A stretch of 61,391 nucleotides of DNA, the filler included, from Jimgerdemannia flammicorona (taxonomy: Eukaryota), in NCBI GenBank assembly GCA_003990765.1. It is 2 parts of 2 records of this genome, joined end to end, with 100 filler letters (N's around TTAATTAATTAA, not from the genome) between each part and the next. Parts side by side here need not be neighbours in the genome. Positions count along the whole stretch, not along the records: positions 1 to 30,659 come from RBNJ01000432.1; 1 more part is not named here. The stretch is one strand, 5' to 3'. The notes under the pieces were generated by a model. The model was not told the origin of the DNA. It saw only the letters and a list, made by a program, of their open reading frames with translations, and made no database searches. Below, one piece after another: positions 1 through 61,391 of the stretch. Made by a program: the position numbers and the translations under genes. Positions within the stretch are counted from its first letter, which is position 1. Each line of letters starts with the position of its first letter.

Positions 1-740
1 AAAAAAAAAAAAAAAAAAACTCTTAATTGATAGTTTATATTGCAGGCAAATTTGCTTATAAAAAAAAAACTATCCATAAAATTTTTAATATTTATTTACT
101 AACTTATTTTTTGAAAATTTTTATATATATTTTTTATAAATAAATTTGTCTATATTAGATTACAGATTATCAATTAATAATATATAAATTAATTACTAAA
201 TTTTATATTAATAATATATTAATTATCTATTGAAAATTTGATTTAAATTTTTTATATTAGTAATATATTTCTAAAATTATATTATAATTTTATTAAATTT
301 ATAAAATCTATAATAAAATCTATATTTTTATAAAATATTTATATCTATAATTAAACTATTTAAAAATTTAAAGTAGTTTCTTTTATATTTAATATTTAAA
401 TTAAATATTTATTTATTATTAATATTTGAGTTTTAAATTAAAATTAATTATAATAATTATATTAATTATTAAATATAATTTTAAAGTAATAAATTATTTA
501 AAAGTAATATAAAAATATAATTTGCTTTATTTTTAATCTATTTTATAATAATTTTATATTTATAAACATATTTAATTTAATATTATTAATATAAATAATA
601 TTAAATTTATATATCAGAAGGTTGATAGAAAGAAAGACTAAAAATTCTGATAGTAAAAAAAAAAAAAAAACTATAGTAAAGTTAACTAAAAAGTAATATA
701 AAAGATAGAGAATAAAGTAAAGAAGAGTAAACCGATTTAT
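1..740. other. Extremely AT-rich relic sequence
   Basis: Almost no C or G over ~600 bp; consistent with an end-stage C-to-T decayed repeat; no recognisable coding signal. Confidence 0.5.
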
Positions 741-2192
741 AGTCTTATATCAGAGAGTTTATATTGAAGATAATATAGGAAATCTAAAAGAGAACTGCCA
801 GATAGTAGAGAAATTAAGATTATTTTAATATAAGTTATAAGAAATAATAAAAATACATAAGGAGAAAAGTAAGAAGATATGTATAAAGATAAGATAAAAG
901 AGGAAGCTAAGAAAGAGAAGAGAGAGAGGATGAGAGGGAGATATAACAATCACATGAATATGAGAATTTTCAATCCAGAAGAGCTCAGAAAGAAAAATAG
1001 CTGAGTATAAAATGATATAATTCAGCTATATCATCAATCAGAAGAGTTGACAACTTATTTTATTTTGCACATATATTCGCTACTAACGCGGGAATCTCAC
1101 TCACGAATATTCCCACCATTTATACCTCTGGTTGGCAGTGTTAAAAAAAAAAAAAAAAAAAAAAAAGGTGTATGTAGGTGAGGTACGAAAGTTTGTCTGT
1201 GTACCCTAGAAACTCGTGTTTGTGATCCAATTCGCGTATACTATTGTCATGGGAAACGGAGCTCATGAGACCAAATTCTGTACAACGGAAATGCCCCAAT
1301 TTTGGGAAGCTTTCACACATTGTCGTCGGCCGACTCCATCTTCGAATTCCATCACCTTGAAGTGGGGCGACGTTTGTTGCTGAGCGGTTTATATTTCCTT
1401 ACGCAAAAAAAGAGGCATACGACATGATGCACCCTGACGGATCAAAAAGCTGTTCAAAGTTAAATACTTTTAGTTATATTTGAATATTCCACAGGAATAA
1501 TGGCATACTACCACCTTATGGGATGAACGTATGTTGATATATTTATACCATGGCAATGGGAAAAAAAAAAAAAAAAAAACTCGTAGCACACAGTATCTCT
1601 TCGCACCGTAGGAAGTAGAAATGAGGGTTTCAGCTTTGGCCAGCTTGCTTCCGGGGCCACAATTTGCCATAACCACCAGGGAAGCGGGTCAGGGGTTACT
1701 GCCACCAATGACCATGAAAATTGTTGGACGGCGCAGTGTCCGCCAATGGGTTGCAAATGGTGGCGATAAACATGAAATGGAAAAAGGATGAGCGGGGCCA
1801 GGAACGTGCTTACACATAATGAGGATCGCTAATGGAGACACGGGTTATATATTTATGGCGAAGGGTGTGTTGAATAGGAGAGTGCCCGACTATGAGTGGA
1901 ATTGCTGATGGCAATTGAAGCTGAAGCAGACGGTAGGATAAATCAGCGGTTTACTCTTATTTTATATATTTTATTGATGTGCATAGGATTTTATTTATTT
2001 GTGAGCTATGTGCATGACGCAGATTTTAGTGGAACAATTTCAATATTAACAAAGCATACTAGAATATTGAAAATAATCATTGACCAATACTAAATACAAA
2101 GCCATGATGCAATACTCCACCACAACATGCAAAATCAAACAAGTCAGCAATCGCCGGCTTCGGCCACATTCTCCCGCGCACATACGCTGTTC

Positions 2193-4304
2193 TCATTGGT
2201 AGGTCAACATCAGGTCAAAATATACCTGCGAAGACAGCGAGATAATATTTTGTTAATTTTTGTATTCACGCCCATTCCGCAAATGCCGGGGTCATCCTCC
2301 TCTGGAGGATGCACTCACGTCATACTCCTCTTTTGACATCTGATCTTCTTGGGCCTCAGTGGTCATCTGCAGTGAAATTATCAGGCTGTCGATTGGGAGT
2401 GGAGGACATAGTAGTTGATCAGTGGGAGATGCTCAATTTAGTGCAGAAAAACTCTACAAACTTACCACTTGCGAGCAGCATGTCATCATCGACCAGCTTT
2501 TCCCATCGCCGGCTCCCTGCTCTCTAGCTTTGATCTTGTGACGTTCGCTATACCGATCAAAATGTGAAATTGTTATTCGAAATTTCAGGTGCCCCACAAA
2601 ATTAATAAATCCTTTTTCCCTTCACATCACTACGATCCGACAACCCCCTCCCCCGGCACATACCACATCTCAGCCTGGTAATCAAACATCTGCATAGCGT
2701 CGCAATCTACCTCGCCATCCCAATTGAACACGTTAAAATTTTCCTCTGCGATACCGAGCGTTGCATCGCCATCGGCTTCCGGCTGGTAGTTGGCGTAGTA
2801 TCTCACCAAGCCTGGTCAGGATGTGATGGAGTGGGTGTGAAATGAATGAGTTTGTTTTTCTCGGACGCTATTGTAATTAATACGCATCCATGCGGAGACA
2901 ATGATAAAGTATGATCTCAAAGCAACATCCGAACTATCAATATCAATCGCATCTCCTTTGTCAGTCGTGTCCTGCTCCTCGTTCGCCTTCACCTCCTTCT
3001 CGTTTACGGCATCTCCATCGATCTCCTTGCCGCGACCGATGGCGCTCTTCTGATACCAGATAGGCAGGGTATTCTGCATCCGCTTGCGGTCGGCTTCTTC
3101 CTGCCTGGCCCGAAGCATCGCCACGTCATCTGTCTGCAGGTCCATGCTGATCAAGGGCATGACTTGCCCATAACCGATTGTGTATTGAGAGAGTATGCTG
3201 ATATTACAGGGAGGTTTGTTGGAGGAGCGAGAAGTTGAAAAAAGAATGAACTCTTACTGGGGTCATCGGCGGGTTTTGGCACGTGGTGGGAGCTGCGGTG
3301 GGGCCGGGGCCAGGGAGGGGGCTAGAAGATGGAGATATCGGTTAGCGGCTGATATTGTGAGGTTGTTTGCGTATCACTGAAAGGTGGTACAGAACAACAA
3401 ATGAACAAGCTGCGGTAATGACCATCGTATCAGTCCTCTTCAACAACTCGACAATGGGCCGGGTTTGTTCTTGTATCCTAATCAGCATAGTAGACAACTG
3501 TCGTCAAATGTTGCACGCTACCATGCCAACAAGCACCCTCCTCACCCCTCTCCCAATCTCAAATGCACCTCGCCAGTCGGTCCTTCGTTCTCGGTGATCT
3601 CGATCATTTGCAGCAGCAGAACTCGCCAGCCCGCCCCACGTCAAACGAGAGCACCTCGAGAGAGCCGTAGGTTCGCTTGCAAGTCTCGCAGATGAAACCG
3701 TTGTCCTCGGATTCCTGAGGGTTAGAGATTGGAGTGATGTGCACGTCGTTCGAGGACATTGTGGAACTGAAAGAAAAACAAGACAGCCGGACACAACGAA
3801 AACAACTTACTCTCACACGTACCGTCCTTAGGCTCTGCTTTACCATTTCCTGCATCATGTAGAGCTTTCACTTGACCACGTCAACAAACTGCTTGTAGTC
3901 GATATAGTAGTAAGTTATTGAGATTGCGCGCTGATTGGACGAGAGATGCTCACTGTGTGATTGCAGTTGGTGTGTGTGGTGATTTTGGAGAATAGTTTAG
4001 AAAGATGAGGGATGTGGGAGGGATGGAAGAGTTTTATTCATCAACTCCTTACGATTTTATCAGCCGGTCTTGCATAAGCTTGCCACAAATTTTGTGAACC
4101 TCTCGGACGGACACATTGAGGAATTGGGAAAGTTTCTTGTCGGTCATACTGCATTGCAGAAGTAATCATTGCTTTAGATACGAGAACCTGGTAATAAATA
4201 CCCCGGATCATTGGGTTCGATTTTGTTGAGAGTGTCGAGGACGATGGTATACTGGTGGTCATAGAACGGGCAACGCGGCCCACAAGTATTTTTAGGACGT
4301 CCAT
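2193..4304 (-). pseudogene. TFA1: Transcription initiation factor TFIIE alpha subunit, multi-exon, disrupted
   Basis: Manual splicing gives MDVLKILVGRVAR/FYDHQYTIVLDTL, VHKICGKLMQDRLI, YYYIDYKQFVDVVK*KL, zinc ribbon GFICETCKRTY...GEFC, EQTRPIVELLKRTD, KRMQNTLPIWYQKS and acidic tail QMSKEEYDVYFDL, in TFIIE-alpha order with GT-AG introns. Lesions: frameshift ~4262-4268, TGA at the conserved Trp (3868-3870), stop/frameshift at ~3604. Confidence 0.85.
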
Positions 4305-4848
4305 GGCAAGGAAAGAGTCGGTGAAAATAAGGCGAGAAGAGAAGACTGTTTTTTTTATCGTCGCATGCGTTACGTGATTTTACGGAATATTCAGCAGGAT
4401 AAAATAATATTTGCAAACTTGTCATAATGTAGTACTACAAATTACTTTTTGTTATATTACTACATATGGGGACGTGAGCGAATAGTTTAAGCAGCTAATA
4501 TTGAGCTTATTTTATTTTTATTTTACCACATTCTTTTAGCAAGAGAAACTGTTGCACAAGTCTAAAAGGCAAAGTTCCGACAGAAAAGCCGCTCATTCTC
4601 ACCACACAAAGAGAGTCCTTGGTATTACGTAAAAAACACGTTAAAGCCAACAATACTGATACTTTGAATAGCATGACAGATTATGTACTAAATGCCCACA
4701 CATTGTGCGGCATATTGTGGGTTTCGGGTCGACGGGCATGATATCAGACACTATGAAGGAATATGTTTAAGATTTTTTTCCCTCTGTATCAAATTCATAT
4801 TATATGTTAATGTCATTTTGCTTGTCTATGAAAGGCATATGTATACAT

Positions 4849-6441
4849 TGTCACATAGTGGGCGCTGAGTTCTCCAAGTATGTCAGATTCTCTTCAAGGT
4901 GTATCTCTTAGACCAACTACAAGTTTCTTATAAGCTAGTTCTATTGGAGTGCCTTCCCAAGGTCTTATAGTCCTCAAACTTCTTATCTTTAAACTGTTCT
5001 GTTGTCTCTTGGATTTACTTGCATGGAATTGAGTAGAGGACTGGAACTTTTGTGCTTCTGAGTGGTTGGGTACTTGAATGCTTGAGTATTTTTAATACTG
5101 ACTTTATTTCAAAGGAAATGAGAGGAACATTTATACAGAATGTAATTCAATAATTGCTAAGATATAAAGTTAAATATAAAATCCAATAACCAAATAAGAC
5201 ATTTGAACATAGAAAACTTCAGTTGTAAGTACAAATTCAAGTGCTCATACAATTGATTGTATAAGATCAGAATGCTGGAATAATTTCTGACAGTTGCATG
5301 AAGTCAGAATGCCAGAATATTCAAGTGTTCAAATAAATAGTTACACAAACAAATTAGAGTAGAATGTTCAGAATTCTGGGGGCTTCCTCTTCATCACTGT
5401 CATCAAGACTGGAGGTCAGGGACAGGATGTCTTTGAAGAAAATGAGGTCAGCAGATATTTCTATAAGAGTTTTATTCATTTTGTATGTGTCAGTTAGCAA
5501 GGTGATGTCATCACTGATTTGGTGGTAGTGGCAAGAAGATCAGGCGCTCTCTAATCTATGATGTTTTCCTCTACAAAGTAGGGGACAAATGTGGGATCTT
5601 GAGAGGGTCTGATCTGGATACTGGGGCCTTGGAATACTGAGATCAATTTTTCTAGAAATTGATCTGGATTGTTCTGAAGGATAGAATTCTAGAACTCTTC
5701 CACCTTATCACTTTTGAGAGTAATAGTGGATTGGGCTTCTGTGGCCATCATGGCTTTCAGTACATCTATGTAGTAGGCTGACAATTCCTTAAAGTCTGAG
5801 ACTCTGGTATACTCCAGGTTGGGGATTGACTAAGGTATATATCTAAAGACTTGATGGATCTTTTTGGCTACCCTCAATTTATATGCATCTATAGAAGTGA
5901 TATCTTGTATTTCTTGAAGACTGGCCTGAGGGAATTCCAGACAGAGGAGATTTCCTATTTCATATTCCTGCCACATCCAGAGATATTTGGTGGCAGTAGT
6001 AATCCTTGTCTCTATTTCATAACAGTAGAGAGTAAAGTGATAAGGGTCACTAATACTCAGGTTGAGGCTAGAAATCCTTCTGGTATATCTTTATGGCTCT
6101 TCTGATATCTTGGAACATCCTTTCTTAGACTGAGAAGCCTTAGTGATTCCTGGATCTTGAGGTTTGGCAAGTAGTAGGCATTTTATTTATAGTGAGTCTT
6201 TCAAACTATTTCAGAATTTTGTGAGTCTTATTTGAGTTACTGCTACTACAGTTTCTTAGTCCTTCTTTTATATTTCTTGAGATGTCTATTTTATAGTCAT
6301 CATGACTTATAGTTTGTTATCATTGCTTATCTTGTAGCCTATGTAAGTTATGCCATATAATCTTCTTATACTCTGATCTGGTGACTTATAAGAAAAGGCT
6401 ATCTCCTGTAATGATGTTACTATTCTGAGATCACCATTACA
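4849..6441 (-). mobile_element. Decayed long LTR-like relic containing an accessory ORF
   Basis: Minus strand: purine tract GAAGGAAGA directly followed by TGTAATGG at 6441 (same arrangement as the Gypsy PPT/LTR junction at 45137); TATAAAT...AATAAAG module at ~5100-5140 arranged as in the Gypsy LTR; probable TGTGACA end at ~4849. Confidence 0.5.
5354..6181 (-). pseudogene. Decayed homolog of the Gypsy accessory ORF at 45149-45979
   Basis: Translation across stops and frameshifts: MPTTCQTS...WQEYE/IGNLL...DAYKLRVAKKIHQVFRYIP*SIPNLEY...EAQSTITLKS...ILQNNPDQFLEKLISVFQGPSIQ...ADLIFF, colinear with the 45149-45979 protein. Confidence 0.8.
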
Positions 6442-7060
6442 TCTTCCTTCTGAATAAGAATCTTTCCTTGAATGTTCTTATTCATTGATCTAGTTTAAAA
6501 ATTTTCTGATCCTATAACCTCTGGCAGGGGGTCAAAAAGTAGTATTTATGGGCTGGTATATTCCTTATATCAAAGAGCTCAAATTCATAATTGCTGCTAG
6601 AAAAGACAGAACTCATCAGCTGATACAGCCAGTACTATATCTATGAAATGAACAATTATGCTATTTAGCAAGAAATTCAATTTATACCAATTGCTGAAAT
6701 ATTTTTATTTTATTTTACTATAGGAAATATCCTTTATCATAATATAACCAATAGAAAAATATAAAACAGATTTATTTGTAGTATCTGCTCTTCTAAGATA
6801 AATAGATCAGATTGATTCAATATTCAGCAAAATGTATTATGACTACTAAGAGTCTACATTACAAGGATTTGATGATAGTAGTTATTAAAAGACAAAATAA
6901 ACAGAAGAGAAGGATCCAGAAGTAAGGAACTAAAACATATATAGCAAAATAGGCTAGAGTGACTAAAAGAGTAAAAGATGGCAGAATAAACTCAAAAACA
7001 AAACAAGATGATAAATATACTAGAAGAAAGGATATTAATGGTGAGATATTTACATTTTGT

Positions 7061-7621
7061 TACAATGTAGATCAAGTTGGGAGATTTGTACAGATACTAG
7101 AACATTGGCTGAGAGAGTGTAAGGTTCTGGGGGACTTTTGGATAGTAGTAGAGGACTGGCTGGAGGTGATGAGGAGACCAGATGGAGAGAGAGATCATTG
7201 GGAAGATTTGAGGAATAGGTTGGTGGGAGGTGTGGGCAATGAATGGCTCACTGTAGGGTGGGTTTTAGCTGTATGAGTAGGGCTGGCTGGACATTGGCTC
7301 TTTGTTTTTGAGGAGGGGTAATAGATGGGATTGCAGGAGAGGTTGCTGAGATGGGAGGGGTTGTTGGGAGATATATTGACAGAGTAATGGGTTGGATAGG
7401 GCCCCCAGGGTAGATGTCGGTACCAACTGGTAGAAGAGATCTGTGAATAAAGTAGTGGGTGGGTAGAGATAGTTAATGGCCTAATAGTCTTTAATCAAGT
7501 AGGTGTGAGAGAGGGGGGTCCCTCTAGGGAGATCAGTTAGAGGTGGGCTCAGTATATTATATATGAGATAAATGAGTGTATTAATAAAGAAAGGAGTCCA
7601 AGAGACTATATAAAAAAAAAA
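7061..7621 (+). mobile_element. 5'-truncated LINE (3' end of ORF2 plus poly-A) with 18-bp TSD
   Basis: GAGATATTTACATTTTGT at 7043-7060 and 7622-7639; body matches the LINE at ~60960-61391; ends AATAAAG..GAGTCCAAGAGACTAT(A)n. Confidence 0.9.
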
Positions 7622-7735
7622 GAGATATTTACATTTTGTAATAATGTTCAATTTTAATATTTCATCAAAATTAATATAGTAATTAATTATTATGTATCAC
7701 ACATAGGTTGAATATCATCCAGATATATAAATTCA

Positions 7736-7880
7736 GTGATCAAAGGTATCTGTTCATCTAGAGATGAAAGCGAAATAATGATACAATATGATGCTTATAA
7801 TTTATGGCTACATCTTGACTGTATTAATGAAATAAAAGATTCTCTAGATAAATTATATTACTGCCCTATATACAGTAGTG
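7736..7880 (+). pseudogene. PHD-finger relic
   Basis: IC-SSRDESEIMIQYDAYNLWLHLDCI...YYCPIY fits C4HC3 PHD spacing if Tyr codons derive from Cys by TGT>TAT. Confidence 0.55.
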
Positions 7881-7899
7881 TTAATAGTTATATATCTAA

Positions 7900-10100
7900 C
7901 AGAGTTTGTATATCTTCATCTGCAATCTCTCTTTATATAGTTGAGAAAGAGAGGGACCACCCTATTGCCAAAGAGCTAACTGATATCTCATCAGAGTTTA
8001 AAATATCAGTCTTTAATACTAATCCTTATATAGTATCTCAACCTTCATCTCTATCAATATTAGCAATTCAGTTTTCTGATTTTGTACATATAGATGAGAT
8101 TTCATCTTTAGTCTTAATGTCACTATATTCTTCTATATCATATTCTTTCTTTAATAAAACCTATAATTTACTTACATATTAGTCCTCTTTAACTGATAAT
8201 CAGTATATTTTAAAAGATATAGAATCTACTCAATTATTAGATATTCTACCAGATAATTTGAATGATATAGATATTAATACCTTATTTGATATTGATGAAT
8301 ATATTTGTTAATTAGCTACCATATAATGTATTTATACAAATACTGAAATTATATTTATTAAATCAAATATTTGTTAATGAAAATTTATATTTATTGATTT
8401 GAGTAGAATGTGCTTTTATTTATCAAGATCCATAAGGTAGATCCAAATAACATAACTATAAAATATAGTCAAGAGTCATGTATATAAGTCATATTATCAA
8501 GATTGAATTTCTATATATTATATAGAAAGTAATCTCTAGATTTCTGAAATTTGGTTAGCTCAAAATATCATCTGCCAATGAGATCTGATCAGCTCATTAT
8601 ATTTTGAATATTTGTCTTATAAAATGACTTTTTGGTAGTTAATCTCTTTGTAATCTTTTAGTAATTACATATATATCATCTTCATCAATATTGACAATTC
8701 AGTCTTCAGATTACTTATATATAGATGAGATTTCATCTTTAGTCTTAATGTTGCCATATTCTCCTATATCATATCCTTTCTTTGATGAAACTTATAATTC
8801 ACTCACATATTAGCCTTTAACTGATAATTAGTATATTTTAAAAGATATAAAATCTACCCAATTATTAGATATTCCATTATATAATTTGAATGATATACCT
8901 TATTTGATATTGATAAATATATTCTTTAATTAGCTGCCCTATGATATATTTATAGAAATACTGAAATTATATTTATTAAATAAAATATTTATTAATGGAA
9001 TTTTATATTTATTGATTTAAGTAGAATATACTTTTATTTGTTAAGATCAATAAGGTAGATCCAAATGATATAACGATAAAATATTATCAAGGGTTATATA
9101 TATAAGCCACATTATTGAAATATAAAAAGTATAAATTATATAGAAAGTAATCTCTAGATTTCTGAAATTTGGTTAGCTTAAAATACTATCTATCAATGTG
9201 ATTTAATTAGTTTATTATTATATTTTGAATTTTTGCTTTATAAAATAGCTTTTTAATAGTTAATATCTTTGCAATCAGTTAGCAATTATATATTTGAGCT
9301 TTGTAGTATTATGTATTAGGTATCTATTCATGTAGAAAAAAAAATTATAATCAAATATTATCTCTTCTCTTATATTTTCATCTGCAATTCCACTTTATAT
9401 AGTTGAGGAAGAGAAGGATTATACTATTGCTGAAGAGCTGACTAATATCTTATAAGAGCAGCAATATATGCATGAGACTTCAGTCTCTAATACTACTGAT
9501 CTGTATGATATTACCATCTTTATCTCTATTAATATTTGCAATTTAATCTTCAGATTATTTGCATATAGATGAGATTTATCTTCAGTCTTAATGTTATCAC
9601 ATTCTCCTATATCATATCCTGTCTTTGATGAAACTTATAATTCTCTCACATATTGGTCTTTGATTGATGATTAGTATATATTAAGAGATATAGAATCTAA
9701 TCAATTATCAACAACTGACATCCTACTAGATAATTTGAATAATATAAATATGTATTACTACCTTATTTGATATTGATAGATACATTCTTTAATTAGCCAT
9801 CCTATAACTTATTTATTAATAGAAAATTATTCTACAATAGACTGACTGAGAATTTGGTTATTCAAGTAAATATATTTTACTCTATAATCCTAAACAAATA
9901 TTTATATCTTTTATTATTAACAGCTATAATATAGTATTATAGATACATATTGGATATATTGTGTTGCAGAATTACTATAAAAGGACTGATTGTTTAATTG
10001 ATTTGAGTAGAGCATGCTTTTATATGTCAAGATCAGTGATGTAGACCCGAATGATACATCCAAGAGATGATGTTGAGGGTCACGTGTACAAGCCACATTG
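7900..10100. repeat. Three diverged tandem units (~0.6-1 kb)
   Basis: Marker TAGATGAGATTT(C)ATCTT.AGTCTTAATG at ~8091, ~8720, ~9565; marker ATTGATTT.AGTAGA...AAGATC at ~8393, ~9011, ~9997. Confidence 0.8.
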
Positions 10101-10201
10101 AAGGTCAGTCAGCTATGTAATTTTTCATAAACAGTCACAAAATTGCACAGTCATTATAAACATTCGACATGGTATATGCCTCTTCTATATAATTCTCTAC
10201 A

Positions 10202-11125
10202 ATGTCGAACCACAGCCAGAACAACAGCTTGAACAACTCTCCAAGCCTCTTGGAAAAGTCCGCCGTCAAGCCTCCCGCCATTTGTATGCCATCAGCCTTA
10301 TTATTCCTCTTCTATCCTAAGAGTAGCAAAGCCTAGGGCTAAATGCCCTCTTTTCTTTAGGTCAGAACGGCGACCTGAGCAGCAACCTGGACGACCTGAA
10401 CGATATACCAAGTAGGCGCTTGGAAGAACCCACCACTAAGCCGCCTGCTACTTGTATGCTGTTAGCTTTTTTTTCCTTTTCTATCCTAGGAGTAGCAAAG
10501 CCTAGTGCTAAATGCCCTCTTTTCTTTAGGTCCTTACATTCTGGGAAGCGATGAAGATAAAATCAATCGCTATTTCGCCAAATGTGAGCAGGTCGTTTAT
10601 CGCCACGTATTCAAATTTCACCGGATAGTGCTAAGTTATTCTATGTTCTTCAATTAGTCTATAATATCTCCAAAGAAGCTGCTGCACTCAAATTTCCTAT
10701 AGTTCGCCACATTCCTGGAAGCGACGACGATCCCATGGTGAAACACAACCATTTGATAGCCAAAGGTGAGCAGATCGTTTGTGTCGCCAAGTGTTCAAAT
10801 TTTGCCAGATAGTACTAAGTTATTCTATGTTCGTCAATCAGTCTACAATATCTCTAAAGAAGCCGCAGCCAACATATATCATAGTTGGCCAGAGGATATT
10901 TACCCAGACGGCATTCTTTACCAGATCGTCGAGCTTATCTACGACATCACGAACCTTATCTACTACATCGTCGCCTTTATCTACGACATCGCCGATCGTC
11001 TGCTTTTTGCGATGTATGTTACTTCGCCTTCTCTGACATGTCTTTCATACAGAAACCAGGAAGTTGATTCATCATATCTTTCTATCTTTGACCATTCAAG
11101 GGATGCGCAGCATTTCTCTGACTAG
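10202..11125 (+). CDS. Hypothetical protein, 6 exons, internal exon-intron duplications and heptad repeat
   Basis: Exons 10202-10283, 10361-10453, 10530-10583, 10658-10765, 10842-11013, 11053-11125 join in frame via GT-AG introns; CpG retained. The last 39-bp intron is frame-neutral, so the 3' end is uncertain (alternative ORF 11064-11393). Confidence 0.6.
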
Positions 11126-11739
11126 TCGGGCACTTCAGGTCATCAATGATGCCAACGAAGTCTACTATTCCTTGATAATGAAAGGAATCATGGAGATCGG
11201 GGCAGTGGACTCTGAGATTTTGTATATGGTGACACCCGTTTTTAGCAATGGCAATTGGGAATATAAGGCGTTCGACCAAAGATCATATCATACATATAAC
11301 TATGTAGGTGACAGGCGGGTGAACATGTACATGCATTTTTCGTACCGTTTCATGAACTGGTATCTGGTGGTGAGTGACATCGTTGTTGCGTAGCTTTGCC
11401 AAGTAACGAATAAAGATTGTGTTGTATATGTGATCAAGTGTCGTCAAACAAAACTTGATTCCAATTTTCCTGCTGGTGTCGTTTGAATGTTACGTTTGCG
11501 TCTTTGTATTCTTCTTCCCCATTCACCCTCCTAAAATCCCCAAGACCGCCATTCAACCACAGTTCGTGGACCTCAGCCAAACCAGTATCATACTGTTTTC
11601 TCACTCGATTGGAAAGTCATTATATCCAACAAACTAATGTCACTGAACACAACATTTATTTATGCAAAAGAGCCTTGCATCTTGGGTGTAAATCCATGGT
11701 TAAGAGACCACTTGTATTCACACGTCACCATGATTTTAG

Positions 11740-12510
11740 CCCACCCTCAATTGTGCATTAATTATCTCTCCACATAGTTACAGAGCTATATTTTGCTAGA
11801 TATATATGATATCTGAAGGAATAATGCTGGCCAGGTGACAGCTCCGGACTAAATCAAAAAAGCCTGAGCCTTTGTCCCACCCTCAACAAACCACCCGGAA
11901 AATGTTAAGGGTGGAAATTTGGTTAATCTCCAATCTGTTCGTAATTGCTAGATATATAGAAAGCCTCATAAATCGAAGACTGAGCTAGTGACCCACCCTC
12001 AAAATTTTGTTGAGGATGGGAGAACAAATGTTGAGGGTGGGTCACTACTCGGAATGATAGATTCAATGGGTGCGCCCCAAATTTTGCACTATTGCGTCTG
12101 GTATTACCTGATTTAATGCCCAATCTGGTGTCACTCTCAAGGCCAGAGTGCAATTGATAGTGCAATTTCGCAAGGCCAGATCTGGTATTACCCTGGAAGG
12201 CTAGATAGAGGCTGCAATTTCTGAAGCCGGATGTAGTGTTATCCCAAAGGCCACAGTGTGAAATTATGATCACAATGGTATCAATAATCAGTCTATTTTT
12301 CTATATTATGTTTTTTTGAGGCCCCAGGCTATTTATGTTGACAGGGCATATTTCCTACCCTCAACAAAAAAGCCTTGTTAGGGGATTATATTGGATGGTG
12401 GACAGAAATTTGAAATGTTATAATATCAAATAGATCAAATTTCAATTTGTTAAAAGTGGGAAGAAATTAGTAACACAATCTCACTGACAAATATGTGTTA
12501 AGGGTGAGCA
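11740..12510. repeat. Cluster of direct and inverted CACCCTCAA motifs plus short tandem repeats (probable DNA-transposon subterminal region)
   Basis: CCACCCTCAA and its inverse TTGAGGGTGG recur at ~11741, 11878, 11905, 11993, 12010, 12030, 12356, 12498; TCTGGT.TTACC...AAGGCCAGA repeats at 12097-12255. Confidence 0.5.
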
Positions 12511-13436
12511 GAAGACATAAGGTATTAAATTTCTATTTTTGTTGAATATTGACTCTCCTAACAGAGTTACAGAGTGATGTTTACAGAATACCTCAACTAT
12601 AATATATAGAAGAAGAACTCATTCTCTGTGAAATCACTATTATGCTCCCTAATCTTGGTAAGATACCAGGCTTTGCTAATTAGCCCCTGCTGCATGGTAG
12701 GAAGTAGAGCACAAATTGTAGTCTATCAGGAAATTAAAACAGCCATCTAATTTCAATCATTTGCTCTCACTATATTTCATTCACCCTCACCATATTCTAA
12801 GAAGATTTGCATTCTGGTGACTATCATTTTTGCTCTTAGAACTAGATGAGGTTCACAGAACTGGAAGTTTTGGGATGAGACCCATGAACTATCAGTTTTA
12901 CTTACAGAACTAGAAGTTTTGCTTGGCAAACTGATAGTTTCAGAATAAGGCCAATATCTTTGTAGCAAGAGTTGCTGACTCTTAGCAAGGGTTGTGAACT
13001 CAGTAAGGCCAACTCTATAAACTCTCAGTATGGGTTGCAAACTCTTGGCAAGGACTGCAAATACTCTGCCAAATCCTAAATATAAACAAAAATAAGTTTC
13101 TTAGAGGTCATGATTTTTTTTTGCCAGTCTTATTACAAAATGACAAAACAAGTAGTTATTGTAAAATTGATTCATACTATCTACTCTTTAGCTATTTATA
13201 TTACTGAAAAATAATACTAATAATATATTTTCCTTCACTTAATAAAATTGCTCCCATGCTTTCCAATCAGCATACTTATTGATGAGGTACTTGTTATATC
13301 CAAATAATATATCTTGGCCTTATGCCTGTATAGTTAGTGGCAGATATAATACTGTTATGGCATGGAATAAGGTGAACATTTCTAATGATGGCATTAATAC
13401 CAATAATATTAAAGTTATCAGTATGGATGACAACAG

Positions 13437-13670
13437 TCAATGTTTTTGCCGTAATGTCGATCTACGCTAGGGAGGTATAACTATACTACGTTTTGCATAA
13501 TGTCAACTATGCTATGCTCACGTGATGTCAATCTTCATGATAAAACACCAATAACCCCGTGTCACTGAAATGACCATGCATCACCCCGAAATCCTAGGAA
13601 AGAAACCTCAAATAAATGATCGATTGTTCTATATTTGGGTGGAAACACACGGTATAAAAGACCGGCCCAA
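13437..13670 (-). repeat. Ngaro split repeat B2
   Basis: Near-identical to 13953-14185. Confidence 0.92.
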
Positions 13671-13704
13671 CCACTATGTATATATATGTAGGGTGAGGTG
13701 GGTG

Positions 13705-13952
13705 GTAATGAAATGCGTATGAATGTACGGAAGCACAAAAGCGTAAGTATAAAGCGCGTACTAAGTAATGTTGGGTGAATGGTAGAATTACATATAGAAG
13801 TAATGCGCCTACCGCGCTAGTACCAAAAAAGGAAAGACTACGCCTGATTTAGACATGCCTTAGACAAACAATGGCGTTGAAACATTTTGGGCGCTATATG
13901 CCCAAGACCTTCCTGCATTCATTGACCTGTGGTCTCGAGCGAGCCCCCTCAT
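13705..13952 (-). repeat. Ngaro split repeat A2
   Basis: Near-identical to ~18893-19140. Confidence 0.92.
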
Positions 13953-14185
13953 TCAATGTTTTGCCATAATGTCGATCTACGCTAGCGAGGCGTAACTATA
14001 CTACGTTTTGCATAATGTCAACTATGCTACACTCACGTGATGTCAATCTTCGTGATAAAACACCAATAACCCTGTGTCACCGAAATGACCATGCATCACC
14101 CCGAAATCCTAGGAAAGAAACCTCAAATAAATGATCGATTGTTCTGTATTTGGGTGGAAACACACGGTATAAAAGACCGGCCCAA
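13953..14185 (-). repeat. Ngaro split repeat B1
   Basis: Near-identical to 13437-13670; abuts A2 directly. Confidence 0.92.
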
Positions 14186-14364
14186 ATGTTATATGTAAAA
14201 TGTGCGGGATGATGATGTGTAGCAGTGTGAGTTGGCAGCGCTGAAAGAAAGAACTCAGCCCAAATGAAGTAAAAGGGAGTTATAGATGTGGAAATGCAAG
14301 TGGAGTAGATGATAGAAAGGTGCCGAAGGCTTAATAGAAAGGCCGCGCCCAATGTCGATGATAT

Positions 14365-14730
14365 GGCTGGTGTCGCGAGCCGCGCGGTTAAAACTGAGGG
14401 CAGGTGTCGCGAATCGTGCGACAGCCAAGAAGCTGATTTAATGAGCCCAGCGATCGAGGGATAGAACTGGTGTCGCGAGTTGCACGGGGGTCCGAGTAGG
14501 CTGGTGTCGCGAGCTGCGCGATAACGAAAAGAAGGAGGGCTGGTGTCGCGAGCCGCGCAATGTCGGAAAAGGTTGGTATCATGAACTACATGGTGGCAAG
14601 AGGCTGAGGTGGGTGGATTAAAGGCTGGTGTCGCGAGCCGCGCGGTGATGTAAGGCCGATGAGGAGAGGTAAAGGCTGGTGTCGCGTGCCACACGGGACC
14701 TGGAATAAGCTGGTGTCGTGGGCTACGCGG
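14365..14730. repeat. Array of ~9 copies of GGCTGGTGTCGCGAGCCGCGCG with variable spacers
   Basis: Copies start at ~14365, 14399, 14465, 14499, 14538, 14571, 14623, 14674, 14708. Confidence 0.9.
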
Positions 14731-14754
14731 TAGAAAAAAAGGAACGGGAAATCG

Positions 14755-15818
14755 TTAACCGCAAGTAATATGAGTAACAGAATAAGTATTACGAGTTAAC
14801 GAAGCCCGAAGGTGGAGAATGCGAGAAATAGGCATGTGAATATAGCCTTTAAATGCCACGCTCTCCCACCGACCCAACATCTGAATCTTGTAATCGGATA
14901 AACTGGCCGCAGCGGCATTGGATGTTGCACCAATCCGAAAACTATGCCCGGCGTAAAGAAGTGGATTCAGACCAATCCGTGGAAGTAACACGTGAAGACG
15001 ACTAATGAGATAGGCCGAGAGAACGATCGATTCGCGGAATGCCAGAACAGAGGGGTGTCGGGTGGGGCTGGGTGCACCAGGTAAAGAAGGCGAAGTAAGG
15101 ATACAACGCATGGCGTGGTGGGATCCGTTTTGGCAATAAAAAGTATTGCACCCTGGCGAAACGGGTCTGTTTTAGAGGCTGGCAGGGTGAGCATAATATG
15201 GGTGGGGTCGGCAATGCTAGGTTGAAAAACCACAGAGCCACGGGATAGCTGGGAAATGGGATCGAAAGACCCGTCCCACGTAAATTCGCCGGAGCAAAGA
15301 AAGCCGACATATGCAAGCGACATCACGGTCGCAAGATGCAGATCGTCATAATCAGATAGCCGAAGCAAACTGATAAGACTGCGAAGAATACCGAGCGTGA
15401 TAGGAAGCCGAGGTCGAGTTGGGCGTATGCCTAGCCACCGCTTCACGCCACGCATCACTTGGGGAAGTTGGTAAAGACCGATGAACGGATCGGCAAAACC
15501 GGAGTCGATGTGTAGAGAACGAACGGCTGAGAGGTAACGTTTGATTGTGGATGGTTGAAGCCGTCGCAAGGCCAAGCTACAGACCCACCGCATTAGCACC
15601 AGTTCGGACGCGAGCAAAGGCCCGCCGGAGGCATGATTACCACCATGGAGATTGCAGAATTGGAGGAAGCTGTGTTGTCCCGAAGAGTATGAGCGGCGCG
15701 TTGATTTTGTTAGTCCGAACCACAAAAAGAAGGCAACAACGGGTGGAAGCGCGGAATGCAAATGATACCAATCGCAGTCGGGAGCATCTGAGCGTAAGGG
15801 GCAAGATGACGGAAACAA
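14755..15818 (-). pseudogene. Tyrosine recombinase of the Ngaro element
   Basis: STIKRYLSAVRSLH, GFLCSGE (catalytic R>C), SKTDPFRQG, GHSFRIGA, LGRWES...Y; frameshift near 15050. Confidence 0.92.
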
Positions 15819-17500
15819 GGAAGATCAGTGTGAGATAAAGCATCAGCAATGCCGTTATCAGACGTCGAGATGAATATGGCGCGAAGTTGAAAAGCGTGAT
15901 GCGCCATTTGAAAATAGAGCTGGTGGAGAAGTTCCAGCAGAAGAGGGTTGCATGAAGAGCCCGAGTTGATAATAGCGACGACTGCCTGATTATCAGAATG
16001 AAGCAATATACGGTGAAAACGCCATTGAGCACCCCAGGTAGCAGCAGCAGCGACCACAGCGTAAAGTTCCTTGAACTGAATGTTGCACGAGGCTATATCG
16101 GGAGGCCAGGGAGCGGAAAACTATTCGCTATTGAAATGTGCACCAAAGCCTTGGATCCCGCTGGCATCTGTCCATAATTGTGCATCAGGCTCGTGGAACC
16201 ATGCCATCGGATGTATAACAGAAATACCATTCCAGTGGGGTAGGAATTCGAGCCACCAATGAATGTCGGCGTAGAATTCCTCATTCAGTGAGATATGGAA
16301 TGAGGCATTGCCAGAAAGAAGGTTGATAAACTGCCGCAGGAATGGGCGGCCCGGCAGAATGATTTTACAGGCAAATGCCAAGGAACCAATAAGAGACTGC
16401 AGTTGAGGGCGTGTACATAACATGCGTGATAGCCACTGCTGAAGGGTGGCGAGCAATGTGTCAAGCTTGCCGAGAGGCAGGTGGGCTTCCATAGCCATTG
16501 TATCCAATTCGATGCCCAGAAAGACGAGTGACGTTGTCAGGTCTTTGACCTTGCGCTCTTGAATCGACCAGCCGAGATGATGACAGATAGCAAGAAGTAA
16601 ACGTAGGTCAGAGAGGGCAGACGGCCAGAGCGGCGGTGAAACGAGGAGAAAATCGTCGATGTAGTGGATGAGCGTGCATATGTTGTGATGGTGGGCGATC
16701 CATGCGAGAAGTTCCGCGAAAAGGTTGAAAAGAAATGGTGACGAGGATGCGCCAAAAGGAGCAAACCGATCGAAATAAAACTGCCCCGACCACTCGAAAC
16801 CCAGCAACTCCCAATCCGTAGGATGGATGAGAATATGACGATATGCATCGGCGAGGTCGACCTTCGATAGAAGACATCCCTGGCCAAAACGACGAACCAA
16901 GTCCAAAGCCTTGTCGAACTTAATGTAAGAGAGCCGGAAGGCGTCGGTATTTATGCTGGCATTCACCGAATCGCCGTGACGGGGCCAAGAAAGGTCGTGA
17001 ATACGACGCCATGCGCTATTAGAATTCTTCTTCGCAACGGTGCCGAGAGGAGATGAGCGAAAGCATTTGAACAGAGGGGATGAGAACGGGCCACAAATTC
17101 TACTGGTGGCGACTTCCCGCTCAATGTCAGACGTGATCGCTTCTGGGTGGTCAAGAGCGGAGCGATGATTATAGAACAGCAGGCGCCGACAAGGCCCATC
17201 AAAGCCGAGAAGAGCGCCTTGAGTAATAGCAGCGATGGCAGCCTGAGCTACCCATGGGGCAGGATACGACTGGAGCTCACGCGCCCATGTGACAGGGCGA
17301 AGAGCAGAAGAAGGAAGAGGAAAACGACGTAGAATGTCTTGAGCCGCTTCGTTGAGAGGGGTGGTAAATGGGCGACGGAGTAGGGTATTTGGAGTGGCTG
17401 GGGGTATGTGTAAAGAATAAATGGGGGCGAGTTCCTAGGGGTGAGACGATGGATTGTGGGAGCATCGATACCACGGATGATCACTATTGCAGCGAGAACA
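15710..17500 (-). pseudogene. Reverse transcriptase-RNase H of the Ngaro element
   Basis: RRIHDLSWP, KVDLADAYR, APFG, YIDDF, FLGIELDT, WTDAS, KELYAV, SDNQAVV, NGIADALS; TAG at 16121 replacing a Trp. 5' limit approximate. Confidence 0.92.
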
Positions 17501-18886
17501 GGAATGCACATAAGGGCATCCTTTTCTATTGCACCCAGGATCCTTCATGGGTGATCTATCGAATAGAACGCCATTGTATGCCCAACAAGTAGACCATTGA
17601 GAGGCTTTCTCGGTAGATGGAGCAGAGGAGCCATCAGTAAGATGTAGCCCCTGTTGTACATTGCGAGACTTAAAGGGCTTAAGCAGATTAGATGTAGAGG
17701 TCGGAGTTCATGGACGTTGATGTAGACTAAGGATCATAAAGAGGTCGGGGTCGCGCCGGGCCCAGTGCTCGCACCATACCAAAGAAACACTGTCATTCGC
17801 GATCTCCGCCAGTCGTTTTGTGTGAAAGGAGACATGATAATCGAGAAGCGCGGACCAATACGATGATGTTGATAGTGAAATAAAATCCGTGGCATATGAA
17901 AAGAATGGAGTAGGATCAGTGAGGCCTGGGTATGTGTCATGAAGAATGCTGAAATACGTAAGCAGGGCGGCGAGGAAAGCAGGGACGTCCGGAAGATCTT
18001 TGATAATGGATGGCGGCTTTTGAAGAATGATCCGGGTACCCAATTCATCAAATGTTTCGATGAATTGAGCATCAGGAAGACCACCGATAGAAACGACGTT
18101 TCGCTCCAAGAAACGGCCGAGCGACATGGCAGTGAACGAATTGTCGATGACCGCGGCCAACAGCCGTTGATTAACATGGGCATATTTTAAAGAGAGATTG
18201 ACACCTCGGACAATGGTATGGGCAGAGACGACAGAAGGAGGTATAGGGATAGACTCACCCTGGGGATTACCGGCAGGGCCGTGAATGCCGGTGGACCAAA
18301 CCGAAGGGATAGTCAGTAAGGGCTGGGATGAGGATGGGGATATGAGAACTGCCGAAAGAGAAGCAGTAGCGTGATCGATAAAGGCTTGATTGATGATGGG
18401 AGTCATGTCTTGACCAGAAATGGCAGGAACTGCACTAGCCGGTGCTGCCGAAGATACGATGTCAGGGCAAGAGCATAAGAGCTGAAAAAGTTCATCGAAC
18501 CAACAGTCTTGCGCAGATGCATGCTCTTGGAGCTGAGCAATGCTGGCTTCGATGGAAACATCAAAGGCCGGTGTGCTGAAAAAAGCTGGTCCGGCCGCCG
18601 TAGCGCTAGTAGGAGCCTTGGATGTGGCACGCGCTGATAGACGCATGATTCGGCAGGGTGCGGAAGTAGAGTGGTCAGGGAGGGTAGTGAGATAATCCAC
18701 AAGGATAGCAACATTGGGGTTCTCGCTATCAGATTTCAGATCGTCTTGCAGAAAACGGAGCACACGCTTGATGAAATTAACGTCCGAGCGGAAAGGGCAG
18801 GTGGCGGAGCCCAGGTCATGTTGGCCCTTCGACGTATGGGAAGGGTCGTATCGACACAAAAGGCAGGAATTTGCGGAGAGGACCAT
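17500..18886 (-). pseudogene. Gag-like ORF1 of the Ngaro element
   Basis: Long ORF (17708-19003 track) with likely ATG at 18886 just inside A1; N-terminal CxxC...H...C; position upstream of RT. Confidence 0.7.
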
Positions 18887-18892
18887 GGTAAT

Positions 18893-19140
18893 GTAATGAA
18901 ATGCGTACGAATGTACGGAAGCGCAAAAGTGTAAGTGTAAAGCGCATACTAAGTAATGTTGGGTGAATGGTAGAATTACATATAGAAGTAATGCGCCTAC
19001 CACGCTAGTACCAAAAAAGGAAAGACTACGCCTGATTTAGACATGCCTTAGACAAATAATGGTGTTGAAACATTTTGGGTACTATACGCCCAAGACCTTC
19101 CTGCATTCATTGACCTGTGGTCTCGAGCGAGCCCCCTCAT
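18893..19140 (-). repeat. Ngaro split repeat A1
   Basis: Matches 13705-13952. Confidence 0.92.
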
Positions 19141-22100
19141 GGTACCCAGATTCAGAGTCATGGCTCTCCAAGATATTAAATCATTCGAGGTAAGCAAGAT
19201 ATATTTCTCACCAAGATTTATCAGGGTGAATAGACAGAGCAGTTGGTCAATAAGGAATTCATGAATACCATACAGTTTTTTATCTTCCTTTTCCATATAT
19301 TTCTAGTTATAAATTGCAACCCAATCATATTGTAGATGACTGTGGAAGCAGGGGTTGCATCATATAATTATTTTGACTAGTTGCTTGATAACCTCATGAT
19401 AATAATTTGGGCAGATAATAGTCAAGCTTTTGAAGATGGTAATCTGAAATTACAATAAAGTAGTGAGGCCAATAGATAAGTAAAAAAAAAAAATAGAGGA
19501 TACATAGATTAGATAAATACTGATGAGATAATTGTCAAAATCTCTCATTTTTTTAATACTGGTCTGCTTATTTTAGGATTTTCATTATCTGATGTCTTGA
19601 CATAATTATTAAAAAAGATAATAGTATAGTTGTAGAGTTTGTCAAGCTGACTTGAGTTTGATCTGAGTTCTTTGATATTGAATAGGCCAGAGTGGCAAGA
19701 TTCCAGATAGTATCCAAGTTTGGAAATATTCTGCTGTTGAAATTTACACTGAAGTACGATTTCCTCTTTGAGATATTGGAGTATTGTTCATCTTGAGATA
19801 TAGCATATAAACTATGTATATATATCTTATTTGATCATCTATTATTGTTCTCAATATGCTGGTGCTCAGATATTTTTATATCTAGGTTTTCAGAGATTCC
19901 AGTTTCTTTTACTGATTCAGTAATGTGATCAATTCTATGCTATTTGATAAATTCAAACTTGCTGGGACATATGGAGAAGAAGACATTCTTTGTTTCATCA
20001 AGTTTTCTGATACTATCACATATATACTAAATTGTTCAATTAGTCTGAATAGGTAGTGAGATACTGTAGAAGAATTCCAAAAAGTATTACATTGGATTGA
20101 GAATACAAATTCCATCTTATGTAAAAATACTATGAACACAAGACAGAAATATTTTCATAGTATGCTGATATTCAGCAGCTGTCATTTGTGAGAGATTAGA
20201 TAAATCTTTTGAAAAAAAATGCAAGCCTGAGAATAGAGGAATAGTTATGATCTACATGTCAAACTCAGAGAGAATTGCTGTAGATATTATAGTGAGTCAT
20301 ATGTTTGGTGGACAAGCTTGTCAAATCAATTCACTATATATTCCCAGACTCTTTTTTTATACTGGTGAAGAAGGTCAGGAGTAATATACTGATAAATATC
20401 AATATTCAGAATTTTCCAAAGAGAGTTCTCCATTGCAACTAAGCCAATATCTTTAAGAGTCTGCTCAGCTTCTTGTCAATTTTCTATATGCTGTAGCCCA
20501 ATAGTAGCTTGAACTGTAGCTTTTATATCTATAGTTATATATGAGTGATATTGAATTCCAATCTTCATCCAATCTCTCTTTAATGTTAGGCATCATGGAC
20601 ATGCTTGGCTCTGGTGAATAAGACATATCTAGTATACTTCAGGATAGTTAACAGCAAATAAATAAATAAAAAGAAAGCAATATCTATATTAGCCATTAGA
20701 ACACTTAATAATTTCACTATTATGGCTAGCAGTTTTGAGCATATTTAGAAGGTATGACATATATGTATGCCAAGGTAATGTTTTGCATTCTTGAAAGTAG
20801 GACTGCTATACTTCGGAGAACTCTCTTCAAGAATAGGAGGATGTGTGATAATAATATATGTATAATCTGAATATTGTCACTTGTATTCTTTGTGAATATT
20901 TCTAATTATAAGATAGATAGGATAAGCCTTTTGATAACCAAGAGTGTTCAAGTGAGTTTCATCCACAGAGAGTAGTATTGGAATAACAGTTACATCCTTA
21001 ATAGCAATAAAATTCTATATTTGCCACCAGTGATTACTCTAGTGAAGTTCACTATAATAGTGATCTCTATTTTGATTATTCACAATCATAGGCCAATATT
21101 CTATACAGTCTTGAAAACATAGACTTATAAGAAGCTTGCAGATGGCATCTATTGAATTGTAAAAATAAAGTATAAAGTATCTATTTTATGATTCTTCTTT
21201 ATGATTAACAAGCTAGTATTTTGTATAAAATAGCTATAAATAAGAATAATTATTAAAATTATATTTAAATTAAATAATATTTAAAAGATATAATTACATA
21301 TAATATATTTATATATATAATGTAATTAACTTACCATTGAGAGCTTTGCAGAATCTATAATCTCATACATTTCTTTCATATTTTGAAACTGAATAGTATT
21401 ACTTAGAGTTAGTTACTTGCTTGTAATAGCTTTGAGTAATTCATCTCTAGCTAAATTAGATAATTTGCCTTTATGAAAAATAAAATCAGCAAGCTAAAAT
21501 TTCTCTTCATTGTTGAAAGGATACTAGTAATTAAGATAATACAAAAAGTCTACTATTAGGTTCAGGAAAAAACATTGCTACTGTGTGGATGAGGAGTAGT
21601 CTTAAATGAGTTTGATGAAATAGTATCTGAAATGCCATACTCAGACAGTAGATCATCATCCTTCTCTCAGTCCTCATCTTTACTATATGAATTCCAATTA
21701 TCACTAGATGTCTCACTCAGCTCTATTTCAGTTTTATATATATTGAAGTCCTCAGAAAAAAATGATGATTCACCAGCTTCATTAGACTGTATAGACTCTT
21801 CAGGAGGGCTGTGCTGTCAGTTTTTGTCTGGATTGTTGTCTGGTTTGTCCACTGTATTATAGAAGGAGTAATTGTCCCTGAGCTCCACAATATCTGGCAA
21901 TATACTAATAGGCAAAGATGGATTTTTACTAGGACTTGGAGGAAGCTCCACAATATCTGACAAGAGAGATTGTATCTGAGATTGTGAGGCCAATAGTGAT
22001 ATTTTTGTTATTGAATATTTTGGTATCAGTTTCATCATCTGCATTTATATCCTCATCATTCTCACTCTTGTTATCATTTCTGTCTATACTCACACCTTCT

Positions 22101-22267
22101 ATATCAGTATCTCTCCATCAAATATCATTCTGCATCACTTTATAGTATTGATAGCCTATCCAATTATCTGTAGGAATGGGAATATGGTATGATGACAAAT
22201 GGAGAGAATTAGTTGTGGACAAAATTTTAAAAGAGTGGATCTTATTGTATTCTTACATCTATGTACC

Positions 22268-22420
22268 TTGGTGAGTTCAATATCTGTGAGTTTGATCTCT
22301 GTGAGTTTGACCTTGGCACATTTGATCTTGGTGAGTTTGACCTTAGCATATTTGACCTTAGTGAGTTTAATCTCTGTGAGTTTGATCTCTGTGAGTTCAA
22401 CCTCAGTATGTTTGACCTCC
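22268..22420. repeat. 15-bp tandem repeat (GTGAGTTTGAYCTYK), ~10 units
   Basis: Directly visible; lies upstream of the Plavaka transposase near a TACTGTAG (CACTG-like) end at 22470, so possibly subterminal repeats. Confidence 0.8.
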
Positions 22421-22950
22421 TGAATTATGTCTATTTTGCCATGGTGGGCAAGGTGTGGGGAGCTACAGTATTGTATGTCACAGATTGCTCATAATATTTA
22501 TAGGGGATGCCTTCTTACATCCTTGAGAAGTTTTTTTGATATCTACCTTCTGATTATGAGTTTTTGGTAGTATATTTGCAAGTAGACAAGGTCATATTGT
22601 TGTTGTATGACTGTTATATAACTTGAATGACATAATCATATCTGTCATTTATCACCTTATAAAATCTCTATCTACCACTCATCTTTGATAAGTATAATCA
22701 GAACATTAGCCTCTTCTTGCTTATATCTTGCCCATTCTCACTTCTACCTATTTTCATCTTATATTGTCTGCTTTCATCTCATCTCTCTCTGCCTATTCAT
22801 CTCACCTTACTGTCTATTCATCTCATTTTGCCTACCTTTCTCTACTTGGTTTCATCTCATCTTGCCTGCTTTTATCTTACCTCATTCACCTCATTTTGTC
22901 CATCTCATCCTATCTTAGTTTGGAGCAGATGCCTTCATACTGATTCAACC

Positions 22951-23256
22951 ATGCCACCAAGATATAATCCAACTCATTATGGTAGCTACATGTCATGCCC
23001 CAGATATAGCAGATACTTTATCACACAATCCAGTCTCTCCTATCACTTGAACATTGATAATTGTGAATACAATATCTACAGGTTAAGGCATAATTGCACT
23101 CTTCTTTCAGGTCCTAGTACAGATCCATCTTCATCTATTAGTAACCTTCCAGTAATCATTCAGAGAGATTCTTTGACAGTAACCACAAACTCACATCAAT
23201 ACATCACAAGGACTTTCCCACAGTTACTCCACAATAACTTCAGAAAGCTGTCTTAA
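22951..23256 (+). pseudogene. C2H2 zinc-finger-like ORF start, probably from a transposon
   Basis: MPPRYNP...SCPRYSRYFITQSSLSYHL fits CxxC..F.....L..H with one C>Y; preceded by CATCT low-complexity repeats. Confidence 0.35.
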
Positions 23257-23694
23257 AGGAGGTATCAAATATTATTACAAACTTGCCTTCTATCAAAATA
23301 AATATAAAAAGATAAATATATATATATATATATTATTTTGAAACTAAAACTATGAGAAAGAATGCTATGTGAATTTACTAAAGATATCTTTATTTTATTT
23401 ATTTTTCAAAAGCTATATACTATCTAAGCTAAAACAAGAATGCCATTTAGATGATGATCAGTGGCTATAGATCTATACAGATCTCCTGCTCTTCTAGGTA
23501 CATCATGACCAATTTCCTCCCTATCTTAGATTCAAGTATAATATGGTTATTGTCAGTATACTGGAGAAGTATGGATACTTATAGAAAAATAATAAACAGA
23601 TCTACAAAAGAATGTATGAGAAGATAAAGATTTATCTATTTAAATTAAGATTGTGATGAAAGTGTAAGAGGGTTACTTGTTAGAGTAACCATTA

Positions 23695-24257
23695 TGTAGT
23701 TCTGGAAGGGTATTCTGGAAGTTTTAGATATTCTGGAAGACTGTTTTCTTAAGGTCTAGATCAATTTCATATAGAGTATATCTTCTATACTTATTGATTT
23801 CAAGATTGGATTGAGGTCTCAACCAAAGTCCTTTTTCAGACTAGTTCTAGATGTTCAGGATTTTCCATATTTCAGGAAGTTTAAAAAACTAAGACCAGCT
23901 TAGTTGAATTGGCATATCACTGCAGACAATACCCAATTAGGAAATTTCATGCTGGGTTAGGAGTGGGACCTAACAGGGAGCAGATTTACTTAAGAGTGGT
24001 TTGTGGGTTAATAAATAGGTTTATTTACTATTCATGATATTGCTATACTAGAAGTAGTTGTATGAGGGAATATTGGGGAAGTGTTCAGGAATTGTGTTCT
24101 TGTCTGTTCGAGTTTGAGATTCTGAGGTCTGGGAGGCTATCTGGACTATGCTAATATAGATATAGTACTTAGTATCTTGCTGAGTTAGAATGCAGTCATA
24201 TAGTACAAGTGTGATCTGAAATATCAAGAGATCATCTGACTGCTGAGTCAGTTTACA
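23695..24257 (-). mobile_element. Possible decayed LTR
   Basis: TGTAG...TTACA termini with TGGT (PBS-like) 3 nt beyond the minus-strand end; TTCTGGAAG repeats. Confidence 0.3.
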
Positions 24258-24383
24258 GTCATGTCGTACAATGCTAATCTAACTATACTAATGACTGCTG
24301 AGCTATCTATAGATTTAGATGCTGTCTGGGTAATCTTTAATGATATCACTATTGATGACATTATTTCTGATAAAGTAGTTATT

Positions 24384-24909
24384 AAATTTCCATCTTACTC
24401 CTTCAATAACCCATGCCCTCTCATAGCTATCACCCTTATACTAAATCATATGTGACAACAAATTAGATGAGTATAAGTTTGTATATTGGGGCAAATGCAT
24501 GTATGAGGAATATTTCTGTCTCAAATATATTACATCAGTCAGTTCCAAAGAACCTAATATACAATATGTATATGAATAGAGAGATGGGTGGGAGTAAAAC
24601 TGTATGATAGTGAAGATAATTGAGTGTAAGGGAAAGGGGACAAGATGTTGGGCATACAATGAATTCTGTAATTGTATAATATATATATATGTAATTGCCT
24701 AATTGAGTAATACATATCTTTAATATGCTATCCCTTTGGGATCTCTTCATTAAATCCCCATCTTACTCCTTGCCCTCTCATGGCTACCACTCTTATACTA
24801 AATTGTACATGATAATAAATTAGATGAGTATAAGTTTGTGTATTTGGGCAAATGCATGCATGAGGAATGTTTCTGTCTCGAATGTGTTGCATCAGTTAGT
24901 TCCAAAGAA
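24384..24909. repeat. ~160-bp direct repeat pair
   Basis: CCATCTTACTCCTT...AAATTAGATGAGTATAAGTTTG...GTTCCAAAGAA at ~24384-24552 and ~24752-24909. Confidence 0.85.
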
Positions 24910-25149
24910 TCTGGCCCAAAGAGATTAGAACTTATCTCATGGTCATCGGGCCTGCCCGGGATATATATCCATAAGCAAGGGCCCTGTGTGGGTGAAAGAA
25001 TAGAATAGAGATAGATTGAAGAGTAAATGCCAGACCATGGTTATGGAATCCTGCACTATTATAGTCTTGGGACTCATCTCATAAGGCATGTCCTATGCAG
25101 ATCATCATGGACCGATTCTGCATCATAGTGGGCCATGCCAAATCATACA

Positions 25150-28100
25150 TCTCTCTCTGCTACAATTCATGTTACACACACTTTACAACACACTTTCAAT
25201 TCGTTTATTGGAGAAAGATATTAAGGAGATATCAACCAGCAAGTAAGCCGATGCACGTACTAGGTTGGGTAGATCTGGGGCCTTTGACTGGTAACATGTC
25301 AGGAGAGGGTATGGGCTGGGGATGGGTTCTTTGGTGGCTCAAGTGGACTGAGCAGCTTGGGGAGTGGAGGTGGCACTGGTGGGGGGGCTGGAGGGCAGCA
25401 GGGGAGGAGCTTTGTGGACATGCTGAGAACTGGGGGTTGGCCGATGGGCACTCACAGTAAACAGGCAGGAGGGAAGGGGAAGCAGAAGGATGGGAATACT
25501 GGGGGAGCTGGGCCTTTGCTGGTGGGAGGTAAAGGAAGTGGAGTAGTGGCTGGGGGTAGTGGTGGGACTGCTGATGGTGGCATGACAGTGAATCAGGAAA
25601 AAAAAAGAGATGTGATGGCTGATGGCCAGGGGGGGCAGGGGTTCCTGATGTGGAAGGGGGACCTGGTAGATGGTGTAATGGGAATGGTAGTGGCCCCATT
25701 GCTCAAGAAGTTGATTTTGGCATTTGCGGCTACCTTGTGCTTCCAGGGCTTGGCAGTGATGGTGAGGATGGTCTTGGGGCTTATTTCGAAGCAGGTGGCT
25801 GGGGCGGCCTCAGTGAAGTTCTTGAAGGGCCTGGAGGGGGTTGAGGTGGGCTTTGAGGAGGCAGGTCTACTGGATGAGGCCATGAAGACTAGAGTGGTAA
25901 TTGGGGAGGTGGTGGTCCCCATGGTGAGGTGCTTGAGGTGGGACCCCAGGGTGGTGCAACTTCTGGTGAGGGGGGTGCCCACAGTGACTAAGGAGGAGAC
26001 TAGGAGGAGGGTGGAGGAGGTGATGGTCGAATATGGTGACATGGTGGATATAGGCTTTCAGTTGTGAGAGAGGACAATGTTCAGGACAGGTGACATTGAT
26101 GTTAGGATTCAGTTGGCAGGGAAAGAGGCCACAGGGAAGACAAGTGACTGGCTATTGGTGCTGATGTGGGGGGGCCTTTGTCTGTAAGGTATTGAGGGTG
26201 AAAGGGAGTGAAGAGGAGGAGGAGGACTTGATGGAGGCACTGGAGGAGTTGAGTGGTGCTGTGGAGAGGAGGGCAAAGGCCTGGAAGCTGTATGAGGAGT
26301 CCATGCATCTGGAGGTTATGGATGGGAAGCATATCTGTACTGATAGGAAGTAGTGGGAGTGGGCCCAGGGACATAAGAGGCAGAGGGAGCTTTTGGTAAG
26401 TATGACAGAAGGGGTGAAGGAGAAGTTGGTTGGAGCTGAGGAGTCTGGAGGTGTTAAGACCAGTGTCTGGGCTAGTAAAGGAGGAGAGGAGGTGGTGGCA
26501 AATGAGGCAGGGGCTGGGAAGACACAGGATAAGAATCCATATACTGATGGTACCTTCAAAGTATGGGAGTCAGAGTTGGATACCACCCCCCCCCCACTTA
26601 TCAGGAGGGGCCGGGCTGGGAAGAGAGGAGTGACGGAGGATGTACTGATGCAGGGGGCCCAGCGAGTGCAATTTGGGGTTCCTGATGTAGTGAAAGGGGG
26701 CCAGGTAGTGGTAGTTGGCAAGGATGAGCTGGTGGATATCCCTGAGGAGGAGTGGGATGAGGCTGCCAGTGTTGGAGCTGACACCACAATGTTGGATGCA
26801 GGGTGGCCAGGGACTCCAGGAGAGAAGGAGGTGGGGAACTTGTTGTGGATGAGCAAGGTGATGGCAGAGACTTTGGGGGAAGTAGACCTGCGAGCGATGC
26901 CTAAGGAGTATTGGGCATGGGTTCTGTATGGTGATGGAGTGGTAGAGGCACTGAAGGTGGAGATTCTCGCAATTTTCCTAGAGGAGGAGGGATATGAGGT
27001 TGATGAGGTGAGGAAGGCAGAGCTGGTGGTGGTCGCTGGTGAGCAGGCAGTCTACTGTTGGGCAGAGTGTCATGGACTACAGCTCTGGCAGGAGGCCTGT
27101 ATGGAGTATCATGAGGACTTTGAGGAGTGGGAAGATGGGGCAATGGTGGAACTTCTGGGAGAGTTAGAGGCACAGGAAGCTGGGGAAAGGGAACTGGCTG
27201 CTGAATGTATCTTGGAATTAGTGCAGGAGGAGCCGAAGGTAGACTTGTAGAGGATGGGATCACAATATATCATTCTTCTTTATGAACAGTACAACCAACA
27301 TTTTCTCTTTGAATGTGAATGGGTTAAGGGGCTCTGGGCAGCGTAGGAATATTTTTACTTAGCTCAAGGGATTGGAGGCTGATCTCTTTTTACTACAGGA
27401 TATTCAGTGTGAGGATGAGGATAATTGGGTAGAGTGGACTAGGGAATGGGGTGGGGCTACTGCTTGGTTTGGGAAAGTAGCAATTCTGGTGAGGAAGAGC
27501 AGAGGAGACTTGGGGGGAATCAGGAGTTGGGGCGATTGCCTGGTCTGGGGAGATTGGCATTAGCCAGGGTGGGAATTAGTGAAGATGGGCTCTGGCTACT
27601 GCCCTGCAGCTAGAGGTGAGAGGACTGCATGGATTAGAGGGCTGCTGGAGGAGGGTATTCTCTTGGAGGAAGGGGTAGATGTTCTCGGTGGGAACTTTAA
27701 TATGGTTCAGGATCAGTATCTGGACAGAACTGATGGAGGGAGGAATGCAGGGGGGAGAAGTGGAGATCTGGATGCTTGGGAGGAGGTGGAGAACTTGAGC
27801 TCCTTAGGGGATTTGGGCAGAATATGGTAGGGCGATACCAGGGTCTACACACATTGGGTGAATGGACTGGATACTAGGATTGACTGGATTCTGACAGCCA
27901 GGTGTTGGGGTGTTGATGTTTGGAAGATGTTGGAGGTAGAGTGGTGTCCATGGTCTGATCACTGGGGACTTTTGGGGCAGGGACAGTTTGGGGAGAGTGG
28001 AGATGGACCCAGACATTGGTGCCTTAACTCCTCCCTGCTGGCCGAAAAGGGGTTGTGGGACTCTTGGGCAGAGGACATTCAGGCAAAGGTCTGTACCTGG

Positions 28101-30214
28101 AGACTTGAGGGTTTGGATATAGGGGTATGTTGGATGAGATTGAAAGAGGCTGCAAGGGTCTATTGGAGAGGAGCTGGTAGAGAAGCAGAGAGATGGAGGA
28201 GGAAGCACACAAGGTGTGCTTCTAGCAGGCTGAGGAGATTGCATAGGGATTGGGCAGGCTTGCTTACTTTGGATGGGGTGGAGGATTGGAGGATAGGGCA
28301 GGCGAAATTGGAGATAGTGGAACTGCAACAGATGTTGAGAGAGGAGGAGGAGACTCATATGTGAGGTATGGCTGCTAGGCTATGGTGGCAGGGACTTGAG
28401 GAGGGTGAGCAGCCTACTAGGTACTTATCAAGACTCCTCAAAGCTAGGAGAGTGAGACATCAGTGGGATGGGGTCCTTGATGTCGATGGAAATATGGTGC
28501 ATGGAACATAACAAATCTTAGGGATTCTGAAGGTGAGATAGCAGGGTCTGTGGAGTGAGAGAGAAGGGGGTGCTGATGAGGTGGCGATTGCAGACACACT
28601 AGAGGAGTGGGGGCCACCGATCATAGATGGACTGGGTGACTTGATCTTGCCAGTACAAGGAGAGGAGATACAGAGTATCCTTGCCGCAACTAAGCTTGGA
28701 ACAGCACCAGGGGAGGATGGATTACTGTGGGACTTCTGGAAGATGATGGTGAAGGTCCCCAGAGTGTTGGGTGAGATGGCTGCTCTCTGTGACCACATTC
28801 TTCAGAGTGGTGAGTGGGTTGAAGAGCAGGACCTTGGGCTAGTGGCCTTATTGTATAAAGATAAGGGGAGGAGGGAAGACTGGAAGAACTGGAGACTGAT
28901 CATGCTTCTGGATATGGACAGGAAGATGGTGACTAAGGTGATTGTCGCAAGGCTGCAGAAAGTTGCCCAACAGGTGCTGGGGGAGGAGCAGCGGGGCTTT
29001 GTTGAGGGCAGACTTATAAGGGATGGGACTGCATGGGTGCATGGTGTCATTGAAGGGGCCCAGACTTGTGGACTAGATAGAAGGCTGGTCTTTTTGGACC
29101 AGGAGAAGGCCTATAACTGTGTATGGCAGGTTTGGCTAGGCAAGGTTTTGGATCGAATTGGTGTTCCCCCAAGATTTCGGGCTTCTATATTGAACTTGCT
29201 AGAGAGCAGTCAGGCGGCACTGATGTGTAATGGTCACTATGGTCTGGCCTTTTCCTTGGGGAGAGGAGTGCCTCAGGGGGATCCTCTGTCCCCAATTCTA
29301 TATGCCCTTTCGTTGGAGCCATTGATGGATAGAATTCACTAGAAGGTAGCAGGGCTCTCTATATATAGTATAGTGTGGAAGGTGGGGGCCTTTGCTGATG
29401 ATATGGTAGTTGGACTTGGGTCTGTGGCAGATGTCAAGACACTTAGAGAGACAGTGGAATGGTATGAGGCTCACTCTGGGGTAAAGCTCAACTAGCATAA
29501 GTGTGAGACAATGGTGCTTGGGAATGGGCTGGTGGGTGGGGACATCATTGGAACAATTGTCCCTACTGGTGAGGTGGTGCAGTATCTGGGTATCTTCCTT
29601 TCTGTTTATGGTTCTGTCTTGCCACAAGTGTGGTGGGAGAACAGGGTGACCATTTGGAGAGAGGCCCTTCAAGGTTGGGGAGGATGACATATCTCTCTGG
29701 CAGGGCGGGTGTCAATTCTGAATGTATACTGGTTCCCCAAGCTGTGGTATGTGGCCTATCACCTTGACTTCCCAGCTTGGGTAGTGAAGCAGCTGACAAA
29801 GGTGGCTAGAGATTGGATTTGGGCAGGGAGGAGGTCCCAGATCAGTTGGGATACTCTTGCAACACTGGTAGTCAGGGGAGGTCTTGGTCTTGTGGATTTC
29901 CCCAAGAGGCTGCACTGCTTGCAGGCCTGGTGGTTGAAGAGAGCTGCTGAACTACAGAGAGGGAGATGGGTGCCTCTGTTACAGAAGGTGTGGGAGATGA
30001 GAACCTCCCCTTGTGGATTCTCAGGAGATCTGCTCTCCTTGGTAGGGTTGAATGGAATTCGGCAGCTGTGGTTTAAGGGCTTTTGGTGGAGAGTGGTAGT
30101 TGGAGCACACCAAATTGGCCTGTGCTGGTAAGATAATGAGAGGGAGGTGATGTAGGGGCCTAGCATGTGGCAATGGAATAGGCTGCTCCTAGGGGGTGCC
30201 CCACTTACTATGTT
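25150..30214 (+). mobile_element. L1/Tx1-like LINE (ORF1 plus APE-RT ORF2), decayed, interrupted at 30214
   Basis: ORF1 to 27250; ORF2 from ATG 27282: SLNVNGL, GGNFN, TRIDWIL, WSDH, APGEDG, LDQEKAY, GVPQGDPLSP, FADD; many TAG/TGA stops. Confidence 0.93.
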
Positions 30215-30759
30215 TGTAAGCGCACAACCTCCAAGCCACCGAAATCACACGTCACCCTCTGGACAAGCCACCGAAATCACACGTCACCCTCTGGACAAGC
30301 CACTGAAATCACACGCGACCTCCGAACAAATCTAGAAATCACCTGTCTGATCATGAAGCTGAGTCAAACCGAAGTCACAGTGCACAAAGCTGAGTCAATA
30401 CAAAGTCACGGAACACAAGATTCACACAAACGGAATCTTACCAATCAGGACCAAATGCATATATACCGAGCACCGAGATACGTCGAAACAGAGAACCAAA
30501 ACAAACAACAACCACAACTTCCAATACACACAAACATGACCACCGAGATCTATAACCGCATCCGCGCTGACATTTGGAATGCCATTGTCAACCAAGCCAC
30601 ACCCCCTCTGCCCCTCATGAATATCCATAGCCTGGCACCCCTCTACTTTGTGGAAGCCCNNNNNNNNNNNNNNNNNNNNNNNNNNNNNNNNNNNNNNNNN
30701 NNNTTAATTAATTAANNNNNNNNNNNNNNNNNNNNNNNNNNNNNNNNNNNNNNNNNNNN

Positions 30760-30801
<42 letters not shown>

Positions 30802-30995
30802 ATTTAATAGAGAGTGGTTTGGTAGTTTCAGTTTGGTAATAGAGAAAGATGTTAGGTATGTTGAGATTGGACATTAATAGTTGTTAAGTGACATTTAGAA
30901 AATGTAATTATTGACCGGATTGGGATGTGAATGATCGGACAGAAAAAGCAGTCTTCACTCAGATTTCACTCAGATTTCAATAAAGTGTGCTTACA
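30215..30995 (+). mobile_element. LTR-like element ends with inverted termini, on both sides of the gap
   Basis: TGTAAGCGCAC at 30215 and GTGTGCTTACA ending 30995; 32-bp tandem repeats 30232-30316; TATA-like site ~30459; ORF from ATG 30536; AATAAA before the right end. Flanks give no TSD. Confidence 0.55.
30660..30759. other. Artificial assembly spacer (N-run, TTAATTAATTAA, N-run)
   Basis: 100 bp total with a six-frame stop linker centred in Ns. Confidence 0.95.
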
Positions 30996-31534
30996 AGAAA
31001 GTTTTTTATGATAGAGGGTAACTATATATAATATAAACTATCATTGTGCTCAATGAAAAAGATATCAGTAAACCTAAAAATAATTTTCAGAGATTTTTCA
31101 GACTAGCTATATGGTGAGCTATCGGGTTGGTAGGCAATTTCCGAGGCCATTTATCGGGCCTCTAAAAAATTTTTTGACGGAACTTCCCCTGCATCCTTAA
31201 AAAGATGGGTGACATATAATTTGGGGTCAGGGTGACTGGGTCAGGTTAAAGATGGGTGACGTCTAATTCCGGGTTGGCTGTTTTACGGTTGGGTTTGCGG
31301 AGCACTAATCATGGCAAAACGCTAGAGAAATCATGATTATTCGGCTGAAGTTTTGTCACTCTAGGTATCTCACGTATAAAATCTTCTCATATTTCTATCA
31401 TCCTTTAACCTACTATTTCCCGCGACCAAAAGGTAATCGACTGCTTCTCGACCAAGGTAGGTATACTATGCCTGATTTGTGCGCCACCCATGTAAATAAA
31501 GCCCGTTCCTTCCGCACGTCCTAAATCACTCAAA

Positions 31535-34385
31535 ATGTCTACAACGCGACAAGGAAAAGCGACAAGTTCCAGCAAAAAGCCCTCGAAGCAAAAAACCACA
31601 GGAAGGAAGAAAATTGCTGGTCAAGGTATGAACTGTAGTTTATAGTCGTGGGTACACAAATTTTCGAAAAACGTTTCTCGGCATTTTCACGCTTCCCATT
31701 TCAACAAACGTATTAAGCGGTTCCCATGGACAGAGTTGGGGGCGTCAATATCTGGTATCAAGTTGAAGGCCGCGATGAAGCGTTGCTAGAAGGTTTCACT
31801 GGAATATACGTCAGCCAGGTGTTGAAAGAAATGAAGAATGAAAGCCAGCTTGCTGATCCGTCGGATACGTTGCAGCTTTTTGTCAAACAACAAGAATCCG
31901 ACAAGGAGATATCGTTGCGTGTCCTAGAGAAAGATAAGTTGAAGCAGGAGAAGCGGCTCAACTTCCAGGAATTGATTGAAAACTATAAAGTTGGCCCATT
32001 GAATCCCATCGTTGTTCGACTGCCAGGTACGCTTTTTTCGTCGCGGCTATTTCGTTTCTTGACTGCTCACTCAAACTTTCACGACCGTTACCTCTACGCA
32101 TTGCTCCTGTTATGGGAAGGTCATTTGGTCGTGCTGACTCTGTTGACATGTTTGAATTTGTCCTCTATTCTTCCATCAACTCTTCTTTTCATGCTCTGAA
32201 CTGTGTATCTTCTATTATCAGGGTTAAGGAGGAAACTATCAGATCTCGGCGATGGTAAGGATCTGCAATATTTAGACCAAAGTTTTTGGAGGTTTTTTTT
32301 TTGTTAATTCTTACTATTGTTCTTTTTGATAGATGAGCGCCCATATAAAAGGGTCAAAAAATTTTCAGTGAACGGGACCATTTTGCTAGAAGAATATGAA
32401 TCCTATTTTGTCTTGGATCAAGCTGAAGAGAACAAACCATTCCTCAAACACATCGACAATAATGGATTTGTGAGCTATCACGCGCCGCGTGCATCCGGCA
32501 AGTCCACTCGTATGTTGCAGCTTGTGAAACAGTTGGAAAACGGCGTCCATATGATTGATGGATTTAAGAAATTCGAATGTTTTTAGTAAGTGGATTGGCT
32601 CTATGATCAGGATTGTATAGGTTTAACTTGTTTGATTATACTAACGGCTATTACATAACTATGTCTCTATTGATCCCTCTTGCATAGCGTGGATTTCCAA
32701 TTTGTGAAAGTCAACAATGGGGACGATGCTTTCTGGCGTAGTCTTGGCGCTGCTTTTCCAAAGCAAAATACGCTGCCGGTCCAGATAACTAATGAGACTA
32801 CTTTCTGTCAAGCTTTTCGGAAGGACCGGCCGGAGCATACTGATCGATGGATTCGTCCTGTGGTTCTGATTTTCGACGAATTCGACATAATGATTTCACC
32901 AGAAGCGTCGGTTGCCCGCAGTTCCTGCCTTAAGACAATTCGCGGCATTAGAAACAATAGGATCAACTTTGTCATAGAATCCATCATCGTTGTTGGCACC
33001 TTCGGCGTCGTGATGATTAACCAGGATAATCCAAGTATATCGCCGTTCAACACTACCGAAAACTTCGGGGGCAAAAACTTCAGCCAGCTCCAGATGGAAA
33101 CTCTTTTTAAGGAGTTCTGTGATGCCCGAAAAGTGGCTCTCGACCCGCGGATTATCGACGATATCTATTCAAGAACGAGTGGGTGTGTAAATAGTTGAAA
33201 TTATGATGTTGGAATTCTTCTCAATTACTCATAATTCGGTGCGTATCTTTTATAGGCATGCTGGACTGGTTTGTCTTTGCGGCCGTGCAATCGATGAAGA
33301 CCTCATAGGGTACTCTGACGCCTCAATCGGCATCGAATCTTGGCAAAGCTTCGCCGTCACCCAATTGCAGGATTCAGTGATGAGCCATCGTACGTTCAAG
33401 AGGTTGATAAATAATCTCAATAGTAAAGAAATGAAAGATTGTGTGGCCTTCCTGCGGAGGGTATTTCTGGCCAATCCCGATCCCATCCGTATCACCGACA
33501 ACGACGAAATTAGGCTGTCGGAGCTTCTTGCCAAGGAAGGAGTTCTGATGGTTACAAATAGAAACACCTTCATAATGGCCTCGCCCTTGCTGCGCTCTCT
33601 CATCATGAAGAATGTCATTACCAATCAGTTGCCTTGTCCATCGACTGGAGTTCCGTTACGCCAAGACTATAGCCTCAACGTACTTGAGGTTCTGAAAACC
33701 GTCGTTCCTTTATTCGTTCAACGCGACATGATAAATGGAGCCGAATTTTCTTACAAGGTGGCGCCTGTGAAGGTCAACGACTCATCGAATAAGCGGGTTC
33801 CAAGAGAGAGCGTGTACCAGCAACAATTGGTCGGCATTCTCACAAATTGGCTTGGGGCAATTACATATGAACTTATCGGTCAATACCATACCCGGGGAGC
33901 ATTAGGCAATCCAAGGTATTGCGACGTGGTGTTAACGGCGCCTAATACTCTAGGGCATACCCAGCCCACGACAATTCTCGAACTCCTCGCGACATCGACG
34001 AATTCTGAACTAAATGCACATTACGAACGCGCGCTGGAATATGCCGAAACCTTCAATATTCGTCATCAAGGCTCCTCTCTCAATACTCGAGATATCTGGG
34101 TTGTCCATTTTACTTGCGAGGATGACGCCACTGGGAGGGATAATTGCTCTTGGCCATCCAAAGAGCAGCAAGCGAAGAACTTAAACGCTGTCGTCTTTTG
34201 GCACAACCTCGATTTCACGGAGATTCGAATGAGCGCGTGTTGGAAAGACAAAGAACGTGAAGATATGAAAGAAGTGTATGACGAACAGGTATATTTCAAT
34301 ACGGTTATCTTGCCCTTGTTTAATACATTTTTTTCCTAATCATTTAACGACCTTTGATCAATTGCAGATTTTCCAAAGAGGGTGA
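31535..34385 (+). CDS. Crinkler (CRN)-type protein: N-terminal domain, P-loop NTPase, PD-(D/E)XK-like nuclease
   Basis: Exons 31535-31625, 31718-32026, 32222-32254, 32333-32585, 32688-33182, 33256-34288, 34368-34385 splice in phase with no stops; NPIVVRLP boundary motif, Walker A HAPRASGKST, Walker B VLIFDEFD, TSGHAGLV, RESVYQ...YCDVVL...LELLAT...HYERALEYA...WVVHF. Could end at 34339 if the last intron is retained. Confidence 0.85.
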
Positions 34386-35091
34386 AAAGTTTACCAACCC
34401 CCCCCCTCCCAAAAAAGAAAAAAAAAAAAAATTAATTTTTCCTTTCGCCTCTTTCCATATGTGTTTCCGATCTGTTGTCACGGACAAACACTGCGGTAGC
34501 GCTATTATAACTCGAATCATAAATACAAAGTGTTTTTACTTGAACAATAAAGGGCACTCAAAAGGCTGGGATCTTTACACGTTATCCCTGTTCTCAACTA
34601 CTAACTTTGGGTCTCAATGACCGAATAAAAAACTAAAACAAAAGGTTTTACGAATACCTCTCCCTCACATGTTACATTTCCTGTAGTTGTGATTAATCAA
34701 AACCTTTTCTCATTGTCAATAACTCACTTGGCTATGCTTTTATTTGATAATAACATCTAACTTATGTACATCCGTCTACCCATTGGTTCATTCCTTTCGA
34801 ACTGACTGCTTTTGACGTCTGTCCGTCTGTCGGCCCAACCATTCTTTTTCTTAAATTATCACACTTGAACATCCAGGTAAGTAGTTATTTTCTTTCAAGC
34901 AACAGTTTGATGTGAAAAATAAAATAAAATAAAAACAAAGAGAGGGGGAAGGGAAAGTATACAACAAAGTGGTGAGGTTTCACTATAATCATCAGAATAT
35001 GTTATAATTAATCACATTTTTATATTTGTATTCACTCTTTAGTTTAATAATTACTCCTACTATGTCAGATTCTATCCAACCATCTGAGATC

Positions 35092-35122
<31 letters not shown>

Positions 35123-38100
35123 GTTACTCAGACTTCCCTTTATTACCACAATTTATAAATAATAATATAATTTCACCTCCCACCCCTCACCCAATATCTC
35201 TCAGATCTCTTTCTCTACTCTCCATTCCTCTCTATTAGAGAATGACTCAACCACCTACCACCTTAACCCTCTCTCCACTTTTCTAGCAAATACAATTCAC
35301 CAAACTCTACTGGTCCCCCCCACCTGGGTCTCGCTCTCTCCACCAGTTATTCAAAATGTCAAGTAGTAACTATTCCCATCATACCACTTTAGTTCTAACC
35401 TCAATCCACTGGTTCTCTTCAAATACATACAATCAATGTCCAGCCAGCCCAATCCAAATCACCAAAACCCAGCCCAAGATCAACTATTCGTCTCTAACTC
35501 TGCCTACTAGCCTTTGGCAGAGGTTCCCCCATCTCTCCCCTTCCCCCCCCCCACCAGGGCCCACAGTTCCAACTGATTCACAATATGGTACCAAAACTCC
35601 CCCAGGACTTTACACTTGCCAAGCCAATGTTCAGACATTTGTATCACTCCCCCCTCCTAGTCAACATCCATACATTCCTCACACTCAAATGTACCATCTG
35701 CTACCAAGTACCCAGACCAATATTTCAGCATCACATTCTGCCTCAGAAACCTCCACCAAACCACCCAGAACTTGGGGGGAAAGCCACTGCATCACCTGCT
35801 TGCTCCAAGTCCAAAGACCATTCCAGTCTCACTTCTTACTGATCCCTACTCTCAGCCATGCCACAGGCCATAGATCCCCCCCTAGGCCCTGTATGTAATC
35901 CATTCCATTACCAAGTTGGAAATCCTCCACCAATGTACCTCCCAGCAATAGCCTGTTCCATCTCCACATCTGCAGGCCCTAGTTCTCTTCCCCCTCATCA
36001 CTCTGCTACTGAAGTTCAATTCTCCTCACACCATCTACCACCCTCTACCAAAAGCCTTTATACTATATTCTCCTGCTTCCATTCAGAGCCACTATTGTAA
36101 GCAGGTCACCAGTTACTCTATGAGGGGAATACCAGACTTCCCACACTCTCTACATGAGAGGTACCCACTCCTGACCCCTCAACTCACTTACTCTCTTCAG
36201 CCACCATGCTCTCAGACAATGAAGGTGTTTGGTAAAGTCTACCAAGCCTAGCCCTCCTCTATCAACAGACAGAGTCAGAACCTCTCAACCTATCTGACTT
36301 TGCCATCCAGCCCAGATCTATGATCTTGCCATCTTCAGAAGTCACCTGACCACCTACACCAGGAAGTTCAGATGATATCCTATATATCATAGCTTTGGCA
36401 GCCAGTACACATTCAGTACCATCACCCTTTCTGCCAAGAATATATGCTGACCACCCCACCTCAAGAGCATATTTCCCTACACTAAAAGCTACTATTCCTA
36501 CCATGCATCGGGTAAGAGAGACCTATATACCAAAAAGTAGATCTCCAGATACCAAACCAGTTCTCCTGCTGGTACCACTGTTCCAATCACATCACTGCCA
36601 ACTATTCTGCCACCTAGCACCAGAGTCTCATATTTGTGGCAATTGAGTTTAGCTCCCAAGCCCCTCTTATACCATTCTACAGATCTTCTTAATTTCTCTA
36701 CATCTTCCAATGAACCTAGTCCAACCACCATATTATCTGCAAAAGCTCCAACTTTCCAGTTAATTCCCAAAATATCCAAACCCCCAATTTGATGTCTGAT
36801 CCTGTCTAATAAGAGCTCCAAGAAAAGGGCATATAAGATAGGTGACAAAGGATCTCCTTGAGCACCTCATGACCTAGTGGAAAAGTCACACCTCTGTGTC
36901 CATTCACTATCAATACTACTTAACTGATCTCCAATAGACTGATTAATGACCTCTTGAACCCAGAGGGAACTCTCACTCATTTCAGTACCCCCTCCAGCCA
37001 GACCCTCTACACTCTGTCATATATCTTCTCTTGATCCAGAAACACTAACCAGTCATTCACCCCAGCTACCTGAGCTCCTTCACCAACAAATCCCCACTAT
37101 TCTACTCCTAGTACCTGCTGAGTGATCCCCTGCAGTCTAGTCACCAAGATCTTAGTTACCAGCTTACAGACCATATCAAGGAGCATGATCAGTCACCAGT
37201 TCTTCCAATCTTCTCTTCTCTCTTTATCCTTATATAGTAAAGAGACAAGCCCCAAGCACTGGCTCCCAATCCATGATTCAGATCAAAGGACCTCATTACT
37301 CATTGCTGTCATCTCCTTCAATACCACTTCCACCCTGGCCATCTTCTTCCAAAAATCCCAGGAGAGCCCATCCTCTTCTGGAGCAGTTCCTTTGCATGTT
37401 GAAGCCAAGACCTTGCATACTTCCTCCCCCTTCACTGGATCCCCCAGTGTCCCCAGGCCCAGAGCTGAGTCTGGATACCAATCCTCCAACTGCCATTCAA
37501 TGTTCAGGGCATCCTCCCTCCCTTCTTCCTCACTCCATAAATTCCCCCAGTGAGTCCTCAGCAATTTTAGAATCTTAGAAGTCCCTGCCACCATCACCCC
37601 ATCCTCATCCAGAATCTCCTCCTACCACTGTCTAGTTCTCCTAGCCTGAAGCAACTGTGAAAGAAATCTGGTGGACCTCTCTCCCTCCTCCAATCCCTAC
37701 CACTACAGCCTCACCACTATTCCCTTTGACTGAACCTCTTTCTCCATTTGTAGCACTTTCTTTAACTCATCAACTTCCTTTTGTATCTGCTGAATTCTCT
37801 AATCTGCTGTCCCCCAATCCTCCAGTGACTCTGCCCATCTCCCCAGAAGTGTCTCCAATCTCTGTGAAGCCCATCGCACTTGCCACTACCTCTGAGCACT
37901 CCTCCCTTTCCCCACCTCCCTCCAGTATCTCTGAGCACTTGATTTCAGCTGCTGCCAGCGATCCCCAATCACAAACCCCTGCTCCTGCCATCTACAAATC
38001 TTCTCAATAACTTCTACCTCCCAGGCTATCCATAAGGAACCATCCTCCAGCAAAGAAGAATTCAGCCACCAATATCCTGGTCTGTCCCCACTTCCCCCAA

Positions 38101-38730
38101 ATCTCCTACCCCTAATCAGACCCCAGTGATCTGACCATGGGCACCAAACCACCTCCAGTGCATCCCAGACATCTACTTCCCAGCACTCAGCCATCAATAC
38201 CCAGTCAATCCTAGAGTCTAGTCCTGCCACCCAGTGGGTATGAATTTGGTAGTCCACTCAGAACCATTGCCCTGAGTCAATCAGTGAGCTCAACCTCTCA
38301 ATCTCCATCCAATTATTTAATCTGCCACTTTGGCCTCTAATTCCTCTCCCACCATCAGTCCTGTCCATCCCATTATTCTGTACTATATTGAAATCCCTCT
38401 CCAGACAATCAATCTCAGCCTCACCCATGACACCAGCCTCCCTCAGGCCTCTGATCTAATCTATGTATTCCCCCCTCTCAGCTGGGCAATAACATGACCC
38501 AACAATTAAAGGATTCCATCCAGGCCTCTTCCATACTCCCTACACCAACCTACTCCCCCAATATCCAATATCCACAATATCACCTATCCCCTTTCGAACC
38601 AGAATGCCCACCTGCCCAGTCATACAGCTGCCCCACCCCATTCTCTAGTCCAGTCCAGTAAGTCCATGTTGACCTCATACCATACATCCTGTAGTAAGAA
38701 GAGATCTACATCCATATTCCTAACTACTAA
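35092..38730 (-). mobile_element. LINE, ORF2 plus poly-A tail, decayed
   Basis: Poly-T and family 3' terminus at 35092-35150; SPILYAL, FADN, APEEDG, SRIDWVL, WSDH, LFLLQD motifs on the minus strand. Confidence 0.9.
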
Positions 38731-38759
38731 TCAAAAGTCTCCAAGTACTTCACACTCTC

Positions 38760-39850
38760 TCAGCTAATGTTCTGGCATCTGCATACACCCTCCTTTCTGT
38801 TCTATATTATAACACTCCTTACAATCAGAGTGGTCACCCTCTATAAGATGACCTGAACAAAAGTTGAGCATGATATTCTACCTCAGTAAGTGTCATCAAC
38901 CTACCTAGAACTTAGGTGGTAGCCATTGCTATGTCTCAACACTTTAGGTCCAGACTCTATTCCAGTTCTACCCCTCTCTAATACCTACCATCTGCCAGCT
39001 ACTAGAATATACATCCTATCCTAACTCTCTCTGGTACTCTATACTATCACTAATATTGAAGTTAATCAGTTGAGTACTCTCTAACAATACTTGATCTTAT
39101 CTCTATATCACTAGACCCCATGGCATCTCTCCCTTAGTCCCTTGCCAGTAAAGACCAATATGATATACCCCATTAACTACTCTCTACCAGAAGCTCTTAT
39201 ACTATATGCACCCACTGTTCCAAAGCCCAACCAGAGACAGAAGATCTCCTGTAGAGCCTCTTGGTGAGAACTTCATCTTCTAGACCTTTTTCTTCATTAG
39301 AACCTAGCTACCACCTCTCAGTTCCACAGTTCTCTTTAACCATCAAGCTCTCAGACAATATAATCTCTTTAGAAAGTCAACCAGTCCAAGGCCTCCTCTA
39401 TCTACTGGCAGTGACAGAATTTCCAAGCTAATCTGACTCTATCTCCCAGCCCAGATCCAATCTTTAGTTAGCTTCAATAGCCTCTTTACTACCCTGGCTG
39501 AAAAGTCCAGATAATATGCTAAATACCACAGCTTTGGCAGTCAGTAGACATTTAGGATTAAAACATGCTTCATGAGATATAGTAGTCTCTCCAGTTCCAC
39601 AGGGTCTTTCTCTAAATAGCTATCTGCTGCTTCTACTAAGTTCTAGATAGGACTGACCTATAGATCAAAAGATAGATGCCTAAGTACTACATGGCATCTC
39701 TAGCAGAGATAATTGTTCCAATGATATCCCCTCTTACCAGATAATTGTCCAACACTATTATTTCATACTTGTATTAGTTGAGTTTAGCCCCAGAGTATAC
39801 CTTATACTACTCTACTATTTCCTGAAGTACCCCAATATCTGCAATTGATC
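38760..39850 (-). mobile_element. Older LINE ORF2 fragment
   Basis: Similar to the post-RT region (LPKLWYLAYYLDF at ~39500-39545), heavily mutated. Confidence 0.65.
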
Positions 39851-40295
39851 AGGGTGGTTTTTTTGACTATATTTTTTATACAATTATTAAAATACTGATA
39901 GTTAAGAATAGTGAATTATTACAATACTGTATAGAGATAGATAAAAATAAATATAAAGCCAAAGCAATCATTACTTACTTTTAAAACTCTAACAATATTC
40001 CGTAGTATATCTCACTTACTTTTATCTATAATCTCACTCTATATTTCCTTATCAATAGTAACTATTGAATCTATTAGCTTTTTTTTTTTTTTTTTAAAAA
40101 AAAATTCTGTTTTGAAATTAATTAACAATCCTTGGTCATCCAAAATAATTTACTTCAGTAAATCCAAAAAAGAGTAAATATTATAGCAAACTTCAGTATA
40201 TACTGGATCATTATAAATATCAAGTTTTAATAGATATAGATATTCAATATCAGCTCTTTCAGGACTAAACTGATTATTCTATACTAAGCAGTAAA

Positions 40296-40664
40296 TAGTG
40301 CTCCCAACGAATCAAATCAAATTGAATTTGGCCCAAACTTGATTCAATTCGATTGAATCAAGAGTCCAATTTGATTCAATTCGAATCAAATCAAAGGTCC
40401 AATTCAATTCAAAGTTCAATTCGAACCTTAATTTTCAAAATGTAATATCTCGACGAAAACTCATCCAAATTTAACATATTCTAGCTTGTTAGATTCACCA
40501 TATTAATGTGATTCTAACAAGCTAAAGTACGTTAGATTTGGATGAGTTTATACTGAGTTATTGCATTTTGAAAATTAGGGGTTTGAATCAGACCCTCAAT
40601 TCAATTCAACTTTTGATTTGATTCAAATTGATTCAAATTGAAAAACCCCCAATTCGATTCGATT

Positions 40665-40704
<40 letters not shown>

Positions 40705-40939
40705 GTCACTTGGACTCCGCCTTTATTACCAGTCTATGAATGATTATACATCATTCCGACCCACTATCCAATCCCCACCGGGGGGCCCCTCCCTACTTCC
40801 TCACGAATGAAAATCACCCTTTCACCAATGACCCCCACCCTCCCCCCACTTTGCCTACAGATTTTCTCCACCAAATGGCGCCTCTGACCACCCCGCATTC
40901 AATTCGATTCAAATTGATTCAACTCATTTGGGAGCACTA
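40296..40939. mobile_element. Non-autonomous hAT-type element (MITE)
   Basis: TIR TAGTGCTCCCAA / TTGGGAGCACTA; 8-bp TSD GCAGTAAA (40288-40295, 40940-40947); pentamer subterminal repeats; central long hairpin. Confidence 0.9.
40667..40895 (-). mobile_element. Very short 5'-truncated LINE 3' end inside the hAT MITE
   Basis: Poly-T followed by ATAGTCACTTGGACTCCGCCTTTATTACCA, the family 3' terminus; CpG retained. Confidence 0.85.
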
Positions 40940-41899
40940 GCAGTAAATTTCTCTCATTATTATAGAGATGATCAGACTAATACAATTAGTTTGTACAGCT
41001 TAAAAACTATACTCAGAGATTTTCTACTTTCTGATGTTTTGTCTATATATGTATATAAGATAATCCTGAATAGCAAGATTCAATATATGGGCCTGATAAT
41101 ATATATAGTAGTTTTCTATACTAAAGGCTACATTTTTCTATTTAAGGCTAACTGTTAAAATTTGGAAAAATGTTGAGTTATTTGTAATATTTTCCATTAT
41201 AATGGTCAAAATCTATACTTGAAATATGTATTTAGGTGACAAATTTATGTCAAAATAAATAATCATTAAAATCTGTTTTATTTTAAGACTTTTCTCAAAT
41301 ACTGACCTAAAGGTAAGCCTTTTCTTTTTATCTTAGTTGTGATCCCAAGCTTCCAAATATCTAATAAAAGTATCTGCAATATTTTCTTTAGAATAAGAAC
41401 CAATAAGTTTGATGAAGTCAAGAATAAGAGATTTAAGTTACCAATAAAGATCAATCTAATGATCAGTAATACTCAGAAATGAAATTACATTAAGGGATAT
41501 CTATATATTGATTGTATATAAAATTCTGTCTGCCAAATTCTCTTTATTGAATATGAGATAAAATTGGTAAGTTCTTTATATATATATACATATAATTCAG
41601 CTTGTAATAATCATAGTATTGTTCTTATTTATTTATTTTACCTGAAGTATCTGGTAAAGATTGTCATGTCCTTTTCTATAGATCTCCAGAATATCTTTAT
41701 GAATAGTATCAGTACTTGGCAGATATAAATCATGCTTGAGAAGACCAAAGATACTATGCAATTGATCACTCTTAATGATTATAAATAGTTAGTCTGTATA
41801 TACCATCTAGTGAATGAGTCAATTTTGAAATTCTGGACTAAATATTTTTAATTAAATAGGATTATTGATACAGAAATAGTTGGGCAATCAGATAAATAT

Positions 41900-42397
41900 T
41901 GTAATAACTCTTATTTCTACCCCTCTCTTATCCTTTGAATAATCAGGGAAATAAGGTATTATTTAGAGACTTAGTATACAATATATACCAAGAAGCCTTC
42001 AGTGTAAAGAAGTGCTTACTTACATAAAAGTAGTTATAGTGACAATGCCTTTCTTATCCTTCTTATCAACCATAGTTATAAGAGACTTGTTCTTTGCTGT
42101 GCACAGACTGAATTCACCTTAGAATTCAGATTCAATTGGGGTTTATTTAAGTTTTTGTAATTTATATACTTATCTCAATTCTGGTAGAAGTTAGCTAGAT
42201 TTCTAAAGTTTAGTTAGAAACACTAAAGTCACTTAGATATTATTACTAAGACTCAGGAGAATAGATATGTAGAGAGGGGGCTTGATTCTTATATCAAGGA
42301 CTAAACTAAAACTGCTTTATTTTGAATAGAAATTGGGGGGTATTTATACAAGTTGGTTTGCAATTTTTGACTAAATATAAGTAACTAATTTGGTAAC
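41900..42397 (-). mobile_element. Partial LTR of the same Gypsy family, interrupted by a LINE
   Basis: TGTAATAACTCT...CTACCCCTCTCTTATCCTTTG matches 44336 and 52684; stops at AATTTGGTAAC where a poly-T tail begins. Confidence 0.9.
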
Positions 42398-44335
42398 TTT
42401 TTTTTTTATTTTATTTTTTTTTTATAGTCACTTAGACTCCTTTATTATGGAACTATCTAATAAAACAAGATCCTATCTGATAACTACTATAAACATAAAT
42501 ATAAAGAAGGGCCTATCAGCCAACTCCTTCTTTCCACCACACCCCCTTCTCACCAAGCACTAGGTGCTCTTGACTTTTCTGGACAATGTCTAGTATCTTT
42601 CTCATGGCTCCCAACTGGTACCTCTTCTCCTGATATCACCACCCTTACACTACTTCCAGAAGCAACCCCTTCCACCACTCCACCAATTTGCCAATCCCCA
42701 TCTAAGGATCCTTCTTGAACACCCATTGCCAGTGCACCACCATCAGGAACCAGATGCCAATAATCCAGCCTAGGCCCCCCCAAATGTCTCCAATCTCTCC
42801 CACCAGTCACCGCTTGACCACCCGACTAGTGGGGCCCCCTGCATGCTCACTTTTGCCACTTCAGTAGCTTTCTAACGTCTGCCAAAATCCCTCCACCTCT
42901 GGGCATACTGCCATGATATGCTCTAGTGTCTGCACCACCCCCCCATCTAGCTCACAACACTACTTGCATACCCTCACACCTTCAGCCTCCATCCACTCTG
43001 TCCTGTACCCCAGCATGACATTTCTCCACAAAAATCTCCACCATGCTACTCAGAACTTAGATGGTACAACCTTGAGCAATGAGGTCCTCCATCTCCCAAC
43101 CAGGCCCCACTCCCAATCCTCTCCAAACTCAGCCTTCTGCCAACCAACTGGCTATCTCTCAAGTGGACCCATCTGGATCCATTCCATTGCCCCAGACAGA
43201 GAGTATTCTGCCAACCAGTGACCACCAATATGAATATCACCAAGTTGCCACCATCTCTATTCCATGTCCTCCTCTTCACCCAGCTCTGGACCTATGAGGC
43301 CCATTGCCAGCCAAGCTTCCACAATGCCCCACCAGAACCCCCAGTACTGCAATCTGCTAACCCTTCCAACCTGTAGCAACCTATGCATATCCTTCTGAAC
43401 CTCACTATAGGGGCAAAACCTGACATCCCAATTGTCCATAGCTAGTTTTCCCCAACTATCCACTCTCAATTCTGCCAATCAACAACCCCACCAACCCTGA
43501 AGCACCTTCAGCCACCTCCGAAAATCCACCAACCCCAATCCACCATCTACTGTATGCATCACTACTGTCTCCCAACTAATCTGTAGTTTTCTTCCTTGCC
43601 ACAGCCATCCTTCTACTACCTTCTTCAGTTTCTGTACCACCCAACTAGGAAAGTCCAATGATACCCTAAATACCATAGCTTCGGTAGCCAATATACATTC
43701 AGAACTACAATTCTCCCCACTAAGGAGAAGCTCCTCCCTGACCAGCCCACCAAGGCATTCTCCCACTTCTGTATCATTCCACTCCACCACTCCTTCAGCA
43801 AAAATACTGAGAACCAGACACCTAGATATTGGACTGCCTCTCCTGTACAGTCCAGTTGACCAAAATGTCCATGTTCTCCCAAACCAGCTCTCAGCTCCAT
43901 AGTCTCACACTTGCCCCAATTCAGCTTCACCCCTGCCAGCCTCTCATACTGCCCCACTCCTTCCTACAAGCTTGCCATATTGGCCATACAGCCTAACCCT
44001 ACCATCATATTATCAGTAAAGACCCCTAGCTTCCAGACTACCTCCCCTATCTTCAGTCTGATGAGCCTTCTCTTCAGCCATACCAACAAAAGCTCTAAGA
44101 ATAAAATATAGAGTAGGGGCAAAAGAGGATCCCCCTATAGCATGCCTCTCTCCAAGACAAACTCTGGGCCACTCTACCTATTCATTAGCACTACAGCCCA
44201 GCAGCCTTGCACCAGGCCTATTAGTTTCTGAGCCTCTACTATACTGAACTCCACCTTCTGTAGAACTGCCTTCAAATAGTTCCACCTCACCCTATCATAT
44301 GACTTTCCTGATCTAAGAATACCATTCTCCCATTC

Positions 44336-45137
44336 TGTAATAACTCTCACATCTACCCCTCTCTTATCCTTTGGATAATTAGGGAAGTGGACTATTACTT
44401 AGAGACTTAGTATACAATGTGTACCAAGAAGCCTTCAGTTTAAGGAAGCGCTCGCTTGTAAGTAAGTATAGCTGCAGTGCCTTATCTTTCAAAGGTCTTT
44501 CTCAGATTTGCCTTCTGTTTCAAAGGTCTTTCTCTTGTGCTCTATTTCAAGGGCCTTGTTCTTTGCTGTGCATAGACTGAATTTGCCTTAGAATTCAGAT
44601 TCAATGGGTTTACTTAAGTCATTGTAATTTATATACTGATCTCAGTTCTGGCAGAAGTTAGCTAGGCTTCTGGAGTTTAGTCAGAAATACTAGAGTCACT
44701 TAGATGTCATTACTAAGACTCAGGAGAATGTGTGTGTGTGGGGGGAACTTGATTATTGTATCAAGGACTGAACTAAAACTGCTTTATTTCAGATGGAAAC
44801 TGGGGGTATTTATACAAGTTGGTCCACAATTTCTAACTAAGTATGAGTGACTAATTTGGTAACTATAATGAGGTTTGTGATTGTGATCTTTATTACATGG
44901 TTTTTGATAAAGAATATCTTTGTGATCAGGACCTCAATTACTAGGCAATGATCAGTAGCTGTGGCAACAGTTGCTGTGGTACTGATTGTCAGGGATAAGC
45001 TAGATATCGTTTTCTGCATCGTTTTGCATCATTCGCATCATTAGCATTGTTCATCATTTATATGTTGTACTTCATTCATATGATGATGTCATCGCCATCA
45101 GGTCACATAATCGTTCATCATGCCTCATTCTATTATA
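44336..45137 (-). repeat. 3' LTR
   Basis: TGTAATAAC...CTATTATA (CA end mutated); matches 52684-53455; carries an extra ~30-bp internal duplication. Confidence 0.95.
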
Positions 45138-45150
45138 TCTTTCCCTCCTT
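45138..45150 (-). promoter_or_regulatory. Polypurine tract
   Basis: AAGGAGGGAAAGA immediately 5' of the 3' LTR. Confidence 0.9.
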
Positions 45151-45979
45151 AGAAATCAACATCCTCATTGATTGAGAAATTGAGAACCAGAGGAGAGATA
45201 GGTGGGGAATCCTGTTCAGGGATGTTGGCATCTTCTTCAGTAGCAGGGGGGGTGGTGGTTGCTGATGGCTTGTTGTCTAGGATGGAGAAGTCAATGAGGT
45301 CTGCAAATAGTTCTTGTATTGGGATAGGTGCTAGTGTAGGGGTTCTCCATCTGATGCAGTTGAGGCCATCCAAGTAGAGTTCTTGGTCCTCATGCCTGGG
45401 AATATCCATTTGGATGGGTGGTCCTTCAAAGAGGTCAGAGAGGCCTTAGAGCCATTGGTCAGGGTTGTCATTCAGGAGGGGGCTCCAGTAGGGTTTGCAG
45501 TCAGTGGACTTGAGGGTGATCCAGGAGTTGGCTTCTTAGGCTACCTTGATTTCTAGTTCATCAACCTCGAAGAAGGAGAGGTTCTCGAAGTCCTTCAGTT
45601 GGACATAGTTGAGGTTGGAGATTGCAAAGGGTACATGGCACATGATTTGATAGACCTTCTTGGCAAGTCTTTGCTTGCTCCCATCTAGGTGGGTCCAATC
45701 GGAGACTTGGTCCATGGGCAAGTCCTTTGCCTGTTGGAGGAGTTGATGGCCAATCTCATATTCATGCCAGATCTCTAGGTGGCTGGTAGTAAGGTAGGCT
45801 CTTTCGATGACTTTACAGCAGTTGAGGACATAATGTCCTAGGTCCTGGCTGGAGAGGTCAAGGGCCTCTGAGCAGCAGTTCCTTTCTTAGATAGCCACCT
45901 GGATGTGTCCAAAGAGGCGATCAACCTGGCTTGGGAGGGGCCGGCTATGGTGGGCAGTTTAGTGGCAAGTAGCAGGCAT
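45149..45979 (-). pseudogene. Accessory ORF3 (~276 aa, unknown function) between pol and the 3' LTR
   Basis: Single reading frame from ATG 45979 to TAA 45149 with four internal TAA, each explicable as CAA>TAA; TATAAATA ~65 bp upstream; homolog at 5354-6181. Confidence 0.82.
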
Positions 45980-46604
45980 TCTTATCTTGTCCTTTTTTTT
46001 GTAAGGAGAGGGGGATGAGGGTTGCAGAGTATTCTTGCCTTGGGTATTTATACTTATTCACCTGTCTGATGTAACCTTCCTTTGGTCATGCTTTCTGGTA
46101 AAATGCATGACCTGTTGCTGTAAGTGGGGCATGTGCTGGTCACATGAGAAAATCCTGGTTTCGAAGATATCATCACTTGTAGTTATGGTTACACAGAGTT
46201 AACATGTCTTGGTCTTTTTTTTTTTTGTCTGGTTGGCACATTTGTGAGGACTGGCCATCCTTGTCTAGGGCGAGGGCTTCCATTGTTATGGCTGGGGGTT
46301 CAAACCTCTTGGAAATAGACTTTTCTTGTAATCTGAGGCAATTCCTAGTAACAATATCTATCACATAGATAGACTTAGACTGGTTTCAACATTGTCAGCT
46401 TTTCTAAGTTCCATATGAAGCATCCATCATCATCCAGTAGAGATGATACAGATAGCATGAACTGGAGTTATTCAAATGCATTTTGCTGTAATATGCTAGT
46501 CTTCTTGTTGGTTATCCATAGTATTCCTTTTTTCACAATGTTTGGTATTATATGTTTCTGGATAAGATATGTAGTATCCTTCTGCTCACTGTGTGCTCCA
46601 ATAC

Positions 46605-49600
46605 TTAGAGCTGCAGTTCCTTTCTTTGCTGGAGAGTGAGTGTTTCCATGTAGTTCTGGAGGGCTTTGCATGCATTCTTCAGGGCTTCTTCTTTTTCCCA
46701 GGTGGCATCATGGGTGGGGTAACCCTTCCACTTGATCAGGAAAAAGCACTTGACTGTTTTGGGATATTTGTGGACCTTGTGGTCAAGTACTTCCTCAATT
46801 TCGAATTTCTCATATCATTTATCCTAATTGGAAGTAGTGGTGGAATTGTATGCTCAGGGAATGGATTCTCATGGTAGTCCACCAATTGGCTGATATGGAA
46901 TACTGGGTGTACTTGGATATTGTGGGGAAGTTGCAACTTATAGTTGACTTCACTGATTTTTTCCATGATCTTGTATGGTTCAATTCTTCTAGTACAGAGT
47001 TTCTTGGCTGGTTGTTGTGCCAGGGTGTCTGGGTGGAGGTGGTCTGTTCTAAGCATGACTATGTCACCAATATTGTAGGAGGCTTCTCTTCACTTCAAGT
47101 TCACATACTTGGTCTGGTAGTCTTGTGCTTCTATGAGAGCATCTCTTGTCATTCGGATAAGGTCATAAATGGTCTAGGCCAGATCTTGGGCTGTTGGGAC
47201 TGCTGATTTTGTAGTAGTACTTGGGGTCCTCAGGTGTTGACCATGGTTCAGGAAGAATGGAGTCTTCTTTGTAGAGGTTTGCTGACTATTGTTGTAGACA
47301 AACTCAGCATGGACTAGGTATTTGTCCCAATCATTTTGCTTGTAACAACAGAAGATACTAAGCATCTGTTTGAGAGTCCTGTTGGTATGCTTGGTTTGAC
47401 CATCAGTCTGAGGGTGGTAGACAGTAGAGAACTTCAGCTTGGTTCTATGGAGAGAAAAAAATGCCTTCCAGAAGTTGCTTGTAAACTTGGCATCTCAGTC
47501 GAATACAATAGTACTAGGCATACTATGTAGCCTAAATACTTGATTGAGGAAAATCTTGGCAATCTCTAGTGCTATAGTGGTGGTCTTGGTGGGTACAAAA
47601 TAGGCTTATTTACTTAGGTGGTCCATGAATACCACAATGGTATCCCATCCTGCCTTGGTCTTAGGGAGTTGGACAATGAAGTCCATTGCAATCTGGTCCC
47701 AGTTGTGACTTGGGATAGATAAGGATTGCAGGAGTCTGGCTGGTAGCTTATTACCACTTTTAAACCTTTGGCACATCTCACATGAGGTCACAAAGTCTTT
47801 GATGTCCTTGGTCATCTTTGGTTAGTAGAACTCTCTTGAGAGGAGGTTGTAGGTTTTTTCGAAACCAAAATATCCTACTGCAGGAGTATCATGGAGTTCC
47901 TGTATAATCTTGAGCCACAGAGTATCATTGTTGGGTACAACCACTCTGTCATGGTCCCTGTAGATAGGTCCATCATGATAGGTGAATCTCTTAGCCATTT
48001 GCCTAATGGGTTCTAGAACCTCAGCCTCTGGATCTTGGCAGAATTGAAGAAAGTTTGTCAGGGGGCTGTCCTGCTGGTAGCCAACCTTGATCATTTGGGT
48101 AAGGTCTTCAATTACTTCGACCATGAAGACAAGTTCATCTTCTATGTACCTAGAGAAACCATCAGCCACATGGTTGGTTTTGCCTGGAATATACTTGATT
48201 TCAATATCAAATTTGGTAATGATTTCCATCCAGTGGGCTTGTCTGTGGGTCAGCATGAGCTGTATGTGAATATACCGCAATGCATGGTGATCAGTGTAGG
48301 CCACAAATGGCTGTCTTAGGAGGAAATGGCACCATTCCTGAAGTGCAGTGACAATAGCCAGGAGTTCTTTCTTGTGGGTAATATACCAGGTCTCAGCTGG
48401 CTTGAGCTTTTGGGAAAGGTAGGCCACTGAGCAGTCTTCTTGGCTGAGTACTGCCCCAATGGCAATGTCAGAGGCATCTGTGGTCAGAGTGAATGGTCTG
48501 GTAGGGTCAGGTATAATTAGCACTTGGGCCTCAGTAAGGAGTCTCTTGAGATGGTCCATAGCCAGAGTGTATTTGGGGGTCTATTTAGTTTTGATGTTCA
48601 CTTCTTTGTAGGCCAGGCTGGTTAGTGGGGCTGCAATAGCAGAGTATCCTTGGATAAACCTTTGGTAGTAACCAGCAATACCCAGAAAGCACTGGAGTAG
48701 CTTAAGGGTAGTAGGGATAAGGATATCCTTAAGGACTGATATCTTTTGGGGGTCTACATTGATACCTTCAGCAGAGATAATGTGTCCTAAGTATTCGATC
48801 TGGTCTTGATAGAACTTAGACTTGCTCATCTTGGCATAGAGCTGGTGTTCTTGCAAGAGGGTCAGTACTTGTCTGAGATGGGTGTAATGTAGCTCTACTG
48901 TCTCACTGTAGATTAGTATATTATCAATATATATAAGAATACAGATATTGAGGAGTGGTCCAAAGATGTCATTCATCAGATACTGGAATGTTGCTGGTGC
49001 ATTGGTCAATCCAAAAGGCATGACTCAGAACTGATAGTGTCCAAACTGTATTCAGAAAGCTGTCTTCTCAATGTCCTTCTCATCAATGAGAATCTGGTGG
49101 TAGCCATTTCACAAATCCAGTAGAGAAAGGTCTTGGCCTTGAAGATTTGGTATAGCAACTCATCAATCCTAGGTAAGACATACCGGTTCTTGATGGTGAT
49201 CTTGTTGAGGGCTCTATAGTTAATATACATTCACAGAGAGCCATCCTTCTTCTTGACAAATAGAATAGGGGCTCCAAATGGAGAGCAGCTGGGTTCAATG
49301 TATCCTTGGGCCAGTAGTTTAGTCAACTCATCCTTGAGGGTCTTGAGTTCAGGCTGGGCCAGTTGATAGATACTCTTGTATGGGGGTTCAGATCCTGGAA
49401 TAAGATCAATTCCATGTTGGATTTGGCACTTGGGTGGAAGTCCTTAGGGGTCTTAGAATATATCTTGGAATTCTTCAAACAGTTCTTGAGCTTCTGTTGG
49501 AATTGGGCTACTAGTAGCTTCAGTGACTTCTTGTACTATACAGATGAAGTAGATGTTTCCTTTTTTCAAGAAAGTCTCTTCATTTGAATGGCAGAGATCA

Positions 49601-50000
49601 TTTCGATTCCTTGGTAGTTAGTACCTTCCTGTGGTGTCAGAGTGATCTTTCTGCCTTCGTGAGTCAGGTTAACCTTGTTGGTTCTCCAGTTGATGTCTGG
49701 GTTGTGCTGGGTCAACCAGGCTTTTCCTAAGATAATATCTTGTCCTGGGAGGTCTACAATGCTGAAGTCTAACTTCTCTTGATATTTGCCAATCTTGAGC
49801 AAAAGATCTTTGCAGATCTTGGTCAATGGTACAGTTTTACCATCACCAAAGATAACACTTCTTTTCTCAGTAGCTGGTCTGCTTCAGGCTCCAATCCTCT
49901 TGGTGGTCTTGGTGCTGATGTAGTTTCCAGTAGCACTACTATCAAGCAAGACATTGATATTTTGTCTGTGGACTTGGCCTGTGAATTTGATGCAACTGTC
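46605..50000 (-). pseudogene. Gypsy pol: protease, RT, RNase H, integrase, chromodomain
   Basis: LLDSSAT, INYRALNK, MPFGLTNAPATFQ, YIDNILI, TTDASDIAIGAVL, NHVADGFSR, IAMDFI, YHPQTDGQT, and FEIEEVLDH...FLIKWKGYPTHDATWE. Confidence 0.95.
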
Positions 50001-50319
50001 CTCCTTTTTGATGGTATTGAGCTCTTTATCTTCATTGTTGTCCCAATTGCTGTCAGTCTCCTTGAAGTCAGTTTCTCCCCATCCTTCATAAGGAGGGTTA
50101 TCTTGTTTGGGTTCCTCAGTCTGTTGAGCTTGGCATTTCTTGGATTGAATTTTGAAAACTTTGGAGAGGCATATATGGCATTTACCAACATGTTCCATGC
50201 AGTACATTTGAATAAAATGAGGGCATTGTCCACATGATGCATAACCATCTGCAATTCTCTTATACCAGTTTTCATCATCTTCCTTCATAGTAGTGATCTT
50301 TTGACTAGGAGGTTTGTTG

Positions 50320-50725
50320 ATAGATCCAAACCCTTTCTTGCCATGGTCTGTCTGGGAGAGTTCAGAGACTTCTTCAATGGTGAGATCTTGATGAATTTCT
50401 TCAATAATTGTTTGGGCAATCCTTTGGCCTATTTGGACTTCAAATGATATGTCTCCAAAATTTTGCAAGATGACATGGATTTCACCAGTAAATCCTTGGT
50501 CAACTACTCCTCCTCCTAGTCCAATATTGAACTCTTTGGCTAGGCTGCTTCGCTCAGTAAGGCAGATGTATGTTCCTTTGGGGGCTTGCATTGCAATTCC
50601 TGTTTGCACTGTAGCATTGGTGCTTGGTGGAATAGTGAGGTCTTGACTGCTATAGAGATCATATCCAGCATTGGTTGGGTGGGCCTTAGTGGGGATGGTA
50701 GCCTTGTACCATAGCTTCTGTATTT
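50320..50725 (-). CDS. dut: dUTPase domain within the Gypsy polyprotein
   Basis: All five trimeric dUTPase motifs: AGYDL, RSS, GVVDQGFTGEI, RIAQ, HGKKGFGS (R>H); in frame with the upstream zinc knuckle and downstream protease. Confidence 0.93.
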
Positions 50726-50819
50726 TGATAACATTCTCAGAGTTCTTCTTTCCTGGGCCTTCTCTAATAACAGTAATGTTCTGGTTACTGGGTTCACCTG
50801 ATCTGTTTCTCTTCTTGGG

Positions 50820-52610
50820 ATATTTGACTGAGATGTGTCCTGTCTTCTTGCAGATGAAGCACAATCCTTTTTCACAGAGCTACTTCTTTTCATCCTTAGT
50901 GGAAGGTCTGGGTCCTCTGTGATTTTGCTGGTTCCTTTGATCATTCTGTTGATCATATCTTTGATCATTCCTTTGATCATTTCTTTTGGTAGGGTTCCTT
51001 CTATCTTGGTTATCCTTCTTGTGTTCTTGATTTCATGGAGCTTATGCAGCAAGGATTTCATGGGCTCTTCTTTGTACTAGAGCAAAGTACTATGAGTAGT
51101 GAGGACATTCTTGGGGAAGACCTTGTTCCTTGATCTTCTGGGTGATCCAGTCTGGTAAGGCTGCAAATAGGTAGTTGGCTCTGGTACCATTGATGGCCAA
51201 ATTGTTCTTCTGGTAGGTAAGTCCAACAGTTTTGAGATAGGCATCCATTCTGGTGGCAAAGGTTTCTAGATCTTCTTCACCATTCTTGTGGAACTTCATC
51301 TGGGAGAGCTTATTCCAAGTTTCTTATATATAGGTTGCATTTCAGAATTTAGTCAGTAGCAAGGCCTTGAGTCCTGGGCCTACTTCATAGTCATCCTAAC
51401 CAGGTCTATTGTTGGTAGAAGCTTGTCCAATGACTTGGGGGCAGATTTCCCAGATTACTGGGTATTGTTCCAAGGTTTGCCAGAATTCGGCTGCTGTTCC
51501 AGTGAAGAAAGTAGCTACTGTTTCTACTTGTGCTGCTGATGTGGCAAACAGCTGTTGAAGGGTGCTGTTCTTGTTTTTGGTGAGCATTCCTATAGGCACT
51601 CAGTTATCATTCCATTGATTTGCTCAGTAGTCTGTATCAACTGCATTGATGAAGTTTTCAATGTCACTGTTTTTTCCACTGAATGTTGGGATTTGCAAAG
51701 TCTTGATTAGTTTGTTCTGTTCAGTAATCTGTTATACTATCTCTACTAGTGCTGCTAGCTGGGTGGTCAGTGCTGCAATATTGGTATCTACCATTGTGTT
51801 GACTATTGGTGGTGGGCCTGTTGGGGTAGATTCTCCTAAAGATTGATCTGCTTGGTGGAGTTGTGGGGCTGTATGACTTGGAGTTACTTGATTCCCAGAT
51901 ATTAAGTCAAAGAGTTCTGTAAGAGAGAGTAAACCAAATCTCTGTATAGGTGGCTGAGTTGGTTCTTGGGTCTGATCTTCTTGACCTGTGGTTCCTTGGT
52001 AAATTCCTAGGCCTACTGTTCCTCATTGGCTATCATCAGACTGGTAACCTGTAGAGTCTTCATCTGACTCCCTTCCCTGATGAGATAGTATGTCCTCATA
52101 CTGGCTAGGTCCTTCAAAGAGGATATTAGTCTCTGGCTGAGTAGATGGGCCTGCTCCTTGTTCAGCAGTAGGGGATGAGTGGCCTGCTTGCTCATTCTCA
52201 TACCTAGTTATGGCAGAGGCATAGTATACAACTAGCCTGTAGTAGAGGGAGGTCTTGGTTGGGGTATGATGATATCTGTTAGAGGCAATCCACTCGGTAG
52301 CTACTTCTCTTGCAGCAGGGGGTGTGATATAATATAAAAAATCCTGGGTGGTTGCAGCAGTAGATTCTGGGGTCCTAGTGGTTCCAATGTGTCCTCAGAG
52401 GAGTTCGTAGAACCTATGGCAGCTGACAATATTCCTAAGTCCCAGGTGGTATGTCCTAAAGGCCTGGTATAGATCCTTATAAGCCTGGTCAATTATAAGC
52501 TAGTGGGTCCTTGGGTCTGTGGTTTTCTGATACCACCTGGTCCTAATGGCAAGGGCTTCTCTGGCTCTGGTTTAAGGATCCACAGTTATTTCTGGGGGTT
52601 ACTCATGTCC
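50820..52610 (-). pseudogene. Gypsy gag
   Basis: IPTFSG..DIENFI and FTGTAAEFW capsid-like motifs; CFICKKTGHISVKY knuckle with last C>Y; 5' limit approximate. Confidence 0.8.
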
Positions 52611-52669
52611 AAGGTTGGTCTTGTTCTAACTTCAGGAGTGTGTTCTTGATGTCTTCTTGGCTGGTAATC

Positions 52670-52680
52670 CAGTACTACCA
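52670..52680 (-). promoter_or_regulatory. Primer binding site, tRNA-iMet type, CpG-decayed
   Basis: TGGTAGTACTG 3 nt after the 5' LTR equals TGGTAGCGCCG (Ty1/Ty3 iMet PBS) with only CpG transitions. Confidence 0.7.
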
Positions 52681-52683
52681 TGT

Positions 52684-53455
52684 TGTAATAACTCTCACTT
52701 CTACCCCTCTCTTATCCTTTGGATAATTAGGGAAGTGGACTATTACTTAGAGACTTAGTACACAATGTGTATCAAGAAGCCTTCAGTTTGAGGAAGCACT
52801 CACTTGTAAGTAAGTATAGTGGCAGTGCCTTATCTTTCAAAGGTCTTTCTCTTGTGCCCTATTTAAAGGGCGTGGTTCTTTGCTGTGCACAGACTGAATT
52901 TACCTTGGAATTCAGGTTCAATGGGTTTACTTAAGTCTTTGTGATTTGTATACCAATCTCAGTTCTGGCAGAAGTTAGCTAGGCTTCTGGAGTTTAGTCA
53001 GAAATACTAGAATCACTTAGATATCATTACTAAGACTCAGGGGAATGTTTGTGTGTGGGGGTGACTTGATTCTTGTATTAAGGACTGAACTAAAACTGCT
53101 TTATTTTGGATAGAAACTAGGGGGTATTTATACAAGTTGGTCCGCGATTTCTGACTAAGTATGAGTGACTAATTTGGTAACTATAATGAGGTTTGTAATT
53201 GTGACCTTTGTCAGGTGGTTTTTGGTAAAGAATATCTTTGTGATCAGGACCTCAATTACTAGACAATGCTCAGAAACTGTGGCAACAGTTACTGTGGCAC
53301 CAATTGTTGGAGATAAGCTGGATATCATTTTCTGCATCATTTCGCATTGTTTGTATTATTTGCATCATTCATCATTCATATATTATGCTTCATTCATATG
53401 ATGACATCATCACTGTCAGGTCACATGATTGTTCTTTGTGCCTCGTTCTATTACA
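52684..53455 (-). repeat. 5' LTR
   Basis: TGTAATAAC...CTATTACA. Confidence 0.95.
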
Positions 53456-53795
53456 CATTCACTTGCTGGCTTCTACAACCCTTCAAAATATTTTGCACCC
53501 AGGCTGTACTATCTCAGATCTGTCTCCTCTTCACAAACCCTCACTGTTCTTTACACACCAATTGGCCAATCCATTGTTGCATTCTCCCTGTTAGAATCTT
53601 GGAGACCAGCTTTCTGTCCACATTCAGTAATATAATAGACTGTGGGCTCCTTCCTCTACTACCTTACTGGTCACAAGATTTAGTAGGTGACCTTCTGAGT
53701 CCCCTTTCTCCTATTGTTACCTCCTCTACCTTGGGTTGGTTTGCTGTGCCTGTAGGGGCATAGTGGGAGGAGGGCAATGGTCGAGTCAAAAGACC

Positions 53796-55665
53796 ACCTT
53801 TCTCCTGTACAATTCATATTATACAAAACTTCAAGCAACAGTTTTCAATACAACTCAGAGAAAATATATTATAAGGATATTATCAAGCAAGAGTTCTGAT
53901 GGGCATGCTGGGTCAGGTGGACCTGGGGCTTTCAGCTGGCAGCAGGTGGGGAGAGGTTATGGATTAGGGATGGGGGCTTTTGGAGAGTCGATGGTGGGAG
54001 AAGACTCTAGAGGTGGACCAGTGTCTGGTGGATCTGGAGGAAGGTCTGGTCCCCCCAGCTTTGCCAACAAGGTGAAGGCAGGTAGATGGCCTACTGGGAC
54101 AGGGGCTGGTGCTGCTGAGGGGAAGGGCAAGGCTAGTGTCAGGAGGGAGAGTGGCCCTCTGGGGGGAGCAGTGAGCATAAGGGCCAGTGGTACTGTGGCT
54201 GGGGGTGTGACTATTGATGGGAGTGTGATGGGAGATCAGGAAAAAAAAAGAGATGTGGTGGCTGATGGTAGAGTGGGGCAGGGGTTTCTGATGCAGAAGG
54301 GAGACCTGGCTCATGGTATAATGGGGCTGGCAGTGGCACCATTACTCAAGAAATCAATCTTGGAGTTTGCGGTGATACTGTGCTTCTGAGGCTTAGGGAT
54401 GACGGTGAGGATGGTCTTGGGGCTTATCTCAAAGAAGGTGGCTGGGGCGGCTTCGGTGAAATTCCTGAAGGGTCTGGAGGGAGTTGAGGTGGGCTTTGAG
54501 GAGGTGGGCTCACTAGAAGAGGTGCTGAGGGCTGGAGTAGCAGTTGGGGAGGTGGTGGTTCCTATGGTGTACTGTTTGAGATGGGACCCCAGAGTGGTGC
54601 AGCTGCTGGTGAAGAGAGTGCCCACAGTAACAAAGGAGGAGATGAGGAGGAGGGTAGAGGAGGTGATGGCAGAGTATGGAGATGTGGTGGATATTGGCTT
54701 CTAGGTGTGGGAGGGGACAACGATTAGGACAGGTAATGTTGATGTCAGAATTCAGCTGGCAGGGAGGGAGACCACAGGGAAGGCAGGTGACTGGCCCTCA
54801 GTGTTGATGTGGGGGGCATTTATTTGTAAGGTGTCGAGGGTGAAGGGGAGTGAGGAGGAGGAGGAGGAGGATTTGTTGAAAGCATTGGAGGAGATGAGTG
54901 ATATAGTGGAATGGCAGGCAAAGGCCTGAAAGCTCTATGAGGAGTCGATACACCTGGAGATTGTAGAGGGGAAGCATATCTGCACTGACAAGAGGCAGTG
55001 GGAGCAGGCCCAGGGGTGCTTGAGGCAGAGGGAGCTCTTGGCGAGTATGACAGGAGGGGAGAAGAGGAAGGTGGATGGAGCTGAGAAGTCTGGAGGCGTT
55101 GAAGCAAGTATATGGACTAGTGAAGGTGGAAAGGAGGTAGTGGTAATAGAAGAATAGGCTGCGAAGGTGCTAGGTAAGGATCCCTATGCAGATGGTACTT
55201 TCAAGGTCTGGGAGAAGGAGTCAGATAGCACCCCCCCCCCCACTTGTCAGGAGGGGCCCGGTGGGGCGGAGAGGGGTGGCAGAAGATGTACCAATACAGG
55301 GGGCCCAGTGAGTTACCTTTGGGGTCCCAGATGTGGCAAAAGGGGGCCAGGTGGTGGCAGTTAGTGAGGATGTCCCAGAGGAGGAGTGGAATGAGGATGC
55401 CAGTGTAGGTGCTGATACCATGATGCTGAATGTAGGGTGGCCAGGGACCTCTGGAGGGAAGGAGATTGGGAATCTGCTGTGGATGAGCAAGGTGATGGAT
55501 AACCTTACAGCTGAGGTGCTGGGGGAAGTGGATCTGAGGGTCATGCCAGAGGAGCACTGGGCATGGATTCTGTGAGGTGATGGAGTGGTGGAGGTGCTGA
55601 AGATGGAGATTCTTACTATATTACTGAAAGAAGAGGGTTATGAGGTGGATGAGGTGAGGAAGGCA
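53796..55665 (+). mobile_element. LINE 5' UTR plus most of ORF1, interrupted by a sister copy
   Basis: Highly similar to 55667-57543; breaks at GAGGAAGGCA. Confidence 0.9.
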
Positions 55666-55666
55666 T

Positions 55667-58600
55667 ACCTTTCTCTTGTACAATTCACATTATACAAAAC
55701 TTCAAGTAATAGTTTTCGACACAACTCAGAGAAAAGGTATTATAAGAATGTCATCGAGCAAGAGTTCTGATGGGCGTACTGGGTCAGGTGGACCTGGGGC
55801 TTTTGGCTGGCAGAAGGTGGGGAGAGGTTATGGACTGGGGATGGGGGCTTTTGGAGGATCGAAGGTGGGAGAAGGCTCTGGAGGTGGTCTAGTGTCTGGT
55901 AGATCTAGAGGAAGGCCTGGTCCCTTTAGCTTTGTCAACAAGGTGAAGGTATGTGGATGGCCTACTGGGATGAGGGCTGGCACTGCTGAGGGGAAGGGCA
56001 AGGCTAGTTTCAGGAGAGAGAGTGGCCCTCAGGGGGGAGTGGTGAGCATAGGGGCTGGTGGTGCTATGACTGGGGGTGTGACTGTTGATGGGAGTGTGAT
56101 GGAGGATCAGGAAAAAAAAGGAGATGTGATGGCTGATGGTAGAGGGGGACAGGGTTTTCCAATGCAGAAGGGGGACCTGGCTGATAGTGTAACAGGGCTG
56201 GCAGTGGCACCATTACTCAAGAAATCGATCTTGGAGTTTGCGGTGACACTGTGCTTCTGAGGCTTAGAGATGACAGTGAGGATGATCTTGGGGCTTATCT
56301 CAAAGCAGGTGGCTGGAGCGGCTTCGGTGAAATTTCTGAAGGGTCTGGAGGGGGTTGAGGTGGGCTTTGAGGAGGCAGGCCCACTGAAAGAGATGCTGAG
56401 GGCTGGAGTGGCAGTTGGGGAGGTGGTGGTCCCTATGGTGTGCTGTTTGAGGTGGGACCCCAGGGTGGTGCAGCTGCTGGTGAAGAGGGTGCCCACAGTA
56501 ACAAAGGAAGAGATGAGGAGGAGGGTAGAGGAGGTGATGGTGGAGTATGGAGATGTGGTAGATGTTGGCTTCTAGGTGTGGGAGGGGACAATGATTAGGA
56601 CAGGTGATGTTGATGTCAGGATTTGGCTGGCAGGGAGGGAGGCCACAGAGAAGGCAGGTGACTGGCCCTCAGTGTTGATGTGGGGGGCTTTTATTTGCAA
56701 GGTGTCGAGGGTGAAGGGGAGTGAGGAGGAGGAGGAGGATTTGTTAGAGGCATTGAAGGAGATGAGTGGTGCGGTGAAATGGTGGACAAAGGCCTGGAAG
56801 CTCTATAAGGAGTCGACACACTTGGAGATTGTAGAGGGGAAGCATGTCCACACTGACAAGAGGTAGTGGGAGCGGGCTCAGGGGTGCTTGAGGCAGAGGG
56901 AGCTCTTGACGAGTATGACAGGAGGGGAGAAGAGGAAGGTTGATGGGGCTGAGGGGTCTGGAGGTGTCAAAGCCAGTGTATGGGCTAGCAAAGGTGGAAA
57001 GGAGGTAGTGGTGATGGAAGAATGGGCTGCGAAGGTACTGGGCAGGGATCCCTATACCAATGGTACTTTCGAGGTCTGGGAGGAGGAGTCAGATAGTACC
57101 CCCCCCCCACTTGTCAGGAGGGGCCCGGTGGGGTGGAGAGGGGCAGCAGAAGATGTACCAATGCAGGGGGCCCAGTGAGTCACCTTTGGGGTCCCAGATG
57201 TGGCAAAAGGGGGCCAGGTGGTGGCGGTTGGTGAGGATGAGCTGGTGGATGTCCTGGAGGAAGAGTGGAATGAGGATGCCAGTGTCAGTGTGGATACTAT
57301 GATGCTGGATGCAGGGTGGCCCAGGACTCCTGGAGGGAAGGAGATTGGGAATTTGCTGTGGATGAGCAAGGTGATGGATAACCTTGCAGCTGAGGTGTTG
57401 GGAGAAATAGATCTGAGGGTCATGCCAGAGGAGCACTGGGCACAGATTCTGAGAGGCGAAGGAGTGGTGGAGGCACTGAAGATGGAGATTCTTACAATAC
57501 TGCTGAAGGAGGAGGGTTATGAGGTGGACGGGGTGAGGAAGGCTGAGCTGGTGGCTGTCATGGGTGAGCGGGCTGCCTACTGTTGGGTGGAATGCCATAG
57601 TTTGCAGTTCTGGCAAGAGGCCTGTGAGGAGTATCAGGAGGACTTTGAGGAGAAAGAGGATGGGGCAATGGTTGAACTTCTGGAGGGATTGGAGGCACAG
57701 GGAGCTGAGAAGAAGGAATTGGCTATGGAATACATCTTGGATTTGGTACAGGAGGATTTGAGTGCGGATTTGTAGAGGAGAGGCTTAATCTTTAACAATA
57801 TTCCTCATGAATAGTACAACTAATATTTTCTCTCTCAATGTGAATGGTCTTCGAGGTTCTGGGTGGTGTAAGAACATTTTTACATGGCTAAAGGGATTGG
57901 AGGCTGATCTCTTTTTACTGCAGGATGTATGGTGTGAGAATGAGGATGATTGGGTAGAATGGACTAGGGAATGGGGTGGGGCTACTGCTTGGTTTGGAAA
58001 GGTGGCCATTATGGTTAGGAAGGGTAGAGGGAATTTGGAGGGAATCAGGAACTGGGGAGATCACTTGGTCTGGGGAGAATGGTGCCGGCCAGGGTGGGAA
58101 TCAGTGAGGGTGGGCTCTTGTTACTGCTCAGCAGCTAGGGGAGAGAGGATTGTGTGGATTAAGGAGCTACTGGAGGAGGGTGTTCTCTTGGAGGAAGGGG
58201 TAGATGTTCTTGGTGGTAATTTCAACATGGTTCGAGATGTGCGGCTAGATAGGACTGATGGAGGAAGGAATGCAGGTGGGAGGAGTGGTGGATTAGATGT
58301 GTGGGAGGAGGTGGAAACCCTTAGCTCCTTAGGGGATATGGGCCAAACATGGTGGGGTGACACCAGGGTCTACACACAATGGATGAATGGCTTAGGGACA
58401 AGAATTGACTGGATTCTGACAGCTGAATGTTGGGATGCTGATGTCTGGAAGTCTTTGGAGGTGGTGTGGTGCTTGTGGTCTGATCACTGGGGACTGTTTG
58501 GGCAGGGGTGGTTTGGGGGGAGTGGAGATGGACCGAGACATTGGCATCTTAACTCCTTCCTGCTGGCTGAGAAGGTGTTGTGGGATACATGGGTGGAGGA

Positions 58601-61391
58601 CATCCAGGCAAAGATTCCACTTTGGAGGCAAGAGGGTTTGTCTGTGGGTGTCTGTTGGATGAGATTGAAGGAGGCTATGAGGGTTTATTGGGGTGGAGCT
58701 GGTAGGGAGGCAGAGAGAAGGAGGAGGAGGCGATTACAGTGTGCTTCAAATAGGTTGAGGAGATTGTAGTTGGAGTGGGCAGATTTGCTTACGTCTGGTG
58801 AGGTGGAGGATTGGAGGTTAGAGAGGGCGAAATTGGAAGTTGCAGAACTGCAACAGGTGTTGAGAGAGGAAGAGGAGACTCATATGCAAGGAATGGTAGC
58901 CAGGCTCAGATGGCAGGGGCTGGAGGAGGGGGAGCGGCCTACTAGGTACTTGTCTAGGCTCCTCAAGGCCAGGCGGGTAAGACATCAGTGGGATGGGATC
59001 TTGGATGCTGAGGGAGAGTTGGTGCATGGTATGCAGCAGATCCTAGGGATATGGAAGGAGAATTGGCGGGATCTGTGGAGTGAGAAAGAAGGGGGTGCTG
59101 ATGCTGAGGCAATTGGTGATACACTGGAGGAGTGGGAGCCACCACAGGTAGAAGGGCTGGGTGACTTGATCTTGCCAGTCCAGGAGGAGGAGATCCAAGG
59201 GGTCCTGGTGGCAACTAAGCTTGGGACAGCACCAGGAGAGGATGGGTTACCGTGGGACTTCTGGAAGAAGATGGTGAAAGTCCCAGGGATGCTGGAATGG
59301 CATGTGGGTTGGAGAGCAGGACTTAGGGCTGGTGGCCCTATTGTATAAAGATAAGGGCCGGCATGAGGATTGGAGGAACTGGAGGCTGATCATACTTCTG
59401 GATATGGATCAGAAGTTGGTGACTAAAGTGATTGTTGCAAGGCTACAGAAGGTTGCTCAAAAGGTGCTGGGTGAGGAGCAGCAGGGCTTTGTAGGAGGTA
59501 GACTTATCAGAGATGGAACTGCCTGGGTGCATGGCATTATTGAAGGAGCCCGGGCCTGTGGATTGGATGGGAGACTGGTTTTTTTGGACCAGGAGAAGGC
59601 CTATGACCGTGTTCGGTGGGTTTGGTTGGGCAAGGTGCTGGACAGAATTGGTGTTCCGCTACAGTTTCGGGCCTCTATGTTGAGTTTGTTGGAAGGGAGT
59701 AGAGTGGCGCTGTTGTGTAATGATCACAGGGGTTTGGCATTCCCCTTGGGGAGAGGAGTCTCTCAAGGAGACCCACTGTCCCCTATTCTTTATACACTCT
59801 CCTTGGAACCTTTGATGGACAGGATCTGTAAGAGGGTGACTGGGCTCTCTGTGTATGATGTAGAGTGAAAGGTGGGGGCCTTTGCAGATGATATGGTAGT
59901 TGGACTTGGATCTGTAGCAGATATAGAGGCTCTTTGGGAAACAGTGGAGTGGTATGAGGCACACTCTAGAGCGAAGCTCAACTGGTATAAGTGTGAGACA
60001 ATGGTGCTGGGGAACGAGCTAGTGGGTGGAGATGTCATTGGAACAATTGTCCCCACAGGAGAGGTGGTGTGGTACCTTGATATCTTCCTCTCTGTATATG
60101 GATCAGTCCTACCTTGTATCTGGTGGGAGAGGAGGGTGAACATTTGGGGGGAGACTCTGAAAAGTTGGGGGGGTCGTCACATCTCCCTGGTGGGGAGGGT
60201 GGCAATTCTGAATGTATACTGGTTCCCAAGCTGTGGTATGTGGCATATCACTTAGACTTTCCTGCCTGGGTGGTGAAGAGGCTGATGAAAATGGCTAGGG
60301 ATTGGATTTGGGCAGGTAGAAGGGCCCAGATCAGTTGGGATACTCTTGTCGAGCCAGTGCTTAGAGGAGGCCTGGGCCTTGTTGATTTCCCTAAGCATCT
60401 ACACTGTCTGCATGCTTGGTGGTTGAGAAGAGTTGTTGACCTACAGGGTGGAGGTTGGGTACCATTGATGAAGAAGGTGTGGGAGATGAGAGTCTCCCCC
60501 TGGGGGTCCACAGGGGATCTTCTCTCTTTGGTGGGTCTGAATGGGAGCTGAAGACTATAGTATAAGGGCTTCTGGTGGGGAGTGGTCGATGGGGCACACC
60601 AGATAGGCTTGTGCTGGCATGGCAATGAGGGGGAGGTGGTATGGGGTCCAGATATGTGGAGATAGGACTGTCTGCTTCTAGGGGGAGTTCCACTCACTGA
60701 ATTTGACATTGGAGATGGAGTGGAGTGTCAGTGGCAAATTGGCCAGGATCTTTGGCCAAGTAGTTAGCAGGCAGTAGGGATTGGTGAAGAGTGGGACTAA
60801 ACAGGGATCTGGTCTTGGAGTGCAGAGGTGTGGCAGTGGCTTCCTCCTAAGTCCTGGGTAGTGTGGTGGTGAATGTTGAGGAGGAATGTTATGTTGAACT
60901 TCTGTGCTAGGCATTTGGTAGATGGTGGTCAGTTGGATTGTGAGGAGTGTTATAATGTTGGGCAAGTTGGGGGATTTGTACAAATGCCAGAACATTGGCT
61001 GGGGGAGTGTGAAGTACTGAGGGACTTTTGGATAGCTGTCGGAGACTGATTTGGGGTTGGAAGGAGACCTGATGGAGAGAGAGGTCACTGGGAAGATCTG
61101 GAATCTAGACTTGTGGGAGGTGTTGGTAATAAGTGGCTTACTACAGGGTGAGTTGTAGCAGTGTGGGTAGGGTTGGCTGGACATTGGCTCTTTGTGTTCG
61201 AGGAGGGGCAACAGATTGGGATATGGGAGAAGTTGTTGAGATGGGAGGAGTTGGTGGCAGATTTGCTGATGGAGTGGTGGGTTGGATGGGGACCACAAGG
61301 TGGACACCGTCGCTATCTGGTGGATGGGATCTGTGAACAGAGTGGTGGGCAGGTGGAGATGGTTTTTGATAGAGTAGTCTTTCATCGTGAA
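55667..61391 (+). mobile_element. Near full-length L1/Tx1-like LINE running off the window end
   Basis: ORF1 55748-57775; ORF2 from 57807 with APE (SLNVNGLR, TRIDWIL, WSDH), RT (LDQEKAYDRV, QGDPLSP, FADD) and C-terminal EHWLGEC zinc motif; several stops and frameshifts. Confidence 0.94.

Follow-up and report, generated by a model that had tools for sequence, protein, structure and literature searches.

Can a complete protein-coding gene be carried inside a retrotransposon's long terminal repeat (LTR), rather than in front of it? Extra ORFs after pol are known in many LTR retrotransposons, and sag, the superantigen gene of mouse mammary tumour virus (MMTV), lies within the U3 part of the LTR. 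To our knowledge, however, a whole protein gene inside an LTR is known only from retroviruses, with sag as the case; nef and bel overlap the repeat partly. The question is raised here by a decayed ORF on the minus strand of Jimgerdemannia flammicorona DNA (assembly GCA_003990765.1), which we call copy A (5354-6181). A sequence-only reading had proposed that it is a diverged homologue of the accessory ORF of a Gypsy element lying further along the same DNA (copy B), and that it lies within the U3 part of an LTR. All coordinates refer to the window, meaning the whole stretch of DNA analysed (61,391 nucleotides, filler included), a eukaryotic region rich in transposons. Copy A is the dead remnant of an accessory gene, not described before, that is carried by a group of Gypsy-type retrotransposons. 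Here the gene appears to lie inside the terminal repeat and not in front of it, an arrangement that would be unusual.

Copy B and its Host Element

The clearest context for the gene is provided by element B, an old Ty3/Gypsy chromovirus with a dUTPase that occupies 44327-53456 on the minus strand. Its assignment follows from its paired LTRs, the PR-RT-RH-IN order of its domains, a C-terminal chromodomain and a polypurine tract (PPT). The 5' LTR (52675-53456, minus strand) is bounded by TGTAAT...ATTACA, and the 3' LTR (44327-45138, minus strand) is 85.8% identical to it over 810 columns. Between them, the pol region (46640-50879, minus strand) is interrupted by stops and a frameshift and encodes, in order, a dUTPase, a protease, a reverse transcriptase, an RNase H, an integrase with its zinc domain, a Tf2-type SH3 domain and a chromodomain; the E values are 2.3e-31 for the dUTPase and 1.5e-12 for the chromodomain. 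ORF3 of this element, copy B, is placed between the chromodomain and the 3' LTR (45149-45979, minus strand). It is decayed, with four premature TAA stops, and is read in a single frame. The PPT AAGGAGGGAAAGA (45139-45151, minus strand) takes in the final bases of the ORF3 stop codon, so that terminal stop, PPT and LTR start follow each other with no gap.

Copy A, a Decayed Relative of Copy B

Copy A runs from an ATG at 6181 to a terminal stop at 5356-5354, and is a pseudogene. Two frameshifts, near 6090 and near 5520, and no fewer than five premature stops break its path. MPTTCQ, with which the ORF begins at 6181, lies in a first reading frame, the main conserved block (6186 to 5509) in a second, and the tail leading to the stop codon in the first frame again. 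The peptide strings by which the two ORFs had originally been paired can all be located, at 6181-5435 (minus strand) in two frames and at 45979-45287 (minus strand) in one. An intact frame, as a working gene would have, is absent from copy A and from copy B, and both are dead. A search with the family profile finds these two copies only in the window.

In tblastx, 6069-5611 of copy A aligns with 45865-45407 of copy B over 153 amino acids at 37.9% identity (E 2.8e-34), and nhmmer returns an E value of 9.5e-19. The Smith-Waterman alignment, in which 64 of 178 residues are identical, scores 299, against 31.9 +/- 5.0 (maximum 64) in 1000 shuffles. The shuffle statistics called for by the sequence-only reading are thus significant (z = 53), and on these scores the homology of copy A with copy B is beyond doubt. 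Copy A also has the core similarity that defines the family (WxEYEIG ... AKKxHQ ... NPDQ.L ... F.GP.I). The alignment had been said to span the ORFs over their whole length. This holds for the core, but not pairwise for the C-terminal ADLIFF/ADLIDF, a match whose score is reached in 80 of 1000 shuffles. The tail of copy A closely matches a metagenome protein (P0006); its match to the family profile is weak (i-E 0.03). At the DNA level, A and B resemble each other only as far as the borders of the ORF: blastn finds no homology between the flanks of A and the flanks or LTRs of B, and local alignments give weak scores, with z 0.5-1.4 for the upstream flank and 1.1-3.7 for the downstream one.

A Small Family Formerly Under Selection

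Among 1.84 billion representatives, a profile search recovers seven proteins at E <= 1e-3, four of which reach E <= 1e-30; a word-indexed search recovers one relative. The family so defined comprises P0003-P0007, P0010, P0011 and the ORF of a metagenome locus, L001, which is the single locus found when metagenomes were scanned. No relative was found in a scan of viral contigs or in two scans of prokaryote genome contigs. All seven proteins come from short metagenome-type contigs, form clusters of one or two members, and are annotated as hypothetical proteins only. Several are intact. P0004 and P0011, both intact at 247 aa, are of the A type and end in LNFLL, where copy A ends in LNILL; their contigs measure 1625 and 2375 nt, and that of P0006 measures 908 nt. 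P0005 and P0010 are of the B type, as is the intact 291-aa ORF of L001, whose stop codon is immediately followed by GGAGGGAGGAT and TGTAATAAG.

At the nucleotide level, identity at codon positions 1, 2 and 3 is 0.68, 0.78 and 0.54 between copy B and L001, 0.48, 0.62 and 0.39 between copies A and B, and 0.50, 0.66 and 0.33 between copy A and L001. Since the order of identity is position 2 > 1 > 3, past selection on the protein is indicated. The selection that had been suggested from protein-level conservation is therefore upheld by the codon positions, together with the intact homologues elsewhere. Searches of Pfam and of PDB sequences with the family gave no match, and neither did a comparison of the ORF profile with two full polyproteins of the lineage (probability 0.1-0.4%). 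The ESM Atlas gave weak leads (scores 0.85-0.92) to unnamed clusters with some members from Mucoromycota and Basidiomycota, and an AlphaFold2 model of a family protein is unreliable, with a mean pLDDT of 44.6. The C-terminal tail of the family proteins carries a net charge of -16 to -19 (pI 4.1-4.4). In five family members no hydrophobic segment was detected, the maximum 19-residue Kyte-Doolittle mean being 0.59-1.05, and the family shows neither the transmembrane segment nor the signal peptide of an env-like ORF3. We picture the accessory protein as soluble and 250-340 aa long, helical in its N-terminal domain and strongly acidic in its tail, which bears short hydrophobic motifs; it may serve as an adaptor or regulator working via this tail.

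The gene family belongs to the lineage of dUTPase-bearing chromoviruses (Ty3/Gypsy). Whatever the outcome for the position of copy A relative to U3, the sequences compared define a real, conserved but small orphan family, formerly selected, tied to these chromoviruses and without a known domain.

Landmarks Around Copy A

Upstream of copy A, the polypurine tract AGAAGGAAGA (6442-6451, minus strand) stands directly before TGTAAT (6436-6441, minus strand). This is the candidate 5' end of U3, and in element B and L001 alike the LTRs open with the same hexamer. Downstream of the ORF there is an LTR core, TGTATAAAT-N19-AAATAAAG (5102-5137, minus strand), which is common to B-type LTRs and combines a TATA box with a polyA signal (TATAAA at 5135, AATAAA at 5108). 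A putative R/U5 would follow at 4849-5101 (minus strand), its 3' end at 4849 being the one proposed earlier. Both the junction of PPT and TGTAAT and the TATA/polyA module had been noticed from the sequence alone, and both are indeed present.

How far could these landmarks be due to chance? Eight purines followed by TGTAAT are found once in the window (6449-6436), against an expectation of 0.38 per 122 kb over both strands; this corresponds to about 0.003 per kb on one strand, a figure that we scaled from the former ourselves, and when the whole window is shuffled 100 times, at least one such junction turns up in 30 of the shuffles. With up to one mismatch, the 12-mer GAAAGATGTAAT is found in the window only at the A junction and at the 3' PPT/LTR junction of B, and the A junction agrees with that of B at 11 of 12 positions. 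The core pattern has three matches in the window (copy A, the 5' LTR of B, and a partial B-type LTR at 42315-42350), against none in 100 shuffles; as with the PPT junction, the core was first chosen by eye, which makes these chance estimates somewhat optimistic. The region around the A core (5160 to 5012) is weakly similar to the B LTRs (z 1.1-3.7).

The order of the landmarks differs between the copies. In A, the PPT/TGTAAT junction is followed by 260 nt, the ORF, 219 nt and the LTR core, whereas in B and L001 the ORF comes before the PPT/TGTAAT junction, which is followed by about 320 nt and the core. The cassette had been described as sitting on opposite sides of the PPT in different families, and this is what is seen: in B and L001 the stop codon abuts the PPT, while the sole PPT with TGTAAT of copy A lies 260 nt before its ATG. 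In the sequences compared, both placements of the ORF with respect to the PPT are real.

Inside the Terminal Repeat or in Front of it?

Placing copy A within U3 is the simplest way to account for three landmarks, namely the upstream junction, the downstream core and the lack of a purine tract between the ORF stop and that core. We consider it plausible, with the chances for and against it about evenly balanced. The whole of 6441-4849 had been proposed as an LTR. Of this proposal, the start and the promoter/polyA core stand: a TG comes directly after a polypurine tract at 6451-6436, and a promoter and a polyA signal are found within the unit at 5137-5102. The repetition at both ends of an element, which is the other half of the proposal, was not recovered. 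On either strand of the 61-kb window there is no second copy of 4701-6500 apart from the match of ORF to ORF, nor are there solo copies with target-site duplications; the unit thus does not display, within the window, the repetition by which an LTR is defined. No target-site duplication flanks the ends 6441 and 4849, and the proposed 3' end, GTGACA at 4849, is not the inverted repeat of TGTAAT. The hexamer ATTACA is found near copy A only at 6412 and 5146. The 80 nt after the TGTAAT of A do not significantly resemble the start of the B LTR, with p about 0.5 under plain scoring and 0.05-0.19 under transition-tolerant scoring, and a MAFFT alignment of the two LTR starts likewise gives no significant similarity. 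The flanks of copy A were also compared with each other as a possible LTR pair (6441-6182 against 5353-4849), a candidate that was rejected because they show no similarity (E 0.36).

The DNA upstream of the A PPT is AT-rich and non-coding, with a LINE fragment interposed. No Pfam domain is found in any frame of 1-13500. A profile of the SH3 domain and chromodomain of the lineage, which scores 95 and 59 bits on element B, has a top score of -1.4 bits on 6182-7057, a value that shuffled sequence reaches too, so that the A PPT is not preceded by pol, unlike that of an ordinary autonomous element. The pol or chromodomain that comes before the PPT in a chromovirus is thus not found for the element of copy A. 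A chromodomain-like string, EFELFDIRNIPAHKYYFL (6586-6524), had drawn attention upstream of this PPT, but its tblastx E value is 5, and it was rejected for want of a Pfam match at E <= 10 or a match to the lineage profile. Since pol, a repeat and a target-site duplication are all missing, the copy A unit would at best be the 3' LTR of a 5'-truncated or non-autonomous element.

The main alternative keeps the ORF internal, as it is in B. The LTR of the A family would then have begun between 5354 and 5137, for example at the TGTAAC at 5345, its PPT having been eroded, and the upstream junction would be either a second, central-type PPT or a product of chance. B and L001, the only copies with a clear context, do have ORF3 immediately before the PPT, and a TGTAAC does lie 8 nt past the stop codon of copy A; the heavy decay of this copy and the 30 of 100 whole-window shuffles that yield at least one purine run with TGTAAT are also in keeping with such an arrangement. 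However, the place where the eroded PPT should be shows no trace of it. No purine run of nine or more is found between the stop (5354) and the core module (5137), no purine-rich patch is visible by eye between 5353 and 5137, and the 8 nt before TGTAAC read TTTGTTTG. The upstream junction agrees with that of B in all but one of 12 positions, and the agreement takes in the integrase-end hexamer, for which a central PPT would have no need; by our scaling such a junction is expected on the correct strand only about 0.003 times per 1 kb. We regard an internal ORF as rather unlikely for copy A.

The observed order might also never have existed in a working element, if a deletion or an illegitimate recombination fused parts of two elements, namely the 3' end of one (the PPT and the opening bases of its LTR) and the ORF3 cassette with the LTR core of the other. 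This is an old, rearranged region, the B LTRs being only 86% identical, and what lies upstream of the PPT is the AT-rich, non-coding DNA with its LINE fragment. Furthermore, the TGTAAT at 6441 is followed 29 nt on by ATTACA (6412-6407); these are B-type termini, and they could be what is left of a nearly deleted LTR. Such mosaic debris nevertheless requires an extra event that has left no visible breakpoint signature, as well as an upstream element without pol, and even so no PPT would follow the ORF, which makes it quite improbable to us. A host pseudogene, whose parent gene was either domesticated from a retrotransposon or captured by one, and which is not part of a mobile element here, would fit the lack of pol beside copy A and the database relatives, which are hypothetical proteins on short contigs. 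Yet copy A is flanked on one side by the PPT/LTR-start junction and on the other by the LTR TATA/polyA core, both of which it shares with element B, and we give this last explanation very little credence.

On the U3 reading, the families would differ in the following way. In the B family the gene lies just 5' of the polypurine tract, while in the A family it would lie 3' of the PPT/TGTAAT junction and 5' of the LTR TATA/polyA core. If the upstream PPT is a working plus-strand primer site, as we infer, then U3 by definition reaches from TGTAAT as far as R, and both LTRs would carry a copy of the ORF.

A Candidate Internal Promoter

A TATA box precedes the ATG in all three copies whose upstream region was compared, at -91 in A, -73 in B and -80 in L001. 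In copy A this is TATAAAAG (6265-6272, minus strand), a candidate promoter of the cassette, and the claim that the ORF has its own TATA box upstream is confirmed by its presence at 6272-6265, 91 nt before the ATG. In copy B it is a TATAAA (46047-46052, minus strand) 73 nt 5' of the ATG, and the 12-mer that holds it recurs unchanged around the TATA box of the element B LTR. The pattern TATA[AT]A[AT] has only five occurrences in the 7539 nt of the internal region of element B. We infer from these positions an internal promoter for a subgenomic mRNA of the accessory gene: the protein would be made from a message that begins at a TATA box of its own, 75-90 nt 5' of the ATG, and terminates at the LTR polyA signal. 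On the U3 reading, every A-family LTR would form a self-contained cassette of promoter, gene and polyA signal.

These elements can be joined in a tentative model, which we hold to be a little less likely than the U3 placement by itself. A chromovirus-type lineage would carry a complete accessory gene in U3, with its own TATA box and the polyA signal of the LTR, so that every LTR, solo ones included, would be a free-standing expression cassette. Sister families would keep the gene just outside, the LTR boundary having jumped over it through a switch of PPT. If the A-family arrangement is real, the borders of an LTR can cross a gene by way of a changed plus-strand primer site, the accessory gene is present at double dose in each element, and it can outlive its element within solo LTRs.

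One further observation concerns L001, in which the region before the ORF has a 33-nt match to the LTR of the same locus (82%, E 1.4e-5 in a tiny search space). This match stands alone and hints at a shared regulatory motif.

Comparison with Known Systems

Copy A had been likened to MMTV sag and HIV nef. The parallel holds for position, in which the retroviral genes are the nearest known cases, but not for a relationship in sequence, as no known family was matched. If the U3 reading is right, copy A resembles sag in that a complete ORF lies between the PPT/U3 start and the promoter/polyA signals, and is duplicated with the LTR. It differs in having no sequence relationship to it, the family here being without a Pfam or PDB match; these same searches reveal no similarity to Sag, Nef or Bet. 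Unlike sag, the family has no hydrophobic segment, and the cassette seems to have its own TATA box. The host element also differs from MMTV: it is a retrotransposon of the chromovirus type and lacks env.

HIV/SIV nef and spumavirus bel/bet are 3' accessory genes that overlap U3, and those of spumaviruses are driven from a second promoter, which is internal. The TATA box found 75-90 nt before the ORF in A, B and L001 is reminiscent of this promoter. However, the overlap of nef and bel/bet with U3 is only partial, while the present ORF would be contained in U3 entirely; no homology to the family was found, and the internal promoter proposed here is read from sequence only. A narrow phrase search of the literature for an ORF within a retrotransposon LTR returned no pertinent case among the papers listed, which is not proof of absence.

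Among retrotransposons, third ORFs whose function is varied or unknown occur in two groups that bear on the comparison. The dUTPase-bearing LTR elements of bdelloid rotifers carry lineage-specific third ORFs after pol, which are treated as separate transcription units (PMC5408684). These ORF3s are described there as env-like, GDSL esterase, DEDDy exonuclease, and coiled-coil or transmembrane proteins, expressed from spliced messages (PMC5408684). The ORF3 family presented here matches none of the classes described in the relevant passages of that paper, and its expression is read as depending on an internal TATA promoter and not on the spliced messages reported for bdelloids (PMC5408684). Fungal chromoviruses and basidiomycete Gypsy elements are described as combining a dUTPase and a chromodomain, some of them with an 'add. 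ORF' of unknown function (PMC2864245). The passages concerned do not put this 'add. ORF' inside the LTR, and the comparison is by description only; on these terms, element B resembles the elements in question as a chromodomain Gypsy retrotransposon with a dUTPase and an additional ORF (PMC2864245).

Decay of the accessory reading frame and a motif shared with the LTR

Copy B, the accessory reading frame (ORF3; 45149-45979, minus strand) of the Ty3/Gypsy chromovirus, has four premature stops, every one of them TAA, and for two or more of these stops the intact relatives have glutamine at the aligned position. Such a pattern would fit C-to-T decay, the glutamines of the relatives being known as residues and not as codons. 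In L001, a metagenome contig that carries an intact relative of this ORF3, a 33-nt motif occurs twice with 82% identity, upstream of ORF3 (170-202 of the contig) and in the 3' LTR (1481-1513). The pre-ORF3 copy lies ~94-126 nt upstream of a TATA box; the contig does not include the LTR's own TATA. The motif may be a regulatory element shared by the pre-ORF3 region and the LTR.

A third LTR of the same type

The window also holds a third, partial copy of the LTR type of this chromovirus at 41896-42398, with ~81% identity to LTR positions 272-800. The core module of these LTRs, with its TATA box and polyA signal, is also present in it, and no ORF3 remnant was found adjoining this partial copy.

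Surroundings of copy A and other retroelements

Upstream of copy A, the decayed ORF3 homologue on the minus strand, the AT-rich sequence is broken by a 5'-truncated LINE 3' fragment (7061-7621, plus strand), which resembles 60948-61386 and ends in A10. On both sides of the fragment there is an 18-nt target-site duplication (7639-7622 and 7060-7043; ACAAAATGTAAATATCTC when read on the minus strand); fragment and duplication together span 7043-7639. Farther upstream, at 8100-10100, the DNA is very AT-rich (GC 18-27%) and holds tandem repeats with a period of ~618-630 nt. These repeats may be a satellite; alternatively, they may form the non-coding interior of a non-autonomous element. A low-complexity, extremely AT-rich stretch (GC 5-12%) occupies 1-750, at the start of the window.

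Another retroelement, at 13444-19140 on the minus strand, has RT and RNase H-like domains and gave no integrase match. Direct repeats of 248 nt with 96% identity (13705-13952 and 18893-19140) delimit this element, which also has a 227-nt tandem duplication at 13444-14185. Two N gaps at 30660-30759 correspond to the filler joint of the two records. Two diverged LINE copies with endonuclease and RT domains lie on the plus strand at 25288-30128 and 53691-61391, with 72-83% identity between them, and the latter has an internal tandem duplication of ~1871 nt at 53796-57543.

Follow-up and report, generated by a model that had tools for sequence, protein, structure and literature searches.

The Locus and Its Carrier Element

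The window, that is, the whole stretch of 61,391 nucleotides of Jimgerdemannia flammicorona DNA analysed here, contains a Ty3/Gypsy element inserted within a LINE-like reverse-transcriptase frame (Table 1). The pair of long terminal repeats (LTRs), together with GAATG at both ends, demonstrates that this is one complete insertion of 9,120 bp with a 5-bp target duplication. In an alignment of the two LTRs, 690 positions match, 81 differ and 32 columns contain gaps (89.5% identity, K2P 0.116).

The gag region gave no match in Pfam, and a zinc-knuckle remnant of the form CX2CX4H can be made out by eye near nt 50861–50820. A dUTPase follows, and after it the protease and the pol domains, with Pfam E-values of 1.2e-18 for RVT_1, 5.7e-29 for RT_RNaseH, 1.1e-18 for Integrase_H2C2 and 3.5e-18 for SH3_Tf2-1; the integrase core (rve) scored E 1.7e-4, under its cut-off. 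Pol closes with a chromodomain, in whose frame the first stop lies near nt 46607. The carrier is a chromovirus: it has the LTR pair, the target-site duplication, a primer-binding site (read by eye), a polypurine tract (PPT), and the order protease, reverse transcriptase, RNase H, integrase and chromodomain.

Pfam was also run on 14 of the 26 window ORFs of at least 170 aa, namely those outside the element that are not opposite-strand overlaps. Four matched, all of them to non-LTR retroelement domains (reverse transcriptase, endonuclease), and ten matched nothing.

Table 1. Features of the element, its additional ORF and a second copy of that ORF, in window coordinates.
Feature	Position	Strand	Basis
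5′ target-site duplication GAATG	53456..53460	minus	same 5 bases at both element ends
5′ LTR, 772 bp, TG...CA	52684..53455	minus	alignment to 3′ LTR
Putative primer-binding site, TGGTAG..., 3 nt past LTR	52663..52680	minus	by eye
gag region with stops and frameshifts	51036..52394	minus	position, frames
dUTPase, between nucleocapsid knuckle and protease	50322..50705	minus	Pfam PF00692, E 3.2e-31, 108 bits
Retroviral aspartyl protease	49656..49838	minus	Pfam RVP_2, E 6.6e-05, 23.2 bits, cut-off 20.3
Reverse transcriptase (C-terminal part), RNase H, integrase zinc finger, integrase core, Tf2-type SH3	46871..49024	minus	Pfam
Integrase chromodomain	46644..46805	minus	Pfam Chromo PF00385, E 1.3e-12
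Non-coding spacer from pol to additional ORF, 625 nt	45980..46604	minus	DNA homology to L001 nt 1–375
TATAAATA, candidate TATA box 5′ of ATG	46045..46052	minus	sequence; promoter activity putative
CT-rich block and A run, ATG-free leader	45993..46020	minus	sequence
Additional ORF, 276 codons, 4 internal TAA; pseudogenised copy of an accessory-protein family	45149..45979	minus	homologue searches, dN/dS, related contigs
PPT GGAGGGAAAGA, abutting the ORF stop	45138..45148	minus	read from sequence
3′ LTR, 802 bp, first TG reads TA here	44336..45137	minus	LTR alignment
3′ target-site duplication GAATG	44331..44335	minus	same 5 bases at 5′ end
Degraded paralogue, second subfamily, stops and at least 2 frameshifts	5354..6181	minus	tblastn

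The Additional ORF and Its Decay

Between the end of pol and the PPT with the 3′ LTR lies a separate sense ORF, which is the position of the class called aORF-3S. Its reading frame differs from that of pol. The ATG is at nt 45979–45977 and the terminal TAA at nt 45151–45149, and the translation begins with MPATCH and ends with EDVDF. The terminal TAA abuts GGAGGGAAAGA (nt 45148–45138), and the 3′ LTR starts at nt 45137. Internal TAA codons are found at codons 7, 31, 148 and 178 (nt 45961–45959, 45889–45887, 45538–45536 and 45448–45446); a standard ORF listing displays the gene as the pieces 45149–45409 and 45536–45721 alone. An earlier note on this DNA had described a 276-codon sense ORF that follows a chromodomain, ends on the PPT and is broken into pieces in the ORF track by four stops. 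The minus-strand reading and the Pfam match to the chromodomain agree with this anatomy in full, and the strand alone had to be added.

Four soil-metagenome DNA runs from two studies match nt 45100–46400, with shares of 0.05–0.13, and related copies are numerous in them; a search for RNA runs matching this interval gave none. Run X1 yielded 732 pieces in likeness classes of 73, 217, 303 and 139, the 73 being at least 99% alike. At the junction of LTR and primer-binding site, related copies carry TGGTAGCAGCAGATT, as seen at a loose end at nt 44336 in run X1. A 3-nt in-frame deletion in the tail of the ORF is present in two metagenome contigs.

These runs bear on the origin of the stops. Stop codons 7 and 178 begin at nt 45961 and 45448, and a plus-strand G there corresponds to a C in the coding strand. 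At nt 45961 all covering contigs have G (X1, 42/42 depth, 7 contigs; X4, 13.3/13.3 depth, 3 contigs). At nt 45448 the depth with G is 53.8/53.8 in X1, 4.53/4.53 in X2, 4.73/4.73 in X3 and 50/58.5 in X4. Therefore both stops are CAA in related copies, and the CAA to TAA origin that had been suggested holds for at least two of the four stops (codons 7 and 178; among the rows listed, 40 of 497). At codons 31 and 148 the aligned relatives have R/E and N/Q/T/H.

The same kind of change predominates in the LTRs, where transitions make up 67 of the 81 substitutions. Sorted by context on the C-bearing strand, they comprise 44 at CpA, 11 at CpG, 9 at CpC and 3 at CpT, against background counts of 233, 24, 108 and 223. 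The observed/expected ratio of CpG in the element is 0.08. This pattern is both a RIP-like CpA bias and a strong decay of CpG, and it is consistent with a fungal host. The additional ORF, gag and pol of this old copy would all have been killed by C-to-T transitions.

Relatives and Selection

Nine related proteins were retrieved, with 27–61% identity; eight are uninterrupted, and the ninth is a fragment. A phmmer search of 1.84 billion representatives gave five proteins at E ≤ 0.001, three of them at E ≤ 1e-30: P0002 (1.6e-78, matched by the word-index search too), P0003 (2.9e-57), P0004 (5.3e-35), P0005 (1.8e-10) and P0006 (3.0e-07). P0009 (325 aa) and the N-terminally truncated fragment P0010 (E 1.7e-4) came from word-indexed and profile searches, and P0007 and P0008 from a cluster look-up. 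No further homologue was found among the 1.84 billion representatives or in a collection of 5.8 billion clusters. All relatives are unnamed or called "hypothetical protein", and they sit on contigs of 0.6–4.8 kb.

The family comprises at least three subfamilies: the window type with P0002, P0007 and P0003; P0004 with P0008 and P0005; and P0009 with P0006. Their starts are alike (MPATCH, MPALRTNHH, MPPIRNN, MPPTRRSN, MPTTCQ), and the blocks LEIWHEYEIGH, AKKxHQIFRHxP, LEAxVAxEAxS and LQDNPDQWLQGLxxxFEGPPI are common to the subfamilies. No fused form of 600–2000 aa was scored, which is weak evidence, and a search of viral contigs for the family gave no match. The ESM Atlas offered two leads, an unnamed 244-aa cluster with the best score (0.92) and a Mucoromycota-labelled eukaryotic cluster of 259 aa (0.89); the recognition value was 2174, under the mark of 2300. 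No published description of the protein family was found, a weak negative for a family that has no name to search for.

One relative has a known DNA context. The metagenome contig L001 (1,535 bp) holds an intact family ORF of 291 codons, whose stop is followed by GGAGGGAGGA and then by the LTR start TGTAAT. This stop/PPT junction, at nt 1249–1261 of L001, is the same as that of the window copy, and it is thus seen in two lineages. As far as these sequences reach, the family appears to be present across copies and lineages rather than to be the product of a single transduction.

Comparison of the window ORF with L001 over 264 codons (NG86) gave dN 0.30, dS 1.33 and dN/dS 0.23. By region, dN/dS is 0.17 in the core, 0.41 in the tail and 0.32 in the head, and identity at the three codon positions is 0.68, 0.78 and 0.55. 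Judged by codon substitution, the accessory family evolves under purifying selection. Because some of the divergence of the window lineage accrued after its death, the true constraint should be stronger than 0.23 suggests. The earlier note had proposed a separate accessory ORF inside the element, and it had named a match to an already described ORF and a dN/dS near 1 as findings that would speak against it. Both were looked for and neither was found; the position within the LTRs and target duplications, the dN/dS of 0.23 and the shared PPT junction all sustain the proposal.

A Second Copy in the Window

The window holds a degraded paralogue at nt 6181–5354. By tblastn it is 38% identical to the additional ORF over 153 aa (E 1e-31), with the N- and C-terminal parts in other frames, and it is closest to P0004, P0005 and P0008. 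TATAAATA ends 2 nt 5′ of its ATG, a geometry unlike that of the main copy. The surrounding DNA is AT-rich and heavily degraded. With the gag and pol pieces of the element, tblastn detected nothing outside the element at E ≤ 1e-3; Pfam found no family in the six frames of nt 1–14000; no LTR-like repeat pair was found around the paralogue, and its flanks displayed no homology to those of the main element. Since no recognisable pol or LTR lies beside this paralogue, not every copy is demonstrably element-borne. The paralogue may be a free copy or what is left of a related element.

Properties of the Predicted Protein

The longest run of the residues AILMFVWC is 3–4 residues in five of five family proteins. 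With no hydrophobic run of more than 4 residues, the protein is not env-like, in agreement with the earlier note. Judged by hydrophobic runs and predicted models, it has neither a signal peptide nor a membrane helix.

The proteins consist of a core with a pI of 5.2–6.4 and a tail of 56–126 residues with a pI of 4.05 and a net charge of −11 to −22. Conserved in the tail are the motifs F-x-D-L-I-x-F and P-x-V-L-N-F, or W/F-containing equivalents. AF2 modelling of a full-length intact relative (8 rows) reached a mean pLDDT of 48.6. The core alone (residues 17–218 of the L001 ORF, 9 rows) reached a mean pLDDT of 65.5 and a pTM of 0.58; the model is all-helical with one long helix, apart from two short strands at the end. 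No long hydrophobic helix is seen in the models, which are of low to middling confidence. As modelled, this looks like a soluble protein with a folded helical core of about 200 residues and a disordered acidic tail that bears short motifs.

The earlier note recognised no domain, and no Pfam family scored above its cut-off for the window ORF. A candidate, MRPL52, was rejected at E 0.032, under the Pfam cut-off. Four intact relatives matched no Pfam family at E ≤ 1, and for the additional protein NCBIfam gave no family, PHROGs a single match at E 0.093, and a sequence profile search of the PDB no match at E ≤ 10. A wide VIA search with the full-length model had a best Z of 3.9. The fold searches with the core model stayed at noise (Foldseek against PDB, E 0.72; VIA wide, Z 4.5; BFVD, E 0.46) and matched the core, at low to middling model confidence, to no DNA-binding fold. 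At such model quality these nulls are evidence neither for a new fold nor for the absence of a known one.

Upstream Region and Expression

The candidate TATA box TATAAATA lies 65 nt before the ATG, with the CT-rich tract (nt 46020–46001) and a run of A (nt 46000–45993) downstream of it, so that this part of the earlier description also holds. L001 has TATAAAAG 72 nt 5′ of its ATG. The leader block CATCCCCC...ACAAAAAA is common to the window copy and L001; in both, the first ATG downstream of the TATA box is that of the start codon, and an A stands at position −3 of the start codon. In filamentous fungi, core promoters classically have a TATA box followed by a CT block.

The spacer is homologous to nt 1–375 of L001, and a common patch is in different frames in the two copies. 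As the spacers are homologous throughout, the motifs shared with L001 may be due to mere descent. The conservation of the block from TATA to ATG is not clearly above that of the rest of the spacer, and by arithmetic about 0.5 TATAAA would be expected by chance in a 625-nt spacer of 40% GC. From these motifs, a promoter of its own is plausible for the additional ORF.

The protein would be made from a subgenomic mRNA with its 3′ end in the 3′ LTR. This mRNA may start at the candidate TATA/CT-rich internal promoter, a reading that we hold at a little under even chances. Only slightly behind it comes splicing from the LTR transcript, in which the same accessory gene would have no promoter of its own and would be expressed through a splice acceptor upstream of the ATG, the route taken by barley Bagy2 and by retroviral env. 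The TATA box would in that case be there by coincidence, and so would the CT tract, unless it served as a polypyrimidine tract. Splicing is the reported route for those sense 3′ additional ORFs that have been studied (Vicient & Casacuberta 2020, PMC7264820), the pyrimidine tract does precede the ATG, and CAG/TAG candidates occur upstream in both the window copy and L001. Against this, past the pyrimidine tract the ATG is preceded in both copies by AAG only, not by YAG, and the YAG candidates, compared by eye, are at non-conserved positions. Joints in the metagenome contigs are single low-depth DNA contigs and have no bearing on splicing.

Origin and Possible Role

The additional ORF is probably a true accessory gene of a retroelement, lying in sense orientation after pol and ahead of the 3′ LTR in a Ty3/Gypsy element that has both a chromodomain and a dUTPase. 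It is improbable, by comparison, that a host gene or fragment was transduced by one chromovirus lineage and travels with it as a passenger that contributes nothing to the life cycle of the element. The paralogue at nt 6181–5354, with no detectable pol or LTR adjoining it, would suit a passenger, and LTR elements are known to have captured ORFs in bdelloid rotifers (PMC5408684) and plants (PMC7264820). However, the degraded AT-rich surroundings of that paralogue would make pol hard to see. Moreover, at least three diverged subfamilies (27–61% identity) keep the start and, where DNA is available, the stop/PPT junction; dN/dS is 0.23 between the window ORF and L001; and the searches of 1.84 billion representatives and of the collection of 5.8 billion clusters yielded no other homologue, nor is there a match in Pfam. 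Despite the four stops of the window copy and the lack of a recognised domain, a fortuitous open frame or a relic with no coding function is very hard to credit in the face of the dN/dS of 0.23, the pattern of identity across codon positions and eight uninterrupted homologues, the best of them at E 1.6e-78.

As an accessory gene product, the protein may serve the element as an adaptor. Its helical core would bind a component of the element or of the host, and short linear motifs in its tail, or an acidic surface there like that of an activation domain, would bring in a host factor. The acidic tail, studded with aromatic residues, is the sole hint toward the roles of transactivator or silencing suppressor. 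On the modelled architecture, a transcription activator is unlikely; with its acidic to neutral character the core departs from most DNA-binding domains, which counts against this reading. Interference with silencing is less likely still, and some other adaptor role takes the larger share of our expectation. The family is known from about nine protein clusters and from short contigs only.

The foamy viruses use an internal promoter of the TATA type to drive a 3′ accessory gene, Tas, a transactivator with an acidic C-terminal region. By analogy, the element could belong to a "complex" lineage of fungal chromoviruses, of independent origin, in which an internal TATA promoter drives a regulatory gene that transactivates the LTR or blunts repeat silencing; we consider such a lineage quite unlikely.

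Most records of extra genes in LTR retrotransposons come from plants and animals, and for hardly any of these genes has a function been established. The present element is a clean case in a fungal-type chromovirus, with a soluble protein family under selection, a conserved start, the PPT junction, several subfamilies and a candidate internal promoter. Its intact relative L001 is a copy that can be expressed and assayed. If the protein regulates transcription or silencing, a "complexity" like that of retroviruses evolved in fungal retroelements too; if it does not, the gene is one more unnamed additional ORF.

Comparison with Known Systems

ORFs added between pol and the 3′ LTR form an established class, whose sense members are mostly env-like (PMC7264820). 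The additional ORF described here resembles aORF-3S in position, in orientation and in conservation across copies; none of the nine relatives retrieved is a named cellular protein. The plant and insect aORF-3S cases in that review are mostly env-like proteins with transmembrane segments, whereas the present protein is predicted to be soluble and to combine a helical core with an acidic tail. Unlike the cases described there, it is also found in a fungal-type chromovirus that carries a dUTPase.

Fungal chromoviruses had been expected to encode gag and pol only. This stands as a rule and fails as an absolute. Novikova et al. (2010, PMC2864245) depicted an "additional ORF with unknown function", and also a dUTPase, in fungal chromoviruses, and an antisense additional ORF is described in Boty of Botrytis (PMC7264820). 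Llorens et al. (2009, PMC2774666) refer to additional genes in fungal chromoviruses and cite the work on dUTPase for this. The additional ORF in the legend to Figure 3 of PMC2864245 is like the present one in that it belongs to a fungal chromodomain Gypsy element, a likeness that goes by description only. The dUTPase-bearing fungal elements reported there are from Postia, Phanerochaete and Tuber. A link to the Tuber elements was considered, since dUTPase-bearing Gypsy elements are reported from Tuber, and set aside, as nothing in the literature consulted connects the two.

Gene23 of maize Grande is reported to be transcribed from a promoter of its own and to code for a nuclear protein (Gomez-Orte et al. 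2013, cited in PMC7264820). Compared by description, it is likewise carried as an accessory gene by a Gypsy element, in the 3′ internal region; gene23, however, is antisense to gag-pol in a plant element that is not a chromovirus, whereas the present ORF is sense. Plant Tekay chromoviruses have conserved additional ORFs at the 5′ side (PMC11728184).

With foamy-virus Tas, the common points are the 3′ position of an accessory gene, a TATA-type internal promoter, here a candidate one, and an acidic C-terminal region, and Tas serves as a working analogy only. The additional protein displays no sequence or fold similarity to the viral protein models of BFVD, the best E being 0.46. Because additional ORFs of LTR retrotransposons, both sense and antisense and fungal ones included, are already in print, the present ORF is placed under a known kind. 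What is known is the niche of the additional ORF in LTR retrotransposons, and what is new is the unnamed protein family that occupies it.

Mutation signature and LTRs of the Gypsy element

Transitions make up 67 of the 81 substitutions between the LTRs (44336-45137 and 52684-53455). The per-site preference of these substitutions is CpG > CpA >> CpC > CpT, and the observed/expected ratio of CpG is 0.08 in the Gypsy element versus 0.36 in the window. The LTR substitutions together with the CpG depletion are a mixed signature, RIP-like plus methyl-CpG decay. At 44520-44550, within the 3′ LTR, there is a direct duplication of 31 bp (GAGAAAGACCTTTGAAA...) that is absent from the 5′ LTR. A third, more diverged LTR copy (Table) is 64-66% alike over 186-298 nt, with a 63-nt core at 87-89%, and is possibly a solo LTR from a related element.

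The Gypsy element interrupts a LINE-like reverse-transcriptase frame, found at 43628-44335 (-) and again past 53460, with the TSD GAATG. The interrupted frame matches RVT_1 with E 3.4e-05, under the Pfam cut-off.

Table. Further features of the window
Feature	Position	Strand	Remarks
Degraded paralogue of the extra ORF, second subfamily	5354-6181	-	stops and frameshifts
Tandem-like repeats	8029-10099		roughly 620-630 bp; in 22-23% GC DNA
Third LTR copy, more diverged	41882-42398		~2 kb past the 3′ LTR of the Gypsy element
dUTPase domain	50322-50705	-	Pfam E 3.2e-31
Direct repeats	53796-57543		period ~1,870 bp; 88-95% alike

Paralogue of the extra ORF and the spacer

In the degraded paralogue, TATAAATA stops 2 nt short of the ATG. 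The DNA adjoining this copy contains no recognisable pol or LTR.

The patch 46230-46281 (-) of the non-coding spacer between pol and the extra ORF is well conserved against nt 1-60 of L001, the metagenome contig with an intact relative, while the reading frames differ between the copies. The patch may be a cis-acting element.

Repeats and base composition

The direct repeats lie in G-rich DNA with a GC skew of 0.4-0.5. They adjoin parts of a non-LTR element: its APE-type endonuclease (57789-58766) and its RT (59278-59865). Blocks with a comparably strong skew occur at 25001-30000, and with the sign reversed at 35001-39000. The first kilobase, 1-1000, is extremely AT-rich (GC 14%).

The dUTPase domain

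In the Gypsy element the nucleocapsid zinc knuckle is followed by the dUTPase domain and then the protease. A dUTPase between zinc knuckle and protease has been reported for certain elements of Postia, Phanerochaete and Tuber (PMC2864245).
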